In this document: in pieces, positions 1 through 64,000 of the stretch
Layout: the number at the start of each line of letters is the position of its first letter
Position numbering within the stretch: the first letter of the stretch is position 1
From: Flavobacteriales bacterium
GTDB lineage: Bacteria > Bacteroidota > Bacteroidia > Flavobacteriales_F > PHOS-HE28
Length of the DNA: 64,000 nucleotides
Direction of reading: 5' to 3'
Assembly (NCBI GenBank): GCA_041391845.1
Contig: JAWKNG010000005.1
Location: 17,381 to 81,380 of the forward strand
Notes under the pieces: generated by a model
Database searches by the model: none
What the model was told of the DNA's origin: nothing
Seen by the model: only the letters and a program-made list of their open reading frames with translations
Program-made: the position numbers and the translations under genes

Positions 1-1
1 G

Positions 2-583
2 CAGCAGTTCGCCTACACCAAGGGCAAGAACAGCACGGACAGCGCACTGATCATCGACGCCATGGACATCCTGCACGGCGAGCTGGTGGACGCTTTCTGC
101 ATTGTGAGCAGTGACAGTGACTATACCCGGTTGGCCACCCGCCTGCGCGAGAGTGGTCTGTTCGTCATGGGCGTCGGGGAGAAGAAGACCCCGGACGCCT
201 TTGTGAAAGCCTGTGAGCGCTTCATCTACGTAGAGAACCTTGATGTTCAAGAGGCAGGGACAGGGGCAGGAGCAGGGGCAGGAGCAGCCGGCAAGGAGCG
301 CGGCAAGCGCAGCACCTCCACCGCGAAGGCCCAGCCCGTGAAACTCTCGCAGAACGCGGAGCTCATGCGCAAAATGCGCAAGGCCTTCAACATTGCCAAG
401 GGTGAAGAGGAGGAGGTTTCCCTCAGCCTGATCGGTCAGGCCCTGCGCCGCCTGGATCCCGGCTTCGATCCGCGCAGCTACGGTCACGCATCACTTTCGT
501 CCTTGGTGATCGCCTTGAAGGACCAATTGGAGACCCGCCGCGAGGAGAAGGGCAACATGGTTATGGTGCGGTTCAGGGGGTGA
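2..583 (+). CDS. NYN (LabA-like, PIN-like) domain protein with C-terminal OST-HTH/LOTUS domain; 5' end truncated by the window edge
   Basis: The reading frame is open from base 2. The translation ...ALIIDAMDILHGELVDAFCIVSSDSDYTRLATRLRESGLFVMGVGEKKTPDAFVKACERFIY matches the NYN/LabA core. A GAGAGAGAAG linker leads to a C-terminal block typical of OST-HTH (LIGQALRRLDPGFDPRSYGHASLSSLV). Confidence 0.6.
   Translation, partial: QQFAYTKGKNSTDSALIIDAMDILHGELVDAFCIVSSDSDYTRLATRLRESGLFVMGVGEKKTPDAFVKACERFIYVENLDVQEAGTGAGAGAGAAGKERGKRSTSTAKAQPVKLSQNAELMRKMRKAFNIAKGEEEEVSLSLIGQALRRLDPGFDPRSYGHASLSSLVIALKDQLETRREEKGNMVMVRFRG
254..289 (+). repeat. Short GC-rich tandem repeat (GGGGCAGGAGCA x ~3) encoding a Gly/Ala linker
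   Basis: A direct repeat is visible in the DNA and translates to GTGAGAGAGAAG between the two domains of the NYN protein. Confidence 0.5.
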
Positions 584-612
584 GCCAACCGCGCCGGGTG
601 CGTCCGTCCGGC

Positions 613-620
613 TATCTTTG
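613..620 (+). promoter_or_regulatory. Putative Bacteroidota-type -7 promoter box (TATCTTTG) upstream of ileS
   Basis: The box fits the TAnnTTTG consensus and lies 42 nt upstream of the ileS ATG. The same TATCTT(T/C)GCG core recurs upstream of several other genes in this window. Confidence 0.4.
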
Positions 621-662
621 CGGCCCGCCTGCCGAAAGGCACGGTCCCGTAGAAAAGCCCTG

Positions 663-3600
663 ATGGACAAGCGTTTCCCGCAGTACGACGAACTCGACCT
701 GCCCAAGGTCGCTGAGGAGGTGTTGAAGCAATGGGAGGCCGAGGATACCTTCGGCAAGAGCCTGGAGCTGCGCAAGGACGCTCCGCCCTTCGTGTTCTAC
801 GAGGGCCCGCCCAGCGCCAACGGCCTGCCCGGCATCCACCACGTGATGGCCCGTGCCATCAAGGACATCTTCTGCCGCTACCAAACCCAGAAAGGCCACC
901 GCGTGGACCGCAAGGCGGGCTGGGACACGCACGGCCTGCCCATCGAGCTCGGCGTCGAGAAGGAGCTGGGCATCACCAAGGAGGACATCGGCAAGTCCAT
1001 CAGCATCGAGGAGTACAACGCGGCGTGCAGGAAGGCCGTGATGCGCTACACCGATGTGTGGAACGACCTGACGAAGCGCATCGGCTTCTGGCTCGACCTG
1101 GAGCATCCGTACGTCACGTACCACACCAAGTACATCGAGAGCGTGTGGCACCTGCTGAAGCAGCTCCACGATCAGGACCTGCTGTACAAGGGCTACACCA
1201 TCCAGCCTTACTCGCCTGCAGCGGGCACTGGACTCAGCAGCCACGAGCTGAACCAACCTGGCACGTACAAGCCGGTGAAGGACACCAGCGTGGTGGCGCA
1301 GTTCAAGGTGAAGCGCGACGCGAACAGCGAATGGCTCTTCAACGATGCCTTCGGTGAGGTCTTCATCCTCGCGTGGACGACCACGCCTTGGACCCTGCCC
1401 AGCAACTGCGCGCTCACCGTGGGCCCCAAGCTGGACTATGCCCGCGTGAAGACCTTCAACCCCTACACGCACGCCCCGCAGACCGTGGTGCTGGCCAAGG
1501 CGCGGTTGAATGCCTACTTCAAGGAGGAGCACAAGGATGCTTCGTTCGACGACTACAAGAAGGACGGGAAGAACATCCCCTGGAGCATCCTCGACGAATT
1601 CTACGGCCACCAGCTCGAGGGCGTCCGCTACGAGCAGCTGCTGCCCTATGCGACACCCGAAGGCGGCGATGCCTTCACCGTGATCGGCGGCGATTTCGTG
1701 ACCACGGAGGACGGTACGGGCGTGGTGCACACGGCACCCAGCTTCGGTGCGGATGACCAGCGTGTGGCGCGCCAGCACGGCATCGGATCGCTCACCCTCG
1801 TTGATCTGCGCGGTCGCTTCAAGACAGAGGTGACCGACTTCGCCGGCGAGTACGTGAAGGCCGAGTACCTCAGCAAGGAGGAGCAGGAGGCCGAAGTGAA
1901 GAAGCAGGGCCGCGACAAGTACCTCAGCGTGGACGAGCGCATCGCCATCAAGCTGAAGACCGAGGGCCGCGCCTTCAAGGTGGAGAAGTACGAGCACAAC
2001 TACCCGCACTGCTGGCGCACCGATAAGCCTGTGCTCTACTACCCGCTCGACAGCTGGTTCGTGCGTGTGACCGCGAAGAAGGACCGGCTCATCGCGCTCA
2101 ACAGGACCATCACCTGGAAGCCCGAGAGCACCGGCACCGGGCGCTTCGGCAACTGGCTGGAGAACCTGCAGGACTGGAACCTGTCGCGCTCACGCTACTG
2201 GGGCATCCCGCTGCCCATCTGGCGCACCGAGGATGGCAGCGAGGAGCTCTGCATCGGCTCACTGAAACAGTTGAAGGAGGAGATCGCGCGCGCCGTGAAG
2301 GCCGGTGTGATGGCGGCCGACCCCTACGCCGCGTTCGACCCTGCGGACATGAGCGATGCCAACTACGACCGCATCGACATCCATCGTCCGTACGTGGACC
2401 ACATCGTACTGGTGAGCCCCGCCGGGAAGCCCATGCATCGCGAGACCGACCTCATCGACGTGTGGTTCGACAGCGGCGCCATGCCCTACGCGCAGTGGCA
2501 CTACCCCTTCGAGAACGAGGCCACCTTCAAGGAGAAGTTCCCGGCGGCCTTCATTGCCGAAGGCGTGGACCAGACGCGCGGTTGGTTCTACACCCTGCAC
2601 GCCATCGCCACGCTCACGCAGGACAGCGTCGCCTATCGCACTGTGGTGAGCAACGGCCTGGTTCTCGACAAGGTGGGCCAGAAGATGAGCAAGCGCCTGG
2701 GCAACGCGGTTGATCCGTTCAAGACGCTGGACCAGTATGGCGCCGATGCGGTGCGCTGGTACATGATCAGCAACGCCTCGCCCTGGGACAACCTGAAGTT
2801 CGACGCCGAGGGCATCACCGAGGTGCAGCGCAAGTTCTTCCGCGCGCTCTTCAATACCTACAACTTCTTCGCGCTGTATGCGAACATCGATGGCTTCGAT
2901 GGGAAGGGTGAAGTCTCGCTCACCGAAAGCGACCGCTGGATCCTCTCGCGCCTCAACAGCGTTCTGAAGCTCGCCGATGCGAGCTATGCCGACTACGAGC
3001 CCACGATCGCTGCGCGGGCCATCCAGGACTTCGTGGTGGAGGACCTGAGCAACTGGTACGTACGCCTCAACCGCCGCCGCTTCTGGAAGGGCGAGCTGGG
3101 CGCAGACAAGAACGCCGCGTTCAGCACCCTGCACCGCTGTCTGGAAGTGGTGGCCATGCTCAGCGCGCCCATCGCGCCCTTCTTCAGCGACCGCCTGTAC
3201 CGCGACCTGAAGGGCACGAGCGTACACCTCAGCGATTGGCCGAAGCACGACGAGCAACTGATCGACACTGAATTGGAGCAACGCACTGCGCTCGCGCAGA
3301 AGCTCACCTCACTGGTGCTGAGCATCCGCAAGAAGGAGGGCCACCGCGTGCGTCAGCCGCTGCAGAAGATGCTGGTGCCGGTGACCGATGCGGCCATGCG
3401 CACACGCCTCGAGGCCATCCGCGACCTGGTGTTGAGCGAGGTGAACGTGAAGGAACTCGTGATCCTCGATGCCAGTGAGAGCAAGCTCACCAAGAAGATC
3501 AAGCCGGACTTCAAGAAGCTCGGCGCGCGCATGGGCAAGCTGATGAAGAGCGTGGCTGTTGCGGTGAACGCGTTCGACCAGGCGCAGATCGCTGAGCTCG

Positions 3601-4046
3601 AAGCGAAGGGCCGTATGAAGCTCACGGTGGAAGGGCAGGAAGTGGAGCTGCTGCGCGACGACGTGGAGATCACGGCCGAGAACGTGCCGGGCCTGAGCGT
3701 GGCCAGTGATGGGCCGCTCACCGTGGCGCTGGACATCACCCTCACCGAGGACCTGATCAGCGAAGGCATCGCGCGCGAGCTGGTGAGCCGGATCCAGGCC
3801 CTGCGCAAGGAGAGCGGCTTCGAGGTGACGGACCGTGTTCAGTTGCATATCCATCCAGGAGGTGACGAACGGGTTGTGCAGGCCGTGCGGAGCCACGCCG
3901 GTTGGATACTGTCCGAAACACTGGCATTAACCCCTGAGGACCAGGTTCTTGTGTCGTCACTTCCGGCCGAGGGCGCGGGCATCCACGAAGTGGAGTTGGA
4001 CGAGCAGTTGCGGGTGGCACTGAGCCTTGTGCGGTCCGTGAACTGA
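663..4046 (+). CDS. ileS: Isoleucine--tRNA ligase
   Basis: The 1127-aa product carries the class I HIGH-type motif (PPSANGLPGIHH) and KMSKR, and has the length and architecture of IleS. The ORF-track start at 618 is a TTG inside the promoter box; ATG 663 (MDKRFPQY) is the likely start. Confidence 0.95.
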   Translation: MDKRFPQYDELDLPKVAEEVLKQWEAEDTFGKSLELRKDAPPFVFYEGPPSANGLPGIHHVMARAIKDIFCRYQTQKGHRVDRKAGWDTHGLPIELGVEKELGITKEDIGKSISIEEYNAACRKAVMRYTDVWNDLTKRIGFWLDLEHPYVTYHTKYIESVWHLLKQLHDQDLLYKGYTIQPYSPAAGTGLSSHELNQPGTYKPVKDTSVVAQFKVKRDANSEWLFNDAFGEVFILAWTTTPWTLPSNCALTVGPKLDYARVKTFNPYTHAPQTVVLAKARLNAYFKEEHKDASFDDYKKDGKNIPWSILDEFYGHQLEGVRYEQLLPYATPEGGDAFTVIGGDFVTTEDGTGVVHTAPSFGADDQRVARQHGIGSLTLVDLRGRFKTEVTDFAGEYVKAEYLSKEEQEAEVKKQGRDKYLSVDERIAIKLKTEGRAFKVEKYEHNYPHCWRTDKPVLYYPLDSWFVRVTAKKDRLIALNRTITWKPESTGTGRFGNWLENLQDWNLSRSRYWGIPLPIWRTEDGSEELCIGSLKQLKEEIARAVKAGVMAADPYAAFDPADMSDANYDRIDIHRPYVDHIVLVSPAGKPMHRETDLIDVWFDSGAMPYAQWHYPFENEATFKEKFPAAFIAEGVDQTRGWFYTLHAIATLTQDSVAYRTVVSNGLVLDKVGQKMSKRLGNAVDPFKTLDQYGADAVRWYMISNASPWDNLKFDAEGITEVQRKFFRALFNTYNFFALYANIDGFDGKGEVSLTESDRWILSRLNSVLKLADASYADYEPTIAARAIQDFVVEDLSNWYVRLNRRRFWKGELGADKNAAFSTLHRCLEVVAMLSAPIAPFFSDRLYRDLKGTSVHLSDWPKHDEQLIDTELEQRTALAQKLTSLVLSIRKKEGHRVRQPLQKMLVPVTDAAMRTRLEAIRDLVLSEVNVKELVILDASESKLTKKIKPDFKKLGARMGKLMKSVAVAVNAFDQAQIAELEAKGRMKLTVEGQEVELLRDDVEITAENVPGLSVASDGPLTVALDITLTEDLISEGIARELVSRIQALRKESGFEVTDRVQLHIHPGGDERVVQAVRSHAGWILSETLALTPEDQVLVSSLPAEGAGIHEVELDEQLRVALSLVRSVN

Positions 4047-4060
4047 CGCGCGAAAGCGCC

Positions 4061-4068
4061 TATATTTG
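4061..4068 (+). promoter_or_regulatory. Putative -7 promoter box (TATATTTG) for the dksA-like gene
   Basis: Exact TAnnTTTG match about 30 nt upstream of ATG 4099. Confidence 0.45.
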
Positions 4069-4098
4069 CGGATCTTCAACGCAAGCCCCGCTACGACC

Positions 4099-5205
4099 AT
4101 GGCCAAGAAACCCGCTCCGAAGAAGGCTGCAAAACCTGCAAAGCCCGCCGCCAAGAAGGTGACCAAGGCCGCAGCGAAGTCGAAGCCCGCCGCCAAGAAA
4201 GCGGCCAAAGTGGCGCCCAAGAAAGCGGCTGCGAAGCCGGCTAAGGCCGCCAGTAAGAAGCCGGTGAAAGCCGCTGCCAAGAAGGCGGCGCCCAAGAAGG
4301 CCGTGGCGAAGAAAGTGACCAAGCCCGCAGCCAAGAAAGCCGCACCCAAAAAGGCGGCGCCCAAGAAGGTAGCGGTGAAGAAGGCAGCGGTGAAAAAAGC
4401 GGCACCGAAGAAGGTGGTGGCCAAAAAGGCTGCGCCGAAGAAAGCGGCACCGAAGAAAGCAGCGAAGAAGGCCGCGCCGAAGAAAGCTGCGGCCAAGCCA
4501 GTGTTGAAGAAGACGCCTGCAAAGCCCGTTGCAAAAGCCGCGCCCGCCAAGGCCGCAACCAAGGCCGCACCAGCCAAACCGGCGGCCAAGGCCCCTGCAC
4601 CTAAACCTGTACCCGTGAACAAGCCGGCCACAAAGGCCGTTGCTCCCACTCCGGCAGCCCCCAAAGCGGCGCCGACACCCAAGCCCGTGAAGAAGGACGT
4701 GAAGAAGACCGAAACGGCCGAGAGCGCAAGATCTGCCGCATCAAAACCCCTGGTGACCCAGGTGGTGGCCCCCAACCGACCCATGGCGGCACCGGTGGTG
4801 AAGAAGCAGGTAAGCACCCTGGAGAGCGCCGACAAGGTGCGCTACTCTGATGATGAGCTCGCCGAATTCAAGGAGTTGATCCTGAAAAAGTTGGACGAGG
4901 CCCGCAAGGACTATGACCTGCTGAAGCAGACATTGGCCAACACGGACAACAACGGCACGGACGATACGAGCCCTTCCTTCAAGATGATTGAGGACGGCAG
5001 CGAGACCCTGAGCCGCGAAGAAACGGCCCAGCTTGCTGGTCGCCAGGAGAAGTTCATCAAGCACCTGGAGGACGCCCTGCTTCGCATCCGCAACAAGACC
5101 TACGGCATCTGCCGCGTCACCGGTCGCTTGATCAGCAAGGAGCGTCTGCGCCTCGTGCCACACGCCACCCTGAGCATCGAGGCCAAGCAGCAGATGGGCA
5201 ACTAA
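4099..5205 (+). CDS. DksA/TraR-family C4-type zinc-finger-like protein with a long N-terminal histone H1-like Lys/Ala-rich repeat domain
   Basis: About 230 N-terminal residues are (A/P)KKAA(P)KK repeats. The C-terminal region (~120 aa: DELAEFKELILKKLDEARKDY...TYGICRVTGRLISKERLRLVPHATLSIEAKQQ) has the DksA/TraR layout. The position between ileS and lspA is conserved in Bacteroidota. Confidence 0.7.
   Translation: MAKKPAPKKAAKPAKPAAKKVTKAAAKSKPAAKKAAKVAPKKAAAKPAKAASKKPVKAAAKKAAPKKAVAKKVTKPAAKKAAPKKAAPKKVAVKKAAVKKAAPKKVVAKKAAPKKAAPKKAAKKAAPKKAAAKPVLKKTPAKPVAKAAPAKAATKAAPAKPAAKAPAPKPVPVNKPATKAVAPTPAAPKAAPTPKPVKKDVKKTETAESARSAASKPLVTQVVAPNRPMAAPVVKKQVSTLESADKVRYSDDELAEFKELILKKLDEARKDYDLLKQTLANTDNNGTDDTSPSFKMIEDGSETLSREETAQLAGRQEKFIKHLEDALLRIRNKTYGICRVTGRLISKERLRLVPHATLSIEAKQQMGN
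4105..4620 (+). repeat. In-frame tandem nucleotide repeats (gccaagaaagcggcgcccaagaag variants) encoding KAAPKK-type repeats
   Basis: Many near-identical 18-24 nt units are visible in the DNA, and the protein shows the same periodicity. Confidence 0.6.
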
Positions 5206-5229
5206 GCCCGCGGCGATCTGTCGTTCCCA

Positions 5230-5913
5230 GTGAAGCGCCCGCTGCTCATCATCCTGCTCGTGCTGCTGGCCGACCAGGTGTTGAAGGTGTGGGTGAAGCT
5301 CACCTTCTTTTACGATGCGGCCGTTCCGCTCTTCGGCGACTGGGGGTACCTGCACTTCATCGAGAACCGGGGCATGGCCTTCGGCATGGAGTTCGGTGGT
5401 GCGTGGGGGAAGCTCGCCCTTTCATTGTTCCGCATTGCAGCGGTCGCTGGCATCGGTTATGCCCTGCTGCGCATGGTACGCCAGGGTGCGCGCACGGCCC
5501 AGGTGGTCAGTGTATCGTTGATCTTTGCCGGAGCGCTGGGGAACATCATCGACAGTACCTTCTATGGCGTGCTCTTCAGTGCCAGCACACCGTTCCAGAA
5601 GGCCGTGCTCCTCCCCGCGGAAGGCGGCTACGCACCCTTGTTGCACGGCGCGGTGGTGGACATGTTCTACTTCCCCCTTTGGGAAGGCGTGCTGCCTGAA
5701 TGGCTCCCGATCTGGGGCGGGGAGTACGCCCTCTTCTTCCGTCCGGTCTTCAACATCGCCGATGCGGCCATCACCATTGGAGTGGCGCTGTTCATATTGG
5801 TGCAACGGCCGGAGCCGGCCAAGCCCGCAGCAGCCGATGCGGCGCAGGCGGATGTCACCCCGCTGCCGGATGCTCCCGACAGCTCTGCGGAAGCGCCTCG
5901 CACGGAAGCGTAA
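5230..5913 (+). CDS. lspA: Lipoprotein signal peptidase II with a Pro/Ala-rich C-terminal extension
   Basis: The LspA core is present (NRGMAFGM, FNIADAAITIGV). It uses a GTG start. The ~40-aa C-terminal tail is low-complexity (PEPAKPAAADAAQADVTPLPDAPDSSAEAPRTEA). Confidence 0.85.
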   Translation: MKRPLLIILLVLLADQVLKVWVKLTFFYDAAVPLFGDWGYLHFIENRGMAFGMEFGGAWGKLALSLFRIAAVAGIGYALLRMVRQGARTAQVVSVSLIFAGALGNIIDSTFYGVLFSASTPFQKAVLLPAEGGYAPLLHGAVVDMFYFPLWEGVLPEWLPIWGGEYALFFRPVFNIADAAITIGVALFILVQRPEPAKPAAADAAQADVTPLPDAPDSSAEAPRTEA

Positions 5914-5949
5914 GCGAAAGGATCGTCATCAAGCCCGCACCTTTGCCGC

Positions 5950-7059
5950 ATGTTCGCAGCAGGTGCCTTTACCTACCGAACGGGACACCATGCACCGCTA
6001 GACGGGCTGCGCGCGGTGGCGGTACTGCTGGTAGTGGGCTACCACTGGCTGCCGGGTCTGTTGCCGCAAGGCTTGATGCAGCTTGGGTGGAGCGGAGTGG
6101 ACCTCTTCTTCGTGCTCTCCGGCTTCCTGATCACAGGGCAGTTGCTGGATGAGCAGGGCGCACCAGGCTGGTATGGTCGCTTCCTGGCGCGACGGGCCTT
6201 GCGCATCCTACCGCTCTACTATGCAGCACTCCTGCTCTTTGTGGCCTACGCGCGGATGAGCAACGATCCAGAAGCGCAGTCCACCCTGAGCGGCATGCCA
6301 TGGTTCTGGACCTACACGCCCAACCTGTGGTTCAGCTTGGAAGGCATGCCCGGTGCACGTGGCCTGCTCAACCACTTCTGGTCGCTGGGGCTGGAAGAGC
6401 AGTTCTACCTGCTTTGGCCGGCGGCGATCGCCTTCTTGCCCGGCCGCACCATCCCGGTGCTGGCATTGGGCGGCGTTCTTTTGGGGGTGATCATCCGGCA
6501 CCTGCACCCGGTGGTCCCCTTCGCTTACACCTTTCCACTAGCGCACGCCGATGGACTGTTGTTGGGCGGCGCGATAGCTTGGGCCATGCGCTACAAGCGC
6601 GTTACGTTGGAGCGCTGGTGGTCGCCGGTCATGATCCTCGCTGGAGTTGCACTCCTGTTCCTTGTTTTGGGCACCGTTCCGATCAGCATCCATCATCCCC
6701 TGTTCATCCGGTGGGCACCCACACTGTTCCCCCTGCTGTTCGCCAGCTTGCTGTGCGCCACGTTCGCGAAAGGTGAACACTGGCAGCGGTACTGGCAGCG
6801 GCCATTGAGCGTTCCGCTATTGGCTTTTATCGCGCGCTATTCCTACGGCATCTATGTGATCCATTGGCCGCTGCTGCTGATGCGCGATCGCATCCAGGAT
6901 GCACTTGTGGAAGCTGGTGTGCGCGCAAGCAGTGCTGGCACGGTGTTCACCTTGCTCTATTTCCCGGGCGTACTGTTGCTCGCCCTGCTCAGCTACCACG
7001 CATTGGAACGACCCTTCCTACGCCTAAAGCGCCACTTCAGCGTTCAGGCAACGCGCTGA
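5950..7059 (+). CDS. Acyltransferase family 3 (OafA/YrhL-like) membrane protein
   Basis: The N-terminus reads LDGLRAVAVLLVVGYHW, which is typical of acyltransferase 3. The product is polytopic and ends SYHALERPFLRLK. Confidence 0.8.
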   Translation: MFAAGAFTYRTGHHAPLDGLRAVAVLLVVGYHWLPGLLPQGLMQLGWSGVDLFFVLSGFLITGQLLDEQGAPGWYGRFLARRALRILPLYYAALLLFVAYARMSNDPEAQSTLSGMPWFWTYTPNLWFSLEGMPGARGLLNHFWSLGLEEQFYLLWPAAIAFLPGRTIPVLALGGVLLGVIIRHLHPVVPFAYTFPLAHADGLLLGGAIAWAMRYKRVTLERWWSPVMILAGVALLFLVLGTVPISIHHPLFIRWAPTLFPLLFASLLCATFAKGEHWQRYWQRPLSVPLLAFIARYSYGIYVIHWPLLLMRDRIQDALVEAGVRASSAGTVFTLLYFPGVLLLALLSYHALERPFLRLKRHFSVQATR

Positions 7060-8051
7060 GGCACCTTCAGCAGCCCCTTCTTCACCAACAGCTCGGCGAT
7101 CTGCACGGCATTGGTGGCCGCGCCCTTGCGCAGATTGTCCGCCACGATCCACATGTTCAAGGTGCGGGGCTGGGTCTCGTCGCGGCGCAGGCGGCCAACG
7201 AACACCTCGTCGCGGCCGTTGGCGATCAAGGGCATGGGATACGCATCCTGTGCAGGATCATCGAGCAGTTGAACGCCCGGTGCGTTCCGTAGCAGTTCAC
7301 GCACCTTCTCCAGATCGAACTCCCGCTCGAACTCCACGTTCACAGCCTCGCTATGGCCACCGGTAACAGGCACACGCACGGCGGTGGCGGTCACGCGGAT
7401 GGCCGGGTCGAGGATCTTGTTCGTTTCATGCACGAGCTTCATCTCCTCCTTGGTGTAGCCATTGTCCGTGAACACATCACAGCGCGGGATCACATTGCGG
7501 TCGATCGCGAAGGGGTAGGCCATTTCGCCCTGTACACCGTTGCGCTCGTTCTCCAGTTGACGCACGGCCTTCATGCCGGTACCGGTAACGCTCTGATAGG
7601 TGGAGACGATGACCCGTTGCACGTTGAACACCTTGTGCAGCGGGGCCAGCGCCAGTACCAGCTGAATGGTACTGCAGTTGGGGTTGGCGATGATCCGATC
7701 ATCAGCGGTCAGCACATCCCCATTGATCTCCGGCACCACCAGCTTCTTATCGGGGAACATGCGCCATGCGCTGCTGTTGTCCACCACGGTGCAGCCCACT
7801 TCGGCGAAGCATGGCGCCCATTCGAGTGACGTAGCGCCGCCGGCGGAGAACAGTGCGAGCTGCGGGCGCGCAGCGATGGCCGCTTCCATGCCCACGACCG
7901 GGACCTGTGTTCCGGCGAAGGGGACCAGGCTTCCAACGCTGCGTTCGGTGGCCACGGGCAACAGCTCATCGACGGGGAACCGGCGCTCTTCGAGCACCTT
8001 CAGCATCACCCCACCGACCATGCCGGTGGCACCTACTACAGCGACTTTCAT
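7044..8051 (-). CDS. asd: Aspartate-semialdehyde dehydrogenase
   Basis: MKVAVVGATGMVGGVMLKVLEER... with the active-site region NPNCSTIQLVLALAPL; 335 aa. Confidence 0.9.
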   Translation of the reverse strand: MKVAVVGATGMVGGVMLKVLEERRFPVDELLPVATERSVGSLVPFAGTQVPVVGMEAAIAARPQLALFSAGGATSLEWAPCFAEVGCTVVDNSSAWRMFPDKKLVVPEINGDVLTADDRIIANPNCSTIQLVLALAPLHKVFNVQRVIVSTYQSVTGTGMKAVRQLENERNGVQGEMAYPFAIDRNVIPRCDVFTDNGYTKEEMKLVHETNKILDPAIRVTATAVRVPVTGGHSEAVNVEFEREFDLEKVRELLRNAPGVQLLDDPAQDAYPMPLIANGRDEVFVGRLRRDETQPRTLNMWIVADNLRKGAATNAVQIAELLVKKGLLKVPQRVA

Positions 8052-8078
8052 GGCGTTAGCGGTGGTTGGGCCGCAGGG

Positions 8079-8086
8079 CGAAAGTA
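8079..8086 (-). promoter_or_regulatory. Putative -7-like box (TACTTTCG on the minus strand) upstream of asd
   Basis: A TAnnTT(C)G variant lies about 27 nt upstream of the asd start. Confidence 0.25.
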
Positions 8087-8119
8087 CTACCTTGGGGCAC
8101 TGTCGAACCTGCCTTCCTC

Positions 8120-10714
8120 ATGTCGTTCCGTGCCCTCCTATTCGCGCTGGTGGTCCTCCATGCTCCGCTGCTCAGCGCCCAGTTCCAGGACGACTTCAGC
8201 GATGGCGACTTCACCAATGCTCCGGCGTGGGAGGGCGATGCGGCGGTGTTCATCGTCAACGGCAACAATGAGCTGCAACTGAGCAATACCGTGGCGGCCA
8301 CCAGTCAGTTGCGCAGCGCCAACACCATGGCCACGCTCAACGACATGGAGTGGCGGATCAAGGTGCGACAGAGCTTCGCGGGTAGTGGGAGCAACTTCGG
8401 GCGGGTGTACCTCGTGAGCGATCAGGCCGACCTCACAGGCCCTCTGAACGGTTATTACCTTCAGTTCGGTGAGGCCGGCAGCGCCGACGCGATCGAGCTC
8501 TTCGAACAGACCGGCACCACCAGTGCTTCCATTTGCCGCGGCACCGACGGGGCCATTGCCAACAGCTTTACTGCTGGCATACAGGTGAAGCGCGACGCTG
8601 GCGGCACGTGGCAGTTGTTGGTGGACTTGACGGGAGGAACGAACTATGTATTGCAAGCCTCGGGCCTGGGTACCGCGCACACCAGTAGTGCGTTCATCGG
8701 CGTGCGCTGCACCTACACAGTGAGCAATGCGGATGGGTTCTTCTACGACGACCTCTACGCCGGACCGGCCATCATCGACCTCACACCACCGAGCCTCATC
8801 AGCGCAACGGCCGTAGCAGTGGACCAGGTGGAACTGGTGTTCAGTGAAGCGGTGGACGAAGCGACGGCAGAGGCGATCGGCAACTTCGCCCTCACTCCTT
8901 CCATCGGTGTGAACAGCGCGATCCGCAGCGAACTGGACCAGGCGCGGGTGCTGCTTTTCCTCGGTTCGGCCCTCGCCAATGGCGGCGGTTACACGGTAAC
9001 TGTGAACGGCGTGCAGGACCTGGCCGGCAATACCCTGGTGAACGGGACCGCGAACTTCACCTACTTGGTACCGTCTGCAGCAGGTCCGCGCGATGTGGTC
9101 ATCAATGAGTTCATGGCGGACCCTACGCCGACGGTGGGCCTCCCGGAGGTGGAGTACCTGGAGCTCTACAACGCCACCACCGACCAGACCTTCGACCTGG
9201 CCGGCTGGACCTTCAGCGATGGCGGCACGCCGGTAACCTTCCCCAGTTACGCGCTTGGACCCGGTGCGTACGTACTGGTGGTGACACAGGCCAACCTCGG
9301 CCTCTTTCCAACGGTTTCCAACAAGGTCGGGATGAGCAGTCTGCCTGCGCTGAACAACGATGGCGATGCCCTGAGCCTGCGCAGCGACGACGGCAGCTTG
9401 ATCGATGCAGTGACCTATGCGCTCAGCTGGTACCAGGACGCCGTGAAGGACGATGGCGGCTGGAGCCTGGAGCAGATCGATCCCTTCAGCCCGTGCAGCG
9501 GTGCCGCGAACTGGAGGGCTTCCAACGCATCTGTGGGCGGCACACCGGGTGCTCAGAACAGCGTCTTCGCGGTAGTCCCGGACGTCATCCCACCCACATT
9601 CTCCGCAGTGCTCGTGCCCTCCACCACCAGCCTGGTGCTGCGCTTCAGCGAACCGATGGATGCCGCCAGCATCGCCGGTGGCACGTACATTATTTCCCCC
9701 GCAGTGGCCGTGCTCAGTGCAGTTGCCACCGGTGCCGATGCCGCCACGTTGCTGCTTGGAGAAGGGCTCACCATCGGCCAGGTCTACACCATCAGCATCA
9801 GCGGTCAGCGCGACTGCCCCGGCAACCTCATCGGCGCGGGCAGCAGTCGTTCGTTCGCGTTGCCGGAAGCCGCCGAAGCGGGTGACATCGTCATCAATGA
9901 AGTACTGTACGACCCCTTTGTGGATGGCGTGGACTTTGTGGAACTGTACAACCGGTCGGACAAGACCTTGAGCCTGGCGTCGCTCCAATTGGCCAACGTG
10001 GGCATTGGTGGCATCGGCAGCGTACTGCCCATCACCACCGACCTCCTGCTCCTGCCCGACGAATACGCGGTGATCACCACTGACCTTGCCGCCACCCTGC
10101 GCTTCTATCCACAGACCCGCACCGACCGGGTGGTGGTGAACAGCATGCCGAGCTACAACAACGGAGAAGGCACGGTGCTCCTGCTCACTGCGGATGGCGA
10201 CACCTTGGACCTGTTCCGCTACTCGGACGACCTGCATTTCGGACTGGTGAACCAGCCGGAGGGTTACAGCTTGGAGCGCGTCGATCCATCACGCCCCGCG
10301 GACGATGCCACCAACTGGCAGACCGCTGCGGAACAGGCTGGCAAGGCCACGCCCGGCTACCGGAACTCACAGTTCGCCGAGGCTCCCGCACCCACGGGCG
10401 AGCTCACGATCGAGCCGGCCATCTTCAGTCCCGACAACGATGGCTTCCAGGACCTTCTCACTCTCAGTTACCGCTTTGAGCAGCCGGGCTTCGTGGGCAG
10501 CATCACCATCTTCGACATCGCCGGAAGGGCTGTGCGTGCACTGGTACAGAGCCAGCTGCTGGGTGTGGAAGGCGCGTACAGCTGGGATGGCCTCACCGAT
10601 GAGGGCAGCAAGGCCCGCATGGGCCCGTACATCGTGGTGCTGGAAGCCTTCGATCTGAGCGGCAACGTGGAGACCTTCCGCCGCACAGTGACCCTGGCGC
10701 ATCGCCTGGAATGA
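8120..10714 (+). CDS. Secreted multidomain protein with two lamin-tail (LTD) domains, Ig-like repeats and a CHU_C/T9SS-type C-terminal sorting domain
   Basis: Signal peptide MSFRALLFALVVLHAPLLSAQ. LTD signatures VVINEFMADPTP...EYLELYN and IVINEVLYDP...FVELYN. The C-terminus contains IFSPDNDGFQD...ITIFDIAGR. Confidence 0.75.
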   Translation: MSFRALLFALVVLHAPLLSAQFQDDFSDGDFTNAPAWEGDAAVFIVNGNNELQLSNTVAATSQLRSANTMATLNDMEWRIKVRQSFAGSGSNFGRVYLVSDQADLTGPLNGYYLQFGEAGSADAIELFEQTGTTSASICRGTDGAIANSFTAGIQVKRDAGGTWQLLVDLTGGTNYVLQASGLGTAHTSSAFIGVRCTYTVSNADGFFYDDLYAGPAIIDLTPPSLISATAVAVDQVELVFSEAVDEATAEAIGNFALTPSIGVNSAIRSELDQARVLLFLGSALANGGGYTVTVNGVQDLAGNTLVNGTANFTYLVPSAAGPRDVVINEFMADPTPTVGLPEVEYLELYNATTDQTFDLAGWTFSDGGTPVTFPSYALGPGAYVLVVTQANLGLFPTVSNKVGMSSLPALNNDGDALSLRSDDGSLIDAVTYALSWYQDAVKDDGGWSLEQIDPFSPCSGAANWRASNASVGGTPGAQNSVFAVVPDVIPPTFSAVLVPSTTSLVLRFSEPMDAASIAGGTYIISPAVAVLSAVATGADAATLLLGEGLTIGQVYTISISGQRDCPGNLIGAGSSRSFALPEAAEAGDIVINEVLYDPFVDGVDFVELYNRSDKTLSLASLQLANVGIGGIGSVLPITTDLLLLPDEYAVITTDLAATLRFYPQTRTDRVVVNSMPSYNNGEGTVLLLTADGDTLDLFRYSDDLHFGLVNQPEGYSLERVDPSRPADDATNWQTAAEQAGKATPGYRNSQFAEAPAPTGELTIEPAIFSPDNDGFQDLLTLSYRFEQPGFVGSITIFDIAGRAVRALVQSQLLGVEGAYSWDGLTDEGSKARMGPYIVVLEAFDLSGNVETFRRTVTLAHRLE

Positions 10715-12129
10715 GGACCGCGAACTACCTCGCAGGAGTGTGGCAGGAGCAGGGTGAAGCGTTGCACACTGTGCGCGATGCCTATACCGGAGCAGTTATC
10801 GCTGAAGTGTCCCTGGCCGATGCTTCCGCCATGGATAAGGCCATTGCATCAGCGGCGGACGCGCGAAGCACCCTGGAAGCCCTTGGAGCTGAGGAACGCG
10901 CAGCACGCTTGGAACACTTGGCTGCGACGCTCTTCGATCGCAGTGAAGAGTTCGCACAGCTCATCCGACGCGAAGCGGGCAAGCCGATCACGTATGCGAG
11001 GACCGAAGTTGCACGCGCGATCACCACTGTGAAGCTGGCAGCTGCAGCGGGGCTGCAACTGCAGGATGAAGAGATCGATGTGGACTACGATGCAGGGCGA
11101 GGCAGACGCGCTTGGGTACGTCGTGTACCGGTCGGAGTGGTGGCGGCCATCACACCGTTCAACTTCCCGCTGAACCTGGTGTTGCACAAGGTGGCGCCTG
11201 CCCTGGCCATGGGCTGTCCGGTGGTGTTGAAGCCAGCACCGCAGACCCCATTGACCGCATTGCTGTTGGCCGAATTGATCGATGCGTTACGGTTCCCTGC
11301 AGGCAGCTTCAGTACGGTACCGTGCAACACGGGGGTCGCTGAGCAACTGGTGAAGGACGAGCGCGTGGCCCTCCTCAGCTTCACCGGTAGCGACTCAGTG
11401 GGCTGGCGGCTCAAGGAGATCTGCGGTCGCAAGCGCGTAGCCTTGGAACTGGGCGGCAATGCCGCAGTGATCGTGGACGAAGGCACCGACCTGGCAAGCG
11501 CTGCCACGCTCATTGCGCAGGGAGCCTTCGCTTATGCCGGGCAGACCTGCATCAGCACCCAGCGGATCTATGTAGTGGAGCCGCTCTTCGCCGCGTTCCG
11601 CGATGCGCTTCTGGAAGCCACACAGCACATTGTCAGTGGAGATCCCGCACGCGCAGAGGTGCACAATGGACCGCTCATCGATGCACACCACTGCGCCCGC
11701 ATTGCACGCTGGGTGGAGGAAGCACAACAAGCCGGTGCCACGGTGCTTTGCGGGGGCCAGGTGTTGGACCCAGCGCACAACGTGTATGCCCCCACCCTGC
11801 TCACAGGCACACGACCGAGCATGCGCATCAACGCGGATGAAGCCTTCGGTCCCGTGGCTGTAGTGGAACCAGCGCGTGACTTCGACGACGCCCTTCAGCT
11901 GGTGAACGCATCCCGCTTCGGCCTTCAAGCAGGTCTCTTCAGCACCAACGAACACCACATCCAGCGCGCCTTTGCTGAACTGGAAGTGGGCGGTCTCATC
12001 ATCAACGGTGCGCCCGGACTGCGGGTGGATGGCATGCCATATGGCGGGGTGAAGCACAGTGGACTGGGTCGTGAAGGGCCGCGTTACACCATGGATGAGA
12101 TGAGCGAACGGCGTGTGCTGCTGCGCTGA
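10711..12129 (+). CDS. NAD(P)+-dependent aldehyde dehydrogenase
   Basis: ALDH family: catalytic Cys in GQTCIS, ELGGNA motif, ITPFNFP. Its ATG overlaps the upstream gene's stop (ATGA at 10711-10714). Confidence 0.85.
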   Translation: MRTANYLAGVWQEQGEALHTVRDAYTGAVIAEVSLADASAMDKAIASAADARSTLEALGAEERAARLEHLAATLFDRSEEFAQLIRREAGKPITYARTEVARAITTVKLAAAAGLQLQDEEIDVDYDAGRGRRAWVRRVPVGVVAAITPFNFPLNLVLHKVAPALAMGCPVVLKPAPQTPLTALLLAELIDALRFPAGSFSTVPCNTGVAEQLVKDERVALLSFTGSDSVGWRLKEICGRKRVALELGGNAAVIVDEGTDLASAATLIAQGAFAYAGQTCISTQRIYVVEPLFAAFRDALLEATQHIVSGDPARAEVHNGPLIDAHHCARIARWVEEAQQAGATVLCGGQVLDPAHNVYAPTLLTGTRPSMRINADEAFGPVAVVEPARDFDDALQLVNASRFGLQAGLFSTNEHHIQRAFAELEVGGLIINGAPGLRVDGMPYGGVKHSGLGREGPRYTMDEMSERRVLLR

Positions 12130-12187
12130 ACGGCGCATAGGGCTTGCGTTTCCCCGCGCATTGGTATAGATTGCTCATCCATTTACC

Positions 12188-12210
12188 GGTGGTGGCCGAT
12201 CCGCACCACC
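12188..12210 (+). terminator. Possible stem-loop (GGTGGTG-N9-CACCACC) downstream of the ALDH gene
   Basis: An inverted repeat is visible, but there is no U-tract, so its role as a terminator is uncertain. Confidence 0.2.
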
Positions 12211-12226
12211 TCAATGCCACGGTTCA

Positions 12227-15200
12227 ATGGCCCGTTCTTTACGCTCTTTCAAGACCCCGCTCACCTTCAGCCTCATCGCTGGTGTGGTGGGTCTTTCCGC
12301 CTTCAACGCCTTGGGTGTGAAGGAGCAGCCAGCAACCACCACGGGCGCGAAAAGCGCAGTGCCCACATCGGACTTCACCAACTTCGAATCGGCGCATGTG
12401 CACCCATTGGAGCTGACGCCCGACGGCACCAAACTGCTCGCGGTGAACACGGGGAACAACAGCCTGGAGGTGTTCCTGGTGACGCCGGCCGGATTGGCCC
12501 ATGCGAAGACCATTCCCGTGGGCCTTGAGCCCGTGAGCGTAAGAGCTCGGACCAATGGTGAGGCTTGGGTGGTGTGCCAGGTGAGCGACGAGGTGAGCGT
12601 GGTGGACCTCACGCTGGGCGCCACCATCCGGAGCGTTCTCACCGAAAATGAACCTGCCGATGTGGTCTTTGCCGGATCGCCGCAGAAAGCCTTCGTCAGC
12701 TGTGCCGAACAGGAGCTTGTGCAGGTGTTCGACCCCGCCAACCCCGCCACAGCGCCCACAGTGGTATTGTTGAAGGGCGAACAGCCACGCGCTCTGGCGG
12801 TGAGCCCCGATGGCAGCACGGTGTACTGCGCCTTCTTCGAGAGCGGCAACCAGACCACGGTGGTGCCCGGTAATGCCTTTCACGCCGCCGGCTTCTGCTC
12901 GGTGCAGGGTGGTGCGTGTACCACGGTTCCCAGTGACGTGACCAACCCGGCCGGGCCGTATGGCGGGGTTGTGCCCGTGCCCAATGCTGGCAGCGGCTTC
13001 AACCCGCCAATGAACCCGAACAACCCCGCCATGGACGCCAACCACAGCCTTGTGGTGCGCAAGAACGCGGCCGGGCAGTGGATGGATGACAACGGAGGCA
13101 ATTGGACCACCATCGTCACTGGTGGCCTGCCAGGAACCGCGCGTATCGCAGGCTGGGACATGCCCGACCGCGACGTGGCGATGATCAATGCCAACAACCC
13201 CACCACCGCAGGTGTCACGTACAAGCAGCACCTGGGCAACATCCTCATGGCGATGTCGGTGCATCCTACGAGCGGTGAGGTCTACGTGGTGGGCACGGAC
13301 GCAACCAACGAAGTGCGCTTCGAGCCCAATCTGCGCGGCAAGTTCCTGCGGGTGAACGTGTCACGCTTCGCCCCGGCCGGCAGCCCGCTCATCGCCGACC
13401 TCAATCCGCACATCAACTACAGCACCCACAGCTCGCCACCTGTGCTGAGGAAGCAGTCCGTGGGCGACCCGCGGGGCATCGCATGGAAGGCCGACGGCAG
13501 CAAGGCCTATGTCACGGGCATGGGCAGCAACAACGTCATCACCATCACACCCACCGGCAGCCGCACCGTGCCGGACCCGATCGTGGTGGGGGAAGGTCCA
13601 ACGGGCATTGTGCTGGACGAGGTGAACGGCCGCGCTTACGTGCTCAACAAGTTCGGCGCGTCGGTCTCCACCATCGACCTCACGAGCGATGAGGAGGTGG
13701 CGCGCACGGGCTTCTTCGATCCCACGCCGGAGATCATCCGCAAGGGACGCAAGCATCTTTACAATACACACGAAGGCAGTGGACACGGCCACATCAGCTG
13801 CGGCTCATGCCACGTGGATGGCCGCTGGGACCGGCTCGCCTGGGACCTCGGCAACCCGGCGGGCGACCCGGTCACGGTGACCGATCCGGCAGGCAACAAG
13901 ACCTTCCACCCGATGAAGGGATTGAAGACCACCCAGTTCCTCATCGATATCATCGACCGGGGCACGGGCAAGCTGCATTGGCGCGGTGACAAGGGCAGCT
14001 TCCACGATTTCGCCGGTGCTTTCGAGGACCTGCAGGGCACTGAAGCACCGCTCGATCCGGTGGGCATGCAGGAGTTCTCCGACTTCCTCAATGCCACCTG
14101 GCATGTCCCCAACCCCTACCGCACCATACGTCCTGACAGCTCCGTGGCCGCAAGTGTGGAGCGCATGCCCGGTCGTGTACGCCTGACCGGTACCAGCTTC
14201 CAGAACGTGCCGGCGGCAGGTGTGCGGCTGTTCGTGGCGGTGAACGTCAACTGCTCGCACTGCCACCAGACCGGCAGCGGCCGCGGACATCTGCCCGGCA
14301 ACGGCACCAACATCAGCGCCGGCCAGGTGAACATGACCAACAACACGAACATGGTGCCCGACCTGCGAACGGTGTACCGCAAGAACGGCTTCTTCTACAA
14401 CACCACTGAATGCACCAGTGGCTTCGGTCTGATGGCGGATGGCGTGATGGAGACCCGCTTCAACAACCCGGGCGTCAGCGGCCACTACTTCGGCGACTAT
14501 GAGCCCGAGCTGCTCAGTTGGAGCGGAGGCATCACCCAGGCGAACAGCCCGCAGAGCCACCAGTTCAGTTTGGCACATCCGGTGCATGACGCGCTTCCGG
14601 CGGTGGGCATGCGCATGACCATCAACGGCAGCGTGGGCAGTGTGGGCCGCGTGAACAGCATGAAGACCTACATGGTGGAAAAGTATCCGGCTGACTATGC
14701 CTTGGTGGTGAAGGGCTTGTACGAGGGCGAAGCGCGCGGCTTCTACTACATCGGCAGCAACACCTACCAGAGCGACCTCGCGGGGCAGACCGTGACCCAC
14801 GCGCAGTTGCTCGCCGCGGCACAGGCGGGATCGCCGCTCACCTGGACCGTGGTGCACCCCAGCACCAAGATCCGCCACGGTGTTGATCGCGACAGCGATG
14901 GCATCTTCGACTACCAGGACGGCGACGCCGAGCTGGCGCTGAGCCTGTACTTGGAAGGTGCCTTCACGGGTAGCGGTATGCGTACGGACCTGCGCGCGGC
15001 AGGCCTGTTGCCGAGCAACGACCCATACGGCGATGGCGAAGCGCTGAAGCCTGAACTACTGGAGCGCACGGGCAGTGGTGCCCCGGTCGATTGGGTGTGG
15101 CTGGAGCTGCGCGATGCGACCGATGCGGCAGAAGTGATCGATGGACGCGCCTGTCTCGTACTGGCCAATGGCGAAGTGGTGATGGCCGATGGCACAGCTC

Positions 15201-15631
15201 CGGTGATCTTCCCACAAGCGCCACGCGGCAGCTACTACGTGATGGCCACCCACCGCAATCACCTCGGTGTGATGACCGCTGCCGCTCATCCCATGGGCCA
15301 GGGTGTCCTGCGACTTGATCTGCGATCTGATGTGTTGGCCACCTACGGCACGGACGCTCAACGAAGCCTGGGCAGCGTGCGTGCGCTATGGGCGGGCGAT
15401 GTGAACGGGGACGGCGCGCTGCGCTACACCGGTGCCAACAACGACCGTGATCCCATTCTGGCCCGTATTGGCGGCAGCGTGCCCACTGCAACGGTCAGCG
15501 GCTACTTCAACGAGGATGTGGACCTCAATGGCTTCGTTCGCTACAGTGGTTCAGCCAATGACCGGGACCCCCTCCTGCAGAACATCGGTGGCAGTGTTCC
15601 AACGAACACGCGCGAGCAACAGCTGCCTTAG
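12227..15631 (+). CDS. Secreted fusion protein: YVTN/lactonase-type beta-propeller, di-haem cytochrome c peroxidase-like domain and C-terminal dockerin-like Ca-binding repeats
   Basis: Signal peptide. Repeated blade motifs (YVTGMGSNNVITI, YVVGTDATNEV, AYVLNKFGASVSTIDL). Two CxxCH haem sites (SCGSCH, CSHCH). C-terminal GDVNGDGALRYTGANNDRDP and DVDLNGFVRYSGSANDRDP repeats. Confidence 0.7.
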   Translation: MARSLRSFKTPLTFSLIAGVVGLSAFNALGVKEQPATTTGAKSAVPTSDFTNFESAHVHPLELTPDGTKLLAVNTGNNSLEVFLVTPAGLAHAKTIPVGLEPVSVRARTNGEAWVVCQVSDEVSVVDLTLGATIRSVLTENEPADVVFAGSPQKAFVSCAEQELVQVFDPANPATAPTVVLLKGEQPRALAVSPDGSTVYCAFFESGNQTTVVPGNAFHAAGFCSVQGGACTTVPSDVTNPAGPYGGVVPVPNAGSGFNPPMNPNNPAMDANHSLVVRKNAAGQWMDDNGGNWTTIVTGGLPGTARIAGWDMPDRDVAMINANNPTTAGVTYKQHLGNILMAMSVHPTSGEVYVVGTDATNEVRFEPNLRGKFLRVNVSRFAPAGSPLIADLNPHINYSTHSSPPVLRKQSVGDPRGIAWKADGSKAYVTGMGSNNVITITPTGSRTVPDPIVVGEGPTGIVLDEVNGRAYVLNKFGASVSTIDLTSDEEVARTGFFDPTPEIIRKGRKHLYNTHEGSGHGHISCGSCHVDGRWDRLAWDLGNPAGDPVTVTDPAGNKTFHPMKGLKTTQFLIDIIDRGTGKLHWRGDKGSFHDFAGAFEDLQGTEAPLDPVGMQEFSDFLNATWHVPNPYRTIRPDSSVAASVERMPGRVRLTGTSFQNVPAAGVRLFVAVNVNCSHCHQTGSGRGHLPGNGTNISAGQVNMTNNTNMVPDLRTVYRKNGFFYNTTECTSGFGLMADGVMETRFNNPGVSGHYFGDYEPELLSWSGGITQANSPQSHQFSLAHPVHDALPAVGMRMTINGSVGSVGRVNSMKTYMVEKYPADYALVVKGLYEGEARGFYYIGSNTYQSDLAGQTVTHAQLLAAAQAGSPLTWTVVHPSTKIRHGVDRDSDGIFDYQDGDAELALSLYLEGAFTGSGMRTDLRAAGLLPSNDPYGDGEALKPELLERTGSGAPVDWVWLELRDATDAAEVIDGRACLVLANGEVVMADGTAPVIFPQAPRGSYYVMATHRNHLGVMTAAAHPMGQGVLRLDLRSDVLATYGTDAQRSLGSVRALWAGDVNGDGALRYTGANNDRDPILARIGGSVPTATVSGYFNEDVDLNGFVRYSGSANDRDPLLQNIGGSVPTNTREQQLP

Positions 15632-15653
15632 CCCGCACTGTGCCCGATCGTGA

Positions 15654-16673
15654 TCAGCCCTTCGCCGCCTTCTCCAGCTTGTCGATCCGCTCCACGATGC
15701 GGTCCAGATTGCGGAAGTGGATGTAGCTCTTGCGGTACTTCTGCACCTCGAAGGCCGGTGAGCCCATGTAGGCTTCGCCCGCCTTCGTGTCCTTGCTGAT
15801 GCCGCTCTGCGCCGCGATGATCGTCCCGTCGGCGATCTTCAGGTGGCCGATGATGCCCACCTGCCCGCTGAACATGCAGTTCTTCCCGATCTTGGTACTG
15901 CCCGCCACGACGCCACCCGCAGCGTAGTAGGTGTTCTCCCCCACCTCCACGTTGTGCGCGATGTGGATGAGGTTGTCGAACTTGACCCCACGGCGAAGGA
16001 TCGTGCTGCCCAGCGTGGCCCGGTCGATGGCGCAGTTGGCACCGATCTCCACATCGTCCTCGATCACCACGTTGCCGATCTGCGGGATCTTCTCCGCCGC
16101 ATTGGGTCCAGTGGCGAAGCGGAAGCCATCGCTGCCGATCACCGTGCCGCTGTGGATGATGCAGTTGGCGCCCACCACGCAATCCGAATAGATCGTCACG
16201 TTGGCGAAGACGGTGGTGTTGTCACCGATGGTCACGTTGTCGCCGATGTAGGCGTGGGGGTAGACCTTCACGTTGTTGCCCAGCTTCGCGTTGGCGCCTA
16301 TGTAAGCCAGCGCACCGATGTAGCAGTCCGTACCGTAGGTGGCGCCCTCCTCGATCACCGCCTGTGGTGAGATGCCCTTCTTGTCCAGCTTGATGGTGTT
16401 GTACATGGCCAGCACCTTCGCAAACGCGCCCTGCGCATCGGCCACGCGTACCAGGGTGGTCTTCACAGGAGCCGTCAGTTCGAAAGCCTGCCCGATGATC
16501 ACCACGCTGGCGGTTGTGCCGTACACGTACTGGGTGTAGGCCGGGTTGGCGAGGAAGGACAGGGACCCTTCGCCACCTTCCTCGATCTTCGAGAGCTTGC
16601 TGACGGTGGCGTTGGGATCGCCTTCCACGGTGCCTTGGAGGAGCTGGGCGATCTGTGCGGCGGTGAATTGCAT
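15654..16673 (-). CDS. lpxD: UDP-3-O-(3-hydroxyacyl)glucosamine N-acyltransferase
   Basis: MQFTAAQIAQLLQGTVEGDP... with left-handed beta-helix hexapeptide repeats; 339 aa counted from the internal Met. Confidence 0.9.
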   Translation of the reverse strand: MQFTAAQIAQLLQGTVEGDPNATVSKLSKIEEGGEGSLSFLANPAYTQYVYGTTASVVIIGQAFELTAPVKTTLVRVADAQGAFAKVLAMYNTIKLDKKGISPQAVIEEGATYGTDCYIGALAYIGANAKLGNNVKVYPHAYIGDNVTIGDNTTVFANVTIYSDCVVGANCIIHSGTVIGSDGFRFATGPNAAEKIPQIGNVVIEDDVEIGANCAIDRATLGSTILRRGVKFDNLIHIAHNVEVGENTYYAAGGVVAGSTKIGKNCMFSGQVGIIGHLKIADGTIIAAQSGISKDTKAGEAYMGSPAFEVQKYRKSYIHFRNLDRIVERIDKLEKAAKG

Positions 16674-16867
16674 GGAGGTGGATAGGAATGGACCGCCAAG
16701 GTAGGGGGGAGAGTGGCGAATGCGAGTTCGGCCCGCGGCCATCGAGTGGTGCGTGAATGCCACGTGGCGATAAGCGCCGGACTTGGGGCATTTACTCGCC
16801 ACTCATCCCATCTTGGATCGAAGACGGATCCCCACGGGCGAAGCCCATCCCCGATCTTTGGCCATTG

Positions 16868-18664
<1,797 letters not shown>

Positions 18665-18680
18665 CGCATACCTTCACCCC

Positions 18681-19436
18681 ATGCAGCCTTGCACTAACTG
18701 CGGACAGCCCTTCTCGAGCGCCTTCTGCCCGGCCTGCGGGCAGAAGCACATGAAGCCCGGCATCCAGCTCGGGCAGGTGCTGGGCCAGTTCGTGGGCGGG
18801 CTGTTCAACCTGGATGCGCCACTACCGCACACCCTGCGCAGCTTCTTCACCGGGCCGGGGCGCCTGACGCGCAGTTACGTGGCCGGGCAACGCGCAGCCT
18901 ACACCCCGCCAGTGCGCCTGTTCCTGCTGGGCGTGGGCTTCTACTACCTGATGCGCTGGGTGCTGCAGTGGGACCCCGTGGATGCGGCGGTGATGGCCAG
19001 CGGCAATGGCGCAGTGCCCGACACGCCGGCCATGCAGGTGAACCACTGGATGAGCCGCAATGTGAACCTGCTGCTGCCGATCCTGATGACGATGCTCGCC
19101 AGCTTCGACCGGCTGCTGTTCCCGCGCACCACGCTCAACTGGACCGAGCGCCTGGTGCATTACCTCTTTGCGGTGGGCACCTATCTCATTGCCGCCACGC
19201 TGCTGATCCCCCTGTACCAGTTCTGGCCGGGCCTGCAGCTGCTGGGCATGCTCACCATCTTCGGCATCCTCATCGCGGCAGCCATCGCGCTGCACCGCAT
19301 CACCGCATGGAACGTGGTGAAGGCGGTGTTGATGGTGCCGGTGACCTTCATGCTGTACGTAGTGCTGTGTACCGTGCTTGTGGCGCTGCTGCTGAACGTG
19401 CCTCTCGACCAACTGATGCAGCGGCCACCGCGATGA
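18681..19436 (+). CDS. DUF3667-family protein (N-terminal zinc ribbon plus polytopic membrane region), paralogue 1
   Basis: MQPCTNCGQPFSSAFCPACGQKH followed by several TM helices. Its stop overlaps the next ATG (ATGA). Confidence 0.65.
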   Translation: MQPCTNCGQPFSSAFCPACGQKHMKPGIQLGQVLGQFVGGLFNLDAPLPHTLRSFFTGPGRLTRSYVAGQRAAYTPPVRLFLLGVGFYYLMRWVLQWDPVDAAVMASGNGAVPDTPAMQVNHWMSRNVNLLLPILMTMLASFDRLLFPRTTLNWTERLVHYLFAVGTYLIAATLLIPLYQFWPGLQLLGMLTIFGILIAAAIALHRITAWNVVKAVLMVPVTFMLYVVLCTVLVALLLNVPLDQLMQRPPR

Positions 19437-20434
19437 GACCGAAGGTCTCGGTCCTGCTGCCCTATCACAGTGCCGCTGCGACGATCGATGGCGCAGTGGC
19501 CAGTATCGTGGCACAGACCTTTTCGGAATGGGAACTCCTGCTTATCGATAACGCCTGTACCGACGAAAGCACCTCCATCGCCCTCCGATGGGCCGATCGC
19601 GATCCACGCATCCTCCTGCTGCACGAATCCCGCATCGGCATCGCACACGCGCTCAACAGCGGTCTCGCACAAGCCAAAGGCCGCTACATCGCCCGTATGG
19701 ATGCCGACGACGTGAGCCACCCGGAGCGCCTGGCGATGCAAGTGGCCTACCTCGATACGCATCCGGAGATCGGCGTGCTGGGCACACGCACCGCCTTCGC
19801 CAGCACCATGCAAGAGAGCCGCGGCATGCAAGCCTTCGTGGACTGGCAGAACGCGATCCTGTCGCCGCATGAGCACTACGTGAAGCGCTTCGTGGACGCG
19901 CCCCTTGCGCACCCCACGGTGATGTTCCGCCGCGAAATGGTGGAGCAATTCGGCAGATACGATACAGGACCACTACCCGAGGACCACGAGCTCTGGTTGC
20001 GCTGGATGGACGCCGGTGTGCGCTTCACGAAGCTGCCCGAGGAACTGCTCACCTGGAACGATCATGCGCATCGCCTGAGCCGCACGCACCCCAACTACAG
20101 CGTGGACGCCATTTTCAGCACCAAGGTGAAGTGGCTGGCGCAGTGGCTGAAGCGGAGGTTGAACGGCCGGCCGGTCATCATCGCGGGCACCAGTGTGCTG
20201 TGCCAGGAACGGGCTGCTTTGTTGCAGGCGGCGGGCATCGCAGTGCATGCCTACACCGATGTGAAGGGGCGCGGGGTACCGGGCAGCACCTTCATCCCGC
20301 ACGACCACCTGCCGCCCCCAGGCGAGGCTTTCATCGTGTCGCTCATCAGCCAGCGGGGTACCGGGGATCGCATCGCGGAATACTTGGCCAGTAGGGGCCT
20401 TACTGAAGGAGTCGACTTCATCCTTGCGGCTTGA
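19433..20434 (+). CDS. Family 2 glycosyltransferase (GT-A) with C-terminal extension
   Basis: VSVLLPYHSAAATIDGAVASIVAQTF...LLLIDNACTD...ARMDADD (DxD); 333 aa. Confidence 0.8.
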   Translation: MRPKVSVLLPYHSAAATIDGAVASIVAQTFSEWELLLIDNACTDESTSIALRWADRDPRILLLHESRIGIAHALNSGLAQAKGRYIARMDADDVSHPERLAMQVAYLDTHPEIGVLGTRTAFASTMQESRGMQAFVDWQNAILSPHEHYVKRFVDAPLAHPTVMFRREMVEQFGRYDTGPLPEDHELWLRWMDAGVRFTKLPEELLTWNDHAHRLSRTHPNYSVDAIFSTKVKWLAQWLKRRLNGRPVIIAGTSVLCQERAALLQAAGIAVHAYTDVKGRGVPGSTFIPHDHLPPPGEAFIVSLISQRGTGDRIAEYLASRGLTEGVDFILAA

Positions 20435-21136
20435 TCAAGCCAGCCCCAGCACCGCCCGAAAGCGTTTCGCGTAGCCCTCACTGATGGGCAGGTGCGTGCC
20501 CGCAAGCACCACATGGTCCCGCTCCACGCGCTCGATGGCATGCAGGGCCACCATGTGCGAGCGGTGGATACGGCAATAGCGGTCGGCAGGCAGGCGCTGC
20601 TCCAGGTCGCGCAGGTTCTCCAGGCTCAGGATACGGCCCTTGCTGCGTGTATGCACCGCCACGTAGTCGCGCATGGCGGAGATGTGCGTGACATCCGCGT
20701 GGTCGATGCGCAGCACCTCGTGGCCGCTCTTCAGGAAGAAGTGGTCTGCTGCGTTCTGCTCGGGTGTAGTGCTGGAACGTGTGCGCAGCTTCTCCACCGC
20801 CACGAGGAAACGCTCGTAGCGCACGGGCTTCAGCAGGTAGTCCACCACGGCCAGCTCGAAGCCATCGATGGCATGTTCGCTGTAAGCGGAAGAGATGATG
20901 AAGCGGCACTTGCCCTGCGCCAGCTTGATCAGCTGCAGGCCGCTGAGCTCGGGCATGCGGATGTCAGTGAACACCACATCGATATCGCCTTCCTCCAGCC
21001 TGCGGAAGGCCGCTATGGCATCCGTTCCGGAGAACGCGTTGACCAGACCGGGCGTGCGCTGCACGTAGCCCACCAGCACTTCCACCGCCAAGGGTTCATC
21101 ATCCACCACCAGACAGCGCAGCGCTTCCATGCTCAC
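20435..21136 (-). CDS. LytTR-family two-component response regulator
   Basis: The REC domain has a phospho-acceptor Asp in VVFTDIRMP. The C-terminal LytTR DNA-binding domain reads VLRIDHADVTHISAMRDYVAVHT. Confidence 0.85.
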   Translation of the reverse strand: MSMEALRCLVVDDEPLAVEVLVGYVQRTPGLVNAFSGTDAIAAFRRLEEGDIDVVFTDIRMPELSGLQLIKLAQGKCRFIISSAYSEHAIDGFELAVVDYLLKPVRYERFLVAVEKLRTRSSTTPEQNAADHFFLKSGHEVLRIDHADVTHISAMRDYVAVHTRSKGRILSLENLRDLEQRLPADRYCRIHRSHMVALHAIERVERDHVVLAGTHLPISEGYAKRFRAVLGLA

Positions 21137-22209
21137 GAAAGGGGGAAGATAAGTTCTGCCGTATAGCGGTGGTCCGCATCGCTCCGGAAGGAAACCGATG
21201 CCCGGGTACCGAACAAGAGCTCCAAGCGTCTTTGTAGGTTGTGGTTGCCCGTGGGCGCCGATCGATCACCGGCCTGTGTGCCGATGCGGTTGGTGCAGGT
21301 GACGCGCATCCGATCACCCTCCTGCGTGATGCTCAAGTGGAGCGGCAGCTGTGCATCGCAGGGCTCGCCGTGCTTGAAGGCGTTCTCAAGCAGGGGCAGC
21401 AGGAGCATGGCGGGGATCCGCGCGCTGCCCAGGGCATCCTTCACCTCGATCGCGATGTTCAGCGGACGATCGTAGCGCAGGGCCTGCAACGCGATGAAAC
21501 GTTCCACCTGTTGCAACTCCGTGCTGATGGGGACGAATTCGTCCTGGTGCTTCGCGATGTAGCGCATCAGATCGGCGAGGTCCATGAGCGCGGGGCCAAG
21601 GTCGGTGCCGGGACGTTGCGACAGCGCGTAGAGATTGTTGAGCGTGTTGTAGAGGAAGTGCGGTGCCATGCGGGCGCGCAACATGTCCAGTTCGCTGAGG
21701 CGCTCCCGGTAGGCCAGTTCCGTGCGTTGCTGGTGCAGCACCACGTGTTGCTCCACGAAGTAGACCAAGGTGGCGAAGCCGATGGGCAGCAGGGCATAGA
21801 GGATGTTGTCCAACGCGAAGGACAGAAAGCCTACATCCTCCTGATAATTGGAGGCAAAGCCAAGCATGGGCAACAGCCCTTGGTCGCCGGTCCAGCGCAG
21901 GATGAAAAAGAGGACCATGCAGGCGAGCGCACCGACAAGTACCCGCAGCACCGTATTGCTGGAGCGCAGTACGTACCGCAACACGAGCAGGTGCATGGTC
22001 CCGGCAGTGAGCATGTGGTAGCTCGCGAACAGCAACGGATACGGCCGCTCGGTGAAGGAAGCATCGCCCGTGCGCAGCCACCAGATCACGTTGGCTCCGA
22101 AGCCCATCAGCACACCGAAGCCCACATGCAGCATCACGGCGGCGATGCTGCGGAAATGCCCATCGGGTGCGAAGAGCGGCGAGCGGGAAACGTGTACGGC
22201 GCTGGACAT
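21133..22209 (-). CDS. Sensor histidine kinase (LytS/His_kinase family), membrane-bound
   Basis: N-terminal TM helices. H-box HFLYNTLNNLYALS. HATPase_c region with LLPLLENAFKHG. It overlaps the downstream response-regulator gene by 4 nt. Confidence 0.8.
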   Translation of the reverse strand: MSSAVHVSRSPLFAPDGHFRSIAAVMLHVGFGVLMGFGANVIWWLRTGDASFTERPYPLLFASYHMLTAGTMHLLVLRYVLRSSNTVLRVLVGALACMVLFFILRWTGDQGLLPMLGFASNYQEDVGFLSFALDNILYALLPIGFATLVYFVEQHVVLHQQRTELAYRERLSELDMLRARMAPHFLYNTLNNLYALSQRPGTDLGPALMDLADLMRYIAKHQDEFVPISTELQQVERFIALQALRYDRPLNIAIEVKDALGSARIPAMLLLPLLENAFKHGEPCDAQLPLHLSITQEGDRMRVTCTNRIGTQAGDRSAPTGNHNLQRRLELLFGTRASVSFRSDADHRYTAELIFPLS

Positions 22210-22396
22210 GACCAGGCAACGAAGCTATCACGGTGGTCCGCGCGCGGTGCGATGCGATCGGCGGATCGCCCGTTCCGTTCTGCGAACGCCTTGCAGGACC
22301 TTCATGCCCTTCTGCCGATCAGCGGGTGATCTCGCCGATCCAGTTCCATGAGTGCAGCGCTGTGGCAATAGCCTTGTGGTATCAATACGGACCACC

Positions 22397-23266
22397 ATGC
22401 GCACCACCGAACTTATCGTAGTCGCGGCCCTGCTGCTCAGCACATCATCACTCTCCGCGCAAGGCACCATGCCCGATCCGGACAGCATCCTCATTGCCAA
22501 CGACGCACTTCCGCAGGTGCTGCTTCTGGGCACCTTCCACTTCGGCTACCCCGACCTGGATGCGCACGTTACCGCCGAGGACGACCGTGTGGATGTGCTA
22601 TCGCCGCAGCGGCAGCGAGAGTTGAACGAGCTGTTGGATGTGGTGATGCGCTTCAAGCCGAACAAGCTCTGCGTGGAGACCCAGGGTGGCTGGCTGATGC
22701 ACGAGTACCACGAATACCGGCGCGGAGAACGCAAATTGGGCCGCAACGAGTTCTACCAGATCGGCTTCCGCATGATGGATCGTGCCAAGCTGGATACGAT
22801 GTATGCGGTGGATGCTTTCCCCTTGGTGATGGACCTGTACAACAGCCCGGACAGCCTACGCTACACGCCATGGCTGGACAGTCTTTTCCAGGGATGGGAC
22901 TTCGGCGGCGAGGACAGGATCTCCCAGCGGTACACGGACTGGTATACGGCCACGGACAAGGCCAAGAAGCACAACACCATGCTGGAGATCTTCCTGGCCA
23001 TGAACGATGATCATGCGCTCGACCGGGGTTACGGCGCGTACCTCAACGGCTATTTCAAGCTGCCGGGGCACCGCGGGGCGGATGTGCATGCCCTGCATTG
23101 GTACAGCCGCAACCTGCGGATCTTCCGCAACATCCAGGACATCACCACCGGGCCGGAGGACCGCATCCTGGTGGTGTTCGGCGCAGGGCACATGGGCATC
23201 CTGAAGCACTTGTTCGAGAGCACACCGGAATACAAGTTGGTGCGCCTGAAGGACCTGGTGCCGTAA
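22397..23266 (+). CDS. DUF5694-like (TraB/GumN/Tiki-superfamily-like) secreted protein
   Basis: Signal peptide, then the LLLGTFHFGYPDLD motif typical of this family. The assignment rests on motif memory only. Confidence 0.5.
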   Translation: MRTTELIVVAALLLSTSSLSAQGTMPDPDSILIANDALPQVLLLGTFHFGYPDLDAHVTAEDDRVDVLSPQRQRELNELLDVVMRFKPNKLCVETQGGWLMHEYHEYRRGERKLGRNEFYQIGFRMMDRAKLDTMYAVDAFPLVMDLYNSPDSLRYTPWLDSLFQGWDFGGEDRISQRYTDWYTATDKAKKHNTMLEIFLAMNDDHALDRGYGAYLNGYFKLPGHRGADVHALHWYSRNLRIFRNIQDITTGPEDRILVVFGAGHMGILKHLFESTPEYKLVRLKDLVP

Positions 23267-23294
23267 TGCGCTGCCGCCGCTTAGCTTCGCTTCC

Positions 23295-24140
23295 ATGAGC
23301 GAGGCCATCCCGTGCAAGAGCTGCGGTAACGCGGTGAGCGGCCTCTACTGTACGGCCTGTGGGGAAAAGACCCTCACGCCCGATGACCATACGCTGAAGC
23401 ACTACTTGGGCGCGCTGCTCAACGCCTTCACCTTCGCCGACAGCAAGCTGTGGAACACGCTGAAGGCCGTGGTGCTGCGCCCGGGCGAGCTGAGCGCAGC
23501 CTACATGGACGGGCGCCGCGTGAAGTACATGCGGCCGGTGGCCTTCTTCTTCCTCGCCAACTTCATCTACTTTCTGGCACCGGTGTTCGAGACCTTCAAT
23601 ACGCGCCTGAACAGCCAGATGCATTACCTCGCCCACAGCAGCTGGGTGAAGGCGAAGGTGGAAAGGAGCCTTGCTGCCACAGGTCGGACATTGGAGGAGT
23701 TCACTTCCCTGTACGAGCCCGCTTCCAGCAACAATGCCAAACTGCTGCTTGTGGTGATGGTGTTCGTCCTGTTCGTTCCGATCTGGATCATCTTCTTCGG
23801 TAAGCGAACATACTTGAGCGCCTACGTGACGGCGGCCTTCGAGATGATGGCCTTCCATGTATGGGTCACCACCATTGCGCTTGGTCTCCTTTTCGCTATG
23901 GTGATCCTCATGCTGCGGACCGCAGGGGTGGAACTCACAGGTGCAATGACCGACACCTACACCCAGTGGCCGGCCCTTGCCTTGCATTTGTGGGTGACGA
24001 TCGGCATCGGGCGGCGATTTTTCGGGTGCTCTCTGGCGGGATCCATCTGGCGTTCACTGGCCATGTTGTTCGGTTTGCAGGTTGCACTCTCGGCCTATCG
24101 TATCCTGCTCTTCAGCCTCACGTTCTGGCAGGTCGGTTAG
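23295..24140 (+). CDS. DUF3667-family protein, paralogue 2
   Basis: MSEAIPCKSCGNAVSGLYCTACGEKTL, then TM helices. It has the same architecture as the 18681-19436 protein. Confidence 0.65.
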   Translation: MSEAIPCKSCGNAVSGLYCTACGEKTLTPDDHTLKHYLGALLNAFTFADSKLWNTLKAVVLRPGELSAAYMDGRRVKYMRPVAFFFLANFIYFLAPVFETFNTRLNSQMHYLAHSSWVKAKVERSLAATGRTLEEFTSLYEPASSNNAKLLLVVMVFVLFVPIWIIFFGKRTYLSAYVTAAFEMMAFHVWVTTIALGLLFAMVILMLRTAGVELTGAMTDTYTQWPALALHLWVTIGIGRRFFGCSLAGSIWRSLAMLFGLQVALSAYRILLFSLTFWQVG

Positions 24141-24150
24141 TCCTTCCCGT

Positions 24151-24166
24151 TGCACCGACCGGTGCA
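24151..24166. promoter_or_regulatory. Perfect 7-bp inverted repeat TGCACCG-AC-CGGTGCA
   Basis: Seen directly in the sequence, 10 nt after the DUF3667 stop. The 2-nt spacer suits a protein-binding palindrome better than a hairpin. Confidence 0.2.
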
Positions 24167-24325
24167 TGCCACAGCATTTCCGTCGCGACCCGGTGCTACT
24201 GCCCACCACATTCCTGTATGCCCGCTTGCCACCGATCCATGCGCTCTTAAGCAGCATGGACCAAGGGATCGGGTGTGATGTTCGTCATGGATCGGGTGTC
24301 GTAATTCGCCAGCTTTGCGCCCGAT

Positions 24326-24721
24326 ATGCGCCGTACCCAGCGACCGATCCGGGTGTTGCTCAGCCTATGGCTGGTATCCTCGCTGCTCTTCGGTCTGCTT
24401 TTGCCCAGCGCGGTGGTGGTACACTTCCAGGTGAAGCGGGCCGAGATCATCGCCACCCGCTGCGTGGAACGCGCCAAGCCGATCGAGCGCAACTGCTGCA
24501 AGGGCAGTTGTCAGTTGAAGAGGGAGTTGAAGAAGGCCAGCGCTGCAACGGATACGCCCACCGCGCCACCCCGGCTGGAACCTTACGCACCCGTCGCTTT
24601 CTTGCCGCTCACGGCCGTACAGTGGATCCACGTGGTGCATACCACTGCACAGCCCCCTTTCAGGGTGGCCTTGTGTGAAGGGTACCCCATTGCCACAGAG
24701 CACGTGCCCTGGCAGGGTTGA
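24326..24721 (+). CDS. Hypothetical small membrane-anchored Cys-rich protein
   Basis: N-terminal TM/signal (VLLSLWLVSSLLFGLLLP) and a CxxxxxxxxNCCKGSC segment. GC3-rich codon usage. It is weakly supported as a real gene. Confidence 0.3.
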   Translation: MRRTQRPIRVLLSLWLVSSLLFGLLLPSAVVVHFQVKRAEIIATRCVERAKPIERNCCKGSCQLKRELKKASAATDTPTAPPRLEPYAPVAFLPLTAVQWIHVVHTTAQPPFRVALCEGYPIATEHVPWQG

Positions 24722-24831
24722 AGACCTCACTGACCGCTGCTGTGGACCATGTCCACGGCCGGCATCGTACGTGCACAGGGCAGCTTCCCGCTCGAATGTG
24801 CGTTCCTTCAACCTGATGTTCCTGATCGTAC

Positions 24832-25566
24832 ATGAACCACAAGACCATCGTACCGATGGCAATGGCGGTCGTTCTGCTAAGCGGCTGCTGGAAGGATGGT
24901 GAAGTTCCGCCGAGCACCGGTAGCAGCGTCGCCCTGCGTGTACGCTTCGAACTGCACTGCGACGGGCTACCCTACCATCCCGACAGTGTGTACCGCGACG
25001 GTTTCGGCACCCGCGTTCGCATCGCGCAATTCCGCACCGGACTGATCGGGGCCACCGTGCTGGATGACGAAGGCATGCACCTGGGTCAATGGCCTGAGGC
25101 CGTATTTCCGTTGGATGCGCAGCAACCCGAGGTCGGAGTTGTCCTGACCGGACCCACTGCCGGCGAAGCCCATTACCTTGACGCCCGCCTGCTGATGAGT
25201 GGCGACCAGCCTCCAGGGCTGTTCGACAGCTTGTGGGTGAATACGGATGCAGGAGGCTTTCTGGCCGTGCTGGACCTGCGTGGCATTGTGGACAGCAACA
25301 GCAATGGGCTCATCGACCCGGACGATGCCCCTTTTCGGATCGCCGTACCGGCGCCACCTGAGGAAGAGCGCATGCTGATACACGCCCACGCCACCATTCC
25401 GGCTGATGGGAGCGGTGAACTGCTGGTGCCCGTGAACCTGCGCGCCCTTCTTCATGACATCGACCTACCGGACCAACCCATCACCATCGGCTCAGGACCC
25501 TACGCTACCCAGGCCATGAACAACCTCCGTACCAGGGTGTGGGGGGAGGACAACAAACCCAGATGA
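24832..25566 (+). CDS. Hypothetical lipoprotein
   Basis: Lipobox VLLSGC. 244 aa; I recognised no domain. Confidence 0.55.
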   Translation: MNHKTIVPMAMAVVLLSGCWKDGEVPPSTGSSVALRVRFELHCDGLPYHPDSVYRDGFGTRVRIAQFRTGLIGATVLDDEGMHLGQWPEAVFPLDAQQPEVGVVLTGPTAGEAHYLDARLLMSGDQPPGLFDSLWVNTDAGGFLAVLDLRGIVDSNSNGLIDPDDAPFRIAVPAPPEEERMLIHAHATIPADGSGELLVPVNLRALLHDIDLPDQPITIGSGPYATQAMNNLRTRVWGEDNKPR

Positions 25567-25624
25567 TCACCTCACCGACCGCCAGGCGGCAACACAACAG
25601 CCCTTCCGTTCGTTCCTTCGCAGC

Positions 25625-27010
25625 ATGCTGATCACCGAAGCGTTGCTGCCCCGCCTGCATGCCTTGCGCGCGCATCATGCCAATGGCGCCCTGCGCACCC
25701 TTGATGCACGACGCCGGGCTCTAAGGGACCTGCGCACAGCGTTACGCCGCCACGAGGAAGCACTGTTGGCCGCGTTGCACGCTGACATGCGCAAGCCTCG
25801 CTTCGAGGGATATCTGGCGGATGTGGCGCTGGTACACAGCGAATTGGAGCACACCCTGCGACACTTGGCGGAATGGATCCGACCGCAGCATCCACCGACG
25901 CCACTGAGCCTGCAACCTGCGCGCAGCACACTGCTGCTTGAGCCCTTGGGTGTAGTGCTCATCATCGCCCCGTGGAACTATCCCGCGCAACTGGTGCTCA
26001 ATCCGCTCATTGCTGCACTGGCCGCAGGCAACTGTGCCGTGGTGAAGCCCAGCAACGAGACCCCGCACACCGCTGCCGTGGTGGAGCGCATCCTCACCGA
26101 AGCCCTGCCGCAGGAAGTATTGGTGGTGCAGGGACCAGGCAAGTTGGTGGGTGAACGGCTCATCACTCCGTTCCGTTTCGATCACATCTTCTTCACTGGC
26201 AGTCCGGCGGTGGGGCGGGAGATCATGGCCCTCGCCGCACCGCACCTTACGCCGGTCACCTTGGAGCTCGGCGGAAAGAGCCCGGCCATCGTGGACCGCA
26301 GGGTTGATGTGGAGCGGGCCGCAGAACGCATCACCTGGAGCAAGTTCTTCAACGCCGGGCAGACCTGCATCGCGACGGACCATGTGCTGGTACACAGCGC
26401 TGTGCAGCAACGCTTCCTGGCCGCAGTGCAACGCAGCATTCAGCGTTACTATGGCACCGATCCGCAGCGCAGCCCGGACTATGCGCGCCTGGTGAACGAT
26501 CGACGCTTCCACACCGTGAAGGGCTACCTGAGCGAAGGCACTGTGTTCGTAGGCGGCACCAGTGATGAAGGCGAGCGTTACATCGCCCCTACAGTGCTCA
26601 CGGAGGTGCCGCCACAAGCGCGATGCATGCAGGAGGAGATCTTCGGACCGGTGATGCCCGTGCTTCCCTGGACCGAACGCGAAGAGGTGCTGGCACAGGT
26701 GGCGCGCAACCCCCAGCCACTAGCAGCTTACATCTTCAGCAGCGACCGCAAGGCCCAGCGGTATTTCACCGAACGCATCGCGTTCGGCGGTGGTTGCATC
26801 AACCACTGCATGCTGCATTTTGGCCACGCCGAACTTCCCTTCGGTGGCGTTGGCACCAGCGGCATGGGCCGTTACCACGGCAGACAGGGTGTGCAGCTCT
26901 TCAGCAACCAGAAGGGGGTGGTGCAGGCCAGCACGCTCATTGAGCACGGCCTTCAACACCCCCCGTACAGCCGGTGGAAAGAGCGCGTGCTGCGGTGGGT
27001 GGTCGGGTGA
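25625..27010 (+). CDS. Aldehyde dehydrogenase, class 3-like (NAD(P)+)
   Basis: APWNYP, ELGGKSP and GQTCIATD motifs; 461 aa. Confidence 0.85.
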   Translation: MLITEALLPRLHALRAHHANGALRTLDARRRALRDLRTALRRHEEALLAALHADMRKPRFEGYLADVALVHSELEHTLRHLAEWIRPQHPPTPLSLQPARSTLLLEPLGVVLIIAPWNYPAQLVLNPLIAALAAGNCAVVKPSNETPHTAAVVERILTEALPQEVLVVQGPGKLVGERLITPFRFDHIFFTGSPAVGREIMALAAPHLTPVTLELGGKSPAIVDRRVDVERAAERITWSKFFNAGQTCIATDHVLVHSAVQQRFLAAVQRSIQRYYGTDPQRSPDYARLVNDRRFHTVKGYLSEGTVFVGGTSDEGERYIAPTVLTEVPPQARCMQEEIFGPVMPVLPWTEREEVLAQVARNPQPLAAYIFSSDRKAQRYFTERIAFGGGCINHCMLHFGHAELPFGGVGTSGMGRYHGRQGVQLFSNQKGVVQASTLIEHGLQHPPYSRWKERVLRWVVG

Positions 27011-27054
27011 CCTTTGTCACGGACTCCCCCCGCGCATCATGGGACCTTCGCACC

Positions 27055-28650
27055 ATGAAGCGTTCCTTCGCCATCCTCCCACTGCTGCTGCTGGGCAGCC
27101 AATTCCACGCACAAGACCTCGGCGATCGCCGGTTGGTGCTGCAGGAGATCACGATCCCGGGTATGCCCGGCATCCAGTCCTTCGCCTGGGGCCAGCATGA
27201 GGGGGAATGGCTCTTGCTCGGCGGGCGGACCGATGGTCTTCACCGCCGGCAACCCTTCGCGGCCTTCCTTGCGGAGGACAACAACACCACGGCCTATGTG
27301 GTGAACGCCACTACCGGCCAGGTGTGGAACGCTCCGATGGCAACACTCCCGGTGGGGTTGTTCGAGCAGCTCCAGTGCACGAACATGGAGTACGAACAGC
27401 GCGGCAACACCTTGTACATCATTGGCGGTTACGGATTCTCCCCCACGGCCAATGACCACATCACCCATTCCAAGCTCACGGCCGTTGACGTTCCTGGGGC
27501 CATCACGGCCATCAAGACGGGCGGCTCCCTCGCCCCCCACTTCCGGCAGATCAGCGATGCCCGCATGGCCGTGACCGGCGGCTACCTGGGCCTGTTGAAC
27601 GATGAGTTCTACCTGATCGGTGGTCAGCGGTTCATGGGTCGTTACAATCCCATGGGGCCTGACTTCGGTCCGGGTTTCGTACAGGAATACACCAACGCCA
27701 TTCGCCGCTTTCGGATCGCCGATGATGGAACGTCCTTATCCTTGATCGACTTCGTGGAGACGGTGGACACTGCGAACCTGCATCGTCGGGACTACAATCT
27801 GGTATACCAGATCTTCCCCGGAGGTGCCACGGGGTTCACGGCGTTCAGCGGTGTGTTCCAGTACGACGTTGACCTGCCCTGGCTCAATTCGGTCGACATC
27901 ACATCGGAAGGGTACACAGTGGTACCGGACTTCGAACAGTTGCTGAACCAGTACCACACGGCGCACCTTCCCGCCTGGTCCGCCACGCAGGCCAGCATGA
28001 GCACGGTCTTCTTCGGCGGCATCGGCCAGTACTACTTCGATGGCAACGGGCAGTTGTGGAACGATGAGAACGTTCCGTTCGTGAACACCATCAGCAGGGT
28101 GCGTCGCGCCTCGGATGGCGGAATGAGCGAGGTGGCCATCGGCAGCATGCCGGCCCTGCTGGGTGCGGGCGCGGAATTCATCATCGAACACGACGTACCG
28201 CAGCTCGAAGGCGGGATCCTGGACCTTGACGCCCTGAGCGGCGATACAGTGGTGGCGGGTCATATCGTGGGTGGCATCACGAGCAGTGCGGCGAACATCT
28301 TCTTCGTGAACACGGGTACGCAGAGCGATGCCAGCACGCGGGTGTTCCGGGTGCTTCTCGTGCGAGATATCACCACCGGTACTTCAGAGCCCACTCGCAC
28401 CGCAGCGCCCCTGCGCGCATGGACCGGGGATGCTGACCAATTGGTGGTGGAAACGAACGTGGCTGAGGCAGGCCTGGCAGAAATGGTGCTGCTCGATAGC
28501 AGTGGACGCCAGGTGCGCACCCTCTTTGCTGCACGGATGCCTGCCGGTACGCAACGCCTCCACAGCCCGGCCAAGGACCTTGCCGCCGGACGCTATGTGG
28601 TGGAGCTCCGGATCAACGGCCAACGCTGGACGACCAACTACGTGCGTTAG
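27055..28650 (+). CDS. Kelch-repeat beta-propeller protein with T9SS C-terminal sorting domain
   Basis: Signal peptide MKRSFAILPLLLLGSQFHAQD. Kelch-like repeats (LYIIGGYGF, YLIGGQRF). C-terminal ~80 aa resemble a por-secretion tail (GRYVVELRINGQRWTTNYV). Confidence 0.65.
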   Translation: MKRSFAILPLLLLGSQFHAQDLGDRRLVLQEITIPGMPGIQSFAWGQHEGEWLLLGGRTDGLHRRQPFAAFLAEDNNTTAYVVNATTGQVWNAPMATLPVGLFEQLQCTNMEYEQRGNTLYIIGGYGFSPTANDHITHSKLTAVDVPGAITAIKTGGSLAPHFRQISDARMAVTGGYLGLLNDEFYLIGGQRFMGRYNPMGPDFGPGFVQEYTNAIRRFRIADDGTSLSLIDFVETVDTANLHRRDYNLVYQIFPGGATGFTAFSGVFQYDVDLPWLNSVDITSEGYTVVPDFEQLLNQYHTAHLPAWSATQASMSTVFFGGIGQYYFDGNGQLWNDENVPFVNTISRVRRASDGGMSEVAIGSMPALLGAGAEFIIEHDVPQLEGGILDLDALSGDTVVAGHIVGGITSSAANIFFVNTGTQSDASTRVFRVLLVRDITTGTSEPTRTAAPLRAWTGDADQLVVETNVAEAGLAEMVLLDSSGRQVRTLFAARMPAGTQRLHSPAKDLAAGRYVVELRINGQRWTTNYVR

Positions 28651-28880
28651 TCCAGCACCTTCTCCCCCCGTTTGGGGCGGAGGGCGTCGCGCAGGGTGCG
28701 AAAGTCGGTCTCGTCACATTCCACCGTGGCCACCACACGTATGGGGTGGGCGGTGGTCCAATGCCGGTGACCGCCGATGCCTTCGCGGGCACAGAACTCG
28801 TCCACGTGCTTCAGGAAGTGCTCGGCGGTGGTAGGTGCATCAGGACCGAAGAAGTCCCAGTGCAAACGGATGCGTGACAT
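28647..28880 (-). CDS. Hypothetical small protein (77 aa)
   Basis: MSRIRLHWDFFGPDAPTTAEHFLKHVDEFCAREGIGG... I recognised no family. Its start codon abuts or overlaps the divergent LysE gene start. Confidence 0.35.
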   Translation of the reverse strand: MSRIRLHWDFFGPDAPTTAEHFLKHVDEFCAREGIGGHRHWTTAHPIRVVATVECDETDFRTLRDALRPKRGEKVLD

Positions 28881-29538
28881 GCTATTGTACCGCAAATTTG
28901 CAGTGTTGGACGCCTTGTTGCTATTCGCGGTCGCCACGGTGGCCAGTTTCATCGGTTCGCTGCAGGCGGGTGTGGTGAACACGGCAGTGCTGGCGCACAC
29001 GATCAAGTGGGGCCGGCACGCAGGGCGGCGCATGGCCATCGGCGGGGCGATCCCCGAACTGGTGTATGGCGCGGTGGCCTACGTGGGCGCGGGCTGGCTA
29101 GCTGATACCCTGGACATGGGCGGGCGTGGTATCACGCTGGTGGTGGCTGCCATCCTGCTGGTCCTTGGCGGCTACTTCCTGTTCCTCTATCACCCCCGTC
29201 CAGCGGCGATCGGCGAGGACAAGCTCACAGGTGACCTGCGCCGGGGCATGCTATTGGGCTTCGCCAATCCCCAGTTGCTGCTGTTCTGGTGCGGCGTGCG
29301 GCTGCTGGTGGGCTCCTGGCAGGTGGACACCGAAGGCCTGCTGGCGGTGCTGTCGTTCGGGGCGGGCGCGTTCACCGGCGCCATCATCCTGCTGATGCTC
29401 CTTGTGCGGATGGGCGATAAGGCACAGCAGAAGCTATCACCGTCCGGACTGCGGCGGCTCTTCAAAGGCATCGGCGCGCTGCTGCTCATCAGCGGTGTTT
29501 ACGCGGCATTGCGCGCGATGGATTGGCTTCCCAGCTGA
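28879..29538 (+). CDS. LysE/RhtB-family amino-acid exporter-like membrane protein
   Basis: Six predicted TM segments with LysE-like N-terminus (LLFAVATVASFIGSLQAGVVNTAVLAHTI). The start is uncertain; ATG 28870 is an alternative. Confidence 0.65.
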   Translation: MLLYRKFAVLDALLLFAVATVASFIGSLQAGVVNTAVLAHTIKWGRHAGRRMAIGGAIPELVYGAVAYVGAGWLADTLDMGGRGITLVVAAILLVLGGYFLFLYHPRPAAIGEDKLTGDLRRGMLLGFANPQLLLFWCGVRLLVGSWQVDTEGLLAVLSFGAGAFTGAIILLMLLVRMGDKAQQKLSPSGLRRLFKGIGALLLISGVYAALRAMDWLPS

Positions 29539-29548
29539 AGCGGGACCC

Positions 29549-30547
29549 TCACGCCAGCCGCTCGCTCAGCAACCGCATCTCCATCATGGGCGCCATCTTC
29601 TCGTAGAGGATGCGGTAGGTGGTCTCGGTGATCGGCATGTCCACGCCGAGCTTGGCGTTGATCTCGTGCACGCACTTCACGGCGTGGTAGCCCTCGGCGA
29701 CCATGTTCATTTCCAACTGAGCGGCGCGTACGCTGTAGCCCTTGCCCACCATGGTGCCGAACTCGCGGTTGCGGCTGAAGGTGGAATAGGCGGTCACGAG
29801 CAGGTCGCCGAGGTAGGCGGGCTCGTTGATGTCTCGGGCAATGGGGTGCACAGCGGTGACGAAGCGCTCGATCTCCTGGATCGCGCGGCTCACGAGCACG
29901 GCGCGGAAGTTGTCGCCATAGCCGAGGCCCACGCTGATACCTGCACACACGGCGATCACGTTCTTCAGGATCGCAGCGTACTCGGTGCCGTAGATGTCAT
30001 CGCTGAGCGTGGTCTTCATGAACCGGCCGTTCAAAGCCTTGCCCATGGCTTCCGCGGCAGCTGCGTTCTGGCTGGCGATGGTAAGGTAGCTGAGGCGTTC
30101 CATGGCCACCTCTTCGGCGTGGCAGGGGCCGCAGATGACGCCGAAGTCACCCTCGGCCACACCCTTGTGCTCAAAGAGGTAGCTGCCTACGATCTGGTTG
30201 GTGGCGGGCACGATGCCCTTCACGGCGCTGAACACGGTCTTCCCTTTCAGTGCTGCTGGCTCCAGCAGGTCCATGGTGGCTTGCACGAAAGCGCTGGGCA
30301 CGGCGATCACCAGCACATCAGCCCCGGCCACCACGGCATGGATGTCACTGTCCATGGACAGCCGGTCCACATCGAACTGAGCCGCGCTGATGTAATCGGG
30401 GTTGTGGCCGTACTTGGCGATGTGGGCGATGGTCTCGGGGCGTCGCACCCACCAGCCCACGCGGGCCGCGTTGGAGGAGAGGAGCTTCACCAGGGCGGTG
30501 CCCCAGCTGCCGGCGCCGATGACCGCGATACGTTGCGATGTGCTCAT
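29549..30547 (-). CDS. gpsA: NAD(P)H-dependent glycerol-3-phosphate dehydrogenase
   Basis: IAVIGAGSWGTALVKLL... and the GpsA-wide alignment pattern; 332 aa. Confidence 0.9.
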   Translation of the reverse strand: MSTSQRIAVIGAGSWGTALVKLLSSNAARVGWWVRRPETIAHIAKYGHNPDYISAAQFDVDRLSMDSDIHAVVAGADVLVIAVPSAFVQATMDLLEPAALKGKTVFSAVKGIVPATNQIVGSYLFEHKGVAEGDFGVICGPCHAEEVAMERLSYLTIASQNAAAAEAMGKALNGRFMKTTLSDDIYGTEYAAILKNVIAVCAGISVGLGYGDNFRAVLVSRAIQEIERFVTAVHPIARDINEPAYLGDLLVTAYSTFSRNREFGTMVGKGYSVRAAQLEMNMVAEGYHAVKCVHEINAKLGVDMPITETTYRILYEKMAPMMEMRLLSERLA

Positions 30548-30647
30548 GCGCGGCGAAGATCGGATATCCATGGCACCCGCCCGCTCACCTCTTGGGCCGG
30601 CGCGACCGGTGCCGGAGCAGGCGTTCGTGCGGTGCTCCGTGCCCTCT

Positions 30648-32318
30648 TTAGAACGTGACCTGCACCACCTCTTCCCGGCCCTCGCGCAGCACCTTCACCG
30701 GCGCGGCATCCCCCTTGTTGAACTGCCCCAGCGCCTTCATGTAACCCATCATGTCGGTCACCGGCACTGCACCGATGGCGATGACCACATCGCCCTTGCG
30801 CAGTCCGGCATTGGCCGCAGGCTTCCCCTCGGTGACCCCATCGATGCGCATGCCCTTCCCATCGTACATGTAGTCGGGTACCACACCCAGCGTCACCTTG
30901 AACCGCGGGGTGTTCTCGGTATTCACCTCCTCGGTCTTGGTGAAGGCCAGCTTGCCATCATCGTTGAGGGTGGTGATCAGTGACTCGATGTAGCGTGTGA
31001 TCCGCAACATTCCGTCGTAATTGATCTTCTCCTCGTCGTCGCTGGGCTTGTGGTAGTCGGCATGGGTGCCGGTGAAGAAGTGGATCGCGGGCACCTCCTG
31101 CAGGTAGAAGCTGGTATGGTCGCTGGGACCGATGCCACTGGCGGTGGTCTTCACCTTGAGATCGCCTACCAGGATGCGGGGTACTTCGGCCCAGGCTGGT
31201 GAGGTGCCCACCCCGTTCACACCAATGGAACCAGTGCTATCGAGCCGCCCCACCATGTCCAGGTTGATCATGTAGTTGAGCTCCGCGATGGGCACGGTGG
31301 GGTGCTTCGTCCAGTAGTTGGAACCGAAGAGCCCCTTCTCCTCACCGCTGAAGGCGATGAAGAGGTAGTCGTTGGCACGCGCTTCATCCATTTCGGCCAG
31401 ATCACGCGCCAGTTGCAGCAATACGGCGATCCCGCTCGCGTTGTCGTCGGCGCCGTTGTGAATGGCGCGCTCGCCGCGGTGGAGGCTGCCCTCATCGCCC
31501 CAGCCCAGGTGGTCCAAGTGTGCGCCGATCACCACCACGTTCGGCTTGCCATTGTCCAATAGCCCCACCACGTTGTAACCGGTGCGTTCTTCGCGTACGA
31601 TGTCGGTGTGGATGGCGCAGGGATTGTTGTCCACCAGCAGCTCGTGCAAGGCCTTGTCCTTCAGGAACACCGAAGGCACCGGCAGGGCGGGCACCTTGGC
31701 GGAGAATTTCAGCGCGGGGTCCTCCGCATTCGGGTCGTCGTTGTAGAACAGGACGCCGATGGCGCCGCGGGCGATGGCTTTCTCGGCACGCGCGACGAGG
31801 TCGTGGTGCGCGAGGAACTTGCTGTGGGGGTGGATCCCATCCGGCGAGCTGATGGCGATGGCAGCGATACGACCGGTGAGTGATGCGTCCCCGTAGTCGT
31901 CGTGGTTGAGCTCGGGTGCGTGGATGCCGTAGCCCACCTTGTAGATCTTGCCCATCGCAGGACCAGCGGCGGAGAAGGGCATCGGGGTGAACTGTTCACC
32001 CATCTTCAGGCGCTTGCGGCCCAGTTGCATGGTGTTGCCGGGTCCAGGCACCGGATCCAACTTGAAGGTGAAGGCCTGTTGGTAGGTGGCATTGTCTCCG
32101 TAAGGCATCAGGCCCACGTTGCCGAACTTGGCCGCGATGTAGTCCACGGCCTTGCGCTCGCCTTCGGTGCCTGTTTCGCGGCCCTCCAGGAGATCGCTGG
32201 CCAGGTACTTCACATCGTACTTCATCTGGTCCTTGGCATCGCTGTCCGACTGTGGCTGGGCGAAGCTGACAAGGTTGGCGCCGAGCGCGGCGAGGAGGAG
32301 GCGTGAACGCATGGTCAT
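30648..32318 (-). CDS. M28-family aminopeptidase with PA domain and C-terminal PDZ domain (secreted)
   Basis: Signal peptide MTMRSRLLLAALGANLVSFAQ. M28 zinc-ligand motifs (GADDNASGIAVLL, FIAFSGEEKGLFGS). C-terminal PDZ (GLRKGDVVIAIGAVPV). Confidence 0.8.
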   Translation of the reverse strand: MTMRSRLLLAALGANLVSFAQPQSDSDAKDQMKYDVKYLASDLLEGRETGTEGERKAVDYIAAKFGNVGLMPYGDNATYQQAFTFKLDPVPGPGNTMQLGRKRLKMGEQFTPMPFSAAGPAMGKIYKVGYGIHAPELNHDDYGDASLTGRIAAIAISSPDGIHPHSKFLAHHDLVARAEKAIARGAIGVLFYNDDPNAEDPALKFSAKVPALPVPSVFLKDKALHELLVDNNPCAIHTDIVREERTGYNVVGLLDNGKPNVVVIGAHLDHLGWGDEGSLHRGERAIHNGADDNASGIAVLLQLARDLAEMDEARANDYLFIAFSGEEKGLFGSNYWTKHPTVPIAELNYMINLDMVGRLDSTGSIGVNGVGTSPAWAEVPRILVGDLKVKTTASGIGPSDHTSFYLQEVPAIHFFTGTHADYHKPSDDEEKINYDGMLRITRYIESLITTLNDDGKLAFTKTEEVNTENTPRFKVTLGVVPDYMYDGKGMRIDGVTEGKPAANAGLRKGDVVIAIGAVPVTDMMGYMKALGQFNKGDAAPVKVLREGREEVVQVTF

Positions 32319-32325
32319 GACGGCG

Positions 32326-32333
32326 CGAAGATA
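32326..32333 (-). promoter_or_regulatory. Putative -7 box (TATCTTCG) 7 nt upstream of the M28 peptidase ATG, so a possibly leaderless transcript
   Basis: On the minus strand the sequence is ...TCCGGTATCTTCGCGCCGTCATG. The same 15-mer, TCCGGTATCTTCGCG, occurs upstream of lysS. Confidence 0.35.
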
Positions 32334-32396
32334 CCGGAGCCCCCTACCTTCGAGGGCGTTGCGTAGATCGGAATGACGCTTGCGTGACCGCTGCAC

Positions 32397-32618
32397 ATGA
32401 AGGACCTCTTCGTTGGACTGGCCGGGCTGCTGTCGCTGCTCTATCTGCTGAACCCTACGCTCGGGGTGTTCGAGTTCATCCCGGACAACATTCCCTTGGT
32501 GGGCAACCTGGATGAAGCCACCGCCAGCGCTGTACTGCTTTCCGCCCTGCGCTACTTCGGATGGGACATCACCACACTCTTCCGCCGCAGGAACGACCAA
32601 CTTCCCCCCACCCCCTGA
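32397..32618 (+). CDS. DUF1232 (YkvA-like) small membrane protein
   Basis: The IPDNIPLVGNLDE motif is characteristic of DUF1232; 73 aa. Confidence 0.6.
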   Translation: MKDLFVGLAGLLSLLYLLNPTLGVFEFIPDNIPLVGNLDEATASAVLLSALRYFGWDITTLFRRRNDQLPPTP

Positions 32619-34480
32619 TGCACCTGCTCCCGGTCTGCTCCCTGCTGTTGTTCGTAGCCTGTGGCCACGAAGCACCACACCCCTCGCCCGCCCCCAACCG
32701 ATGGCATGATGAACGGCTGTGGCCGGTGTTGATGGCCCAGGAACACCGCGATACCGAGGCCTTGTGCGCCCTGCTGAAGGACACTGCGGCCACCGTTCGC
32801 GCTGCTGCTGCCCTGGCGTTCGCGAGTTTGCAGGATACGCTCAGCATTCCCTGCCTGACCGCCGCCTTGACGGATGCGGACACCGACGTCAGGCGCCATG
32901 CCGTGTTCGCGTTGGCCCTCGTGGCGGATAGTTCCACGGTACTGCAGCTGGCCGAGCGGTCGCTGGTGGAGAAGGACAGTGCCGTGCAGGCCGCCTATTT
33001 CAGTGCGTCCTTCCTGGCGCTGCAACGCAACGGTCTACTGAAGGACCTGCCCACGGTGGTCCACTACATGGAGCGCAGTGCAGGCCACGACCGCGTGCGT
33101 GCGGCGGATGCGGCACACAGGCTGCGTTGGGACGCACTGGTCGCGGACAGCACCTTGCTGTTCACGGCGTTGGACCGGGAGCCTGACCCGGAGGTGCGCG
33201 CGATGTTGCTGCGGGCCTTGGTCAAGGTGAAGGGCACGACCGCTGAACGGATGTTGCGCAATGCGGTGCGCCCGGGTGGGACGTCCGTGGAACGCATCGC
33301 CGCGCTGCGATCGCTGGGGCAAACCTCGGTGGGCCTGCCCAACGATACGCTCCTGGCGTGGAGCAACGACTCCGATCCAGCGTTCCGTGCAGCAGTGCAT
33401 GGATCGTTGGCCGAACGGAACCCCACCTCGCCACAGGAAGCGTTGCGCTGGCTCGAGGTACTTGCCGGACAAGTGCTCGCGCCCGCGGTACGTTCAGGAG
33501 ACCGAAAGGCGGTGAAAGCGTTGGTGGACTCCTTGTGCAAGGTGCGCTACACTGATCCATATCTGGAGGCCGTACGCATTCGAGGCCTTTCTGGTTTGGA
33601 GGAGGGGCTGGGCGAAGCGGTGCTGGAGGGCATCCTGTTCAGCGAGCGACCCGCAGTGGAGCGACAGGCGGCCTTCAGTGTGCTTGCGCAGCGAACGTCC
33701 GTGCGCATGATGATGCCCCGGGCCATTTCGTTCGACATGCAAATGCGCGAGGCCGCACCGTTCTGGCACCGTGTGTTCGCATGCAACGATGCGGGGCTCA
33801 TCTGTGCGGCCGCGGAGCAATTGGCTTTCGCTCCGCCCGATCAGCTCACGGTCCTGTTCCCCCCTGAAGTACAGCAGCTGGCCGCGGCTTCACTGCATCC
33901 CGTTCGTGACCTCGAGGCGGTCCAGCTCATCGAGGGTCTGGCTGCGAAGCGCGATGGACGTGCCACCCCCATGCACAGTTCACCTCCCTTCAACCACCCC
34001 ATCGATCCCACCAAGCTGCGCGCCCTGAAGCAGGGCCAGCGCTACCGCATCACCACCGGCAAAGGCACCATCATCCTGGCCACCGATGTCAATGATTGCC
34101 CCGGCAGCAGCCTCGCCTTCGACTCCTTGGTCACCGCAGGGTACTACAACGGCAAGGCCTTCCATCGCATGGTGCCCAACTTCGTGGTGCAGGGCGGATG
34201 CCCCCGTGGCGATGGCTACGGTGGCATGCCGTGGACGCTGCGGACGGAGATCGGACGCAAGTTCTTCACGGCGGGATCGGTGGGTCTGGCTTCAGCTGGA
34301 CGGGATACCGAGAGCTGCCAGTTCTTCATCACGCATGTGGCCACACCACACCTGGATGGACGCTACACCCGCTTCGGTGAAGTGGTGGAGGGCATGGCGG
34401 TGGTCATGCAGCTGGCGGTGGGTGATGTGATGGAGCGCGTGGAGCGGATCGGTCCATCACCACTTGCGACCTCGCCCTAG
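32618..34480 (+). CDS. Lipoprotein fusing HEAT/armadillo-like repeats to a C-terminal cyclophilin-type peptidyl-prolyl isomerase
   Basis: Lipobox LLLFVACG. Repetitive alpha-helical HEAT-like region (PAVR, VRRHAVFALA). The C-terminal cyclophilin core reads FHRMVPNFVVQGGCPRGDGYGG...SAGRDTESCQFFIT. Confidence 0.75.
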   Translation: MHLLPVCSLLLFVACGHEAPHPSPAPNRWHDERLWPVLMAQEHRDTEALCALLKDTAATVRAAAALAFASLQDTLSIPCLTAALTDADTDVRRHAVFALALVADSSTVLQLAERSLVEKDSAVQAAYFSASFLALQRNGLLKDLPTVVHYMERSAGHDRVRAADAAHRLRWDALVADSTLLFTALDREPDPEVRAMLLRALVKVKGTTAERMLRNAVRPGGTSVERIAALRSLGQTSVGLPNDTLLAWSNDSDPAFRAAVHGSLAERNPTSPQEALRWLEVLAGQVLAPAVRSGDRKAVKALVDSLCKVRYTDPYLEAVRIRGLSGLEEGLGEAVLEGILFSERPAVERQAAFSVLAQRTSVRMMMPRAISFDMQMREAAPFWHRVFACNDAGLICAAAEQLAFAPPDQLTVLFPPEVQQLAAASLHPVRDLEAVQLIEGLAAKRDGRATPMHSSPPFNHPIDPTKLRALKQGQRYRITTGKGTIILATDVNDCPGSSLAFDSLVTAGYYNGKAFHRMVPNFVVQGGCPRGDGYGGMPWTLRTEIGRKFFTAGSVGLASAGRDTESCQFFITHVATPHLDGRYTRFGEVVEGMAVVMQLAVGDVMERVERIGPSPLATSP

Positions 34481-35116
34481 GCGGTAAGCAATGCCAGCAC
34501 GCACCTGGCTGTCCACCACGATCATGCCCACACCGCGGCCCCAATTGCCGATGCCGGGAGCGACGTGCGACCCCACCATCGCCCAAAGACGGCCCTGAAG
34601 GGGCAATTCCGCGCTGACCCCGATGCGCCAATGCCCATCCGTGATGGTACGCGCGGTCTCCACCCCGGCATCCGGTATCTGTACGCGGTAAACGTTCCAG
34701 CCATCGCGATCCCAGTCAAGCAGGTGGCCGTTCCGCACTTCGCGGAGCTCCATGCCAATGACGGGCCCCAGCTCGAAGAAGATCCTGTGTTTGTGGCTCA
34801 AGGCCCAGCGCATCTCGAACGAGATCCACGCCATGGTGGAACGCATGTCGTACTGCGCCCTGATCACCTCGTTGTCACCGCTCAACCGATACCTGCGCTC
34901 GCCCACTTCCATCCCGATGCGGAAGCCACTGCGACCCCGGCGTCCTTCCAGCAGGTGCACCCCTGCGCTCCAGCCATCGGTGTTGCTGATCTGTGCGTTC
35001 GCTTTGGGATCCACGCCTTGGAAGAAGAGCGGACCGCCCTGCACACCGAGCACCCACTGCGCTCGGGCACCACTGCCCCACCAGAGAAGCACGATCGTCA
35101 GCCAGGTACGCATCAT
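34457..35116 (-). CDS. Putative outer-membrane beta-barrel protein (OmpA-N/porin-like)
   Basis: Signal peptide MMRTWLTIVLLWWGSGARAQ, then alternating amphipathic beta-strands and a C-terminal aromatic residue (RGRKW). Confidence 0.5.
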   Translation of the reverse strand: MMRTWLTIVLLWWGSGARAQWVLGVQGGPLFFQGVDPKANAQISNTDGWSAGVHLLEGRRGRSGFRIGMEVGERRYRLSGDNEVIRAQYDMRSTMAWISFEMRWALSHKHRIFFELGPVIGMELREVRNGHLLDWDRDGWNVYRVQIPDAGVETARTITDGHWRIGVSAELPLQGRLWAMVGSHVAPGIGNWGRGVGMIVVDSQVRAGIAYRLGRGRKW

Positions 35117-35186
35117 GGTCCGGTCAGCATTGGACGGCGTTCCACCTATTGACGTTGTGTACTGGCCGATCCGTTGCTTTGCGGCC

Positions 35187-35711
35187 ATGATGCTGCCCAT
35201 TCCAAGCATGCATGGCGTGGTCACCGAGCGCCTGTTTTTCCGCCACACGAGCATGGACGATGTGTCGTGGTGGATGGCGTACATCAACAGTGCCAAGGCC
35301 ATCCGCTTCATGGCGCTTACCGTTGGCAGTGAAGCAAGCTGTCGCGAATTCATCCAGCGCAGTATGGACCGGCGCGCAGCCGATGGTTCCGGCCTTAATG
35401 CGATCATCGATCGGGCAAGCGGACTTCCCGTGGGCATGATCGGTCTATTGACCCAGGTGGTGGATGAAATGGACGAGTTGGAGATCGGCTATCACCTACT
35501 GCCTTCCGCCTGGGGGCGTGGCTTCGCTACGGAAGCTGCGATAGCTTGCAAGGAATTCGCACGTGAACACCGCTGTGCGCCCTCCGTCATCTCGCTGATC
35601 GACCACCAGAATTTCGCCAGCCAGGCCGTGGCCCGGCGCAATGGCATGCACTACGAGAAGGACACCGTACACCGCGGTGTGCCGGCGATGGTGTGGCGTG
35701 TGGCGCTTTGA
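35187..35711 (+). CDS. GNAT-family N-acetyltransferase (RimJ/RimL-like)
   Basis: GNAT motif A region GYHLLPSAWGRGFATEAAIACKEFA. Confidence 0.7.
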   Translation: MMLPIPSMHGVVTERLFFRHTSMDDVSWWMAYINSAKAIRFMALTVGSEASCREFIQRSMDRRAADGSGLNAIIDRASGLPVGMIGLLTQVVDEMDELEIGYHLLPSAWGRGFATEAAIACKEFAREHRCAPSVISLIDHQNFASQAVARRNGMHYEKDTVHRGVPAMVWRVAL

Positions 35712-35764
35712 ATGTCGCGCAGGCTTCCGATCTGCGGCCGGGCGAAGGCCAGGATGCCGTGCGA

Positions 35765-37303
35765 CTAGTCGAACTTCTCCGGCCGCATCTGCGGGAACAG
35801 CAGCACCTCCTGGATCGCCGGGTTGTCGGTGAGCAGCATCACCAGGCGGTCCATGCCGATGCCGATGCCGCTGGTGGGCGGCATGCCGAACTCCAGTGCC
35901 CGTAGGAAGTCCTGGTCGATGTACATGGCCTCATCGTCGCCGCGCTGCTGTAGCTTCAGCTGGTCCTCGAAGCGCTCACGTTGGTCGATGGGGTCGTTGA
36001 GCTCGCTGTAGGCGTTGGCCACCTCGAAACCGGCCACGAAGAGCTCGAAGCGCTCGGTGAGGCGCGGGTCCTCGCGATGCTTCTTGCACAGCGGGCTCAT
36101 CTCCACCGGGAAATCAGTGACGAAGGTGGGCTGGATGAGCTCGGGCTGCACCAGCGCGCTGAACAGCTCATCAATGAGCTTGCCCTTGCCCATGCTGGGC
36201 GCCACCTCGATGCCATGCTTCATGCACAGTGCACGGATATCATCCTCTTCCATGTCCAGCACGTTGGCGCCGATCTTCTCCTCAATGCTGCCCACCATGG
36301 TGATGCGCTTGAAGGGTCCGCTGAAGTCGATCTCCTTGCCTTGGAACTGCGCGGTGGGCGATCCGTTCGCCGCGGTGGCCACCTTCTTGAACACGCCCTC
36401 GATGAAGTCCATCATCCAGCGGTAGTCCTTGTAGGCCACGTAGAGCTCCATCACCGTGAACTCCGGGTTGTGGGTGCGGTCCATGCCCTCGTTCCGGAAG
36501 TTGCGGCTGAACTCGAACACACCGTCGAAGCCGCCCACGATTAGGCGCTTGAGGTAGAGCTCGTTGGCGATGCGCAGGAAGAAGGGCACATCGAGCGCGT
36601 TGTGGTGCGTGACGAACGGACGGGCCGCCGCGCCGCCGGGGATGGCCTGCAGCACAGGCGTGTCCACCTCGATGTAGCCGGCCTGCTGGAAGGCGGCGCG
36701 CATGGCGTCGAACACGCGGGCGCGCTTCAGGAAGGTCTCCTTCACCTGCGGGTTCACGATCAGGTCCACGTAGCGCATGCGGTAGCGCAGTTCGGGGTCG
36801 GTGAAGGCGTCGTGCACATGGCCCTGGTCGTCGGTCTTCACCACGGGCAGGGGGCGCAGGCTCTTGGCCAGCACGGTCAGCTCCTTCACGTGCAGCGTCA
36901 GTTCGCCGGTCTGTGTGCGGAACATGAAGCCCTTCACCCCGATGAGATCGCCCAGGTGCAGCAGCTTCTTGAACACCTCGTTGTACAGCGTCTTGTCCTC
37001 GCCGGGGCAGATCTCGTCCCGATTGATGTAGATCTGTTGGTCTCCGGTGGAGTCGCGCAGCACGGCGAAGCTGGCCTTGCCCATCACGCGCACGCTCATC
37101 AGGCGCCCGGCCAGCAGCACGCTGGCTTCGGGCTGTCGTCCCTCCCCGGCATGGCCCACCTCGTTGAACTGTTCCTTCACCTGGGCGGCGCTGTGGGAAA
37201 CGGGGAAGCTGGCGGCAGGAAAGGGCTCGATACCCAGGGCGCGCAACTTGGCGAGGGCTTCGCGACGCACGAGCTCCTGTTCGGAAAGTACGGGGGTGGA
37301 CAT
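35765..37303 (-). CDS. lysS: Lysine--tRNA ligase (class II)
   Basis: OB-fold anticodon-binding N-terminus and class II motifs (FRNEG, GGAAARPF, GIGIGMDRLVMLL); 512 aa. Confidence 0.95.
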   Translation of the reverse strand: MSTPVLSEQELVRREALAKLRALGIEPFPAASFPVSHSAAQVKEQFNEVGHAGEGRQPEASVLLAGRLMSVRVMGKASFAVLRDSTGDQQIYINRDEICPGEDKTLYNEVFKKLLHLGDLIGVKGFMFRTQTGELTLHVKELTVLAKSLRPLPVVKTDDQGHVHDAFTDPELRYRMRYVDLIVNPQVKETFLKRARVFDAMRAAFQQAGYIEVDTPVLQAIPGGAAARPFVTHHNALDVPFFLRIANELYLKRLIVGGFDGVFEFSRNFRNEGMDRTHNPEFTVMELYVAYKDYRWMMDFIEGVFKKVATAANGSPTAQFQGKEIDFSGPFKRITMVGSIEEKIGANVLDMEEDDIRALCMKHGIEVAPSMGKGKLIDELFSALVQPELIQPTFVTDFPVEMSPLCKKHREDPRLTERFELFVAGFEVANAYSELNDPIDQRERFEDQLKLQQRGDDEAMYIDQDFLRALEFGMPPTSGIGIGMDRLVMLLTDNPAIQEVLLFPQMRPEKFD

Positions 37304-37322
37304 GGGGTCTACGAATGGCCCG

Positions 37323-37330
37323 CGAAGATA
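37323..37330 (-). promoter_or_regulatory. Putative -7 box (TATCTTCG) 19 nt upstream of lysS
   Basis: Same TCCGGTATCTTCGCG 15-mer as upstream of the M28 peptidase gene. Confidence 0.35.
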
Positions 37331-37352
37331 CCGGACCCTGCGGGTCAGTACC

Positions 37353-38603
37353 TCACCGTGGTGAAGCCGCAGGGACCGGGGGTGCGGCTGATGCCGGCCC
37401 AAGGAACGCGCTCCACAGCATCGCCATGAGCAGGGTCAGGCTGAGCACCTTGTAGTGGTCGAAGACCCAGCCGTACTCTCCGAGCAGCAGATGCGCATTG
37501 AAGCCAAGGAGGACGAAAAGCGCAGCGATCATGGCGGGGCGTGTGGGTCGGCCATGAGCGATCAGGCTGGCGCAGAGATGGAACAACAGCGGCAAGGCGA
37601 ACAATACGGAGTAGTTCTGCTGGTGGGGAAAGATGAGCGGAACGCAGGCCAGCAGATAGCCCACCTCCCAGGCCCGATGGGCTTCGGAAGGGGCTGGTCG
37701 GAAGGGTGGGGTGCGCAGGAACCACAGCATGGACAAGACCAGGATCAGGCGCGCGGCCAGCAGCGGGAGGGACAAGGCTGCCGGTTCCAACGAAAGCACG
37801 CGCCGTGCCAGCGGAACGCCGTGGTCGTTCACAGTGCTATCGCCGAAGTACGCGGAAACCACGCTCCCCAGGGATACGAAATCCGGCTCCTCATCATCCA
37901 ATTGATGCTGTTGTTGCGCGGGATCGAGCAGGGCCCAGCGTGTGCGGAGCAGCTCCTGTTGAAGGGTGCTCCCGATGAAGGGGATGGGAAGCGCCCCCAT
38001 CAACACGAGAAAGAGCGGCACGCGCAGGAGGGTGCGCCATTCGGAACGATAGGCCAGATAGGGCACCATCACCAGGGGCAGCAGCTTCAGATCGATCCCG
38101 GCAGCGAGCAGCAAGGCGGCGAACGTGGCTCGGCCACGCAGCGCCTGATGCAACACCTCCATGCAGCACCAGCAGAGCAGGATGGTGGACTGCGCCGCAT
38201 TGAGGTTGTCGCGCACCGCTTGGAGGGACAGGAGCGCCACAGCAGCATGCACCCACGACCGGTGTCGGAGCGGCAGCAGGGCCACGCCGGTCCATCGCTC
38301 CAGGAGGACGTGCATCCGAACCAGCAGGGCCAGCTGTAGGAGCCCCCACAGCAACTGCATGGTCCAGAGCGGGAAGGCGTTGAACGCACCGAGCAGCAGC
38401 GCGAAGGGGACCCCGTAGTAATACGCGTAACCATCCCGATAGCGTTCCAGGAAGATGTTCCTCCCTTCCAGCAGCGCGGATGCGGCATCCCTGAAAATGT
38501 GCATGTCGTTCAGGTTCCCGAGCGACAGCAGGAGCGTGACCAGCTGGAAGAGCGCCACGACCACCAGCAGCAGCAACGGCACACGAGCTTCGCGGATGTT
38601 CAT
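37353..38603 (-). CDS. Polytopic membrane protein, DUF2029/GT87-like (GT-C fold glycosyltransferase candidate)
   Basis: At least 10 predicted TM segments. An N-terminal loop with DMHIFRDAA...YAYYYG resembles the GT87/DUF2029 family. Confidence 0.55.
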   Translation of the reverse strand: MNIREARVPLLLLVVVALFQLVTLLLSLGNLNDMHIFRDAASALLEGRNIFLERYRDGYAYYYGVPFALLLGAFNAFPLWTMQLLWGLLQLALLVRMHVLLERWTGVALLPLRHRSWVHAAVALLSLQAVRDNLNAAQSTILLCWCCMEVLHQALRGRATFAALLLAAGIDLKLLPLVMVPYLAYRSEWRTLLRVPLFLVLMGALPIPFIGSTLQQELLRTRWALLDPAQQQHQLDDEEPDFVSLGSVVSAYFGDSTVNDHGVPLARRVLSLEPAALSLPLLAARLILVLSMLWFLRTPPFRPAPSEAHRAWEVGYLLACVPLIFPHQQNYSVLFALPLLFHLCASLIAHGRPTRPAMIAALFVLLGFNAHLLLGEYGWVFDHYKVLSLTLLMAMLWSAFLGPASAAPPVPAASPR

Positions 38604-38689
38604 GGTCGGTCCTGTACAAATAAAGCAACCCGGCGGCAGGCGGCACCGTTACAGCGGTCTAATTTCGCCACACATCCAGCAGCAAACGC

Positions 38690-39676
38690 ATGTACAGCCT
38701 CATCGACGCCTTCCCGCAACAACTTGAAGAAGCCCTGGAGATCGGTCGCAAGGCCACGCTCAACGCACCCGGCGGCCCCTACCGCAACGTGGTGGTCACC
38801 GGCCTGGGCGGCAGCGGCATCGGCGGGCGCATCGCCGCACAACTGATGCATCGCGAGGCCACCTGCCCCATCGAGGTCTACAACAACTACTACCTGCCGG
38901 GCTACGTGGGAAAGGAAAGCCTGGTGATCGCCTGTAGCTACAGCGGCAACACCGAAGAGACGCTGGCCGCCATGGAAGAAGCGCTTGCCAAGGGCGCTCG
39001 TGTGGCCGTGATCACCAGCGGAGGTACCATGCTCGCCATCGCCAAGGAGCGCGGCCTGGACCACATCGTGATCCCCGGTGGCAACCCGCCGCGCACCATG
39101 CTGGCCTATTCCCTGGTACAGCAGTTCTTCCTGCTGAAGCATTTCGGCATCATCGCCACCGAATTCCAAGCCCCCATCGCCGCTGCGGCCGCCATGCTGA
39201 AGCGCGACAAGGCCGCCATCCAGGCCAGCGCCAAAGACCTCACCGAGAAGCTGCACGGCAAGCGCCTGGTGATCTACAGCGAAGCCAGCACCGAAGCCGT
39301 GAGCATCCGCTTCCGCCAGCAGGTGAACGAGAACAGCAAGGAGCTTTGCTGGCACCACGCCATCCCAGAGATGAACCACAACGAGCTGGTGGGCTGGGCC
39401 GGCGGTAGCCAGGATGTGGCCGTGGTGATCTTCCGGCACAAGGAGGACCACGAGCGCAGCCAGATCCGCATGGAGATCAACAAGGAGGTGTTCCGCAAAT
39501 ACACTCCGCACATCCATGATGTCTGGAGCATCGGCGACAGCGCCTTCGCGCGCCAGTTGTACCTGATCAATCTGGGCGACTGGGTGAGCTACTTCTGGGC
39601 CGAGAAGAAGGGCGTGGATCCCACGGAGATCGCCGTGATCAACATGCTCAAAGGCAAGCTGGCGGAGGTGAAGTAG
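38690..39676 (+). CDS. Bifunctional phosphoglucose/phosphomannose isomerase (SIS domain)
   Basis: SIS motif VVVTGLGGSGIGGRI and IACSYSGNTEETL. 328 aa, the typical length of PGI/PMI family members. Confidence 0.8.
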   Translation: MYSLIDAFPQQLEEALEIGRKATLNAPGGPYRNVVVTGLGGSGIGGRIAAQLMHREATCPIEVYNNYYLPGYVGKESLVIACSYSGNTEETLAAMEEALAKGARVAVITSGGTMLAIAKERGLDHIVIPGGNPPRTMLAYSLVQQFFLLKHFGIIATEFQAPIAAAAAMLKRDKAAIQASAKDLTEKLHGKRLVIYSEASTEAVSIRFRQQVNENSKELCWHHAIPEMNHNELVGWAGGSQDVAVVIFRHKEDHERSQIRMEINKEVFRKYTPHIHDVWSIGDSAFARQLYLINLGDWVSYFWAEKKGVDPTEIAVINMLKGKLAEVK

Positions 39677-39729
39677 CGCCTGCGGCCTGCGGGTCGCAGG
39701 TACCATGCCACTGCACTCGGGTTGCCAAC

Positions 39730-40509
<780 letters not shown>

Positions 40510-40540
40510 AGGCCTGTACCTTCGGCACGACCGCTCCCTC

Positions 40541-41710
40541 ATGCGCACCCTGAAGAAGCTCCTGCTCTGGACCATCGTGCTGATCGGTGGCCTCATCGCC
40601 CTGGCCTACCTCACCGGCAACGACCACATCCCCCGCGGCGTACGCTACACCTACCTCATCGGTCGCACCAGCCCGGAGATCGACGATCGCGACTTCTTCC
40701 CCTACGCCACCATCCCCGCCGAGCAGCCACGACCCTGGCCGCAGAGCACCCGCTACGGTCGGCTCGCGCTCACACCGGAGCAGGAAGCGAAGCTGAAGGA
40801 GTTGCACAGTGTGGGATTCGCCGTGTTCCAACACGACAGCCTCGTGTTCGAGCAGTACTGGAGCGGGTGGGATGCCGACAGCGTGAGCAACAGCTTCAGC
40901 GTGGCCAAGAGCTACATCAGCCTGCTCACGGGCATCGCCATGAAGGAGGGCCGCATCAGCAACGTGTTCCAGCCGGTCGGCGACTTCCTGCCGGAGTACA
41001 AGGAGGGCTGCTACAGCAAGATCACCCTGTGGCACCTGCTCACCATGAGCACCGGGCTGGACTGGAGCGAGAGCGGCGCCGATCCCTTCAGCGACAACGC
41101 CAAGGGCTACTACGGCACCAATGTGCGCGAACTAAGCCTTTCGCAGCCCTGCCGGGACGAGCCGGGTACGAAGCTCGATTACATCAGCGGCAGCACGCAG
41201 ATCATGGCCGAGGTGCTGGAAGCAGCCTATGGCCGCCAACTGGACGACCTGGTACGCGAAAAGATCTGGACCCCGCTGGGCTGCGAGCATCCGGCCTACT
41301 GGGGCAAGGACCGCAGCGACGGCGACTTCAAGGCCTTCTGCTGCCTGTACGCCACCGCTCGTGACTTTGGGCGGATCGGTCAACTCTACTTGGACAGTGG
41401 GCGCTGGCAAGGCCGGCAGCTCATCGATACCGAATACTGGCAGGCCTCGCTGACCCCGGCCGCCATCACCGACAAGGACGCCCCCAACCAGCGCTACGGC
41501 TACTTCTGGTGGCTGGCCGAGCTGGATGGGCAGCCCGTGTGGTACTGCCGCGGCTTTCACGGCGAGTATGTGGTGGTATTGCCCGCCGACGACCTGGTGC
41601 TGGTACGTACCGGCATGAAGCGCGAAGAGGTGAACGAACGCGGCCACCCCACCGATGTCTTCGCCTGGATCGCGATCGCACGTGAACTGGCCGGACGTGG
41701 CGTTCAGTAA
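40541..41710 (+). CDS. Serine hydrolase of the beta-lactamase/transpeptidase-like superfamily (membrane-anchored)
   Basis: N-terminal TM segment, an S-x-x-K motif (SVAKS) and YxN-like downstream elements. Confidence 0.7.
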   Translation: MRTLKKLLLWTIVLIGGLIALAYLTGNDHIPRGVRYTYLIGRTSPEIDDRDFFPYATIPAEQPRPWPQSTRYGRLALTPEQEAKLKELHSVGFAVFQHDSLVFEQYWSGWDADSVSNSFSVAKSYISLLTGIAMKEGRISNVFQPVGDFLPEYKEGCYSKITLWHLLTMSTGLDWSESGADPFSDNAKGYYGTNVRELSLSQPCRDEPGTKLDYISGSTQIMAEVLEAAYGRQLDDLVREKIWTPLGCEHPAYWGKDRSDGDFKAFCCLYATARDFGRIGQLYLDSGRWQGRQLIDTEYWQASLTPAAITDKDAPNQRYGYFWWLAELDGQPVWYCRGFHGEYVVVLPADDLVLVRTGMKREEVNERGHPTDVFAWIAIARELAGRGVQ

Positions 41711-41738
41711 CTGCCGCCATTGCGCACCTTTGCGGCAG
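41711..41738 (+). terminator. Possible hairpin CTGCCGC-N14-GCGGCAG immediately after the serine hydrolase stop
   Basis: 7-bp inverted repeat with no U-tract. Confidence 0.2.
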
Positions 41739-41760
41739 CGCCTCGGGCGAAAGCGAACAC

Positions 41761-42165
41761 ATGCAAAAGGATATTGAGCGCCCCTTGGTACAGGATGTGG
41801 CCATGGCTGTGGTCCGTGAACTGGATGAGGAGGGTGAGGAGGCCTGGTACGTCTATCTGGTGAATCTGCGTGATGAGGCCCTGGAGAACGTGCTGGTCAG
41901 CTCACGCGGGTATGGCGAGATGGCCGGTGAGGCACGGCGCACCAGCGAAATGCGCCACTTCCTGGAGCACCTCGGCCCCCGTAGCTGGGCGCGCATCGAA
42001 CGCATCGTGGAGGATGTCTTCGCGCTGAACAACCAGTATTGGCTCAGCTTCTACCTCCGTGGGGCACTGTACGACCGCAAATACATCTTCGTGGCAGGGA
42101 GCATCGAAGAGACCAACTTCACCACCGTGCCACTGATGGAGAAGCGGGGGGTGATGATCGTGTGA
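41761..42165 (+). CDS. Hypothetical cytoplasmic protein (134 aa), first gene of a four-gene operon
   Basis: I recognised no motif. It ends 34 nt before the next gene. Confidence 0.45.
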   Translation: MQKDIERPLVQDVAMAVVRELDEEGEEAWYVYLVNLRDEALENVLVSSRGYGEMAGEARRTSEMRHFLEHLGPRSWARIERIVEDVFALNNQYWLSFYLRGALYDRKYIFVAGSIEETNFTTVPLMEKRGVMIV

Positions 42166-42198
42166 CCCATGGACGCGAGCCATCGTTCATCCCCTGCC

Positions 42199-43257
42199 AT
42201 GGTCGCCTGGCCCTTGCTCCTGCTGGCCCTGGCCGCCTGCGGAAGCCGGGACCAGCATATCCCCCCGCCGATCGCGGCCACCGATGTGGCCACCCGCACC
42301 TTCGGGGACGACGCCCCCTTCGACCAGGCCTGTGCCCACCGCAGCAGTGCGCAATTCATGGTGGGCACCCGCACCATCATTCCCAACCTGCACTGGGACA
42401 TGGAGGACAGCGCGGAACCCGGCCGGCTCAGCGACGCGCATGCCTACAGCGGCCGTCGCTCCATGCACATCCCCGACGACATGGAGTACAGCCCCGGCGT
42501 GTGCCGCCTGGTGAAGGACGTGGCTGACACCCTCCAGCACATCAGCACAGGTTTCTGGTCCTATTCCGAGGAGGACAGCCTCCGCCTCACACTGGTGATC
42601 ACCATCAAGCGTGGCGAGGAGCAGCTGCATTGGTTCGGCAAGGACGTACGCCGGGACGAGTACACACCCGGCCGATGGCAGCGCTTCAACGCTTCCTTCC
42701 CTGTGGATGGCAGCACGTTCACGGGAGAGGAGCGCATCTGCCTGTACCTCTGGAACCGCGCAGGCAGCGAACTCTTCGTGGACGATTGGGACCTGGTGTT
42801 CCGCAGCACCCGGATCCCCGGGTGGCGCGCTGCGCCCGGGATCGATCTGGAGCAGGCCGCACGAACACGTGAAGCGCTGCCCTTCGTCAAGATCGACCAT
42901 GTCCGTTCGGCGGATCCGGTGGCACATGGGATCAGGGTGGGTGGCCCGGTACCGCCCGTGACAGCAGTTCCGGTCGCCATGCCCGGACCTGCAGGACACA
43001 CCCTGCACCTGGCGGAAGGCGCCGCCGTGGGACTCCTGCGCGATCGCTCCGGCAAGGCCAAAGGCCTGTTCCGTGCGTGGCATCCGCTCATCGGCCGCGA
43101 CCTCTTCACCTTCGAGCGATGCCACCTGGAAGCTGCGGAGGATGGCATCCTCATCATCGCACACGATGTGGACACCGACCCGACGAGCGGACTTCCCATC
43201 GTGGCGGCCGAACCGGCACCGCTGGCCTACGTGGTCCAACTCGAAGCCCACCCATGA
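42199..43257 (+). CDS. Hypothetical lipoprotein (352 aa)
   Basis: Lipobox LLALAACGS. Its stop overlaps the next ATG (ATGA). Confidence 0.55.
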   Translation: MVAWPLLLLALAACGSRDQHIPPPIAATDVATRTFGDDAPFDQACAHRSSAQFMVGTRTIIPNLHWDMEDSAEPGRLSDAHAYSGRRSMHIPDDMEYSPGVCRLVKDVADTLQHISTGFWSYSEEDSLRLTLVITIKRGEEQLHWFGKDVRRDEYTPGRWQRFNASFPVDGSTFTGEERICLYLWNRAGSELFVDDWDLVFRSTRIPGWRAAPGIDLEQAARTREALPFVKIDHVRSADPVAHGIRVGGPVPPVTAVPVAMPGPAGHTLHLAEGAAVGLLRDRSGKAKGLFRAWHPLIGRDLFTFERCHLEAAEDGILIIAHDVDTDPTSGLPIVAAEPAPLAYVVQLEAHP

Positions 43258-45134
43258 ACCTGCGCGTCCTCCTCAGCTTTATGTCCGTCCTGCTGTTCGC
43301 AGCCTGTGCGCATGAAGAACGGACGGATGCCGCCGTGATCGACCGGGTGGACTGGCTGGTGAACATGCCGGCCGCAGAGAACGGTGTGCTCACGCTGGAG
43401 CTCGACTACCAGGACGCCATCGACAGTGGCTTCGTCATTCCCAGCGGCCGACAGGCGGAAGGGGGGCGCTTCACCTGCCGGTTGACGCCCGGACCCGATG
43501 CTGTGCCGGGCGGCGGCGTCCGCTACAAGATCTACTACAAGAACGACTCCTACCGCTTCCCGCATGGCACGTCGGAAGGGGCGCAGCACCCCCTTGCCCA
43601 CGAGAACTTCTACGGCAGCTGGGAGCGCGCGTCGGAAGGCTTCCGCAGCAGTGGACCACTGGCGGATGACGCCGTGATCGAGCTCGCCTTCCGCATCCAT
43701 GGCGACCCGCGTGAAGAGCCCCAGTACCGCGATGCGGAAGGCCGTTCGCTGCGCTGGGCGCGCAACCCCCGCGTGGGGCGCTATTCCTTCATGCTGGTGG
43801 CCATGAGCGAGGAGCGTTTCGCCGCGATCGAGCTCCCCGAAGCCGTGGTTAACATCGGCATACCGGACAGCGCCGGGTTCATCGACCCCTTCTGGTACTG
43901 GAAGGAAGGGCCAGGTTCCGCCCTGCCAGGCGTACAGGTGGTGGAAGCCCCTGTGCAGGTGCATGTGCAGGCACGGCCCGACCTGGGGGCCGGCATCCAC
44001 ATCCCCCCCCCCGCTCCAGAGCAGGCTTTCACCGCCACCTGCGGCAGCACCGAGGAGCTCAGGAAGCAGGCCCCCTTCGAACAGTTCATACACTACGTGG
44101 ACCCCTCCACCCGCTTCGCCAACATCCCCCTCATCGCCGACATCCTGGGCAACGAATACACCCCGGAGGACCACGACCATTACCGCGCCTTCTTCCCCCC
44201 CGAGGAGATGGTGACGCTCCGCCCCATGACCACCGCCACCCCTTGCGCCACGGTGAGCAGCGATCCGGAACGGGGCTCCATCCTGCTGCGCAATCCCGCC
44301 AGCACGCCCAGCGACATGCGCAAGGAGAACGTGGGTGTGCGCTCCCGCCATGGCCTGGCCTATGGACGCTACCAGGTGAAGTGCAAGCTCACGCGGCTGC
44401 TCAACGACTCGGACATGTGGGTGGGGCTCACCAACGCCATCTGGCTCATCTATGACGGTGCGCCGGGCTGCCTGCGCAGGCCCTGCGAAAAGGACGGCTA
44501 CCTGGCCAACTACTATGGCGGCGATGGCGATCAGCGCGTGCCCCGGGTGGCGTACTCAGAGATCGACTTCGAGATCCTGAAGACACCGGCCTACTGCCCC
44601 GACATGTCCTTTCCGCCTACCTACCCACAACAACTGGCCGATCATGGGGACCGCAACGCCTGGGCCTACAGCAGCAGTGACGCCCGCATGGACAGTCCCG
44701 GCATGATCACCGTGGCATGCACCAACTGGGACATGGCCTGCCACGAGCCGGAAGCGTTCAGCGCCGGTTGCCACACCCTGGAAAAGAACGGACGGACCTA
44801 CCTGAACCACCGCTGGAGCACGGATTACCGCGCCGTGACACAGAAGGTGGAGGAACTTGATGCCACGCTCTTCGGCGGCAGCCACTACTGGTTCGAGATC
44901 GACTGGCGGCCGGAGGAGATCATCTGGCGGATCGGCCCGGAGCGCGACCAACTGCACGTTGTCGGCTACATGGACCGCAGCATCACCGAGATCAGCAATG
45001 TGCAGATGCACCTGATCGTGACCCAGGAATACCACAACACCCGCTGGTGGCCGGGCACACCCTACGACCAGGGCTACATCCCCTTCCCCTCCAGGGAACT
45101 GGTCGGCGAGATCATGGAGGTCATCATCGAATGA
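43254..45134 (+). CDS. Lipoprotein with C-terminal GH16-like (concanavalin-A-like glucanase fold) domain
   Basis: Lipobox LLFAACAHE. The C-terminal half carries the GH16 pattern: YGRYQVKCKL, GLTNAIWLI and the catalytic-type ExDxE (SEIDFEILK), followed by YWFEIDWRPEEIIWRIG. The N-terminal ~300 aa are unassigned. Confidence 0.55.
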   Translation: MNLRVLLSFMSVLLFAACAHEERTDAAVIDRVDWLVNMPAAENGVLTLELDYQDAIDSGFVIPSGRQAEGGRFTCRLTPGPDAVPGGGVRYKIYYKNDSYRFPHGTSEGAQHPLAHENFYGSWERASEGFRSSGPLADDAVIELAFRIHGDPREEPQYRDAEGRSLRWARNPRVGRYSFMLVAMSEERFAAIELPEAVVNIGIPDSAGFIDPFWYWKEGPGSALPGVQVVEAPVQVHVQARPDLGAGIHIPPPAPEQAFTATCGSTEELRKQAPFEQFIHYVDPSTRFANIPLIADILGNEYTPEDHDHYRAFFPPEEMVTLRPMTTATPCATVSSDPERGSILLRNPASTPSDMRKENVGVRSRHGLAYGRYQVKCKLTRLLNDSDMWVGLTNAIWLIYDGAPGCLRRPCEKDGYLANYYGGDGDQRVPRVAYSEIDFEILKTPAYCPDMSFPPTYPQQLADHGDRNAWAYSSSDARMDSPGMITVACTNWDMACHEPEAFSAGCHTLEKNGRTYLNHRWSTDYRAVTQKVEELDATLFGGSHYWFEIDWRPEEIIWRIGPERDQLHVVGYMDRSITEISNVQMHLIVTQEYHNTRWWPGTPYDQGYIPFPSRELVGEIMEVIIE

Positions 45135-47452
45135 GCGCCATCACCGACCTCCGCAAGGGTGCCCTCCTTGCATTGGTGCTGGGCCTGCTCGCCCTGCTCC
45201 TCTTCCACCGCACCGCATTGCTGGCGCCCAACAGCTACATGGCGGCCATCGGCGGCGATGGGCTGAAGAACTACTTCTCCTATGCCTGGCACGTGGAGCA
45301 CGACACGGCGGCCACCGTGTTCTCCGGTATGAACGCACCCTTCGGCGAGCACATCAACTACCCGGACGCCCAACCGTTGCTGAGCGATCTGCACCGTGCG
45401 GTGGATGCGGTGTGGACCGGCAGCGACCGATACAGCGTGGGCGTGGTGAACCTGCTGATGCTGCTGAGCCTGCCCGTCTGTGCGCTGCTGCTCTTCCTGG
45501 TGCTGCACCGGTCGGGCATGCCCTGGCACCTGGCAGCGATCGCAGGTGTTGCGCTCGCCCTGTCCACCGTACAGGGCCTGCGCTCCGTACAGGCGCATTA
45601 TGCGCTGGCCTACACCTGGGCCCTTCCCCTGGCCATCTGGGCCGGCCTTCGCCACTGGACGCACCCACGGCCCTGGCGCTCCGCATTGCTCATTGTCGCG
45701 GTCCTGCTGGCACTTTTATCCATCCATGTGTACCTGGGCTTCATCGGCAGTGCGCTCCTGCTCGCATGGTCCATGATCGGGATCGCTGGTAGTGCCGGCC
45801 GTCTGCAGAAGCTGACCGCACTGGCAGCCCCCGTAGTGGCCCTGCTCCTGTTCCAAGGCTTCACCAAGCTCACGGACACACACACCGACCGCACCGAACA
45901 TCCCACGGGCTTCTTCGATTACCAGGCCAACGCCCGCACGCTGCTCGTGCCAGACCACCAGTGGATCAGCCCGCTGGGCCGGCTCCTGCCCGGGGCGCCC
46001 GCCACCGAGGTGGCCGAGAACTGGGCCTACCTGGGCCTGGGCACGCTCCTCATGGCCGCCATGCTGGTGGTGTCCGCCGTGGTGTACGTGGTGCGCGAGC
46101 GGGGAGCGGGTCTATCCAGGCAGCTGACCAGGGTCTTCGACCCGCACGGGCTCGGCGGGCTGTTCCTGGCGTCCATCCCCTTCCTGCTGATCGCCCTGGG
46201 CATGCCGTTCAACGATGGCAATGAGTCCTTGCTGTGGGACACCCCCGTGTTCCGCCAGTTCCGTGCACCAGGGCGCTTCGCGTGGGCCTTCTTCTATGCA
46301 CTGGGACTTTTCGTGGCGTGGCGCTGCTGGCGGCTCTTCGAGGCAGGGAGGGCGATGCGGTCCCTGGGCATCGTCGGCCTGGTGCTCGGCATCGGACTGC
46401 AGCTCTACGAGGGAAGCTACATCCAGGCCTTCATCGGTCGTGAGTTCGTGAAGAGCAGCAACCTTTTCCGGCGCGAACAACTAAGCCCTGAGGAACAGCG
46501 CCTGGTGGACCGCGTGCGGCGGGAAAAGGCCGTGGGCATCGCAAGCATCCCCTATTTCCACAACGGCTCTGAGGAGTTCCTCATTCCCGTGCACGAGGAG
46601 GGCCTGCGCGTGGGGCAGCTGGTGGCCTACCACACCGGGCTGCCAATGATGTCCTCCTCGCTCACCCGTACCGGGCTGGAAGAGGTGCGCGCCGGTATCT
46701 CAGCCTTCGGGCCCAGCTGGTACCCGCGCCCAACGCTGCCGCACTGGCGCGGGGAGGACAGCCTGGTGATCCTCGCCTTCGACGACAAGCGCGCCGATGC
46801 CGACCATGCGATCATGGCCCGTTCTGTGCTCTTGGACCGGGTGGGCAGTGTGCAGGTGGCCAAGATCGCCGTGAAGGACCTCCTGCGGGATGAACGCGCC
46901 AGCACACGCCAGAAGAAGATCGCCGAACTGGCGTCATCCTACAAAAGCGGCTCGTGGTACTTCAGCAGGCCCGACACCTTCCTGTTCCACGACTCCTTTG
47001 AAAGCGGCTCCAGCCCGCATGTTCTGGCGGGCGCTGGAGCGCTCGCCGGAGCACACGGCACCTTCACCCAGCTGGCCGAATTCCCGCCCAACACCTTCCA
47101 AGGCGACCGGCAATATCTGGCCTCCTTCTGGTATTACAACCGGGGTGCCATGCGCTGCCATGCGCTCGCCGGCATCGACGAGTTTGACGAAGCGACCGGG
47201 CAGGGCTACTGGGACCACTACACGAACCCCCGCTTCAGCCGCACCTTGGTGGGCGATTGGAGTTTGGTGGAGATCCCCTTCACCGTGCGCGACCCCCAGA
47301 ACCGTATCAAGGTGTTCGTGGATCGCTTCTGGTATCAACCACTGGATACGGTGTTCGTGGATGAACTGCTGGTGCGGCAGGCGGATGTGAGCGTGCTCCG
47401 CTACGATGCCGATTCCACCCTGTGGTGGAACGGGCATCCGCTGCGGAAATAG
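45131..47452 (+). CDS. Large polytopic membrane protein (774 aa), YfhO/GT-C-like candidate, with C-terminal soluble domain
   Basis: More than 10 predicted TM helices in the first ~420 aa, then a ~350-aa extracytoplasmic domain. Its ATG overlaps the previous stop (ATGA). Confidence 0.55.
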   Translation: MSAITDLRKGALLALVLGLLALLLFHRTALLAPNSYMAAIGGDGLKNYFSYAWHVEHDTAATVFSGMNAPFGEHINYPDAQPLLSDLHRAVDAVWTGSDRYSVGVVNLLMLLSLPVCALLLFLVLHRSGMPWHLAAIAGVALALSTVQGLRSVQAHYALAYTWALPLAIWAGLRHWTHPRPWRSALLIVAVLLALLSIHVYLGFIGSALLLAWSMIGIAGSAGRLQKLTALAAPVVALLLFQGFTKLTDTHTDRTEHPTGFFDYQANARTLLVPDHQWISPLGRLLPGAPATEVAENWAYLGLGTLLMAAMLVVSAVVYVVRERGAGLSRQLTRVFDPHGLGGLFLASIPFLLIALGMPFNDGNESLLWDTPVFRQFRAPGRFAWAFFYALGLFVAWRCWRLFEAGRAMRSLGIVGLVLGIGLQLYEGSYIQAFIGREFVKSSNLFRREQLSPEEQRLVDRVRREKAVGIASIPYFHNGSEEFLIPVHEEGLRVGQLVAYHTGLPMMSSSLTRTGLEEVRAGISAFGPSWYPRPTLPHWRGEDSLVILAFDDKRADADHAIMARSVLLDRVGSVQVAKIAVKDLLRDERASTRQKKIAELASSYKSGSWYFSRPDTFLFHDSFESGSSPHVLAGAGALAGAHGTFTQLAEFPPNTFQGDRQYLASFWYYNRGAMRCHALAGIDEFDEATGQGYWDHYTNPRFSRTLVGDWSLVEIPFTVRDPQNRIKVFVDRFWYQPLDTVFVDELLVRQADVSVLRYDADSTLWWNGHPLRK

Positions 47453-47458
47453 CCGGGT

Positions 47459-48181
47459 CTACAGCCCGTACTTCACAATGCACCAGATGGCGCGGAAACC
47501 GTCCTTCCAGCCTATCTTCTTGCCCTCTGCATACGTGCGGCCGTAGTAGCTGATGCCCACTTCGTAGATGCGGATACCGGGCACCCGTGCCAGCTTGGCG
47601 GTCACCTCTGGCTCGAACCCGAAGCGCCGCTCGCGCAGGTCGAGCCCCTTGGCGATGTCGCTCCGGATCAGCTTGTAGCAGGTTTCCATGTCCGTCAGGT
47701 TCAAGTTGTTGAACGCGTTGGACAGGAAGGTCAGGAACGTGTTGCCGATGCTGTGCCAGAAGAACAGGATACGGTGGGGGTGATGGCCCATGAAGCGCGA
47801 ACCATAGACCACGTCGGCAAAGCCTTCCACCACAGGCCGAAGCAGGTCGTTGTATTCACGTGGGTCGTACTCCAGATCCGCATCCTGCACGATCAGGTAT
47901 TCGCCCGTGGCCTCGTGGATGCCCCGGTGGATGGCCGCTCCCTTGCCCATGTTGCGGGGCTGGTCATAGAACTTGATGCCCATGGAGGGATGGGTATCCA
48001 TATAGCGGCGCACGGCCTCCACTGTACCGTCCTTGGAGCCATCATTCACAATGATCACCTCCTTGGCAATGCCGTTCATCAGCTCCACGGCACGCACCTT
48101 GTCCAGGATCAGATGGATCGTACGCTCCTCGTTATAGGCCGGGATGATGATGGACAGGTTGCGCAACACTGGGTTGGTCAT
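47459..48181 (-). CDS. GT2 polyprenol-phosphate sugar synthase (Dpm1/ArnC-like)
   Basis: [32 protein letters not shown] (DxD). 240 aa, the typical size for Dpm1/ArnC-like enzymes. Confidence 0.85.
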
Positions 48182-48216
48182 GGTGCTCTTTTGTAGGCCG
48201 GAGTGCGATCAATGGA

Positions 48217-49779
48217 TCATAGCGGAGGCTGAACAAAGCTCTCATTTCCCGTTTCAAGATATTGAACGCGAGATGGCAGCAACGCACGAAGCTCATCCGA
48301 AGGGTTCACAACGATGATGCGACGCCCCTTCTGTATGAGGAGCGCTGTTCGCTCGGGATCGGGAGTGCCGGGGATCACTTGATGGCCGTGGAAGAACATC
48401 ATGGTCAGATTGGCAGGAAAAGGAACATTATAGATGATGGCGTGTCCTTGTGTCCCATCGATCTCCGATGCAAGGCGATCCATGACACGTAGGTTCTGGA
48501 GATGGGCCGACCTGTACACCGAATAGAACGGGTCGAGCTTTGCCTGTGCCGTGTGGGTGCGCTGCAACCGCTCCAACTGGAACAAGGCGCCCGCACTCAC
48601 GGCCACCGCGAGGACCAGCCATGTTCGGCTCAGCGAATAGGGTCGAGTGACCAATGCAAGCAAATGGGCGAGCCCTATGAAGAAGAAGCCGATCACCAGC
48701 ATGGGATAAGCATGCATCTTGGTAGCTGCCAACGTATACACCATGTACGTGACCACAACGCTGGTGATGGCCATGATCCTCATCCTCCGCTCCCGGCACT
48801 GGGTGACTGAAAGCAGCAAAGCACCGAACATCAGCAACGATGGGAACGGCTGGAACTGCTCCACCAAGGAATGATAGTAGAACCAATGGTCTCCCACATG
48901 ACCCTCCACCGCCTCCCAGAGGTGCAGGGAGTTGAATGACATTTCGTGGGCCATTTCCACTGGGAAACGGACCCAGGCGCTGATCTGCCAGGGAGCCGCT
49001 AGCAACACCGCGACCGCCAGCGCGATCAACAAGGCTTTCAGCTCCTGCCTTCGATCTCCAGTACCCAGTAGGAAGATAAGCGACCATCCACCGAAAAGCA
49101 GCGCCCCCGGAAGCCATTTCGTGAGAAGAGCCGATCCAACGAAACACCCGGCCACGACCGCCCACCGAAGCTTCCTTGACCGATCCCATTCACTCCACGC
49201 CCAAAAGGAACCTCCCACAAGGGAAATGAATACAGCATTGTTATGGTCGGATAACACACCACCAAGACAAAGGATCAAGAACCAATGTGACCATGCCATC
49301 AGGAACGCAGCATGGAAGGCCGTGTCCTTGTCATGCATGCTGCGGGCAAGGCGATAGGTGAAGAATACCAATGCAGTGGTGAACAGAGCGCTCGGCAGGC
49401 GCAAGGCGAACACCGAATAACCCAGCACACGTAGTGACAGAGAGATCATCCAAAGGAAAAAAGGCTGCTTGTGAAGCCAGACATTGTTCAAGGTCCACTC
49501 CTTGTGATCCAGGCCGAGTTCCGTATCCGTGAAGAGCATCGGTGTGAAGGGATGTTCCACCATGTTGCGGGCAACAACGGCATGAACACATTCATCCCAA
49601 ATGTTCAGGAAGGGATCCAACTGGATGGCCATCAAGCGCAGGGTCAGTGCCGCCAGCAACACGAGACCCAAAGCGGTTCGTTCCTGCGACCTATGCCATA
49701 GCACCAAGCCCAGTACCGACAGCAGGCAGGCCAACGCTATGGCAAGCTGCGCAGATGGGTCAAAGTAGGAGTCGAACAT
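48217..49779 (-). CDS. GT-C fold glycosyltransferase, PMT_2/ArnT-like (GT39/GT83-like)
   Basis: N-terminal loop DE motif (NIWDECVHA) and HKQPFFLW, which resembles the KPPL-YW motif of the family. About 12 TM segments. Confidence 0.7.
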   Translation of the reverse strand: MFDSYFDPSAQLAIALACLLSVLGLVLWHRSQERTALGLVLLAALTLRLMAIQLDPFLNIWDECVHAVVARNMVEHPFTPMLFTDTELGLDHKEWTLNNVWLHKQPFFLWMISLSLRVLGYSVFALRLPSALFTTALVFFTYRLARSMHDKDTAFHAAFLMAWSHWFLILCLGGVLSDHNNAVFISLVGGSFWAWSEWDRSRKLRWAVVAGCFVGSALLTKWLPGALLFGGWSLIFLLGTGDRRQELKALLIALAVAVLLAAPWQISAWVRFPVEMAHEMSFNSLHLWEAVEGHVGDHWFYYHSLVEQFQPFPSLLMFGALLLSVTQCRERRMRIMAITSVVVTYMVYTLAATKMHAYPMLVIGFFFIGLAHLLALVTRPYSLSRTWLVLAVAVSAGALFQLERLQRTHTAQAKLDPFYSVYRSAHLQNLRVMDRLASEIDGTQGHAIIYNVPFPANLTMMFFHGHQVIPGTPDPERTALLIQKGRRIIVVNPSDELRALLPSRVQYLETGNESFVQPPL

Positions 49780-49897
49780 GGTGGCACAGGAGCTTGGCCT
49801 GGTTCTTCTATTTCAACGGACCATCTTCTTTGCCTGCTCCAGCGTGCGCTTTCTATGATCCATCCGGACGCAACAAGATCGCAGCAGGTCTGGGGTC

Positions 49898-50554
49898 TTA
49901 CACCTCCATCTCCGGCACCTCCCCCTCCACCACCAGCCGTCCCTCGGTCTTCGCCTGTATCTCCTCCACGCTCACGCCCGGCGCACGTTCCAGCAGTTTG
50001 AAGCCGTTCGGTGTCACCTCGAACATGCCCAGGTCGCTGACGATCTTCTTCACGCAGCCCACACCGGTGAGCGGCAGGGTGCACTGCTTCAACAGCTTGC
50101 TCTCACCAGCCTTGTTGGTATGGAGCATGCACACGATGATGTTGTCCGCACTGGCCACCAGGTCCATGGCGCCGCCCATGCCCTTCACCATCTTGCCGGG
50201 GATCTTCCAATTGGCGATGTCGCCGGTGTCGCTCACCTCCATCGCACCCAGCACGGTGAGCTGCACATGCTGCCCGCGGATCATGGCGAAGCTGGTGGCA
50301 CTGTCGAAGATGGCCGCGCCGTCCTTCAGCGTCACCGTCTGCTTGCCCGCATTGATCAGGTCGGCATCCTCTTCACCCTCAAAGGGGAAGGGGCCCATTC
50401 CCAGGATGCCGTTCTCGCTTTGCAGCTCCACGCTGATGCCGGCGGGAATGTAGTTGGCCACCAAGGTGGGTATGCCGATGCCCAGGTTCACGTACCAGCC
50501 GTCCTTCAGTTCGCGCGCGATGCGCTGGGCCATTTGTTCCTTCGTCAGGGCCAT
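49898..50554 (-). CDS. scoB: 3-oxoacid CoA-transferase subunit B
   Basis: The sequence has the pattern of the CoA-transferase beta subunit throughout ([18 protein letters not shown]). Confidence 0.9.
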
Positions 50555-50557
50555 GGG

Positions 50558-52369
50558 TCAATGGGGTTCAGGTGTGCGAAGTTCGTCATCCGTGGACATC
50601 CGCAGCATGCGCGAACGAACCTCCTGTCGTTCCAGGACCTGCCGCCTTGGGTTGTACAGGTACACCACCAAGGACCGTGCAGCTTCCACAGCCGGTATCC
50701 AACGTCGGAAGCGGATGCGATCGGTGCCTGGTGCAGTGTGTCGCGCTCGCAGTTCAACCCGGTCCACCTGCACCGCCTGTCCATCACCACCCCGCAGTTC
50801 GATCACGACCTCTGCTGAGAGCAGCTCATCCGCACAGTGCAACATCAGCTCCAGCTCCAAGCAGCGCAGGCCGGGACCGAAGCGCTCGGCGGGCTCGTTC
50901 CACAGGTCCTGGAACTCCGCATCGCTGGCGGCCGCGTTGAAGCTGGTGTCCAAGAGAACGCTCAGCTCAATGGGAGCCATCCGCTCGAACAGGACCTGCC
51001 TGCCCGCCCTGCTACCCACCACGGCCAGATAGCCGTGCGGCACTTCGAAATAGCCGGTATCCACCAGCAGCAGGTCGTGGTACGCGGCGGGGTGGCCGTT
51101 CGGGTCCAGCACCGGCACTGCAATGCCTGCCATGCGCGCCTGAACATCCCAGACGGGCACCATCTGCCGGTAAGCGCCCACGCTCAGGATCCCCTCTGAG
51201 GCAGCAGCACGTTCCGCTACAGCACGATACTGCGCCAGCTCAGCCGACTCTTCCGGCCAACTGAGGGTGCGGGCCGGATGCCATGCCCGCAGCGCCAGGA
51301 GCGGCGGCAGAAGAAGCGGCACCACGCCCACCCAACTTAGCCACGAACGCCGCACAACGGGCAGGTCCGAGGCAAATGCGATGACGAGCAACGCGAGCGG
51401 CACCAGGTGCAGGGCCGTACGGTCGATGGGGTATAGCGTTCCCCACATCACGTGCATCAGCGTGCGGCCCACCACTTCTGCACTGAGCAGCGCGGCCACC
51501 AGCACCAGCGGACGGATAGCGGCTTCCCTGCCCTGTCGCAGCAACGTGTGGATGGCGACCCCCAGGGCCAGCAACACGGGCACCAACAACGACCAGCGCG
51601 CAGCATCCATATCGGTGCCGAGCAGGGGACGCGTGAGCGATGCGAGCGTACCATTCACCCACCCGGCATCGCTGCCGTAATAGAGCGCGCCGCGTTCCGA
51701 AAGGCCTTGTCCATATCGCACCGCAAGGAGCATGGGAGCGGCCCCAAGCACCAACCACTGCATGGCCAGAACGGCGCGGCGCAGGCCGCGCTGCACAACG
51801 ATGACCGGCAGCACCAGTGCGAGCATCATCAAGCCGAGCAGGGTGCCGTTGAGCGAGCACCACGTACCCAGCGCCACGGCCACCAACAAGGGCCACGGTC
51901 GCTCCTGGCGCGGTGCGGCCATGAAGGCCAGCAAGTGATGGATCGCCATCGCATGGAAGGCGAGCGCAGGTCCATAGCCACGGAACAACGAGAAGAAATC
52001 GAGCAGGAACGGCGTACCGATCCACGCTGCGCGGAAGGACCACGCGATGGTGGATGCCTTGATCCAGGTGCCAAGCCGCCAACCGTACCACGCGTATACG
52101 ACGAAGGAGAGCACAGGGAAGAGCCGCAGCACGATGGGCGCTTCACCGAAGAGCTGCTCGATGCACCACGCCACAGCGGTCACCAGCACGTGGTTGCCCG
52201 CGTCCCACTGCGCATGGAAGGGCAGGAAGTCGCCGCTGAGCACGTACACCAGCCAGGTGCGGGCCTCATCGTGCACCAAGGGAATCTGCCACGCACGCCA
52301 CAGCACCAGCATGCCCACCAGCGCCGCCAGTGCCGCATACAGCAAACCGGGGCGGCGCAGGACGATCAT
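50558..52369 (-). CDS. GT-C fold membrane glycosyltransferase-like protein (PMT_2/ArnT-like), lying between scoA and scoB
   Basis: More than 10 TM helices. HDEARTW loop motif near the N-terminus, then a C-terminal soluble domain. Confidence 0.6.
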   Translation of the reverse strand: MIVLRRPGLLYAALAALVGMLVLWRAWQIPLVHDEARTWLVYVLSGDFLPFHAQWDAGNHVLVTAVAWCIEQLFGEAPIVLRLFPVLSFVVYAWYGWRLGTWIKASTIAWSFRAAWIGTPFLLDFFSLFRGYGPALAFHAMAIHHLLAFMAAPRQERPWPLLVAVALGTWCSLNGTLLGLMMLALVLPVIVVQRGLRRAVLAMQWLVLGAAPMLLAVRYGQGLSERGALYYGSDAGWVNGTLASLTRPLLGTDMDAARWSLLVPVLLALGVAIHTLLRQGREAAIRPLVLVAALLSAEVVGRTLMHVMWGTLYPIDRTALHLVPLALLVIAFASDLPVVRRSWLSWVGVVPLLLPPLLALRAWHPARTLSWPEESAELAQYRAVAERAAASEGILSVGAYRQMVPVWDVQARMAGIAVPVLDPNGHPAAYHDLLLVDTGYFEVPHGYLAVVGSRAGRQVLFERMAPIELSVLLDTSFNAAASDAEFQDLWNEPAERFGPGLRCLELELMLHCADELLSAEVVIELRGGDGQAVQVDRVELRARHTAPGTDRIRFRRWIPAVEAARSLVVYLYNPRRQVLERQEVRSRMLRMSTDDELRTPEPH

Positions 52370-52370
52370 C

Positions 52371-53069
52371 TCAGCGCTTGCGCACCGTGCGTTGCTCGAT
52401 GCGCTTCTCGTAGTTCACACCTTGGAAGATGCGCTGCACGAAGATGCCCGGTGTGTGGATCTCGTCCGGATCGAGCTCACCGGGCTCCACCAGGTGCTCC
52501 ACTTCAGCCACGGTGATCTTGCCGGCCATGGCCATCATGGGATTGAAGTTGCGGGCCGTGCGCTTGTAGACCAGGTTCCCCAGGCGATCGCCTTTCCAGG
52601 CCTTCACCAGCGCGAAGTCGGCGCGGAGCCACTCTTCCAGCACGTACATCTTGCCGTGGAATTCGCGCGTCTCCTTGCCCGCCGCCACTTCGGTGCCGTA
52701 GCCCGCGGGGGTGAAGAAGGCGGGAATGCCAGCACCACCGGCGCGGCAGCGCTCGGCCAGTGTTCCCTGGGGGATCAGCTCCACCTCCAGTTCGCCGCTC
52801 AGCATCTGCCGCTCGAATTCGGCGTTCTCACCCACGTAGCTGCTGATCATTTTGCGGATCTGCTTGGTCTGCAGCAACAGGCCCAGGCCGAAGTCGTCCA
52901 CCCCCGCATTGTTGCTGATGCAGGTGAGGCCCTTCACGCCGCTCTTCACCAGTGCGTTGATGCTGTTCTCCGGGATCCCGCACAGGCCGAAGCCACCCAC
53001 CATCAGGGTCATGTTGTCCGCGATCCCGTGCAGTGCTTCTGCGGCATTGGCCACCACCTTGTTCATCAT
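52371..53069 (-). CDS. scoA: 3-oxoacid CoA-transferase subunit A
   Basis: MMNKVVANAAEALHGIADNMTLMVGGFGLCGIPE... matches the alpha-subunit pattern. Confidence 0.9.
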   Translation of the reverse strand: MMNKVVANAAEALHGIADNMTLMVGGFGLCGIPENSINALVKSGVKGLTCISNNAGVDDFGLGLLLQTKQIRKMISSYVGENAEFERQMLSGELEVELIPQGTLAERCRAGGAGIPAFFTPAGYGTEVAAGKETREFHGKMYVLEEWLRADFALVKAWKGDRLGNLVYKRTARNFNPMMAMAGKITVAEVEHLVEPGELDPDEIHTPGIFVQRIFQGVNYEKRIEQRTVRKR

Positions 53070-53153
53070 CGTCGTTGCTTGGGATGCGAAGTAAATCCAA
53101 TTCCCACTTGGGTGCCGCACTGAGGAACAGCGCACAGTGCTGGGACGCTCCCC

Positions 53154-55562
53154 TCACTCCCACAACGGCTCCACAGGCACCCCCGTCTCCCGGTCCCGGG
53201 TGCGGCAGTTGAGCGTGCTGGCATCGAAGCCGGCAGGCACCTCGAAATCGCCGGTGCTGATGGTGATGCTGCTATCGGCATACACCTTGTTCATGTAGTA
53301 GCCGTAGATCGGCAGTGCCATGTTCGCGCCCTGACCCTTGTCGGTGCTGGCGAAGCGCACACTGCGATCATCCGCACCCGTCCACACGCCGGTCACCAGG
53401 TCGGGGGTGATGCCGATGAACCAACCATCGCTGTTGTTCTGCGTGGTGCCCGTCTTGCCCGCCGTGGGGAACTTGATGTTGGCGTAGCGCGCCCGGTTGC
53501 CCCAGCTGGTGCGCAGGCGCAGGCCCGTGCCCACCACCTTGCCCGTGCTGGGGTTGTAGGCGCCGTCGGTCACGCCCTTCAGGATCTTCAGCATCTTGTA
53601 GGCGGTGATCTCGTCCAGCGCCTCGTAGGTGTTGGGCGTCACGTCGAAGACGGTGTTCCCGTTCTTGTCCTCGATGCGCGTTATCAGGATGGGCTCGATA
53701 TAGACACCTTGGTTGGCGAAGGACGAGAAGGCGCCGGTGATCTCCATCAACGTCAGATCGGCCACGCCCAGGCACAGTGAGGGCACCGCTTCCAAGGGGC
53801 TCTTCACCCCCATGTGGCGCGCCAGCACGGTCACCGCCTGCGGACCGTACTGCTTCATCAGCCAGGCCGTCACCGTGTTCATACTATTGGCAAGGGCGTA
53901 CTCCAGGGTCACCATGCCGCCGTAGACCGCGTCGCTGTTCTCGGGGCACCAGTCCGGCTGACCGGGCGGCATATCGAAGCACACCTTCTGGTTGGGCACC
54001 TCGCGGCACAGGTCCATGCCTTCGCGCAGCGCGGTGGCGTATACGAAGGGCTTGAACGTGGAGCCCACCTGACGCCGCGCCTGTTCCACGTGGTCGTATT
54101 GGAAGTGCTTGAAGTCGATGCCGCCCACCCACGCCTTAACGAAGCCCGTATGCGGATCCATGCTCAGCAGACCGCTTTGCAGGAAGCCCTTGTAGTAGCG
54201 GATGGAATCCATCGGGCTCATCACCGTGTCGCGCTCGCCCTTCCAGGTGAACACACGCATCTTGGTGGGTGTGTCGAAGATCTTCGGGATCTCGTCCTCC
54301 TTCACCACGGGCCAGTACGTGTCGCAGCCACCGAGGTCCGGGCGGCAGTGGTAGTGTTTGCGGCCCTCGTGCTGCTTGGTCTCGATGTAGCGCGCAGGCC
54401 GCTCGCAGTTGCCGCACTGTTTGCCGGTGAGCACCTTGTAGCGTACACTGCGCTTCATGGCGGTGTTCAGGATACCGGCGATCTCCTCCTCGCTCACGCG
54501 GAAGTCGAAGGGCCTGTTCTTCTTCTTCGCCAGGTCCTTGAAGAAGTCGGGCTGCAGCTCGTTGCGCAGGTGTTCCTGCAAGCCCCATTCGGCGTACTGC
54601 TGCATGCGGCGGTCCAGCGTGGTGTACACCTTCAGGCCATCGGTGTAGATGTCGTAGGGCCTGCCGTCCGACTTGGCGAAACGGTAGCTGCCATCCTCGT
54701 TCTTCTCCGCGAAGAGCTTGATCAATTTGGCGCGCAGCACCTCGCGGAAGTAGGGCGCAGGTCCTTCCGTGTGGTCCACCCGTTGGAAACGCAGGCCGAT
54801 GGGCAGGGCCTTCAATGAATCGTATTCCGCAGTGGTCAGGAAGCCGTTCTTGCGCATCTGGTCCAGCACCACCATGCGGCGGGTGAGCGTGGTGTCCGGC
54901 CTGCGCAGCGGGTTGAAGAGCGCGGGGTTCTTGCACATGCCCACCAACAGGGCGGCCTCCTCGATGCGCAGGGAATCGGGGGTGGTGTTGAAATACACGC
55001 GGGCCGCGCTGTTGATGCCCACCGCCTGATTGATCCAATCGAAGCGGTTCAGGTACATGGCGATGATCTCGTTCTTCGTGTACTGCCGCTCCAGCCGGGC
55101 GCTGATGATCCACTCCTGGAACTTCTGGAACGTACGCTTCACGAAGTTGGGCGAGCGATCGGTGAAGAGCATCTTGGCCAGCTGCTGGGTGAGGGTGCTG
55201 GCGCCGCCCTTCTTGCCCAGGTACACCGCTGCACGCAACGTGCCCCGCACGTCGATGCCGCTGTGGTCACGGAAGCGCTCGTCCTCCGTGGCGATCAATG
55301 CGTTCACCACATGCGGACTGATGCGCTCATAGTCCACCGGGATGCGGTTCTCCCGGTAGTACTGGCCCATCTGGCTGCCATCGCTGAACAGGATGGCCGT
55401 GGCCAGGTCGCTGCGGGGGTTCTCCAGGTCCTCGGTGCCGGGCAGGTCGCTGAAGGCCGCGAGCACCAGCATGAAGAATAGCCCCAGCACGGGTGCGAGC
55501 ACCAAGCCCCACCAGGCATAGAGCCAGCGGCTGCGCTTCGACTTAGGGGTTGGTGCGGCCAT
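53154..55562 (-). CDS. mrcA: Penicillin-binding protein 1A (bifunctional transglycosylase/transpeptidase)
   Basis: GT51 motifs (EDERFRDHSGID, GASTLTQQLAK) and transpeptidase SxxK/KTG motifs (STFKP, KTGTT). Confidence 0.9.
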   Translation of the reverse strand: MAAPTPKSKRSRWLYAWWGLVLAPVLGLFFMLVLAAFSDLPGTEDLENPRSDLATAILFSDGSQMGQYYRENRIPVDYERISPHVVNALIATEDERFRDHSGIDVRGTLRAAVYLGKKGGASTLTQQLAKMLFTDRSPNFVKRTFQKFQEWIISARLERQYTKNEIIAMYLNRFDWINQAVGINSAARVYFNTTPDSLRIEEAALLVGMCKNPALFNPLRRPDTTLTRRMVVLDQMRKNGFLTTAEYDSLKALPIGLRFQRVDHTEGPAPYFREVLRAKLIKLFAEKNEDGSYRFAKSDGRPYDIYTDGLKVYTTLDRRMQQYAEWGLQEHLRNELQPDFFKDLAKKKNRPFDFRVSEEEIAGILNTAMKRSVRYKVLTGKQCGNCERPARYIETKQHEGRKHYHCRPDLGGCDTYWPVVKEDEIPKIFDTPTKMRVFTWKGERDTVMSPMDSIRYYKGFLQSGLLSMDPHTGFVKAWVGGIDFKHFQYDHVEQARRQVGSTFKPFVYATALREGMDLCREVPNQKVCFDMPPGQPDWCPENSDAVYGGMVTLEYALANSMNTVTAWLMKQYGPQAVTVLARHMGVKSPLEAVPSLCLGVADLTLMEITGAFSSFANQGVYIEPILITRIEDKNGNTVFDVTPNTYEALDEITAYKMLKILKGVTDGAYNPSTGKVVGTGLRLRTSWGNRARYANIKFPTAGKTGTTQNNSDGWFIGITPDLVTGVWTGADDRSVRFASTDKGQGANMALPIYGYYMNKVYADSSITISTGDFEVPAGFDASTLNCRTRDRETGVPVEPLWE

Positions 55563-55681
55563 CGGGCGGCGAAGTTATCGGTGGGGGCGGGAGGAGAACG
55601 GTGGGTGAGCTGCAAGAAGTGTGAACAGGCGCAGGTTGTTCTTGCGCATTCCCGATCACTTCCACGCTCAAAGCATGCTAC

Positions 55682-56158
55682 CTACTCCCCCCGCTCCACG
55701 CTCACCCCCACATCCAGCACCCCTTCCAGACGTTCGGTGCGCATGGCCTGCTCCAGGCGGATGCGGTAGTCGCCTGCGGCGGGGAAGCGGCTGCCGTGGC
55801 GGTAGAGCACGCGCGCGGCCACGGTGCGGCCGGCGAAGATGAAGCCCGTGCCCTTGCCGTACCAGCGGCCGGTGGGGTCGGCCATGCGGCACTCCACGGT
55901 GTCGCGCGCATGGCGGCCGTCGGGACCGTACATGTCCACGAAGAGGTAGAGGTCGCTGAAGGGGTAGTCACCGGTGTGGCGGATGTCGATCACCAGGTCG
56001 TACTGGGACACGGTGTCGGTCACCGCGAAGCTGAACTCGGGGGTGAAGCTGCGGTCCCACGCGCCGTCGGGCACGGGCACATCGGCCTGGAAGAGCACAC
56101 CCTCGGGGGTGCAGCCCTGGAGCGCTGCGAGGAGCACGAAGGGGAGCACGTACCGCAT
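55682..56158 (-). CDS. gldH: Gliding motility lipoprotein GldH
   Basis: A 158-aa lipoprotein (lipobox LQGCT) with a GldH-like sequence, directly downstream of a PSP1-domain gene. This is the conserved Bacteroidota arrangement. Confidence 0.7.
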   Translation of the reverse strand: MRYVLPFVLLAALQGCTPEGVLFQADVPVPDGAWDRSFTPEFSFAVTDTVSQYDLVIDIRHTGDYPFSDLYLFVDMYGPDGRHARDTVECRMADPTGRWYGKGTGFIFAGRTVAARVLYRHGSRFPAAGDYRIRLEQAMRTERLEGVLDVGVSVERGE

Positions 56159-57600
56159 CAGGCCGCTGGGGGTGCGCTGGGTGGCGGGGCACCACCGGGT
56201 CCCTTGTCACCGCCGCGTCCGCGTCCCCTGCCACGTCCGCGATCGCGCCGGGGGCGGTCACCGCCGGCACCTTCGGCCCGCTGTTCGCCAGGGGGGCGCG
56301 GGGGGCGCGACGTACCGGCACCTTCAGGGCGGGGACCACGCTCCGGTCGGGGTCCACGCTCGGGGCGGGGGCGGTTGTCCTGCGCCGGGCGGTCGCCTGC
56401 GGGGCGCGCTTGCTGGCCACCAGCAGCACCTTGCGGACGCCGATCGCCATCGCGGCCGCTGCGGCCTTTGCTCTTGCTGCGTTTGCGGCCGCTCTTCACC
56501 TTGCTGTCGAAGCGGGTGAGGTCGTCCTGGCCCACCACGTTCTCGTAGTCGGGCTTCTTCTCCACCTCCACCGGTGCATCGGCCATGTTCAGGTCCACCT
56601 CGGGGATGATGCCTTCCTTGTTCTGGGCCAGGATATCGCGCACCACCTCCACCGGGAAACCGGCCATGATGAAGGGGCTGCCGGGCGTCTTGAAGCCGTA
56701 CCACATCTTGCCGGTGAAGATGTCGGTCTTGATGTGCGCGCCGGTGCCTTGTGCAGTCTTGAGCTTGGCGTTCTGGCTGGGGTAGCTCTTGATCGCCTCG
56801 ATGTACATGTCCAGCTCGTAGTTCAGGCAGCACTTCAGCTTGCCGCACTGCCCGGCGAGTTTCTGGGGGTTGAGGGCCAGTTGCTGGTACCGCGCCGCGC
56901 TGGTGGTGACGCTGCGGAAGTCGGTGAGCCAGGTGCTGCAGCACAGTTCGCGGCCGCAGCTGCCGATGCCCCCGATGCGACCGGTCTCCTGGCGGGCACC
57001 GATCTGTTTCATCTCCACGCGCACCTTGAAACGGTCGCTCATGGTGCGGATGATGCCGCGGAAGTCGATGCGTTCCTCGGCCACGTAGTAGAACACGGCC
57101 TTGGTGCCATCGGCCTGGTACTCCACATCGGTCACCTTCATGTCCAGGCGGGCATCGCGCACCAGTTGGCGGGCGGCGAACATGGTCTCGTCCTCCAGCT
57201 TGCGGCTGGCGTGCCAGCGGTCGATCTCCTCCTGGGTGCTCTTGTGCAGCACCTTGCGCAGGTCGTAGGTCTCGCCGCTCACGTTGCGGCGCTCCATCTG
57301 TGCGCGCACCAGTTCACCGGTGAGGCTCACCATGCCGATGTCGTATCCGGGCGCCGCATCCACGGTCACCAGGTCGCCGGGCATCAGTTGCAGACCGCTG
57401 GTGTTGCGGTAGAAGGCCTTGCGGGTGTTCTTGAAGCGCACCTCCACCCCATCGAAGGGCTGTTGACCGGCGGCGATGGGCACACCGGCGAGCCAATCGA
57501 AGACCCCGAGCTTGTTACAGCCGCTGGAGCTGCAATACCCGTTGCTCTTGCACCCGGCGGGTTTCCCATCCGCTCCACTGCTGCATCCTGTACACGCCAT
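56158..57600 (-). CDS. PSP1 C-terminal domain protein (RicT/YaaT-like) with Cys-rich N-terminus and long RG/RP-rich low-complexity C-terminal tail
   Basis: The PSP1 core is present (ARQETGRIGGIGSCGRELCCSTWL...KCCLNYE). The tail reads ...RPERGPRPERGPRPEG...RDRGRGRGRGRGGDKG. Confidence 0.75.
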   Translation of the reverse strand: MACTGCSSGADGKPAGCKSNGYCSSSGCNKLGVFDWLAGVPIAAGQQPFDGVEVRFKNTRKAFYRNTSGLQLMPGDLVTVDAAPGYDIGMVSLTGELVRAQMERRNVSGETYDLRKVLHKSTQEEIDRWHASRKLEDETMFAARQLVRDARLDMKVTDVEYQADGTKAVFYYVAEERIDFRGIIRTMSDRFKVRVEMKQIGARQETGRIGGIGSCGRELCCSTWLTDFRSVTTSAARYQQLALNPQKLAGQCGKLKCCLNYELDMYIEAIKSYPSQNAKLKTAQGTGAHIKTDIFTGKMWYGFKTPGSPFIMAGFPVEVVRDILAQNKEGIIPEVDLNMADAPVEVEKKPDYENVVGQDDLTRFDSKVKSGRKRSKSKGRSGRDGDRRPQGAAGGQQARPAGDRPAQDNRPRPERGPRPERGPRPEGAGTSRPPRPPGEQRAEGAGGDRPRRDRGRGRGRGRGGDKGPGGAPPPSAPPAA

Positions 57601-57640
57601 GTCCTTGTGCCTGTGCCCCTTATCACCGGGGGGCTTGGGG

Positions 57641-57648
57641 CGAAGATA
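57641..57648 (-). promoter_or_regulatory. Putative -7 box (TATCTTCG) about 40 nt upstream of the PSP1 gene
   Basis: Same core motif as at the other sites. Confidence 0.3.
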
Positions 57649-57698
57649 GGGCGGGCGGGGGATGCGTGGGAACGGAGGTCGATAGCGACCATCACAGG

Positions 57699-58907
57699 CT
57701 ACCCCTTCCCCCGCAATAGCCCCATCAGCCGATAGCTCAGGTCCACGAAGAGCACCTTCGGGTTGGCGTTGCGTTCCACATGCACATGAGCGCTCTCCAG
57801 CTCCTGGCGGATGCGGTCGGCGTTGCGGTCGGTGAGCAGCTTGCTGAAGTTCTGCACGAACTCCGCCTCCTGCCCCACCACCCGCACCAGCTCGGGCACC
57901 TGCTGCCATTGCAGCACACATTGGCGGATGAGGAACAGCCCGTAGCGGAACAGCGATTTCTGGCGCTCGCGGCCCAGCTTCTGGAAGCCGTCGGCGAAGT
58001 CCACCACGTTCACCACCTCCTTGCGGTAGCAGGCGCGCAACCAATCGCGGAAGAAGATGAAGAGCTCCTCCTCCTGCTTGTCGGCCATGGCCAGCGCTTC
58101 CAGCAGGTCGCCTTCGCTGCGCAAAGCCAGGGCGAAGGCCTCCTCCTCGCCCAGCTCGGGCACCTCTTCGCGCAGGGCGGCGGCCAGCTCCTTGGGGCGC
58201 AGCGCAGGCACCTTCACCAGCTGGGCGCGGCTGAGGATGGTGGCCAGCAACTGATCGGCATCGGTGCTCACCAAAAGGAACACGGTATTGGGCTCGGGTT
58301 CCTCCAGCACCTTCAGCAGCTTGTTGGCCGCCTCGCCGCTCATCAGCTCCGGCAGCCAGATGAGCATCACCTTGTAGCCGCCGCGGAAGGAGCGCAGGGA
58401 GAGCTTCCGCTGGATCTCAGCAGCGATCTCCACGCCCATGCGCAACTGCTTGTTCTCGCTTTCGATGTGGTCGCGCCAGATCTCCGCATCGAGGTAGGGT
58501 TCGTCCAGCACGCACTCCCGCCAGTCGCCATAGAACGGTTCGCACACCTTCACCTTCTCCGTGAAGAAGATGGGGAAGGCCAGGTGCAGGTCCGGATGCT
58601 CCAGCTTGGCCATTTGCAGGCAGCTGGGGCAGGTTCCGCAGCTGTCCACCTCGGCGCGCTGCTCGCACAGCAGGTACTGCGCGTAGGCTAGGGCCATCGG
58701 CAGGTTGCCGCTGCCACGCGGACCCATGTAGAGCTGCGCGTGCGGCACGCGCCCCTCGCGGATGTTGCCGATGAGCTTCGCCTTCAGCGTGGCGTGACCG
58801 ATGACCTGGGTGAAGAGCACGGGGCGAAGGTAGATGGAGCGTGCCAGGTATCGGGAGCGTTGCGTGTTGCCTGGTCGCGTGCTACGCCCTAGATACGCTG
58901 CGAACAC
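57699..58907 (-). CDS. holB: DNA polymerase III subunit delta'
   Basis: AAA+ clamp-loader N-terminus (VIGHATLKAKLIGNIREGRVPHAQLYMGPRGSGN), Zn module CGTCPSC, SRAQ sensor. The true start probably lies about 25-30 codons inside the ORF and uses a non-ATG codon. Confidence 0.75.
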   Translation of the reverse strand: MFAAYLGRSTRPGNTQRSRYLARSIYLRPVLFTQVIGHATLKAKLIGNIREGRVPHAQLYMGPRGSGNLPMALAYAQYLLCEQRAEVDSCGTCPSCLQMAKLEHPDLHLAFPIFFTEKVKVCEPFYGDWRECVLDEPYLDAEIWRDHIESENKQLRMGVEIAAEIQRKLSLRSFRGGYKVMLIWLPELMSGEAANKLLKVLEEPEPNTVFLLVSTDADQLLATILSRAQLVKVPALRPKELAAALREEVPELGEEEAFALALRSEGDLLEALAMADKQEEELFIFFRDWLRACYRKEVVNVVDFADGFQKLGRERQKSLFRYGLFLIRQCVLQWQQVPELVRVVGQEAEFVQNFSKLLTDRNADRIRQELESAHVHVERNANPKVLFVDLSYRLMGLLRGKG

Positions 58908-58945
58908 CTAACACGCCAACACGCAACGACTTCTTCCCGCTCGGT

Positions 58946-58953
58946 ATTTTCGC
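58946..58953 (+). promoter_or_regulatory. Putative -7 box (TATTTTCG) immediately upstream of pgk
   Basis: GGTATTTTCGCGCC directly precedes the pgk ATG. Coordinates are good to about 2 nt. Confidence 0.3.
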
Positions 58954-58956
58954 GCC

Positions 58957-60147
58957 ATGCTCACCATGGACACCTACTCCTTCGCCGGCAAGAAAGCCCT
59001 TGTCCGCGTAGACCTCAACGTACCTCAGGATGCCACCGGCAAGGTGACGGACGACACCCGCGCACGCGCCATCGTGCCCACCGTGAACAAGATCCTGCGC
59101 GACGGTGGCAGCGCCATCCTCATGAGCCACCTGGGTCGCCCCAAGGGCAAGGTGAACCCCACGATGAGCCTGAAGCCCGTGGCCGAACACCTTAGCGGTC
59201 TGCTGGGCAAGCCCGTGCTCTTCGCCACCGATTGTGTGGGCCCCGATGCCAGAGCGAAGGCCGCTGCGCTGAAGGCGGGCGAAGTGCTGGTGCTGGAGAA
59301 CCTGCGTTTCCACCCCGAGGAGGAGGGCGGCGACGAAGCTTTCAGCAAGAGCCTGAGCGAGCTCGGTGATGTGTATGTCAACGACGCCTTCGGTACGGCC
59401 CACCGCGCCCACGCCAGCACCACCATCGTTGCGAAGTTCTTCCCCACCGCCAAGCTGTTCGGCTACCTCATGCAGGCCGAGATCGACAGCGTAGGGAAGG
59501 TGCTCGGGAACCCACAGCGCCCCATGACCGCCATCGTGGGCGGCAGCAAGGTGAGCAGCAAGATCGAGGTGTTGCAGAACCTCATCGGCAAGTGCGACGA
59601 GCTCATCATCGGCGGCGGCATGGCCAACACCTTCGTGAAGGCCATGGGCGGCCACACCGGCGCCAGCCTCGTGGAGGACGACCTCCTCGACACCGCACGC
59701 GGCATCATCCAGGAAGCGGAGGCCAAGGGCGTGAAGCTGCATATCCCCACGGACGCCGTGGTGGCCGACGCCTTCGCCGAGACCGCCAACACCGACCAGT
59801 GCGCGGCCAACGCCGTGCCCGACGGCTGGATGGCGCTGGACATCGGCCCCAAGAGCATCGAGGCCTGCCGCGCCGCCATCCTGCGCAGCAGGACGCTGCT
59901 GTGGAACGGCCCCATGGGCGTGTTCGAGATGAAGCCCTTCCAGCAAGGTACCATCGCCATTGCGAACGCCGTGGCCGAAGCCACTGGCAAAGGCGCCTTC
60001 AGCCTGGTGGGCGGCGGCGACAGCGTGGCCGCTGTGAACCAGTTCGGCCTCGCCGAGATGATCAGCTACGTGAGCACCGGCGGCGGCGCCATGCTGGAAT
60101 ACCTGGAGGGGAAGGTGCTACCGGGGATCGCGGCGATCCAGGAGTAG
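58957..60147 (+). CDS. pgk: Phosphoglycerate kinase
   Basis: [12 protein letters not shown] and the Pgk-wide pattern; 396 aa. Confidence 0.95.
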
Positions 60148-60242
60148 GTCGCGCCAGGTGGATAGCGGTCTTTCAGAGCGGGTGAGCCGCCATGGAGCAG
60201 GAGGCCTGAACACCGTCACCCTCCCACTTCCGCGCCGCTGCG

Positions 60243-60250
60243 TATCTTCG
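60243..60250 (+). promoter_or_regulatory. Putative -7 box (TATCTTCG) about 100 nt upstream of the cold-shock-domain gene
   Basis: This implies a long 5' UTR, which is typical of csp genes. Confidence 0.3.
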
Positions 60251-60351
60251 TAGCGTCCACGTCCCCGGCTTCAGGACCCGCGCTACCCTTTCCATTCCGG
60301 ATCCGGCAGCTCCCGTTCATCGCCGTACCGGTCGTGGCGCAGTGTACCCAC

Positions 60352-60786
60352 ATGGCCGAATCGTTCAACAAACGCGAGCAGGAAAAGCGCCGTCAGCAGA
60401 AGCAGGAAGAGAAGGAACGCCGCAAGGCCGAACGCAAGGCCAACAGTGCCGGCGGCGGCTTGGACAACATGATCGCGTACGTCGACGAGTTCGGTCGCAT
60501 CACCGACACCCCGCCCGACCCCACCAAACGGCAGGAGATCAAGGCCGAGGACATCGAGATCGGCGTGCCCAAGCGCGAGGAGGAGGTGATCACTGAACGC
60601 ACCGGTCGTGTGGACTTCTTCGATGCCTCCCGCGGCTTCGGCTTCATCGTGGAGGACGGTGGGCGCGACCGTTACTTCGTACACATCAGCGGTACCTTGG
60701 AGGACATCAAGGACAACGACCGCGTCACCTTCGAACTCGAGCGTGGCCCCAAGGGCATGAACGCTGTGCGGGTGAAGAAGGTCTGA
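60352..60786 (+). CDS. Cold-shock-domain protein with Lys/Arg/Glu-rich N-terminal extension
   Basis: C-terminal CSD (GRVDFFDASRGFGFIVEDGG...YFVHISG). N-terminal ~45 aa of charged low complexity (KREQEKRRQQKQEEKERRKAERK). Confidence 0.75.
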   Translation: MAESFNKREQEKRRQQKQEEKERRKAERKANSAGGGLDNMIAYVDEFGRITDTPPDPTKRQEIKAEDIEIGVPKREEEVITERTGRVDFFDASRGFGFIVEDGGRDRYFVHISGTLEDIKDNDRVTFELERGPKGMNAVRVKKV

Positions 60787-60837
60787 GATACCCGGCCTTC
60801 GCGGAACCGCGCGACCATCGCGCCACATGTACCGCAC

Positions 60838-62100
60838 ATGCCCGTTCGCGTCCCTTCGCTCCGCTGGCTGGTGCTGCTTGCTGTGGTGTTGCGACTGGCC
60901 TTCGTGGCCCACCATGCATCACGAGGCTGGCAACTACAGTACGACGCCGGCTATTACCTCACCCTCGCACAGCACCTTTCGCACGGGGTATACAGCCTCT
61001 ACCACCCACTGGACATCCCCGACACCACGCGGATGCCCGGCTACCCCTGGTTGATCCACCTGCTGGGCAGCTCCGTTCCGGCCGTGCTTCTGCTGCAGGT
61101 CCTGCTCAGTGCGGCCAACGTGGTGCTGGTACATCGCCTCGCAGCAGCCATCGGTCTCCCACCGCGCGGGGCGTGGCTCGCCGCTGTGCTCATGGCCCTC
61201 GAGCCCATGGCCATCGTGTTGAGCGGCAGCCTGCTCACCGAAACCTGCTTCACCACGGCCCTGCTGGGCGGCACTCTTCTGCTCCTGCAACGCCCGCCCA
61301 CGTGGCGCACCCTCGTGGGCGCAGCGCTGTGTTTCGCAATGGCTGCGTGGTTGCGCGCCAACGGCCTCTTGCTCGGGCTCGCTGCAGTGGGCATCGCAAC
61401 TGTGGTGCTGCGCCTTCCGGTGCAGAAGGGACTGGTATGTGCCGCTATGACCGTACTGTTGGTGACCCCCTGGGTATTGCGCAACCACGCAAGCACCGGG
61501 CGTTGGATGCTATCGGACAGCGGCCCCGTGGCAGCCGCACACTTCCACCTTCCCGAGGTGCTCGCCGCAGCCCACGATCCACACGCCCGAACTTACCGGC
61601 AGGAGCTCCATGAACGGGCCGCACGCACGGATTGGGAGGACCGCACGGCCGCAGCTACATACTTCGACGGACTTCGGAAAGATCTACGCCACATCTTCCT
61701 GGCCCATCCGCTCGCTTGGAGCGCCGTCCAGCTTCGCACAGCGGTGGGCATTCTTGTAGCGCCCGGTCGCGGGCACATCGCCAATCACTTTGGCATGGGA
61801 CCACTGGCGAAAGCCGTCAGCGGTTGGTCAATGCTGTACAGCGTGTTGCTGGTGTGTACCATCCTGATCTGCCTGCTCCGTTGGCGGCGCCTGCCTGTGG
61901 ATGTAGTGGTCCTGTTATTGCTCGCCGGTGCGATCATCTGGAGCGGAGGGATCTCCACCACCGACACACGCTTCAAGGCACCAGGGATGCCGTTGTTGCT
62001 GGTCTGCGCCGCATGGGCCGTAACAGCGATCGGCTCGGCACGGTTTGCGATCAAAGGCGGTACGCCAGGGCCAGTACCAAACCCAGCAAGACCACGGTGA
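60838..62100 (+). CDS. GT-C fold glycosyltransferase, ArnT/PMT_2-like
   Basis: N-terminal loop YDAGYYLTLAQHLSHG...PDTTRMPGYPWLI. About 11 TM segments. Confidence 0.6.
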   Translation: MPVRVPSLRWLVLLAVVLRLAFVAHHASRGWQLQYDAGYYLTLAQHLSHGVYSLYHPLDIPDTTRMPGYPWLIHLLGSSVPAVLLLQVLLSAANVVLVHRLAAAIGLPPRGAWLAAVLMALEPMAIVLSGSLLTETCFTTALLGGTLLLLQRPPTWRTLVGAALCFAMAAWLRANGLLLGLAAVGIATVVLRLPVQKGLVCAAMTVLLVTPWVLRNHASTGRWMLSDSGPVAAAHFHLPEVLAAAHDPHARTYRQELHERAARTDWEDRTAAATYFDGLRKDLRHIFLAHPLAWSAVQLRTAVGILVAPGRGHIANHFGMGPLAKAVSGWSMLYSVLLVCTILICLLRWRRLPVDVVVLLLLAGAIIWSGGISTTDTRFKAPGMPLLLVCAAWAVTAIGSARFAIKGGTPGPVPNPARPR

Positions 62101-62314
62101 GCAGGACCACCACACGGTTCCACACCGGCTGTTGTCCGACGAGCGCGTACAGACCAAGACCGATCGCGGCACCGAGCAGACCCGACACACCACCATACAG
62201 CACGCGCATACCGGGTTCCTCAGCCAGCAGGGACCCCAGGGGCCACAGGACGGAGATCGGCACACCAACGAATGCTGTAAGCCATGCCTGTGAGCGCTTG
62301 TCGTCGGAGAACAT
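62051..62314 (-). CDS. Small membrane protein, possibly GlsB/YeaQ/YmgE (transglycosylase-associated) family
   Basis: 87 aa with three hydrophobic segments and Gly-rich helices (GGVSGLLGAAIGLGLYALVG). Its 3' end overlaps the convergent GT-C gene by about 50 nt. Confidence 0.4.
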   Translation of the reverse strand: MFSDDKRSQAWLTAFVGVPISVLWPLGSLLAEEPGMRVLYGGVSGLLGAAIGLGLYALVGQQPVWNRVVVLLTVVLLGLVLALAYRL

Positions 62315-62322
62315 GGAAAGGT

Positions 62323-62856
62323 TCACCGTCCCTGTTCGTTGGAGATGTGGTCCACACCCGCCTTCACCTCCTCCACCACCCACTGCACCCATTTGGTATC
62401 TCCGAGCGCCGGGATGAACATGGGAGCGAAGCCACGCAGGGGTAGATAGAGTGTTGACGCCTCCCTGACGTGGGCGGGAGGCATGGAGCCTTCCGTGTAG
62501 CCCACTAAAAGGTTGAGCGTAACGCTCAATACGAAGGCCGAGCGCAGAACTCCGAACGCGATGCCCGCCAGTTTGTTCGGCAAGCCAAGTTGGGCCAGGT
62601 CGATGAGGGTCGTGAGGAAGCGCGCAAGCAGATGAACGACCAAAAGCACGGCCAGGAAGGTCACCAGGAAAGCGAGGGCCACGTTCTCCGCGTCGATGCC
62701 CACAGCGGCGGCCACCCGATCGCTCACGTGAACGGCCGTCCAGATCCCAAGGACCACCGCCAGCAGCGCTGCCAGCTCAATGATGAAACCCCGCTGGAAG
62801 CCCTTTGCCGCCGCGAAACCGAGGAGTAGGAGCACCGACCAATCCAGCCAGTTCAT
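62323..62856 (-). CDS. cvpA: CvpA-family (colicin V production) membrane protein
   Basis: MNWLDWSVLLLLGFAAAKGFQRGFI matches the CvpA N-terminus. Four TM segments. Confidence 0.65.
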   Translation of the reverse strand: MNWLDWSVLLLLGFAAAKGFQRGFIIELAALLAVVLGIWTAVHVSDRVAAAVGIDAENVALAFLVTFLAVLLVVHLLARFLTTLIDLAQLGLPNKLAGIAFGVLRSAFVLSVTLNLLVGYTEGSMPPAHVREASTLYLPLRGFAPMFIPALGDTKWVQWVVEEVKAGVDHISNEQGR

Positions 62857-62948
62857 GGTCGGCAAGTTGTGCATTACCGGATCGCTATGACCGGCTGCTG
62901 CACGCGATCTTTGCACAAGCGCGGGTACAACAACGCGCAAGGGACAAG

Positions 62949-63281
62949 GTGGATCTTCAGTTCGAACAGCGTTGGCGTACGTTGGTGAAGGACCTGAGCG
63001 CACGGTTCGATGCCGGCACGCTGGACCTCAACGCCATTCTTTTCCTCATCGGGGTGCAGGAGCTGGGTCAGCACGCACGCGAGTTCAAGAAGGACGAAAA
63101 GGTCGCATTGATGCACATCGCCATCTGTGTGCTGCTGAGGCCCTATGGTTATTACAGGGAGCTGGGGCGCGACGCCGATGGCTGGCCGCACTTCGAGCGC
63201 ATCAAGGACCTGCCGGCGCTGGGTCCGGAGGAGCAGGAACGGTTGATGAAGGAGGCCGTGCTGGCCTATTTCGAGCCGTGA
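62949..63281 (+). CDS. Hypothetical protein; start uncertain, possibly GTG at 62949
   Basis: Open frame with GC3-rich codon usage and no early in-frame ATG. I recognised no family. Confidence 0.3.
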   Translation: MDLQFEQRWRTLVKDLSARFDAGTLDLNAILFLIGVQELGQHAREFKKDEKVALMHIAICVLLRPYGYYRELGRDADGWPHFERIKDLPALGPEEQERLMKEAVLAYFEP

Positions 63282-63297
63282 ACCTTGACGTGGGAGC

Positions 63298-63690
63298 CTA
63301 TTGAGCGGGTTCAACGACCACCGTCTCCTCGCTGGTCTCCTCCTCCACGATCTTGATGATGCCCTCACCGATGAGGGTGTCCTTGGTGGCCAGGATGTCC
63401 AGCACGGCGAACCCGCTCTGCCCCTGCTCATAGAAGTCGCTGTAGTCGAACGTGGCAGCTCCGTCCGAGTCGGTCACTGTTTCCTTGTCCAAGCGGTTGG
63501 GATCGCCCAACGGGAAGGTGGGGTCCGCAAAGAGCTTCACGGTGGCACCCGCCACAGGGCGACCGTCCAGATCGGTCACGCGCACCACACCGACCGTGGG
63601 CTCCTCTTCGTTGCAGGCGGTGGCAAAGGGCAGGAGAATGGCCACGACCAAGGCGTTGGTAAGAACGCGGAGGAAGGTGGGAGTGTGCAT
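63298..63690 (-). CDS. Hypothetical small lipoprotein with Ig-like/carboxypeptidase-regulatory-like beta domain
   Basis: Lipobox LPFATAC. VRVTDLDGRPVAGATVKLF is reminiscent of CarbopepD_reg-like folds. Confidence 0.45.
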   Translation of the reverse strand: MHTPTFLRVLTNALVVAILLPFATACNEEEPTVGVVRVTDLDGRPVAGATVKLFADPTFPLGDPNRLDKETVTDSDGAATFDYSDFYEQGQSGFAVLDILATKDTLIGEGIIKIVEEETSEETVVVEPAQ

Positions 63691-63755
63691 TGGGTTACTT
63701 TTGGTCGCCCATCCAGAACGGGCTGATCGGATGTCAAATGTAATGAACCGGGCCA

Positions 63756-64000
63756 TGCCAAGGCTCATGCAGCTCACCATGATGCCTGCCATACTGTGCA
63801 GCCTGCTCCTGGCGGGCACCAGCCACGCACAGGACAGGACCACCGAAAAGCGGGTGCGCGTGGAGATCCGCAGCACCGCCGGCACCTTGGTGGTCGAGCT
63901 CTTCAATGAAACACCGAGGCACCGCGACAACTTCATCAAGCTGGTGAAGGAGGGTGCCTATGACAGTCTGCTCTTCCACCGGGTGATGCCTGCCTTCATG
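63756..64000 (+). CDS. Cyclophilin-type peptidyl-prolyl cis-trans isomerase, secreted; 3' end truncated by the window edge
   Basis: Signal peptide MPRLMQLTMMPAILCSLLLAGTSHAQ. RVEIRSTAGTLVVELFNETPRHRDNFIKLVKEGAYDSLLFHRVMPAFM matches the PpiB N-terminal core. It is not listed as an ORF in the track because it runs off the window. Confidence 0.7.

Follow-up and report, generated by a model that had tools for sequence, protein, structure and literature searches.

A histone H1-like polycationic tail on a DksA/TraR-family protein in the ileS–lspA slot of Bacteroidota, with a precedent in Streptomyces DdbA

The gene described here lies within a 64,000-nucleotide stretch of DNA (the window) and is an open reading frame on the forward strand, running from ATG 4099 to TAA 5203–5205. 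Its complete coding sequence (4099..5205, +) specifies 368 aa plus a stop, arranged as a polycationic tail, a linker and a C1-type DksA/TraR core, and is delimited by in-frame conservation in eight orthologues and by a full-length family alignment, A2. Translated from its MAKK start, the full-length tailed protein has a predicted size of 38.5 kDa; the original prediction had identified the same frame, although its length of 369 aa counted in the stop codon. The gene is flanked upstream by ileS (618..4046, +; Pfam tRNA-synt_1 and Anticodon_1, synteny), the true start of which is probably ATG 663, and downstream by lspA (5230..5913, +; Pfam Peptidase_A8, synteny), which begins 24 nt past the tailed gene's stop codon and probably shares its transcript. 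The order ileS–X–lspA is kept in 68 of 83 related loci, and Pfam, composition and synteny bear out the earlier proposal that this conserved slot is occupied here by a genuine fusion of a DksA/TraR core to a long H1-like polycationic tail. No other K-rich ORF was found in the 64-kb window, which therefore lends no support to the idea that the genome adds such tails generally. Searches for exact copies of the 368-, 143- and 379-aa versions gave no match in a collection of 15 billion proteins; the exact allele is thus uncatalogued.

The N-terminal region of the protein is a K/A/P(V)-rich tail (residues 1–200; 4099..4698, +), recognised by composition, periodicity and AF2, which opens with a conserved MAKKPAxKKAAKP start and continues as degenerate KKAAP pentapeptides. 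Among residues 1–235 there are 79 Ala, 70 Lys and 37 Pro; the net charge of this segment is +69 and its pI is 11.4. Lysine spacing in the tail peaks at lags of 4–5, 9–10 and 14–15, and the pentapeptides KKAAP, AAPKK and APKKA occur seven times each. AF2 assigns pLDDT values of 41–53 and zero secondary structure to residues 1–245, and the tail is predicted to be intrinsically disordered. Searched alone, it gave nothing significant in Pfam, where HC2 (PF07382) reached 9.4 bits (cut-off, 40; E = 1.4), and zero matches among PDB sequences, results that rule out membership of the Hc2/H1 families. The likeness to H1, Hc1 and AlgP suggested in the original prediction is therefore compositional and does not extend to family membership. 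Chlamydia Hc2 (PF07382), Pseudomonas AlgP, the C-terminal tails of mycobacterial/Streptomyces HupB/HupS and the PAKKA tail of M. smegmatis Ku are likewise K/A/P-rich, repeat-built, length-variable disordered polycations; however, their resemblance to the tail is one of composition, and none of them is fused to a DksA-type module. Such H1-like polycations bind DNA or, in the case of AlgP, polyP (PMC2848022, PMC9239181, PMC3553676), and in both M. smegmatis Ku, a DNA-transaction protein (PMC3553676), and HBHA (PMC10665949) a K/A/P tail modulates binding to DNA.

At the DNA level, the tail contains a degenerate in-frame tandem array (4266..4491, +; repeat families D1–D4), in which TRF reports 15-, 27- and 45-bp periods with 68–86% matches (15-bp period, 68–78%; 45 bp × 3.6 copies, 75%; 27 bp × 2.1 copies, 86%). 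Since these arrays are degenerate, the gapless repeat families of the tail DNA are 60–83% identical and the longest exact repeat is only 19 nt, the repetition in this genome is mainly one of protein and composition, not a clean slippage-prone array. Where tandem DNA repeats had been proposed across 4105–4620, degenerate arrays at 4266–4491 are all that stands, and the associated concern over assembly and slippage is not a strong one, given how far the repeats have degenerated. An assembly artefact, with collapsed, expanded or chimeric repeats, might be suspected because the tail of the relative L039 is interrupted by a stretch of Ns and because many close homologues lie on 1–4-kb contigs terminating within the tail or close to it. 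It is nevertheless extremely unlikely, since at least 13 genomes assembled independently show the equivalent organisation, with contigs of 0.9 and 3.66 Mb among them, the exact repeats lie below any read length, and the frame is intact.

In all eight clade orthologues examined (L001–L005, L081–L083), a conserved MAKK start just past ileS opens a frame that reads through to one terminal stop. The tails of these orthologues span 171–280 aa and are 51–76% identical, and the cores are 86–100% identical; in the pair L081 and L082, cores that are 100% identical accompany tails that are 76% identical. Furthermore, L029 and L037, which have near-identical cores, differ in total length (301 vs 342 aa), and the tail-length variation that had been anticipated is thus observed both within the clade and in this second pair. 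The tailed frame is also open in distant 35%-GC genomes (L006, 358 aa; L035, 289 aa), where tail coding counts for translation because long chance ORFs are very unlikely at this GC content. An Ala/Pro-rich chance ORF produced by high-GC codon bias is ruled out by the presence of tails in 35–43%-GC genomes. The open frame in all eight orthologues, together with the tails of the 35%-GC genomes, argues that the tail is genuinely coding. An equivalent tail–core layout is shared by more than 100 database proteins of 250–380 aa, and both the start and the linker are conserved in the full-length alignment A2. Translation from the MAKK ATG is further favoured by a conserved TAnnTTTG-like element about 34 nt ahead of it.

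This linker (residues 201–247; 4699..4839, +; PVKKD.KK ... KPLVTQVVAPNRPMAAPVVKKQVSTLESADK) is clade-specific, and residues P217, V219, P225, P228, P232, V234, K235, S239, T240 and L241 are invariant in A2. It includes Met226, which aligns with internal starts used by NCBI and JGI annotation in relatives. The residue is not conserved, being V, I, Q or K in some members, and its replacement in several orthologues rules out an internal-start isoform at Met226 as a conserved feature. With such internal starts, the gene is shortened to 140–143 aa in NCBI and JGI entries for close relatives, and public records of relatives in which dksA is cut to 143 aa call antisense ORFs of 167 and 77 aa as genes. 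Were the annotated short form real, translation would begin near Met226 to give a protein of about 143 aa, and the upstream ~680 nt would be a 5′ leader, a non-coding repeat or an antisense ORF; long chance ORFs do, indeed, occur on many frames in this high-GC genome. We regard this as very unlikely, because apart from the unconserved Met the annotated starts disagree among relatives (MSAPVV, MRPVSAPVV, MPKAAPIV, MVKKQV), whereas the MAKK start is common to phylogenetically separate tailed groups. Moreover, the long frame stays open in every orthologue despite 24–49% amino-acid divergence and many indels, as well as in the 35%-GC genomes, and the antisense ORFs, which range from 77 to 167 aa, have no Pfam match. 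The antisense ‘shadow’ ORF in the window (3957..4835, −; 292 aa, G/A/F/L-rich) reflects the K/A/P repeats on the opposite strand and does not represent a gene. Owing to shortened genes and spurious antisense ORFs, the family is under-counted in the annotated genomes of relatives.

The sequences compared indicate that the tail is a clade-wide feature that evolved repeatedly in Bacteroidota. Tailed forms fall in at least four separate Bacteroidota groups on the core tree and on the IleS tree, both of which are unbootstrapped neighbour-joining trees of short alignments, and the repeat units differ by group (15/45 bp here, 48 bp in L006 and 66 bp in L037). Most Bacteroidota homologues are tail-less, and K-rich N-terminal extensions occur in 73 of the best 150 cluster representatives from a library of 1.84 billion proteins, which is clustered at 50%, so that the count of fast-evolving tailed forms is inflated. 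The novelty for one genome that the original prediction implied is refuted on that prediction's own terms, as every clade orthologue examined is tailed, and the recurrence of the tail in other Bacteroidota lineages also excludes a single-genome oddity.

The fast turnover of tail sequence and length, together with the clean tandem DNA repeats of some lineages (66 bp × 6.8 and 48 bp × 8.4 copies), could also reflect a near-neutral low-complexity expansion that arose by replication slippage at an A/K-rich N-terminus, for which the MA(E/K/T) beginning of tail-less homologues is a possible seed, and that was tolerated because it is disordered. Such a neutral history appears improbable, given that the tail is kept in every clade member examined, with a conserved start motif and linker, and that its composition is held at both 35% and 63% GC. 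At least four apparent independent gains have occurred in one gene family, in addition to that of Streptomyces DdbA in the equivalent slot, and no comparable expansion is seen in the other ORFs of the 64 kb. Furthermore, frame and K/A/P content have been retained here even though the DNA repeats are old and have degenerated.

The C-terminal 121 residues form the DksA/TraR-family core (residues 248–368; 4840..5202, +), identified by Pfam PF01258, PDB profile matches and Foldseek. Residues 334–364 match Pfam zf-dskA_traR (PF01258) with 29.8 bits, exceeding its gathering threshold (24.9), and the PDB profile matches include DksA2 (4ijj, 7.8e-10) and C. trachomatis DksA (6ptg, 1e-9). The top seven Foldseek matches in the PDB are all DksA structures, led by 4ijj (TM 0.59/0.66) and followed by 1tjl, 6ptg, 5vsw and 7khi. 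The AF2 model of the core, of moderate confidence (mean pLDDT 65), contains the two-helix coiled-coil hairpin that precedes the globular domain in the DksA fold; the predicted hairpin (4849..5103, +) consists of a helix at 251–283, a loop and a helix at 306–335. Its acidic tip, D299-G-S-E302-T-L304 (nt 4993–5010, +), corresponds to a Bacteroidota consensus of DGSDxL, whose D, G and L do not vary within the family, and is placed by HMM alignment opposite the DEADLA (DxxDxA) of DksA2; acidic residues (D and E) occupy the two acidic positions, but Leu replaces Ala, and the tip thus reads DGSETL and not DxxDxA.

The core contains a single Cys (C338), which agrees with the earlier observation that the four-Cys zinc finger is incomplete. 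This residue belongs to the zinc-independent motif C338-R-V-T341-x17-S359-I-E-A362 (5110..5184, +), read from the sequence, which follows the C1 definition CxxS/T-x17-C/S/TxxA (PMC9126822). CxxT-x17-SxxA is invariant across 40 Bacteroidota homologues, tail-less ones included; the missing Cys residues are therefore a known C1 trait and not a peculiarity of the fusion. The NCBIfam DksA equivalogs (TIGR02420 / NF033459) gave scores well under their thresholds (43.6 vs 115.5, 42.2 vs 105 and 19.1 vs 289 bits), and by sequence the core is assigned to the DksA/TraR family, not to the DksA equivalogs. Among characterised proteins, C. trachomatis DksA (6ptg, C1 type) and P. aeruginosa DksA2 (4ijj, C2 type) are its best sequence and fold matches, sharing the CxxS/T-x17-C/S/TxxA motif and a long, poorly ordered loop between the coiled-coil helices, and the C. 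trachomatis gene also lies directly upstream of lspA. However, neither protein has a polycationic tail, and their identity to the core is 21–26%. Since C. trachomatis DksA, the closest solved C1 relative, did not complement E. coli dksA (PMC9126822), canonical DksA activity of the core is not assured, and the function of the zinc-independent branch itself is unsettled.

The combination of an H1-like tail and a DksA-like core has been described in DdbA (SCO2075) of Streptomyces coelicolor, named as a ‘DksA-like DNA-binding protein’, which comprises an H1-like DNA-binding N-terminus and a DksA-like C-terminus (Aldridge et al. 2013, PMC3643593). The N-terminal domain of DdbA binds and condenses DNA, whereas the C-terminal domain does not, overexpressing DdbA suppresses a relA phenotype, and its orthologues were found by the authors in streptomycetes only (PMC3643593). 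The tailed protein has the same tail–core architecture and occupies the same slot, ileS–X–lspA here and between ileS (SCO2076) and lsp (SCO2074) in Streptomyces, and the DdbA orthologues likewise vary in tail length (PMC3643593). By its description, DdbA is nevertheless set apart: it belongs to a different phylum, retains all four Cys of the zinc finger as well as the two Asp residues of the tip, in contrast to the lone C338, C1 type and DGSETL tip found here, and carries a tail of ~93 aa of S/T-A/T-A-K-K repeats compared with about 200–235 aa of KKAAP-type repeats. The best NCBIfam match of the tailed protein is TIGR02890 (YlyA / YteA), from which its core differs in scoring far under the cut-off (48.7 vs 134.4 bits). 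In B. subtilis, ylyA adjoins ileS (PMC5282499), which makes it the probable counterpart in Firmicutes at the ileS–lspA slot. Since most Bacteroidota homologues lack a tail, as B. subtilis YlyA presumably lacks a lysine-rich one, the Streptomyces and Bacteroidota tails are most likely convergent. No description of a tailed Bacteroidota DksA was found in the open-access literature, and we regard the Bacteroidota protein as a convergent, previously undescribed counterpart of the known DdbA architecture. By analogy, DdbA provides the best functional model for it, and the idea of a nucleoid-associated transcription factor, put forward in the original prediction, has a direct experimental precedent in this protein (PMC3643593).

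On this model, we consider it probable, if far from certain, that translation from the MAKK start yields a two-module protein in which a DdbA-like tail tethers an RNAP-binding core to the nucleoid. The C-terminal 121 residues would adopt the C1-type fold, with a coiled-coil hairpin bearing the acidic tip and a small globular domain, and, by homology, would dock in the secondary channel of RNA polymerase. The tail, as with DdbA, would bind DNA non-specifically and condense it, hold the RNAP-binding module at high concentration on the nucleoid and thereby couple nucleoid state to transcription initiation. It may have originated by in-frame tandem duplication and been acquired independently several times in Bacteroidota, with selection maintaining its composition and charge, not its sequence.

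A polycationic tail would bind any polyanion, including RNA, polyphosphate and acidic lipids, so that DNA is not the sole candidate ligand. The tail might instead tether the protein to polyphosphate granules, RNA or ribosomes, where the DksA-like module would be sequestered or regulated. A charge of +69 and disorder confer no ligand specificity, AlgP, an H1-like K/A/P repeat protein of Pseudomonas, localises to and spaces polyP granules (PMC9239181), and lysine-rich sequences bind polyP non-covalently (PMC12077175); in addition, the name of a closest-relative MAG (HK-STAS-...) might suggest an origin in wastewater or activated sludge. This alternative seems rather unlikely, as DdbA, the sole experimentally studied protein of such architecture, binds and condenses DNA via its tail (PMC3643593), the partner module acts on RNAP, whose substrate is DNA, and a Pfam survey of 62–15631 revealed no linked polyP genes.

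Histone-tailed DksA proteins, previously represented by Streptomyces DdbA alone, are hereby extended to a second phylum, with the same slot but a different core subtype and repeat unit, which suggests convergent selection for tethering an RNAP-binding module to a polyanion. More tentatively, the DksA-like protein of the ileS–lspA slot could in general be a nucleoid- or polyanion-tethered RNAP factor whose tail arose convergently at least four times in Bacteroidota and once in Streptomyces, a possibility that we raise with reservation. If true, it would point to a general, unrecognised principle by which bacteria have time and again made this particular secondary-channel factor into a regulator that is coupled to chromatin and possibly forms condensates, and the environmental Bacteroidota versions, which number in the hundreds and are in many cases obscured by shortened annotation, would constitute an undescribed class of abundant nucleoid-associated proteins. 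To our knowledge, the nucleoid-associated proteins and stringent-response-type regulation of Bacteroidota are poorly characterised, and a widespread, highly basic 30–40-kDa protein would be an obvious candidate for study among the former.

Upstream of the gene, the sequence TATATTTG (4061..4068, +; 31 nt ahead of the ATG, read from the sequence) matches TAnnTTTG, which we take to be the Bacteroidota −7 promoter consensus. A sigma-70 promoter scan, which does not cover Bacteroidota promoters, returned no sites, and most of the ‘terminator-like’ matches within the coding sequence are artefacts that the repeats produce on the antisense strand. TAnnTTTG occurs four times in the whole window, compared with 5.8 expected, and is not enriched above chance, so that the argument for this candidate element is its position and its conservation in relatives. 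TATATTTG also stands 34 nt ahead of the MAKK ATG in L001, L002 and L004 and at the equivalent position in L081, and L003 and L005 carry TATATTCG at this promoter-like element.

The tailed gene reads from ATG 4099 to TAA 5205 on the plus strand of the window (63% GC) and encodes 368 aa, comprising a K/A/P-rich N-terminal tail, a linker, and a C-terminal DksA/TraR core (residues 248–368). Pfam assigns its neighbors as ileS (618–4046) upstream and lspA (5230–5913) downstream, and the order ileS-X-lspA, in which X is the occupant of the slot, is kept in 68 of 83 related loci. A search for other K-rich ORFs throughout the 64-kb window returned none.

Pfam zf-dskA_traR matches residues 334–364 with 29.8 bits (gathering cut-off 24.9), and the NCBIfam yteA and DksA models match the C-terminus with scores well under their cut-offs. 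A profile of 40 Bacteroidota homologues, 67–94% identical to the core, matched P. aeruginosa DksA2 (4ijj, 7.8e-10) and C. trachomatis DksA (6ptg, 1e-9) in the PDB, as well as A. tumefaciens DksA (2kq9) and E. coli DksA (1tjl). In the AF2 model of the core (mean pLDDT 65), a two-helix hairpin is joined by a small C-terminal domain; each of the seven best Foldseek matches to this model in the PDB is a DksA structure, the highest TM-score being 0.66. The only cysteine of the protein, C338, belongs to the motif C338-xx-T341-x17-S359-xx-A362, an exact fit to the C1 motif known from zinc-independent chlamydial and other DksA proteins (PMC9126822). A four-Cys finger is indeed absent, as originally predicted; however, since the C1 motif is invariant in tail-less Bacteroidota homologues, the lack of the finger is a trait of this whole Bacteroidota family and is unconnected with the fusion. 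The hairpin tip D299-G-S-E302-T-L aligns with DEADLA of DksA2, retaining the acidic pair within a non-canonical motif, and chlamydial C1 DksA does not complement E. coli dksA (PMC9126822). For these reasons, and because of the sub-cut-off NCBIfam scores, the core is filed as a DksA/TraR-family member rather than a DksA equivalog.

Residues 1–235 contain 79 Ala, 70 Lys, and 37 Pro, with a net charge of +69 and a pI of 11.4; the tail lysines are spaced with a period of 4–5 residues, and KKAAP, AAPKK, and APKKA are the most frequent pentapeptides (7 copies each). This composition and the Pfam match bear out the earlier description of an H1-like tail on a DksA-like core. In the AF2 model built on the full-length alignment, residues 1–245 lack secondary structure (pLDDT 41–53). 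Because comparison of the tail with Pfam and the PDB gave no significant relative (HC2 model: 9.4 bits, cut-off 40), "H1-like" is best read as a description of composition only. The tandem DNA repeats described earlier beneath the tail are present but weaker than claimed: TRF reports only degenerate 15-, 27-, and 45-bp arrays within 4266–4491 (matches 68–86%), gapless repeat families reach 60–83% identity, and no exact repeat is longer than 19 nt.

The nearest core homologues, 95–97% identical, are annotated by NCBI as proteins of 140–143 aa. At the three loci encoding one of them, P0010 (L081–L083), an in-frame K/A/P-rich extension initiated by MAKK lies directly 5' of the annotated gene. The public gene calls omit it and place there a minus-strand ORF of 167 or 77 aa without a Pfam hit (2499–3002 in L081 and L083, 2508–2741 in L082); the DksA-like gene is thereby cut to 143 aa, an annotation error common to all three loci. 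The window likewise has, antisense to its K/A/P repeats, a G/A/F/L-rich mirror ORF of 292 aa (3957–4835, minus). In the five closest species-representative genomes (L001–L005), the frame is open from MAKK directly after ileS, and all clade genes examined contain one stop, at the end. Comparison of orthologues for length and repeats, as proposed earlier, gave clade tails of 171–280 aa that are 51–76% identical with many gaps, on cores that are 86–100% identical; between L081 and L082, the core is 100% and the tail 76% identical. The internal Met that lines up with the short annotations is replaced in some members, and annotated starts vary among records. Tailed versions are also present at 35–43% GC (L006, L007, L017, L029, L035, L037, and L053), where a chance ORF of 200 or more GCN/CCN-rich codons is not credible. 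Furthermore, the full-length query retrieved more than 100 proteins of 250–380 aa with a like layout, called only "DksA" or "TraR/DksA family" where the source names them; their alignment proceeds from a MAKKPAxKKAAKP start through a variable K/A/P body and a conserved linker to a nearly invariant core. Given the open frame, the conserved start and linker, the low-GC tailed genes, and the unconserved internal Met, the long form is very probably made. It is highly improbable that the short annotated form is the real gene, and hardly conceivable that the tail is an assembly artefact.

The linker (PLVTQVVAPNRPMAAPVVKKQVSTLES, 4747–4827, residues 217–243) is clade-specific and has invariant prolines, with the consensus KPLVTQVVAPNRPxAAPVVKKQVSTLE among the long proteins. 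It is missing from tail-less homologues, whose proteins start just before RYSD, and may serve as a short linear interaction motif. The database homologue P0003 (214 aa, ENA, 1442-bp contig; core 97% identical) has, where the K-rich tail would be, a ClpS-like N-terminus (PF02617) joined straight to the linker, and may represent a chimeric contig or a genuine rearrangement.

Upstream of the MAKK ATG, the -7-like element TATATTTG (4061–4068) fits TAnnTTTG, the Bacteroidota -7 promoter consensus. The element is kept approximately 34 nt 5' of the MAKK ATG in L001, L002, L004, and L081, and L003 and L005 carry a one-base variant; TAnnTTTG is not enriched across the whole window. A second match, TATCTTTG (613–620), lies ~43 nt 5' of ATG 663 (MDKRFPQY...); ileS probably starts at this ATG and not at the TTG 618 given by the ORF finder.

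The tail is not a novelty of this genome, as had been supposed, but is clade-wide and recurrent in Bacteroidota. Among related species-representative loci, the gene is recognisable at 78, of which 13 have the tail and the others encode proteins of 123–141 aa. In neighbor-joining trees of the cores and of the adjacent IleS C-terminus, neither carrying support values, tailed genomes form four or more groups with tail-less genomes between them: the window's clade; L006 with L017/L053 and L029/L037/L039; L007; and L035, of the Bacteroidales. The tandem repeats of L006 (2374–2777; 48 bp × 8.4 copies, 87%) and L037 (2374–2824; 66 bp × 6.8 copies, 86%) are well preserved, with units that are multiples of three, and the window's array of 15/45-bp units is old and degenerate beside them. 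L029 and L037 differ by 3 core residues and by 41 residues in total length. The differing units and the differing copy number of L029 and L037 point to independent in-frame expansions with ongoing repeat-number change. That the tail is a near-neutral slippage product is quite improbable, since it is retained clade-wide, keeps its composition at both GC extremes, and recurs within one gene family.

When 1.84 billion cluster representatives were searched exhaustively with the profile, 367 proteins reached E <= 1e-30. Of the best 150, 94 are extended at the N-terminus by 40 aa or more, and in 73 of the 94 the extension is at least 20% Lys (45–321 aa, median 189); as 50%-identity clustering gives fast-evolving tailed forms too much weight, 73 of 150 is a count of diversity, not of prevalence. 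A run of N, which is a scaffold gap or masked sequence, interrupts the repeat-encoded tail of the MAG locus L039 (~2650–2750), and many close homologues are on 1–4-kb contigs; where the 48- or 66-bp repeats are clean, short-read assemblies seem to break at the tail.

The design itself is already known from DdbA (SCO2075) of Streptomyces coelicolor, in which a 93-aa H1-like N-terminal domain of S/T-A/T-A-K-K pentapeptides precedes a DksA-like C-terminal domain (PMC3643593). The N-terminal domain shifts DNA in EMSA, whereas the C-terminal domain does not; DdbA condenses DNA; in its absence nucleoid condensation and supercoiling responses are altered, and its overexpression suppresses a relA phenotype (PMC3643593). 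Its tail length varies among streptomycetes, the only genus in which the authors found orthologues (PMC3643593). Since SCO2074 is lsp and SCO2076 is ileS, DdbA occupies the same slot as the tailed gene; with B. subtilis ylyA adjoining ileS and chlamydial dksA directly upstream of lspA, the slot appears ancient. Despite the shared layout, DdbA, compared here by its published description, differs in its four-Cys core (C1 with one Cys in the tailed protein), shorter tail, and other repeat. Because of these differences, and since most Bacteroidota homologues are tail-less and YlyA is not known to carry a tail, convergent acquisition is the economical reading.

By analogy with DdbA, the tailed protein is somewhat more probably than otherwise bifunctional: the disordered polycationic tail would bind DNA non-specifically, the C1 DksA-like module would contact RNAP, and the two could jointly couple nucleoid state with transcription. 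Thus, the original prediction of a nucleoid-associated transcription-factor variant remains reasonable on this experimental precedent, though not as a feature of one genome. K/A/P tails are also found on two other DNA-related proteins, M. smegmatis Ku (PMC3553676) and HBHA (PMC10665949); that of AlgP can instead serve polyphosphate granules (PMC9239181), so tethering to polyphosphate or RNA rather than DNA is conceivable here, although unlikely. No description of Bacteroidota tailed DksA-like proteins was found in the open-access literature. Three points are new: such proteins occur in Bacteroidota and have a C1 core, there is evidence that tails were gained independently and repeatedly in one conserved slot, and NCBI and JGI records of close relatives truncate the tailed genes.

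Elsewhere in the window, the 882-aa product of 8066–10714 (+) combines two lamin-tail (LTD) domains with Big_5 Ig-like domains and shows a weak FlgD_ig-like match at its C-terminus; it is probably secreted or surface-located and has no relation to the tailed gene. Additionally, 62–583 (+) encodes the C-terminal part of an NYN domain and an OST-HTH/LOTUS domain, separated by the Gly/Ala-rich linker GTGAGAGAGAAG; as the NYN match enters the 145-position profile only at position 86, the protein probably begins further upstream, possibly before the start of the window.

Follow-up and report, generated by a model that had tools for sequence, protein, structure and literature searches.

A conserved lipoprotein pair with a GH16-like domain, together with a GT-C-fold partner, suggests a possible new glycan pathway of the cell envelope in Bacteroidota

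The locus described here raises the question of whether a GH16-like lipoprotein encoded among tightly packed genes serves to degrade food or to act on a glycan of the cell envelope, and which of the adjoining genes belong with it. The window, i.e., the whole 64,000-nucleotide stretch of Flavobacteriales DNA that was analyzed, contains four co-directional plus-strand genes (G1 to G4, spanning 41761 to 47452 in the ORF list) that had been read as one operon. Both of the ATGA stop/start overlaps claimed in this original prediction, between G2 and G3 and between G3 and G4, are present in the sequence (Table 1). G1 ends at 42165, and G2 may start either 3 nt downstream (42169), as implied by 362-aa close homologs, or at 42199. 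Overlaps of 4 nt are frequent in bacterial operons and in themselves unremarkable, and a promoter/terminator scan of the plus strand with a tool that has no Bacteroidota promoter model gave scores no better than those of shuffled sequences. The comparison set comprised 82 non-redundant related loci, of which 49 had full flanks, 77 could be scored for the G2-type/G3 junction, and 70 could be scored for the gene after G3. The G2-type/G3 junction was an ATGA overlap in 25 of the 77 loci, with a gap of ≤10 nt in most others, and the G3/G4 junction was ATGA in 9 of the 12 loci with a G4-type gene. These tight junctions are conserved, not accidental, and the claimed tight coupling of G2, G3, and G4 was borne out.

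Table 1. Positions of the genes, domains, and sequence features discussed in the text (numbering of the window)
Feature	Position	Strand	Remarks
G1, 134-aa cytoplasmic protein	41761..42165	+	ORF; adjoins the module, not a member
G2, lipoprotein, 362 or 352 aa	42169 (alternative start 42199)..43257	+	Lipobox LALAAC, one G2-type domain, clade-specific C-terminal part
G2-type domain of G2, ~150 aa (aa ~55-215), putative CBM4/9/22-like beta-sandwich	42380..42845	+	
ATGA stop/start overlap, G2/G3	43254..43257	+	Read directly from the sequence
G3, 626-aa lipoprotein	43254..45134	+	Signal peptide and lipobox, N-terminal region aa ~28-354, GH16-like domain aa ~355-626
GH16-like beta-jelly-roll domain of G3	44316..45131	+	~70-residue Cys-rich insertion past the catalytic strand
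EIDFE (E436, D438, E440), candidate GH16 catalytic motif ExDxE	44559..44573	+	Invariant in 110 sequences
ATGA stop/start overlap, G3/G4	45131..45134	+	Read directly from the sequence
G4, 773-aa predicted GT-C-fold glycosyltransferase	45131..47452	+	Membrane domain aa 1-~440 and periplasmic C-terminal region
D43 of G4 (GDGLKNY), candidate catalytic base	45257..45259	+	First extracytoplasmic loop
C-terminal CBM-like beta-sandwich of G4	46940..47449	+	Homologous to the G2-type domain; aa ~604-773
Short GT2, 240 aa, predicted polyprenyl-phosphate sugar synthase	47459..48181	-	Convergent with G4; 6 nt between the two stop codons
PMT_2/ArnT-like GT-C glycosyltransferase	48217..49779	-	PF13231 E=1.4e-15; ArnT equivalog E 5e-7
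603-aa polytopic membrane protein	50558..52369	-	C-terminus (50606-50926) is a G2-type domain

Not all four genes travel together. A G2-type gene lies directly 5' of G3 in every locus having upstream DNA: all 49 with full flanks, and 78 when the whole set of 82 is counted. The position after G3, however, is occupied by a polytopic membrane enzyme that acts on an extracytoplasmic substrate in 31 of the 70 scored loci: a G4-type protein in 12, an MBOAT protein in 11, a sulfatase/LtaS-type enzyme in 5, and others in 3. As only 12 of the 70 loci have G4 after G3, the G3-G4 link is lineage specific; the conserved core is the G2-type protein with G3, and G4 is a clade-specific, exchangeable partner. 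G1 was ruled out as an operon member. Its homolog stands directly 3' of a beta-lactamase-family gene (40493 to 41710 in the window) in 18 of the 18 loci that have G1, lies 5 to 9 kb away from G3 in distant genomes (L003, L044, L046, L053, and L069), and is absent from L001-type loci, while sister genomes carry an exonuclease-like gene between G1 and G2. G1, which had no Pfam, NCBIfam, or PDB match, is the partner of the upstream beta-lactamase-family gene and stands outside the module. For annotation, the functional unit is thus G2-G3, with or without an exchangeable membrane enzyme, and not the four-gene block.

The claim of two lipoproteins is supported by the lipoboxes of G2 (LALAAC, followed by G; kept in 5 of 5 close homologs) and G3 (LLFAAC, followed by A). 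In G3, the lipid-anchor Cys18 (43305 to 43307) is invariant in 110 homologs, with S, G, or A at position -1, and acidic residues are rare at positions +2 to +6 (no D or E in 61 of the 110 sequences). The same 110 sequences, with identities down to ~43%, share 75 invariant columns across orders and seven invariant Cys residues besides Cys18. At least 785 homologs were found, every one named hypothetical; relatives occur in 343 species genomes, and the best 80 of these 343 are all MAGs. The AF2 model of G3 (pLDDT, 92.8; pTM, 0.91) contains the beta-jelly-roll (concanavalin-like) fold of clan GH-B in its C-terminal domain, preceded by a strictly conserved N-terminal region of ~330 aa. This region gave only GH16 matches in a Foldseek search against PDB and was negative against the G2-type domain in hhalign (0.4%).

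The GH16 match reported earlier holds for the motifs (YGRYQVKCKL, GLTNAIWLI, EIDFE, and EIDWRPEEIIW are all found in G3) and for the fold, which agrees, but it does not extend to the Pfam profile PF00722, which did not match the window G3 at E≤1. The profile matched 35 of 71 G3 family members at that cutoff; among seven members inspected, only P0050 exceeded the gathering threshold (25.7 versus 22 bits), and in the four inspected matching members the match covered only profile positions 109 to 160, the strands after the catalytic one. Likewise, hhalign of the G3 family with a Bacillus lichenase (approximate query sequence) aligned only the DWxPxxIxW strands. The assignment of G3 to GH16 is therefore best described as a resemblance in fold and motifs. 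EIDFE (aa 436 to 440) is the sole ExDx(x)E in G3 and lies within a predicted beta-strand (436 to 442), and the motif together with a near-complete fold alignment suggests that it is the equivalent of the GH16 catalytic strand. Compared with GH16 enzymes of the clan (lichenases, laminarinases, and the XTH and Crh transglycosylases), G3 has only 9 to 19% identity and differs by the Cys-rich insertion, the conserved N-terminal region without known relative, its strict association with a CBM-like anchor protein, and a gene context that is biosynthetic, not catabolic. Current CAZyme surveys would miss G3, since standard GH16 HMMs do not see it.

The second member of the core contributes a domain that reappears in its neighbors. 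The G2-type domain is rare, with 196 cluster representatives among 1.84 billion, and only ~16 full-length G2 relatives are found in the same set. The domain is also located at the C termini of G4, of the 603-aa protein, and of other membrane enzymes that adjoin G3 elsewhere. In hhalign, it matched the G4 C terminus at 89%, the C terminus of the 603-aa protein of the window at 76%, the homolog families of the latter at 98 to 99%, a 648-aa polytopic protein at 95.5%, and a sulfatase/LtaS-type enzyme at 94.9%. Sub-threshold CBM4/9/22-like matches, together with the fold similarity of the homologous domain in G4, suggest that it may be CBM4/9/22-like and bind carbohydrate.

G4 is a large polytopic protein as predicted, with a length of 773 aa and not 774 aa. 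In its model, TM1 is formed by helix 2 to 31 and the last TM helix ends at about residue 439, leaving ~334 extracytoplasmic residues, in line with the domain of ~350 aa proposed previously. The model shows the polytopic fold common to PMT, STT3/PglB, ArnT, and Aft enzymes, with the protein O-mannosyltransferase Pmt4 as the top fold match and AftA, AftD, AftB, and PimE also among the matches. At the sequence level, G4 resembled none of the solved GT-C enzymes. D43, K46, and N47 are conserved in ≥90% of 40 sequences, and D43, which lies past TM1, has a positional precedent in D31 of ORF12/GT136 (PMC11127046). A C-terminal CBM for binding of the acceptor glycan is also on record in GT-C enzymes, namely ORF12/GT136, EmbA-C, and AftD (PMC11127046). 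Precomputed annotation assigns PF19830 (DUF6311) to 38 of 39 G4 homologs, and hmmscan with the 2025 Pfam release gave no match for G4 (E≤0.1) or for the 95%-identical P0121 (E≤1); a literature search on DUF6311 returned nothing. Overall, Pfam and NCBIfam searches with G1 to G4 gave zero matches, and sequence searches of PDB, run with individual proteins as well as with profiles, gave nothing significant. The original reading matched no product outside the GH16-like half to a named family, but G4 can be placed by its GT-C fold and G2, in part, by its CBM-like domain.

The convergent GT2 gene and the GT-C (PMT_2) gene that had been noted next to G4 were both confirmed. The GT2 product matches PF00535 (E=8e-32), its best solved relatives are the Pyrococcus Dol-P-Man synthase 5mlz (E 1.9e-14), GtrB-type sll0501, and ArnC, and its NCBIfam matches are of the AglJ, PpgS, and ArnC types. 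The PMT_2 protein is likely another user of the lipid-linked donor. The 603-aa protein aligned at 97% in hhalign with the L001_631 and L005_658 families, and its family was found near G3 in 12 to 47 of 86 loci, varying with the query member. Of the 49 loci with full flanks, 29 have a Dpm1-like GT2 no farther than 6 kb from G3 (raw count), and 38 have a glycan enzyme within that distance. The GT2 count, together with the pair of a DUF6311-type GT-C and a short GT2 that recurs on its own in Hymenobacter (Hymenobacter taeanensis, CP095056.1, is one carrier), supports the proposed functional linkage of the locus to its GT2 and GT-C neighbors. A 420-aa 7-TM protein of the window (60838 to 62100) showed no link to the locus families in tblastn.

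We consider it somewhat probable that these genes form a periplasmic glycan assembly and remodeling system in which two modules act on one envelope glycan beyond the cytoplasmic membrane; the folds, conserved motifs, gene couplings, shared domain, and synteny described above are the observations behind this reading. The first module would be the conserved core, i.e., a membrane- or lipid-anchored G2 with its CBM-like domain, translationally coupled to G3. G3, as a periplasm-facing lipoprotein that keeps the Glu-Asp-Glu motif in its GH16-like domain, would most likely cleave or transglycosylate a beta-linked glycan bound by G2. The second module would supply and use a lipid-linked sugar: the short Dpm1/GtrB/ArnC-like GT2 is predicted to load the sugar onto polyprenyl phosphate at the cytoplasmic face, and once it has been flipped, G4, the PMT_2 protein, and perhaps the 603-aa protein would, as GT-C enzymes, pass it to an acceptor at the periplasmic face. 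The G2-type domain is located at the C termini of G4 and the 603-aa protein, and therefore these probably have the same glycan target as G2/G3. When the entire window was screened by hydropathy, no small multi-TM ORF was found as a candidate for a flippase of the GtrA, ArnE/F, MATE, or Wzx type near the locus, and no processive synthase or polymerase was identified at the locus. A flippase gene could sit elsewhere in the genome.

An unlikely alternative, though one with several points in its favor, is that the locus glycosylates proteins or lipids and not a polysaccharide, by PMT-like O-mannosylation or ArnT-like modification of lipid A or LPS core, with G3 trimming or editing the glycoconjugates. 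Pmt4 is the top fold match of G4, the neighboring PMT_2 protein matches the ArnT equivalog, the GT2 has Dol-P-Man synthase and ArnC among its relatives, and the arrangement agrees with the three-component modification scheme (PMC11127046). However, the CBM-like domains on G2, G4, and other membrane enzymes favor an acceptor of the glycan-chain kind used by ORF12, Emb, and AftD. Additionally, G3 pairs with other partners in other lineages: Bacteroidales loci combine it with AlgI-like MBOAT and AlgX-domain proteins, and AlgX-domain proteins are found in 24 and MBOAT proteins in 21 of the 82 loci. Such MBOAT and AlgX-type partners are typical of polysaccharide O-acetylation, and GH16 enzymes are endo-acting on polymeric beta-glycans, both of which argue against a protein or lipid acceptor.

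It is more improbable still that G3 serves nutrient acquisition as an ordinary catabolic endo-glycanase of GH16 (laminarinase, lichenase, or galactanase type), with G2 as a substrate-binding helper and the glycosyltransferase neighbors incidental. No neighbor family of SusC/SusD size was recurrent in the 82 loci, and we rejected a PUL on this ground: only one family of ≥850 aa occurred in ≥8 of the 82, a T9SS protein, and 18 unlabelled large ORFs were spread over 16 different loci with no recurrence in neighbor clustering. The acidic surface-export signal is missing after the lipid-anchor Cys of G3, the conservation of G3 is housekeeping-like, and its ~330-aa N-terminal region is not known from catabolic GH16s. 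G3 keeps stable synteny with membrane enzymes of biosynthesis or modification in which the G2-type domain recurs. The further idea that the neighbors have no common function, with the overlaps reflecting compact packing of unrelated envelope genes and the GH16-like domain perhaps a non-catalytic lectin, draws on the commonness of 4-nt overlaps, the hitch-hiker G1, the majority of G3 loci without G4, and the uninformative promoter/terminator scans, but it is very improbable given the universal G2-type/G3 pairing with a junction tight across orders, the same rare domain in G2, G4, the 603-aa protein, and alternative G3 neighbors, and the invariant E436, D438, and E440, which are hard to reconcile with a lectin. 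Anti-phage defense is without support, since PADLOC gave no match.

The reading of assembly and remodeling of one envelope glycan is consistent with the original description of an uncharacterized envelope or glycan-processing module, and literature searches on GH16 with GT-C and Bacteroidetes, or on GH16 with periplasmic EPS, found no description of such a module. Known three-component systems (GtrA/B/C; ArnC/E/F/T; C. youngae ORF15/14/12, GT136; PpgS/Rv3779) likewise place a polyprenyl-phosphate-type GT2 beside GT-C enzymes, and the GT-C plus C-terminal CBM architecture of ORF12, Emb, and AftD is also seen in G4. The present locus differs in that no flippase gene was recognized nearby, several GT-C genes are clustered, and the set is coupled to G3, while the known systems are without a GH16-like lipoprotein. 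Mycobacterial arabinogalactan/LAM assembly (EmbA-C, AftA-D, PimE, and PpgS/Rv3779) shares clustered GT-C enzymes, some with CBMs, and polyprenyl-phosphate sugars from short GT2 synthases, a donor use that is only predicted here; it belongs to another phylum and envelope, and it has no sequence-level homology to the window proteins. Pentofuranose donors are not indicated here. G3 may work like the exopolysaccharide glycosidases and lyases BcsZ, PslG, PelA, AlgL, and PgaB, as an envelope glycanase encoded with the makers or modifiers of its own polymer; for instance, PelA hydrolyzes Pel prior to its export (PMC12022489). Those enzymes differ from G3 in fold family, and at the present locus we recognized neither a synthase nor an export pore nor a c-di-GMP receptor.

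More tentatively, the G2-type beta-sandwich could be a shared targeting tag that brings a GH16-like transglycosylase and varying membrane enzymes (GT-C, LtaS/sulfatase-type transferases, and MBOAT/AlgX acetylation partners) to one undescribed periplasmic or wall-associated beta-glycan of mostly uncultured Bacteroidota, with G3 conserved as the enzyme for cutting, elongating, or cross-linking the polymer. If so, this would establish an envelope-polymer pathway, a GH16-related family, and a GT-C family, all three of them new. If the broader reading of a glycan assembly and remodeling system holds, G2 and G3 represent a conserved, unstudied envelope-glycan enzyme pair in hundreds of Bacteroidota species, largely of lineages from freshwater and wastewater for which MAGs are the sole record, and the shared CBM-like domain offers a simple route to all enzymes acting on the same hidden glycan. 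The G2/G3 pair and the GT-C gene joined to it in this genome suggest an as yet undescribed glycan pathway of the cell envelope and not a food-degrading enzyme. The G4-type GT-C and short GT2 pair is also present in culturable Hymenobacter, which provides an experimental handle on a GT-C family that our Pfam, NCBIfam, and PDB searches placed in no curated or solved family.

The original prediction had described four ORFs read as one operon (G1 to G4), and its observations were borne out, since the same-strand ORFs, the lipoboxes of G2 and G3, the quoted motifs (all within G3) and the ATGA overlaps at G2/G3 (43254-43257) and G3/G4 (45131-45134) were all present. The earliest possible G2 start is 3 nt past the end of G1, and the stop codon of the convergent GT2 gene is 6 nt from the end of G4. 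The interpretation was partly supported and required correction in four respects: the extent of the operon, the role of G4, the membership of G1, and the view that G2 and G4 could not be placed.

Genes of the G2-G3 locus and its surroundings in the window
Feature	Position	Strand	Description
Secreted protein	8120-10714	+	864 aa; Big_5, two lamin-tail domains, T9SS C-terminal signal (CHU_C/FlgD_ig)
GT87 GT-C	37353-38603	-	Pfam assignment
β-Lactamase-family gene with G1	40493-42165	+	own conserved pair; serine hydrolase of 405 aa, N-terminal TM segment
G1	41761-42165	+	134-aa ORF
G2	42169 or 42199 to 43257	+	lipoprotein
G3	43254-45134	+	626-aa ORF, GH16-like lipoprotein
G4	45131-47452	+	773-aa ORF, polytopic
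GT2	47459-48181	-	240 aa, Dpm1-like
PMT_2/ArnT-like GT-C	48217-49779	-	gene next after GT2
CoA-transferase subunit	49898-50554	-
603-aa polytopic protein	50558-52369	-	C-terminal G2-type domain
CoA-transferase subunit	52371-53135	-
PBP1a	53154-55562		next after the CoA-transferase region (49898-53135, -)
Polytopic protein	60838-62100	+	420 aa, 7 TM segments, no Pfam match

The core of the locus is G2-G3 rather than all four genes. Scanning one genome per species, we found relatives of G3 in 343 genomes, and the best 80 were all Bacteroidota MAGs (Flavobacteriales, Bacteroidales, Marinilabiliales, and other orders). Eighty-six loci (82 nonredundant) were translated in six frames and searched with the window proteins and with neighbors from three reference loci. 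In 80 of the 86 fetched loci, a gene whose product has one or two G2-type domains terminated no more than 400 nt from where G3 begins. When every G2-type gene in the vicinity of G3 was counted, one was present in 78/82 nonredundant loci and in all 49 whose flanks reached 6 kb or more; the loci lacking one were those missing upstream DNA. The G2-type protein is the universal partner of G3; it measures 330 to 390 aa in the window's clade and 540 to 760 aa elsewhere, and it has either a membrane anchor at the N terminus or a lipobox. The G2-type/G3 junction was ATGA in 25/77 related loci, with a gap of no more than 10 nt in most of the remainder, and the G3/G4 junction was ATGA in 9 of 12. Such overlaps are everyday operon features, yet here they are conserved.

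What follows G3 is exchangeable, and G4, which had been taken as a fixed member, is one of several partners. Among 70 loci in which the same-strand gene after G3 was tallied, this gene encoded a G4-type GT-C enzyme in 12, all in the window's Flavobacteriales clade, an AlgI-like MBOAT in 11, a sulfatase/LtaS-type enzyme in 5, another polytopic protein in 3, and a GT2 in 1. A saccharopine-dehydrogenase-like gene, probably unrelated, followed in 12 loci, a small ORF of no known kind in 9, and nothing recognizable in 17. A Dpm1-like GT2 lay within 6 kb of G3 in 29/49 loci, and a glycan-modifying enzyme of some type did so in 38/49. AlgX-domain proteins occurred near G3 in 24/82 loci and a 1,480-aa T9SS protein in 20/82. 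In L005, L049, and some 20 further Bacteroidales-type loci the genes ran in a recurring order, with the AlgX-domain protein first, followed by the 1,480-aa T9SS-secreted protein (with FlgD_ig and a Por C-terminal tail), the G2-type protein, G3, and finally an MBOAT or a sulfatase-type enzyme. No SusC/SusD-size family recurred beside G3 among the neighbors across the 82 loci, and hence there was no PUL signature.

G1 was ruled out as a member of the module. It directly followed a β-lactamase-family gene in 18/18 loci having G1, lay 5 to 9 kb from G3 in distant genomes, was absent from one Flavobacteriales subclade, and was separated from G2 by an exonuclease-like gene in three sister genomes (L008, L009, and L022). 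It had no informative match in Pfam, NCBIfam, or the PDB; one homolog bore a weak precomputed DUF4909 label that could not be reproduced.

Pfam and NCBIfam scans of G1 to G4 gave no matches, and a PDB sequence search was likewise empty. The G3 family is large and strongly conserved, with at least 785 full-length proteins at 43 to 84% identity, every one named hypothetical (the record 100% identical to G3, P0001, is 'MAG: hypothetical protein R2817_12240'), and 75 invariant columns in an alignment of 110 sequences. An AlphaFold2 model built from the family alignment was confident (pLDDT 92.8, pTM 0.91). EIDFE is the sole ExDx(x)E motif in G3 and sits on a predicted β-strand, and E436, D438, and E440 are invariant in all 110 sequences. 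The GH16-like domain lies at the edge of detection by sequence: PF00722 matched 35/71 family members at an E value of ≤1 and did not match the window G3, and among seven members whose scores were inspected only P0050 exceeded the gathering score. In the four inspected members that PF00722 matched, its coverage was confined to strands that follow the catalytic strand, and G3 has approximately 70 extra Cys-rich residues between the catalytic strand and the DWxPxxIxW strands. The N-terminal ~330 residues matched nothing in Pfam or the PDB; their mean identity to the window protein was 0.42 to 0.46, versus 0.59 for the rest, and their conservation is about that of the rest. The lipobox Cys18 is invariant, and under the Bacteroidota lipoprotein export-signal rule, the infrequency of acidic residues at positions +2 to +6 suggests that G3 faces the periplasm and is not surface exposed.

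Both G2 and G4, previously regarded as unplaceable, could be placed at the fold or domain level. G2 is fast evolving: a word-indexed search gave only 4 close homologs, and an exhaustive HMMER search gave 196 cluster representatives among 1.84 billion, about 16 of them full length. Its conserved portion is a central domain of ~150 aa, whose profile (A5) weakly matched CBM22 (E = 0.073) and Pfam CBM_4_9 (4/25 members, best E value of 4.8e-4). With hhalign, A5 matched the CBM-like C terminus of G4 (probability, 83 to 89%), and C-terminal G2-type domains were found in the window's 603-aa protein (76%), its homolog families elsewhere (98 to 99%), a 648-aa polytopic protein (95.5%), and a sulfatase/LtaS-type membrane enzyme (94.9%). 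The G2-type domain is a rare one common to several extracytoplasmic enzymes; the G3 N-terminal region is unrelated to it.

The G4 model was also confident (pLDDT 93.3, pTM 0.92). D43, at least 90% conserved, lies in the first loop past TM1, the position of the catalytic Asp of GT-C enzymes (PMC11127046), and for the GT-C enzymes ORF12/GT136, EmbA-C, and AftD, binding of the acceptor glycan by a C-terminal CBM is documented (PMC11127046). G4 had 39 detectable homologs (P0121 to P0159), 38 with a precomputed PF19830 (DUF6311) label. Our own hmmscan of G4 (E ≤ 0.1) and of the 95%-identical P0121 (E ≤ 1) against the 2025 Pfam copy did not reproduce the label, which may reflect a difference in Pfam version or threshold. 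The nearest solved relatives of the window GT2 were Pyrococcus Dol-P-Man synthase, GtrB-type sll0501, and ArnC. Culturable Hymenobacter carries a GT-C of the G4 family and, after it, a GT2 of 245 aa with 24% identity to the window GT2 (E value of 2e-10). The pair, with a 762-aa DUF6311-type GT-C and the GT2 directly after it, occurs at L087 (8001-11074; Hymenobacter taeanensis CP095056.1) and L089 with no G2 or G3 homologs, and GT-C plus short GT2 is therefore a self-standing unit. Being culturable, H. taeanensis would permit study of the G4 family.

Given these folds, invariant catalytic-type residues, lipoprotein or membrane locations, and conserved gene couplings, a pathway can be proposed. 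GT2 would charge polyprenyl phosphate with a sugar, which the GT-C enzymes (G4, the PMT_2 protein, and perhaps the 603-aa protein) would move at the periplasmic face onto a glycan recognized by their G2-type domain. G2, through putative carbohydrate binding, would bind the same glycan and present it to G3, which may cleave or transglycosylate a β-linkage by a retaining GH16 mechanism with EIDFE as the candidate catalytic motif. The G4-G3 link is limited to one clade, and in other lineages the partners of the G2/G3 core are O-acetylation proteins (MBOAT and AlgX) or transferases of the LtaS type, a pattern easier to reconcile with modification of a single polymer class than with catabolism. No flippase was recognized in a hydropathy screen of the window's small multi-TM ORFs, and no polymerase was recognized in the window. 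The closest functional analogies are three-component periplasmic glycosylation systems (PMC11127046), the GT-C enzymes with CBMs that assemble mycobacterial arabinan, and dedicated periplasmic glycanases of exopolysaccharide machineries, such as PelA (PMC12022489). The GH16-like enzyme, the GT-C with a CBM, and the polyprenyl-phosphate GT2 each resemble a known kind, and none of them is detectable by sequence as belonging to a curated family. In the literature we found no description of an obligate G2-type/G3 pair, of the conserved orphan region at the G3 N terminus, or of one CBM-like tag reused over different membrane enzyme classes.

GT-C-like membrane proteins are unusually numerous in the window (G4, PMT_2, 603-aa, 420-aa, and GT87). 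The PMT_2 gene has a G+C of 0.54 to 0.58, a dip relative to the 0.62 to 0.67 of its flanks. In the 60%-identity locus L001 the corresponding site holds a different PMT_2 gene, and no ortholog of the window gene could be detected there; the dip and the missing ortholog suggest recent replacement or horizontal acquisition. The 603-aa gene splits the two CoA-transferase subunit genes, which adjoin each other in L003, and PBP1a follows this region in distant loci as well. The window's G+C of 63% is unusually high for a Flavobacteriales-labeled genome, and several related MAG records have implausible names (e.g., 'uncultured Chryseobacterium sp.' and a 'Chitinophaga pinensis' MAG). Additionally, the T9SS C-terminal signal of the 864-aa secreted protein confirms that the host uses type IX secretion.

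Follow-up and report, generated by a model that had tools for sequence, protein, structure and literature searches.

A membrane glycosyltransferase gene between scoA and scoB in Flavobacteriales: a conserved arrangement, apparently an ancient accident of gene order bordering a surface-sugar locus

The three-component paradigm of periplasmic glycosylation and its related systems have been reviewed (PMC11127046). The Gtr O-antigen system is composed of the flippase GtrA, the Und-P-glucose synthase GtrB and the serotype-specific GT-C glycosyltransferase GtrC. In mycobacteria and corynebacteria, Ppm1 or PpgS synthases are found with the GT-C enzymes Emb, Aft, PimE or Rv3779. A GT2 synthase is likewise paired with a GT-C transferase in ArnC/ArnT, which belong to the lipid A aminoarabinose pathway, and in Dpm1/PMT, which act in O-mannosylation. 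One synthase may serve several transferases, as in Rhizobium, where RgtE, a dodecaprenyl-phosphate galacturonate synthase, serves the LPS-decorating GT-Cs RgtA-D. Here we compare these systems with a locus in which genes of this kind are interleaved with scoA and scoB, whose canonical operons are of the pcaIJ or atoDA type. A literature search found no published account of this arrangement.

The window, i.e. the whole stretch of DNA that was analysed, comprises 64,000 nucleotides from an uncultured Flavobacteriales bacterium. An earlier note, made from the sequence alone, had reported that a same-strand gene for a polytopic GT-C protein, with near-zero spacers, lies between scoA and scoB, and that a second GT-C gene and a polyprenol-phosphate-sugar-synthase-like GT2 gene lie downstream. 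Coordinates and junctions bear out the split. The inserted gene is named X here. Five open reading frames follow each other on the minus strand in the order scoA, X, scoB, GT-C2, GT2, with gaps of 1, 3, 118 and 35 nt, and a sixth gene is convergent with GT2, the two stop codons being 6 nt apart:

52371-53069, minus strand: scoA, 3-oxoacid CoA-transferase subunit A, 232 aa (TIGR02429, CoA_trans)
50558-52369, minus strand: X, membrane glycosyltransferase with the GT-C fold, family unnamed, 603 aa (AF2 model and Foldseek)
49898-50554, minus strand: scoB, 3-oxoacid CoA-transferase subunit B, 218 aa (TIGR02428, SENG motif)
48217-49779, minus strand: GT-C2, PMT_2-family GT-C membrane glycosyltransferase, 520 aa, at a replaceable cassette position (Pfam PMT_2)
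47459-48181, minus strand: GT2, soluble DPMS/GtrB/ArnC-like protein, presumed polyprenyl-phosphate-sugar synthase, 240 aa (PF00535, PDB sequence matches)
45131-47452, plus strand: third GT-C-fold membrane protein, DUF6311-type, 773 aa (PF19830 in homologues; AF2 and Foldseek)

As read from the sequence, the TGA of scoA is followed after 1 nt by the ATG of X, and the TGA of X after 3 nt ('ccc') by the ATG of scoB; scoA and scoB are 1,816 nt apart and lack the usual adjacency of A and B genes. The GC3 values of GT-C2 (0.67) and X (0.78) are atypical compared with those of the neighbouring genes (0.83-0.93). A search for repeats around X gave short chance matches only, with no repeats, mobile-element or insertion scars. 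The Bacteroidota promoter motif TTTG-N17-23-TAnnTTTG had 0 matches within the window, and a sigma-70/terminator consensus scan, the consensus being uninformative for Bacteroidota, detected no terminator-like site in the spacer between scoB and GT-C2. The 626-aa protein encoded upstream of the DUF6311 gene had no Pfam or PDB sequence match.

The CoA-transferase genes themselves appear unremarkable. ScoA scored 289.8 bits against TIGR02429 (cutoff 128.5, E-value 1.1e-86) and matched the Pfam model CoA_trans (5.6e-79), and its score against the acetate CoA-transferase alpha model, 240.5 bits, fell under that model's cutoff of 315. ScoB scored 325.1 bits against TIGR02428 (cutoff 243.55, E-value 1.4e-97) and carries the sequence SENG, which we take to be the catalytic-Glu motif of class I CoA-transferases. 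In 80 Bacteroidota genomes the counterparts of ScoA are 76-97% identical to it. The best reading of these matches is that scoA and scoB encode an ordinary two-subunit CoA-transferase of the succinyl-CoA:3-oxoacid type.

X matched no Pfam or NCBIfam model. The PMT_2 family (PF13231) was weakly matched by only 7 of 43 X homologues (best E-value 6.5e-5), X itself giving no match, and the X-family profile gave 0 matches against all PDB sequences; it was the comparison of folds that worked. The AlphaFold (AF2) model of X is confident (pLDDT 92.4, pTM 0.90), and Foldseek returned EmbC (1.7e-8), EmbB and EmbA as its top structural matches in the PDB, together with ArnT (2e-6, TM about 0.42-0.46), ALG9 (1.4e-5), Pmt4 (3.4e-4), ALG12, STT3, PglB and AglB. 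Because this model matches Emb, ArnT, ALG9, STT3 and Pmt4, X can be assigned the GT-C fold, and we consider its membership of the GT-C superfamily established at the level of the predicted structure, with a polytopic N-terminal membrane domain of about 11-13 TM helices (residues 1-360) and a predicted periplasmic C-terminal beta-sandwich (about residues 430-591) that matches jelly-rolls. Of the label 'PMT_2/ArnT-like' given to the insert previously, the GT-C part is thus upheld by structure prediction and fold search; the PMT_2/ArnT part could not be verified from sequence models, since X matches none in Pfam or NCBIfam.

The residues D34-E35, D56, N59, H60, R130-G131-Y132, R302 and R317 are invariant among the 43 sequences of the X family. 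D34-E35 opens a helix (residues 33-43) just past TM1 (residues 2-28), where the first extracytoplasmic loop begins, and is a candidate catalytic Asp-Glu pair. The acidic loop that the earlier note wished to see in the GT-C-like proteins is thus present in X, and GT-C2 has W61-D62-E63, which aligns with WDE in 4 of 6 aligned related proteins encoded after scoB. Judging from its fold and from the neighbouring DPMS-like GT2, X would take a polyprenyl-phosphate-linked sugar as donor. Its family contains 4810 clusters at 50% identity with E-values of at most 1e-3 (1832 with at most 1e-30) and constitutes a large GT-C family unrecognised by Pfam or NCBIfam models; the confident model and the candidate Asp-Glu make it a ready target for a CAZy-style family definition.

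GT-C2 matches Pfam PMT_2 with an E-value of 1.4e-15 (58.3 bits against a threshold of 26.1). X and GT-C2 are not recent duplicates, as their hhalign comparison was not significant (probability 7%). GT2 matches PF00535 (7.9e-32), and its best solved relatives are the Pyrococcus furiosus DPMS (5mlz, 1.9e-14, residues 8-223), GtrB (1.2e-13) and ArnC (2.7e-11); the translation contains a DAD motif and no TM segment. This supports the earlier note's reading of the two downstream genes. Homologues of GT2 fall into at least 120 clusters, all at least 86% identical among the matches listed. The equivalog identities ArnT/ArnC, AglJ, PpgS and PgfS were considered as well and all failed their curated cut-offs (GT2 against the PpgS model, 1.5e-14, below cutoff). 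The AF2 model of the DUF6311 protein (pLDDT 92.0, pTM 0.91) has AftA as its top Foldseek match (1.6e-6), followed by PglB (3.3e-6) and ArnT (1.9e-4), with AglB and STT3 also returned, and its C-terminal beta-sandwich is CBM-like, matching CBM15, CBM16 and CBM22. A hydropathy screen of the window ORFs revealed no small multi-TM or GtrA-like ORF near the locus, nor was there a GtrA match among the scanned small ORFs of related loci; a flippase may sit elsewhere in the genome.

A search of related genomes, which the earlier note had suggested, recovered the same gene order. X lies immediately after scoA in 19 of the 80 species-level relatives and in each of the 6 metagenomic contexts sampled, so that the arrangement is no unusual one-off. 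It occurs as 1-3 tandem copies drawn from old paralogue clades, and scoA-X(1-3 copies)-scoB-...-GT2 was also found in distant MAGs and in a 3.85-Mb single-contig record (CP065018.1); with three copies of X, scoA and scoB are separated by up to 5.7 kb. In most X loci that extend far enough, an orthologous or matching GT2 of about 239 aa is encoded at most about 7 kb downstream of scoB. The adjacency of scoA and X, with gaps of 1-15 nt, is kept in every context seen (about 25), whichever genes lie upstream (a PKD protein, nuo genes or PBP1a) and even in loci without a scoB close by (L088, L016, L018). X is confined to part of the Flavobacteriales. In 41 of the 80 genomes scoA and scoB are adjacent (gap <150 nt), and ScoA there is about 80% identical to the window protein. 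The junction also accommodates other genes: PF05635 genes, unrelated to X, occupy it in four relatives (L045, L070, L075, L078) and another membrane family in a fifth (L041). In two Crocinitomicaceae that lack X (L062, L084), only 12-32 nt separate GT2 from scoB, which makes the association of scoAB with GT2 older than the insertion of X. A glycan O-acyltransferase gene (Acyl_transf_3) adjoins GT2 in L062.

Conservation differs strongly along the locus. Across these genomes the identities of ScoA, ScoB and GT2 remain at about 80-97%. GT2 is 84-90% and ScoA/ScoB are 83-97% identical in loci where X is only 22-40% identical; in the closest genome the identity of X is 76%. The X tree contains old paralogue clades that were differentially retained. 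In that closest genome (L006) the interval between scoB and GT2 has been replaced, its flanks being 81-90% identical in DNA; no GT-C2 counterpart is present and 5.3 kb of other genes fill the interval. Relatives hold up to six or so GT-Cs, and the window three. The best reading of this pattern, by analogy with gtr loci, is a conserved synthase with hypervariable GT-Cs.

The explanation that we favour, and to which we give somewhat better than even chances, is that a lipid-linked-sugar synthase and variable GT-Cs constitute a locus for decorating envelope glycans, which expanded into a normal scoAB operon and its surroundings, the two having unrelated functions. GT2, X, GT-C2 and the DUF6311 protein would together decorate glycans outside the cytoplasm by a lipid-linked-monosaccharide mechanism. 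At the inner membrane face the peripheral GT2 would take a sugar from a nucleotide sugar and attach it to a lipid, presumably undecaprenyl phosphate, a flippase would move the product across the membrane, and several GT-Cs would transfer the sugar at the periplasmic face to envelope glycans, possibly LPS, capsule or a protein O-glycan. Each GT-C would have its own acceptor-binding periplasmic domain, a CBM-like beta-sandwich in the case of X and the DUF6311 protein. The position of X between scoA and scoB would go back to an ancestor of this Flavobacteriales lineage, in which an array of X paralogues entered the junction; the array would then have been passed on by inheritance, with differential loss. 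X is probably transcribed and translated along with scoA, and the conserved scoA, scoB and GT2 may provide the flanking homology for the exchange or loss of variable GT-C cassettes between them. Although real and conserved, the arrangement has the look of a long-standing accident of gene order beside a surface-sugar locus, and not that of a new pathway. Nevertheless, the accident model leaves the association of scoAB and GT2 before the insertion unexplained, selection for co-expression, and not inertia, could be what keeps scoA and X adjacent, and X could use a donor not made by GT2.

Among the described systems, Gtr resembles the locus in that a GtrB-related GT2 is encoded together with GT-C-fold transferases, the synthase being highly conserved and the GT-Cs hypervariable and cassette-like. 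In contrast to Gtr, no GtrA, SMR or MATE flippase was seen in the locus, GT2 is without the C-terminal TM helices of GtrB, several GT-Cs carrying beta-sandwich periplasmic domains share one synthase, and the locus is chromosomal, vertically inherited and interleaved with scoAB instead of phage-borne. The mycobacterial systems are similar in the top fold matches (Emb for X, AftA for the DUF6311 protein), in the combination of a GT-C with a C-terminal carbohydrate-binding-like beta-sandwich, in the weak match of GT2 to PpgS and in having many GT-Cs for few lipid-sugar synthases; the window also contains a GT87 gene. However, the identity is only 12-15%, X has about 600 aa and Emb about 1,050 aa, and the host is a Gram-negative member of the Bacteroidota without arabinogalactan.

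The earlier note had also placed the pair alongside ArnC/ArnT and Ppm1/PMT and had called the GT2 Dpm1-like; membership of ArnC/ArnT or Dpm1/PMT was not borne out. A GT2 is indeed paired with a GT-C, and ArnT is a significant fold match of X, but GT-C2 reached 28.6 against 567 bits for ArnT and GT2 51 against 529 bits for ArnC, and the surrounding genes included no further arn members. GT2 resembles the catalytic domain of DPMS at the sequence level, but none of the GT-Cs here had a PMT (PF02366) or MIR match. In one database source a close homologue of GT2 bears the name RgtE, as an automatic annotation. As in canonical scoA-scoB operons, both subunits are intact, above cut-offs and highly conserved; unlike there, the genes are 1.8 kb apart.

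The donor may instead be of another kind. X could be an en bloc transferase from Und-PP-linked donors (an oligosaccharyltransferase, ligase or polymerase), for instance a protein O-oligosaccharyltransferase or a glycan ligase of Bacteroidota O-glycosylation, with the proximity of GT2 being incidental. STT3, PglB and AglB are among its fold matches, no Und-P-sugar flippase was found in the locus, and the OTase, ligase and core-glycan flippase of Bacteroidota O-glycosylation have yet to be discovered (PMC12871550). We nevertheless regard this as unlikely, as the best fold matches of X (Emb, ArnT, ALG9, ALG12) use polyprenyl-monophosphate sugars, most loci with X also carry the conserved GT2, the CBM-like beta-sandwich of X points to a carbohydrate acceptor, and its restricted distribution and variable copy number do not fit a phylum-wide general glycosylation enzyme.

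A true functional coupling, in which the CoA-transferase and glycosylation genes are kept together for one physiological programme, appears quite improbable to us. Envelope glycan remodelling might be co-regulated with amino-acid or ketoacid catabolism, or ScoAB might feed acetoacetyl-CoA to mevalonate-derived polyprenol, the lipid carrier for GT2 and the GT-Cs; the ground for the latter version is that many Flavobacteriia use the mevalonate pathway. Such coupling would account for the invariance of the scoA-X adjacency despite other rearrangements, for the 1-15 nt spacers, which suggest translational coupling, and for GT2 directly following scoB in the Crocinitomicaceae that lack X. On the other hand, ScoA and ScoB are about 80% identical alike in relatives with and without X, and are equally conserved in the 41 relatives where they are adjacent and both X and GT2 are missing from the vicinity; elsewhere the junction is filled by unrelated PF05635 genes; X varies freely in copy number and identity and ScoAB does not; and we know of no chemistry that ties a class I CoA-transferase to GT-C catalysis. 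We therefore see no sign that CoA transfer and glycosylation are functionally linked. The earlier note had named, as evidence against such a link, the common occurrence of the insert between scoA and scoB without one; the insert is common there, and the absence of a link is argued here and not proven. For Bacteroidota the locus advises caution in deducing function from operon membership, and it illustrates how hypervariable surface-glycan genes can settle between, and be exchanged across, very conserved housekeeping genes.

More specific proposals, namely that GT2 and one or more neighbouring GT-Cs belong to the undiscovered machinery by which the general protein O-glycan of Bacteroidota receives its mannose-based core, or that the persistent scoAB-X-GT2 linkage ties acetoacetyl-CoA supply to polyprenol synthesis and lipid-linked glycosylation, seem very unlikely. 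An O-mannosylation-like pathway has been suggested for the conserved mannose-based core of this O-glycan (PMC12871550), and a literature search for an O-mannosyltransferase of Flavobacterium turned up no relevant work. Should the GT2/GT-C set prove to act on proteins, it would bear on the missing enzymes of Bacteroidota O-glycosylation.

That the split results from mis-assembly, or from pseudogenisation of scoAB by a recent mobile insertion, is effectively refuted, the somewhat lower GC3 of X than of its neighbours being all that was found in its favour against the same order in many independent assemblies including CP065018.1, intact ORFs throughout with full-length ScoA and ScoB above cut-offs, absent flanking repeats and the divergence of X in place to 22-40% identity.

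Five intact open reading frames (ORFs) occupy the minus strand from 47459 to 53069, and their number and order agree with the earlier note:

52371-53069, minus strand, scoA, subunit A of 3-oxoacid CoA-transferase (TIGR02429, 289.8 bits vs cutoff 128.5)
50558-52369, minus strand, X, 603-aa membrane protein, between scoA and scoB
49898-50554, minus strand, scoB, subunit B (TIGR02428, 325.1 bits vs cutoff 243.55)
48217-49779, minus strand, GT-C2, 520 aa (PMT_2, E = 1.4e-15)
47459-48181, minus strand, GT2 glycosyltransferase, 240 aa (PF00535, E = 7.9e-32)

The gene types proposed in that note were likewise borne out by the ScoA and ScoB scores above cut-off, the GT-C folds or PMT_2 match and the PF00535 match. 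The ScoB translation contains the SENG motif, the site of the catalytic glutamate in class I CoA-transferases. Only 1 nt separates the scoA stop from the X start and 3 nt the X stop from the scoB start; the spacers are 118 nt between scoB and GT-C2 and 35 nt between GT-C2 and GT2. Genes for PBP1a, gldH, a PSP1-domain protein and a DNA polymerase III delta-type subunit (PF13177) lie upstream on the same strand. The presence of gldH points to a Bacteroidota host; the genome most similar to the window and almost every named homologue of X come from Flavobacteriales MAGs. This closest species-level genome, MAG JADKCV01 (locus L006), shows 90% DNA identity across PSP1 to PBP1a. At 56158-56560 (minus strand) the PSP1-domain ORF has a long Arg/Pro/Gly-rich low-complexity C-terminal tail with repeats of the type RPERGPRPERGPRPE, where the GC content peaks locally at 0.69-0.71 (composition peak 55500-56999).

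The scoA-X-scoB order, presented earlier as unusual, is a conserved lineage trait and not a one-off. Homologues 29-37% identical to X were placed in six contexts from metagenomes or MAGs. In all six the homologue lies directly 3' of scoA, with gaps of 5-15 nt, and in five it is followed by scoB, at least one GT-C-like gene and a GT2 of about 240 aa of the same type as that of the window. Scanning GTDB with ScoA, one genome for each species, gave 80 Bacteroidota loci; tblastn together with an HMM of the X family placed them in these classes:

scoA and scoB adjacent, less than 150 nt apart: 41/80
X directly 3' of scoA, scoB after 1-3 copies: 14/80
X directly 3' of scoA, followed by the end of the contig or a rearrangement: 5/80
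Insert of 150-900 nt between scoA and scoB: 9/80
Other large insert: 2/80
scoB out of reach: 9/80

Among the small inserts, at least four are genes for PF05635 '23S rRNA intervening sequence proteins' of about 115 aa. One large insert encodes a protein of a different membrane family, found elsewhere 3' of scoB; this protein showed no Pfam match.

Genes at or near the scoA/scoB junction of related loci
L045 10739-11089, PF05635 gene between scoA and scoB
L075 10752-11096, the same
L070 10769-11137, the same
L078 9179-9532, the same
L041 7436-9274, 612-aa protein between scoA and scoB; its family lies after scoB in L006, L010, L012 and L014
L062 11427-13105, L084 11390-12103, L060 13314-15109 and L028 14980-16741, Crocinitomicaceae regions in which the GT2 ortholog, 70-72% identical, abuts scoB with 12-32-nt gaps

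The PF05635 genes show that the junction has been repeatedly invaded by unrelated genes in other Bacteroidota. X is present at the scoA site (22-24% identity) in some Fluviicola/Crocinitomicaceae genomes and absent from others, and in Crocinitomicaceae without X, GT2 directly follows scoB (L062, L084). In L062 a 321-aa Acyl_transf_3 O-acyltransferase gene follows GT2 on the opposite strand, and L028 and L060 carry ORFs of the same size in the corresponding position. The CoA-transferase subunit genes can also become fully unlinked: in three relatives, L088 (7001-9755), L016 and L018, X still directly follows scoA, but a stretch of 9-10 kb contains no scoB. In L088 the genes after X are TonB-related or otherwise unrelated.

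X matched no Pfam or NCBIfam model, its family profile found nothing among PDB sequences, and weak PMT_2 matches occurred in only 7 of 43 homologues, so that its previous label 'PMT_2/ArnT-like' was uncheckable by sequence models; its GT-C nature was established by structure prediction and fold comparison. In the confident AlphaFold2 model, built from the 43 homologues (pLDDT 92.4, pTM 0.90), about 11-13 membrane helices (residues 1-360) precede a small alpha/beta region, and the chain finishes in a beta-sandwich (about residues 430-591). A Foldseek search of the PDB matched the membrane part to GT-C enzymes only, namely EmbC, EmbB and EmbA (from 1.7e-8), ArnT (2e-6), ALG9 and ALG12 (about 1e-5), STT3, Pmt4 and PglB, and the C-terminal domain to jelly-roll folds. 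In GT-C enzymes the catalytic acidic residues are found right behind TM1, where the first extracytoplasmic helix begins. At this position the X family has an invariant Asp34-Glu35, and W61-D62-E63 is its counterpart in GT-C2, aligning with WDE in 4 of 6 aligned relatives; the acidic loop whose absence the earlier note would have held against a GT-C assignment is thus present in both. By its modelled fold X represents a family of the known GT-C kind that is new and as yet without a name; its genomic position, though unusual, can be explained. The family is large: clustering at 50% identity leaves 4810 clusters with E<=1e-3, of which 1832 reach E<=1e-30.

The best solved relative of GT2 is the P. 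furiosus dolichol-phosphate-mannose synthase (1.9e-14, residues 8-223 covered), followed by GtrB (1.2e-13) and ArnC (2.7e-11). GT2 carries a DAD motif, no TM segment was found in it, and it reached no cut-off of the curated equivalog models. Its sequence is remarkably conserved, with identity of at least 86% in all 120 homologue clusters among the matches listed. Convergent on GT2, with stops 6 nt apart, lies a gene for a 773-aa membrane protein (45131-47452, plus strand); it has no Pfam match itself, and DUF6311 is found on its homologues. Its model (pLDDT 92.0) again has a GT-C fold, matching AftA (1.6e-6), then PglB, AglB, STT3 and ArnT, and its C-terminal beta-sandwich resembles CBM15, CBM16 and CBM22. 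Three enzymes of GT-C fold, namely X, GT-C2 and the DUF6311 protein, thus surround GT2. The assignments as GT-C and GT2 are secure, and the pairing of a lipid-sugar synthase with GT-C enzymes was correctly recognized at the outset.

Identity to the window proteins is 83-97% for ScoA/ScoB and 84-90% for GT2; for X it is 76% in the closest genome and 22-40% elsewhere. The tree of X copies contains several old paralogue clades, tandem copies within one genome belonging to different clades and single-copy genomes retaining different ones, which indicates an ancestral array with later differential loss or exchange. Synteny with L006 runs through scoA-X-scoB (82.5% DNA identity), breaks, and returns for GT2 (81%) but not beyond; the scoB-GT2 interval holds GT-C2 alone in the window vs 5.3 kb with three other genes in L006. 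The GC content dips to 0.56 at 47500-49800 vs 0.63 for the whole window, and GC3 is 0.67 for GT-C2, 0.78 for X and 0.83-0.93 for the neighbours; the dip and the low GT-C2 value suggest that GT-C2 is a cassette that came from another lineage. No repeats were found flanking the X insert. In gtr/O-antigen loci a conserved synthase and hypervariable GT-Cs lie between conserved housekeeping flanks, as they do here. This match to gtr-type loci is drawn in part from PMC11127046.

We lean, with somewhat better than even confidence, towards a locus for envelope-glycan decoration by GT2 and the GT-C enzymes, with scoAB an ordinary catabolic operon whose A/B junction tolerates inserts. GT2 would load a monosaccharide onto undecaprenyl phosphate. 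Once the lipid-sugar had been flipped, each of X, GT-C2 and the DUF6311 enzyme would put this sugar on an envelope glycan on the periplasmic side, the acceptor probably being bound by their beta-sandwich domains. We infer the donor, the acceptor and the absence of a metabolic link. The L062 O-acyltransferase beside GT2 fits glycan decoration; against this reading, no flippase gene was found in the window near the locus or among the scanned small ORFs of related loci. X probably relies on the expression signals of scoA, and this would account for the persistence of the scoA-X adjacency where the surroundings are rearranged.

It is unlikely that X is instead an en-bloc transferase or ligase using Und-PP-glycans. 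A 2025 review describes the OTase, ligase and core-glycan machinery of Bacteroidota O-glycosylation as undiscovered, which leaves room for such an enzyme, and proposes a search for O-mannosylation homologues (PMC12871550); the patchy distribution and copy-number variation of X, however, poorly fit a phylum-wide general system. True functional coupling of the CoA-transferase and glycosylation genes seems improbable: selection for co-expression could be behind the unbroken pairing of scoA with X and the older one of scoB with GT2 in Crocinitomicaceae, but no evidence supporting the tie was found. A speculative variant would have acetoacetyl-CoA from ScoAB feed mevalonate-derived polyprenol synthesis. 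Artefact or decay as the origin of the split was excluded: the genes are intact and full-length, and the same order recurs in many assemblies made independently, one of them a single-contig record of 3.85 Mb.

Next to the proposed glycan-decoration genes lies a gene for a 626-aa protein (43254-45134, plus strand), whose stop shares 4 nt (ATGA) with the start of the DUF6311 gene. The protein matched neither Pfam nor PDB sequences; it contains an 'EIDFE' stretch somewhat like the GH16 catalytic motif, and it may be a glycan-processing partner of the DUF6311 GT-C. About 9 kb from GT2, a 416-aa protein (37353-38603, minus strand) with 8 predicted TM segments matches Pfam GT87 (3e-10), the polyprenyl-phosphate-mannose-dependent mannosyltransferase family, and is a further GT-C-type enzyme.
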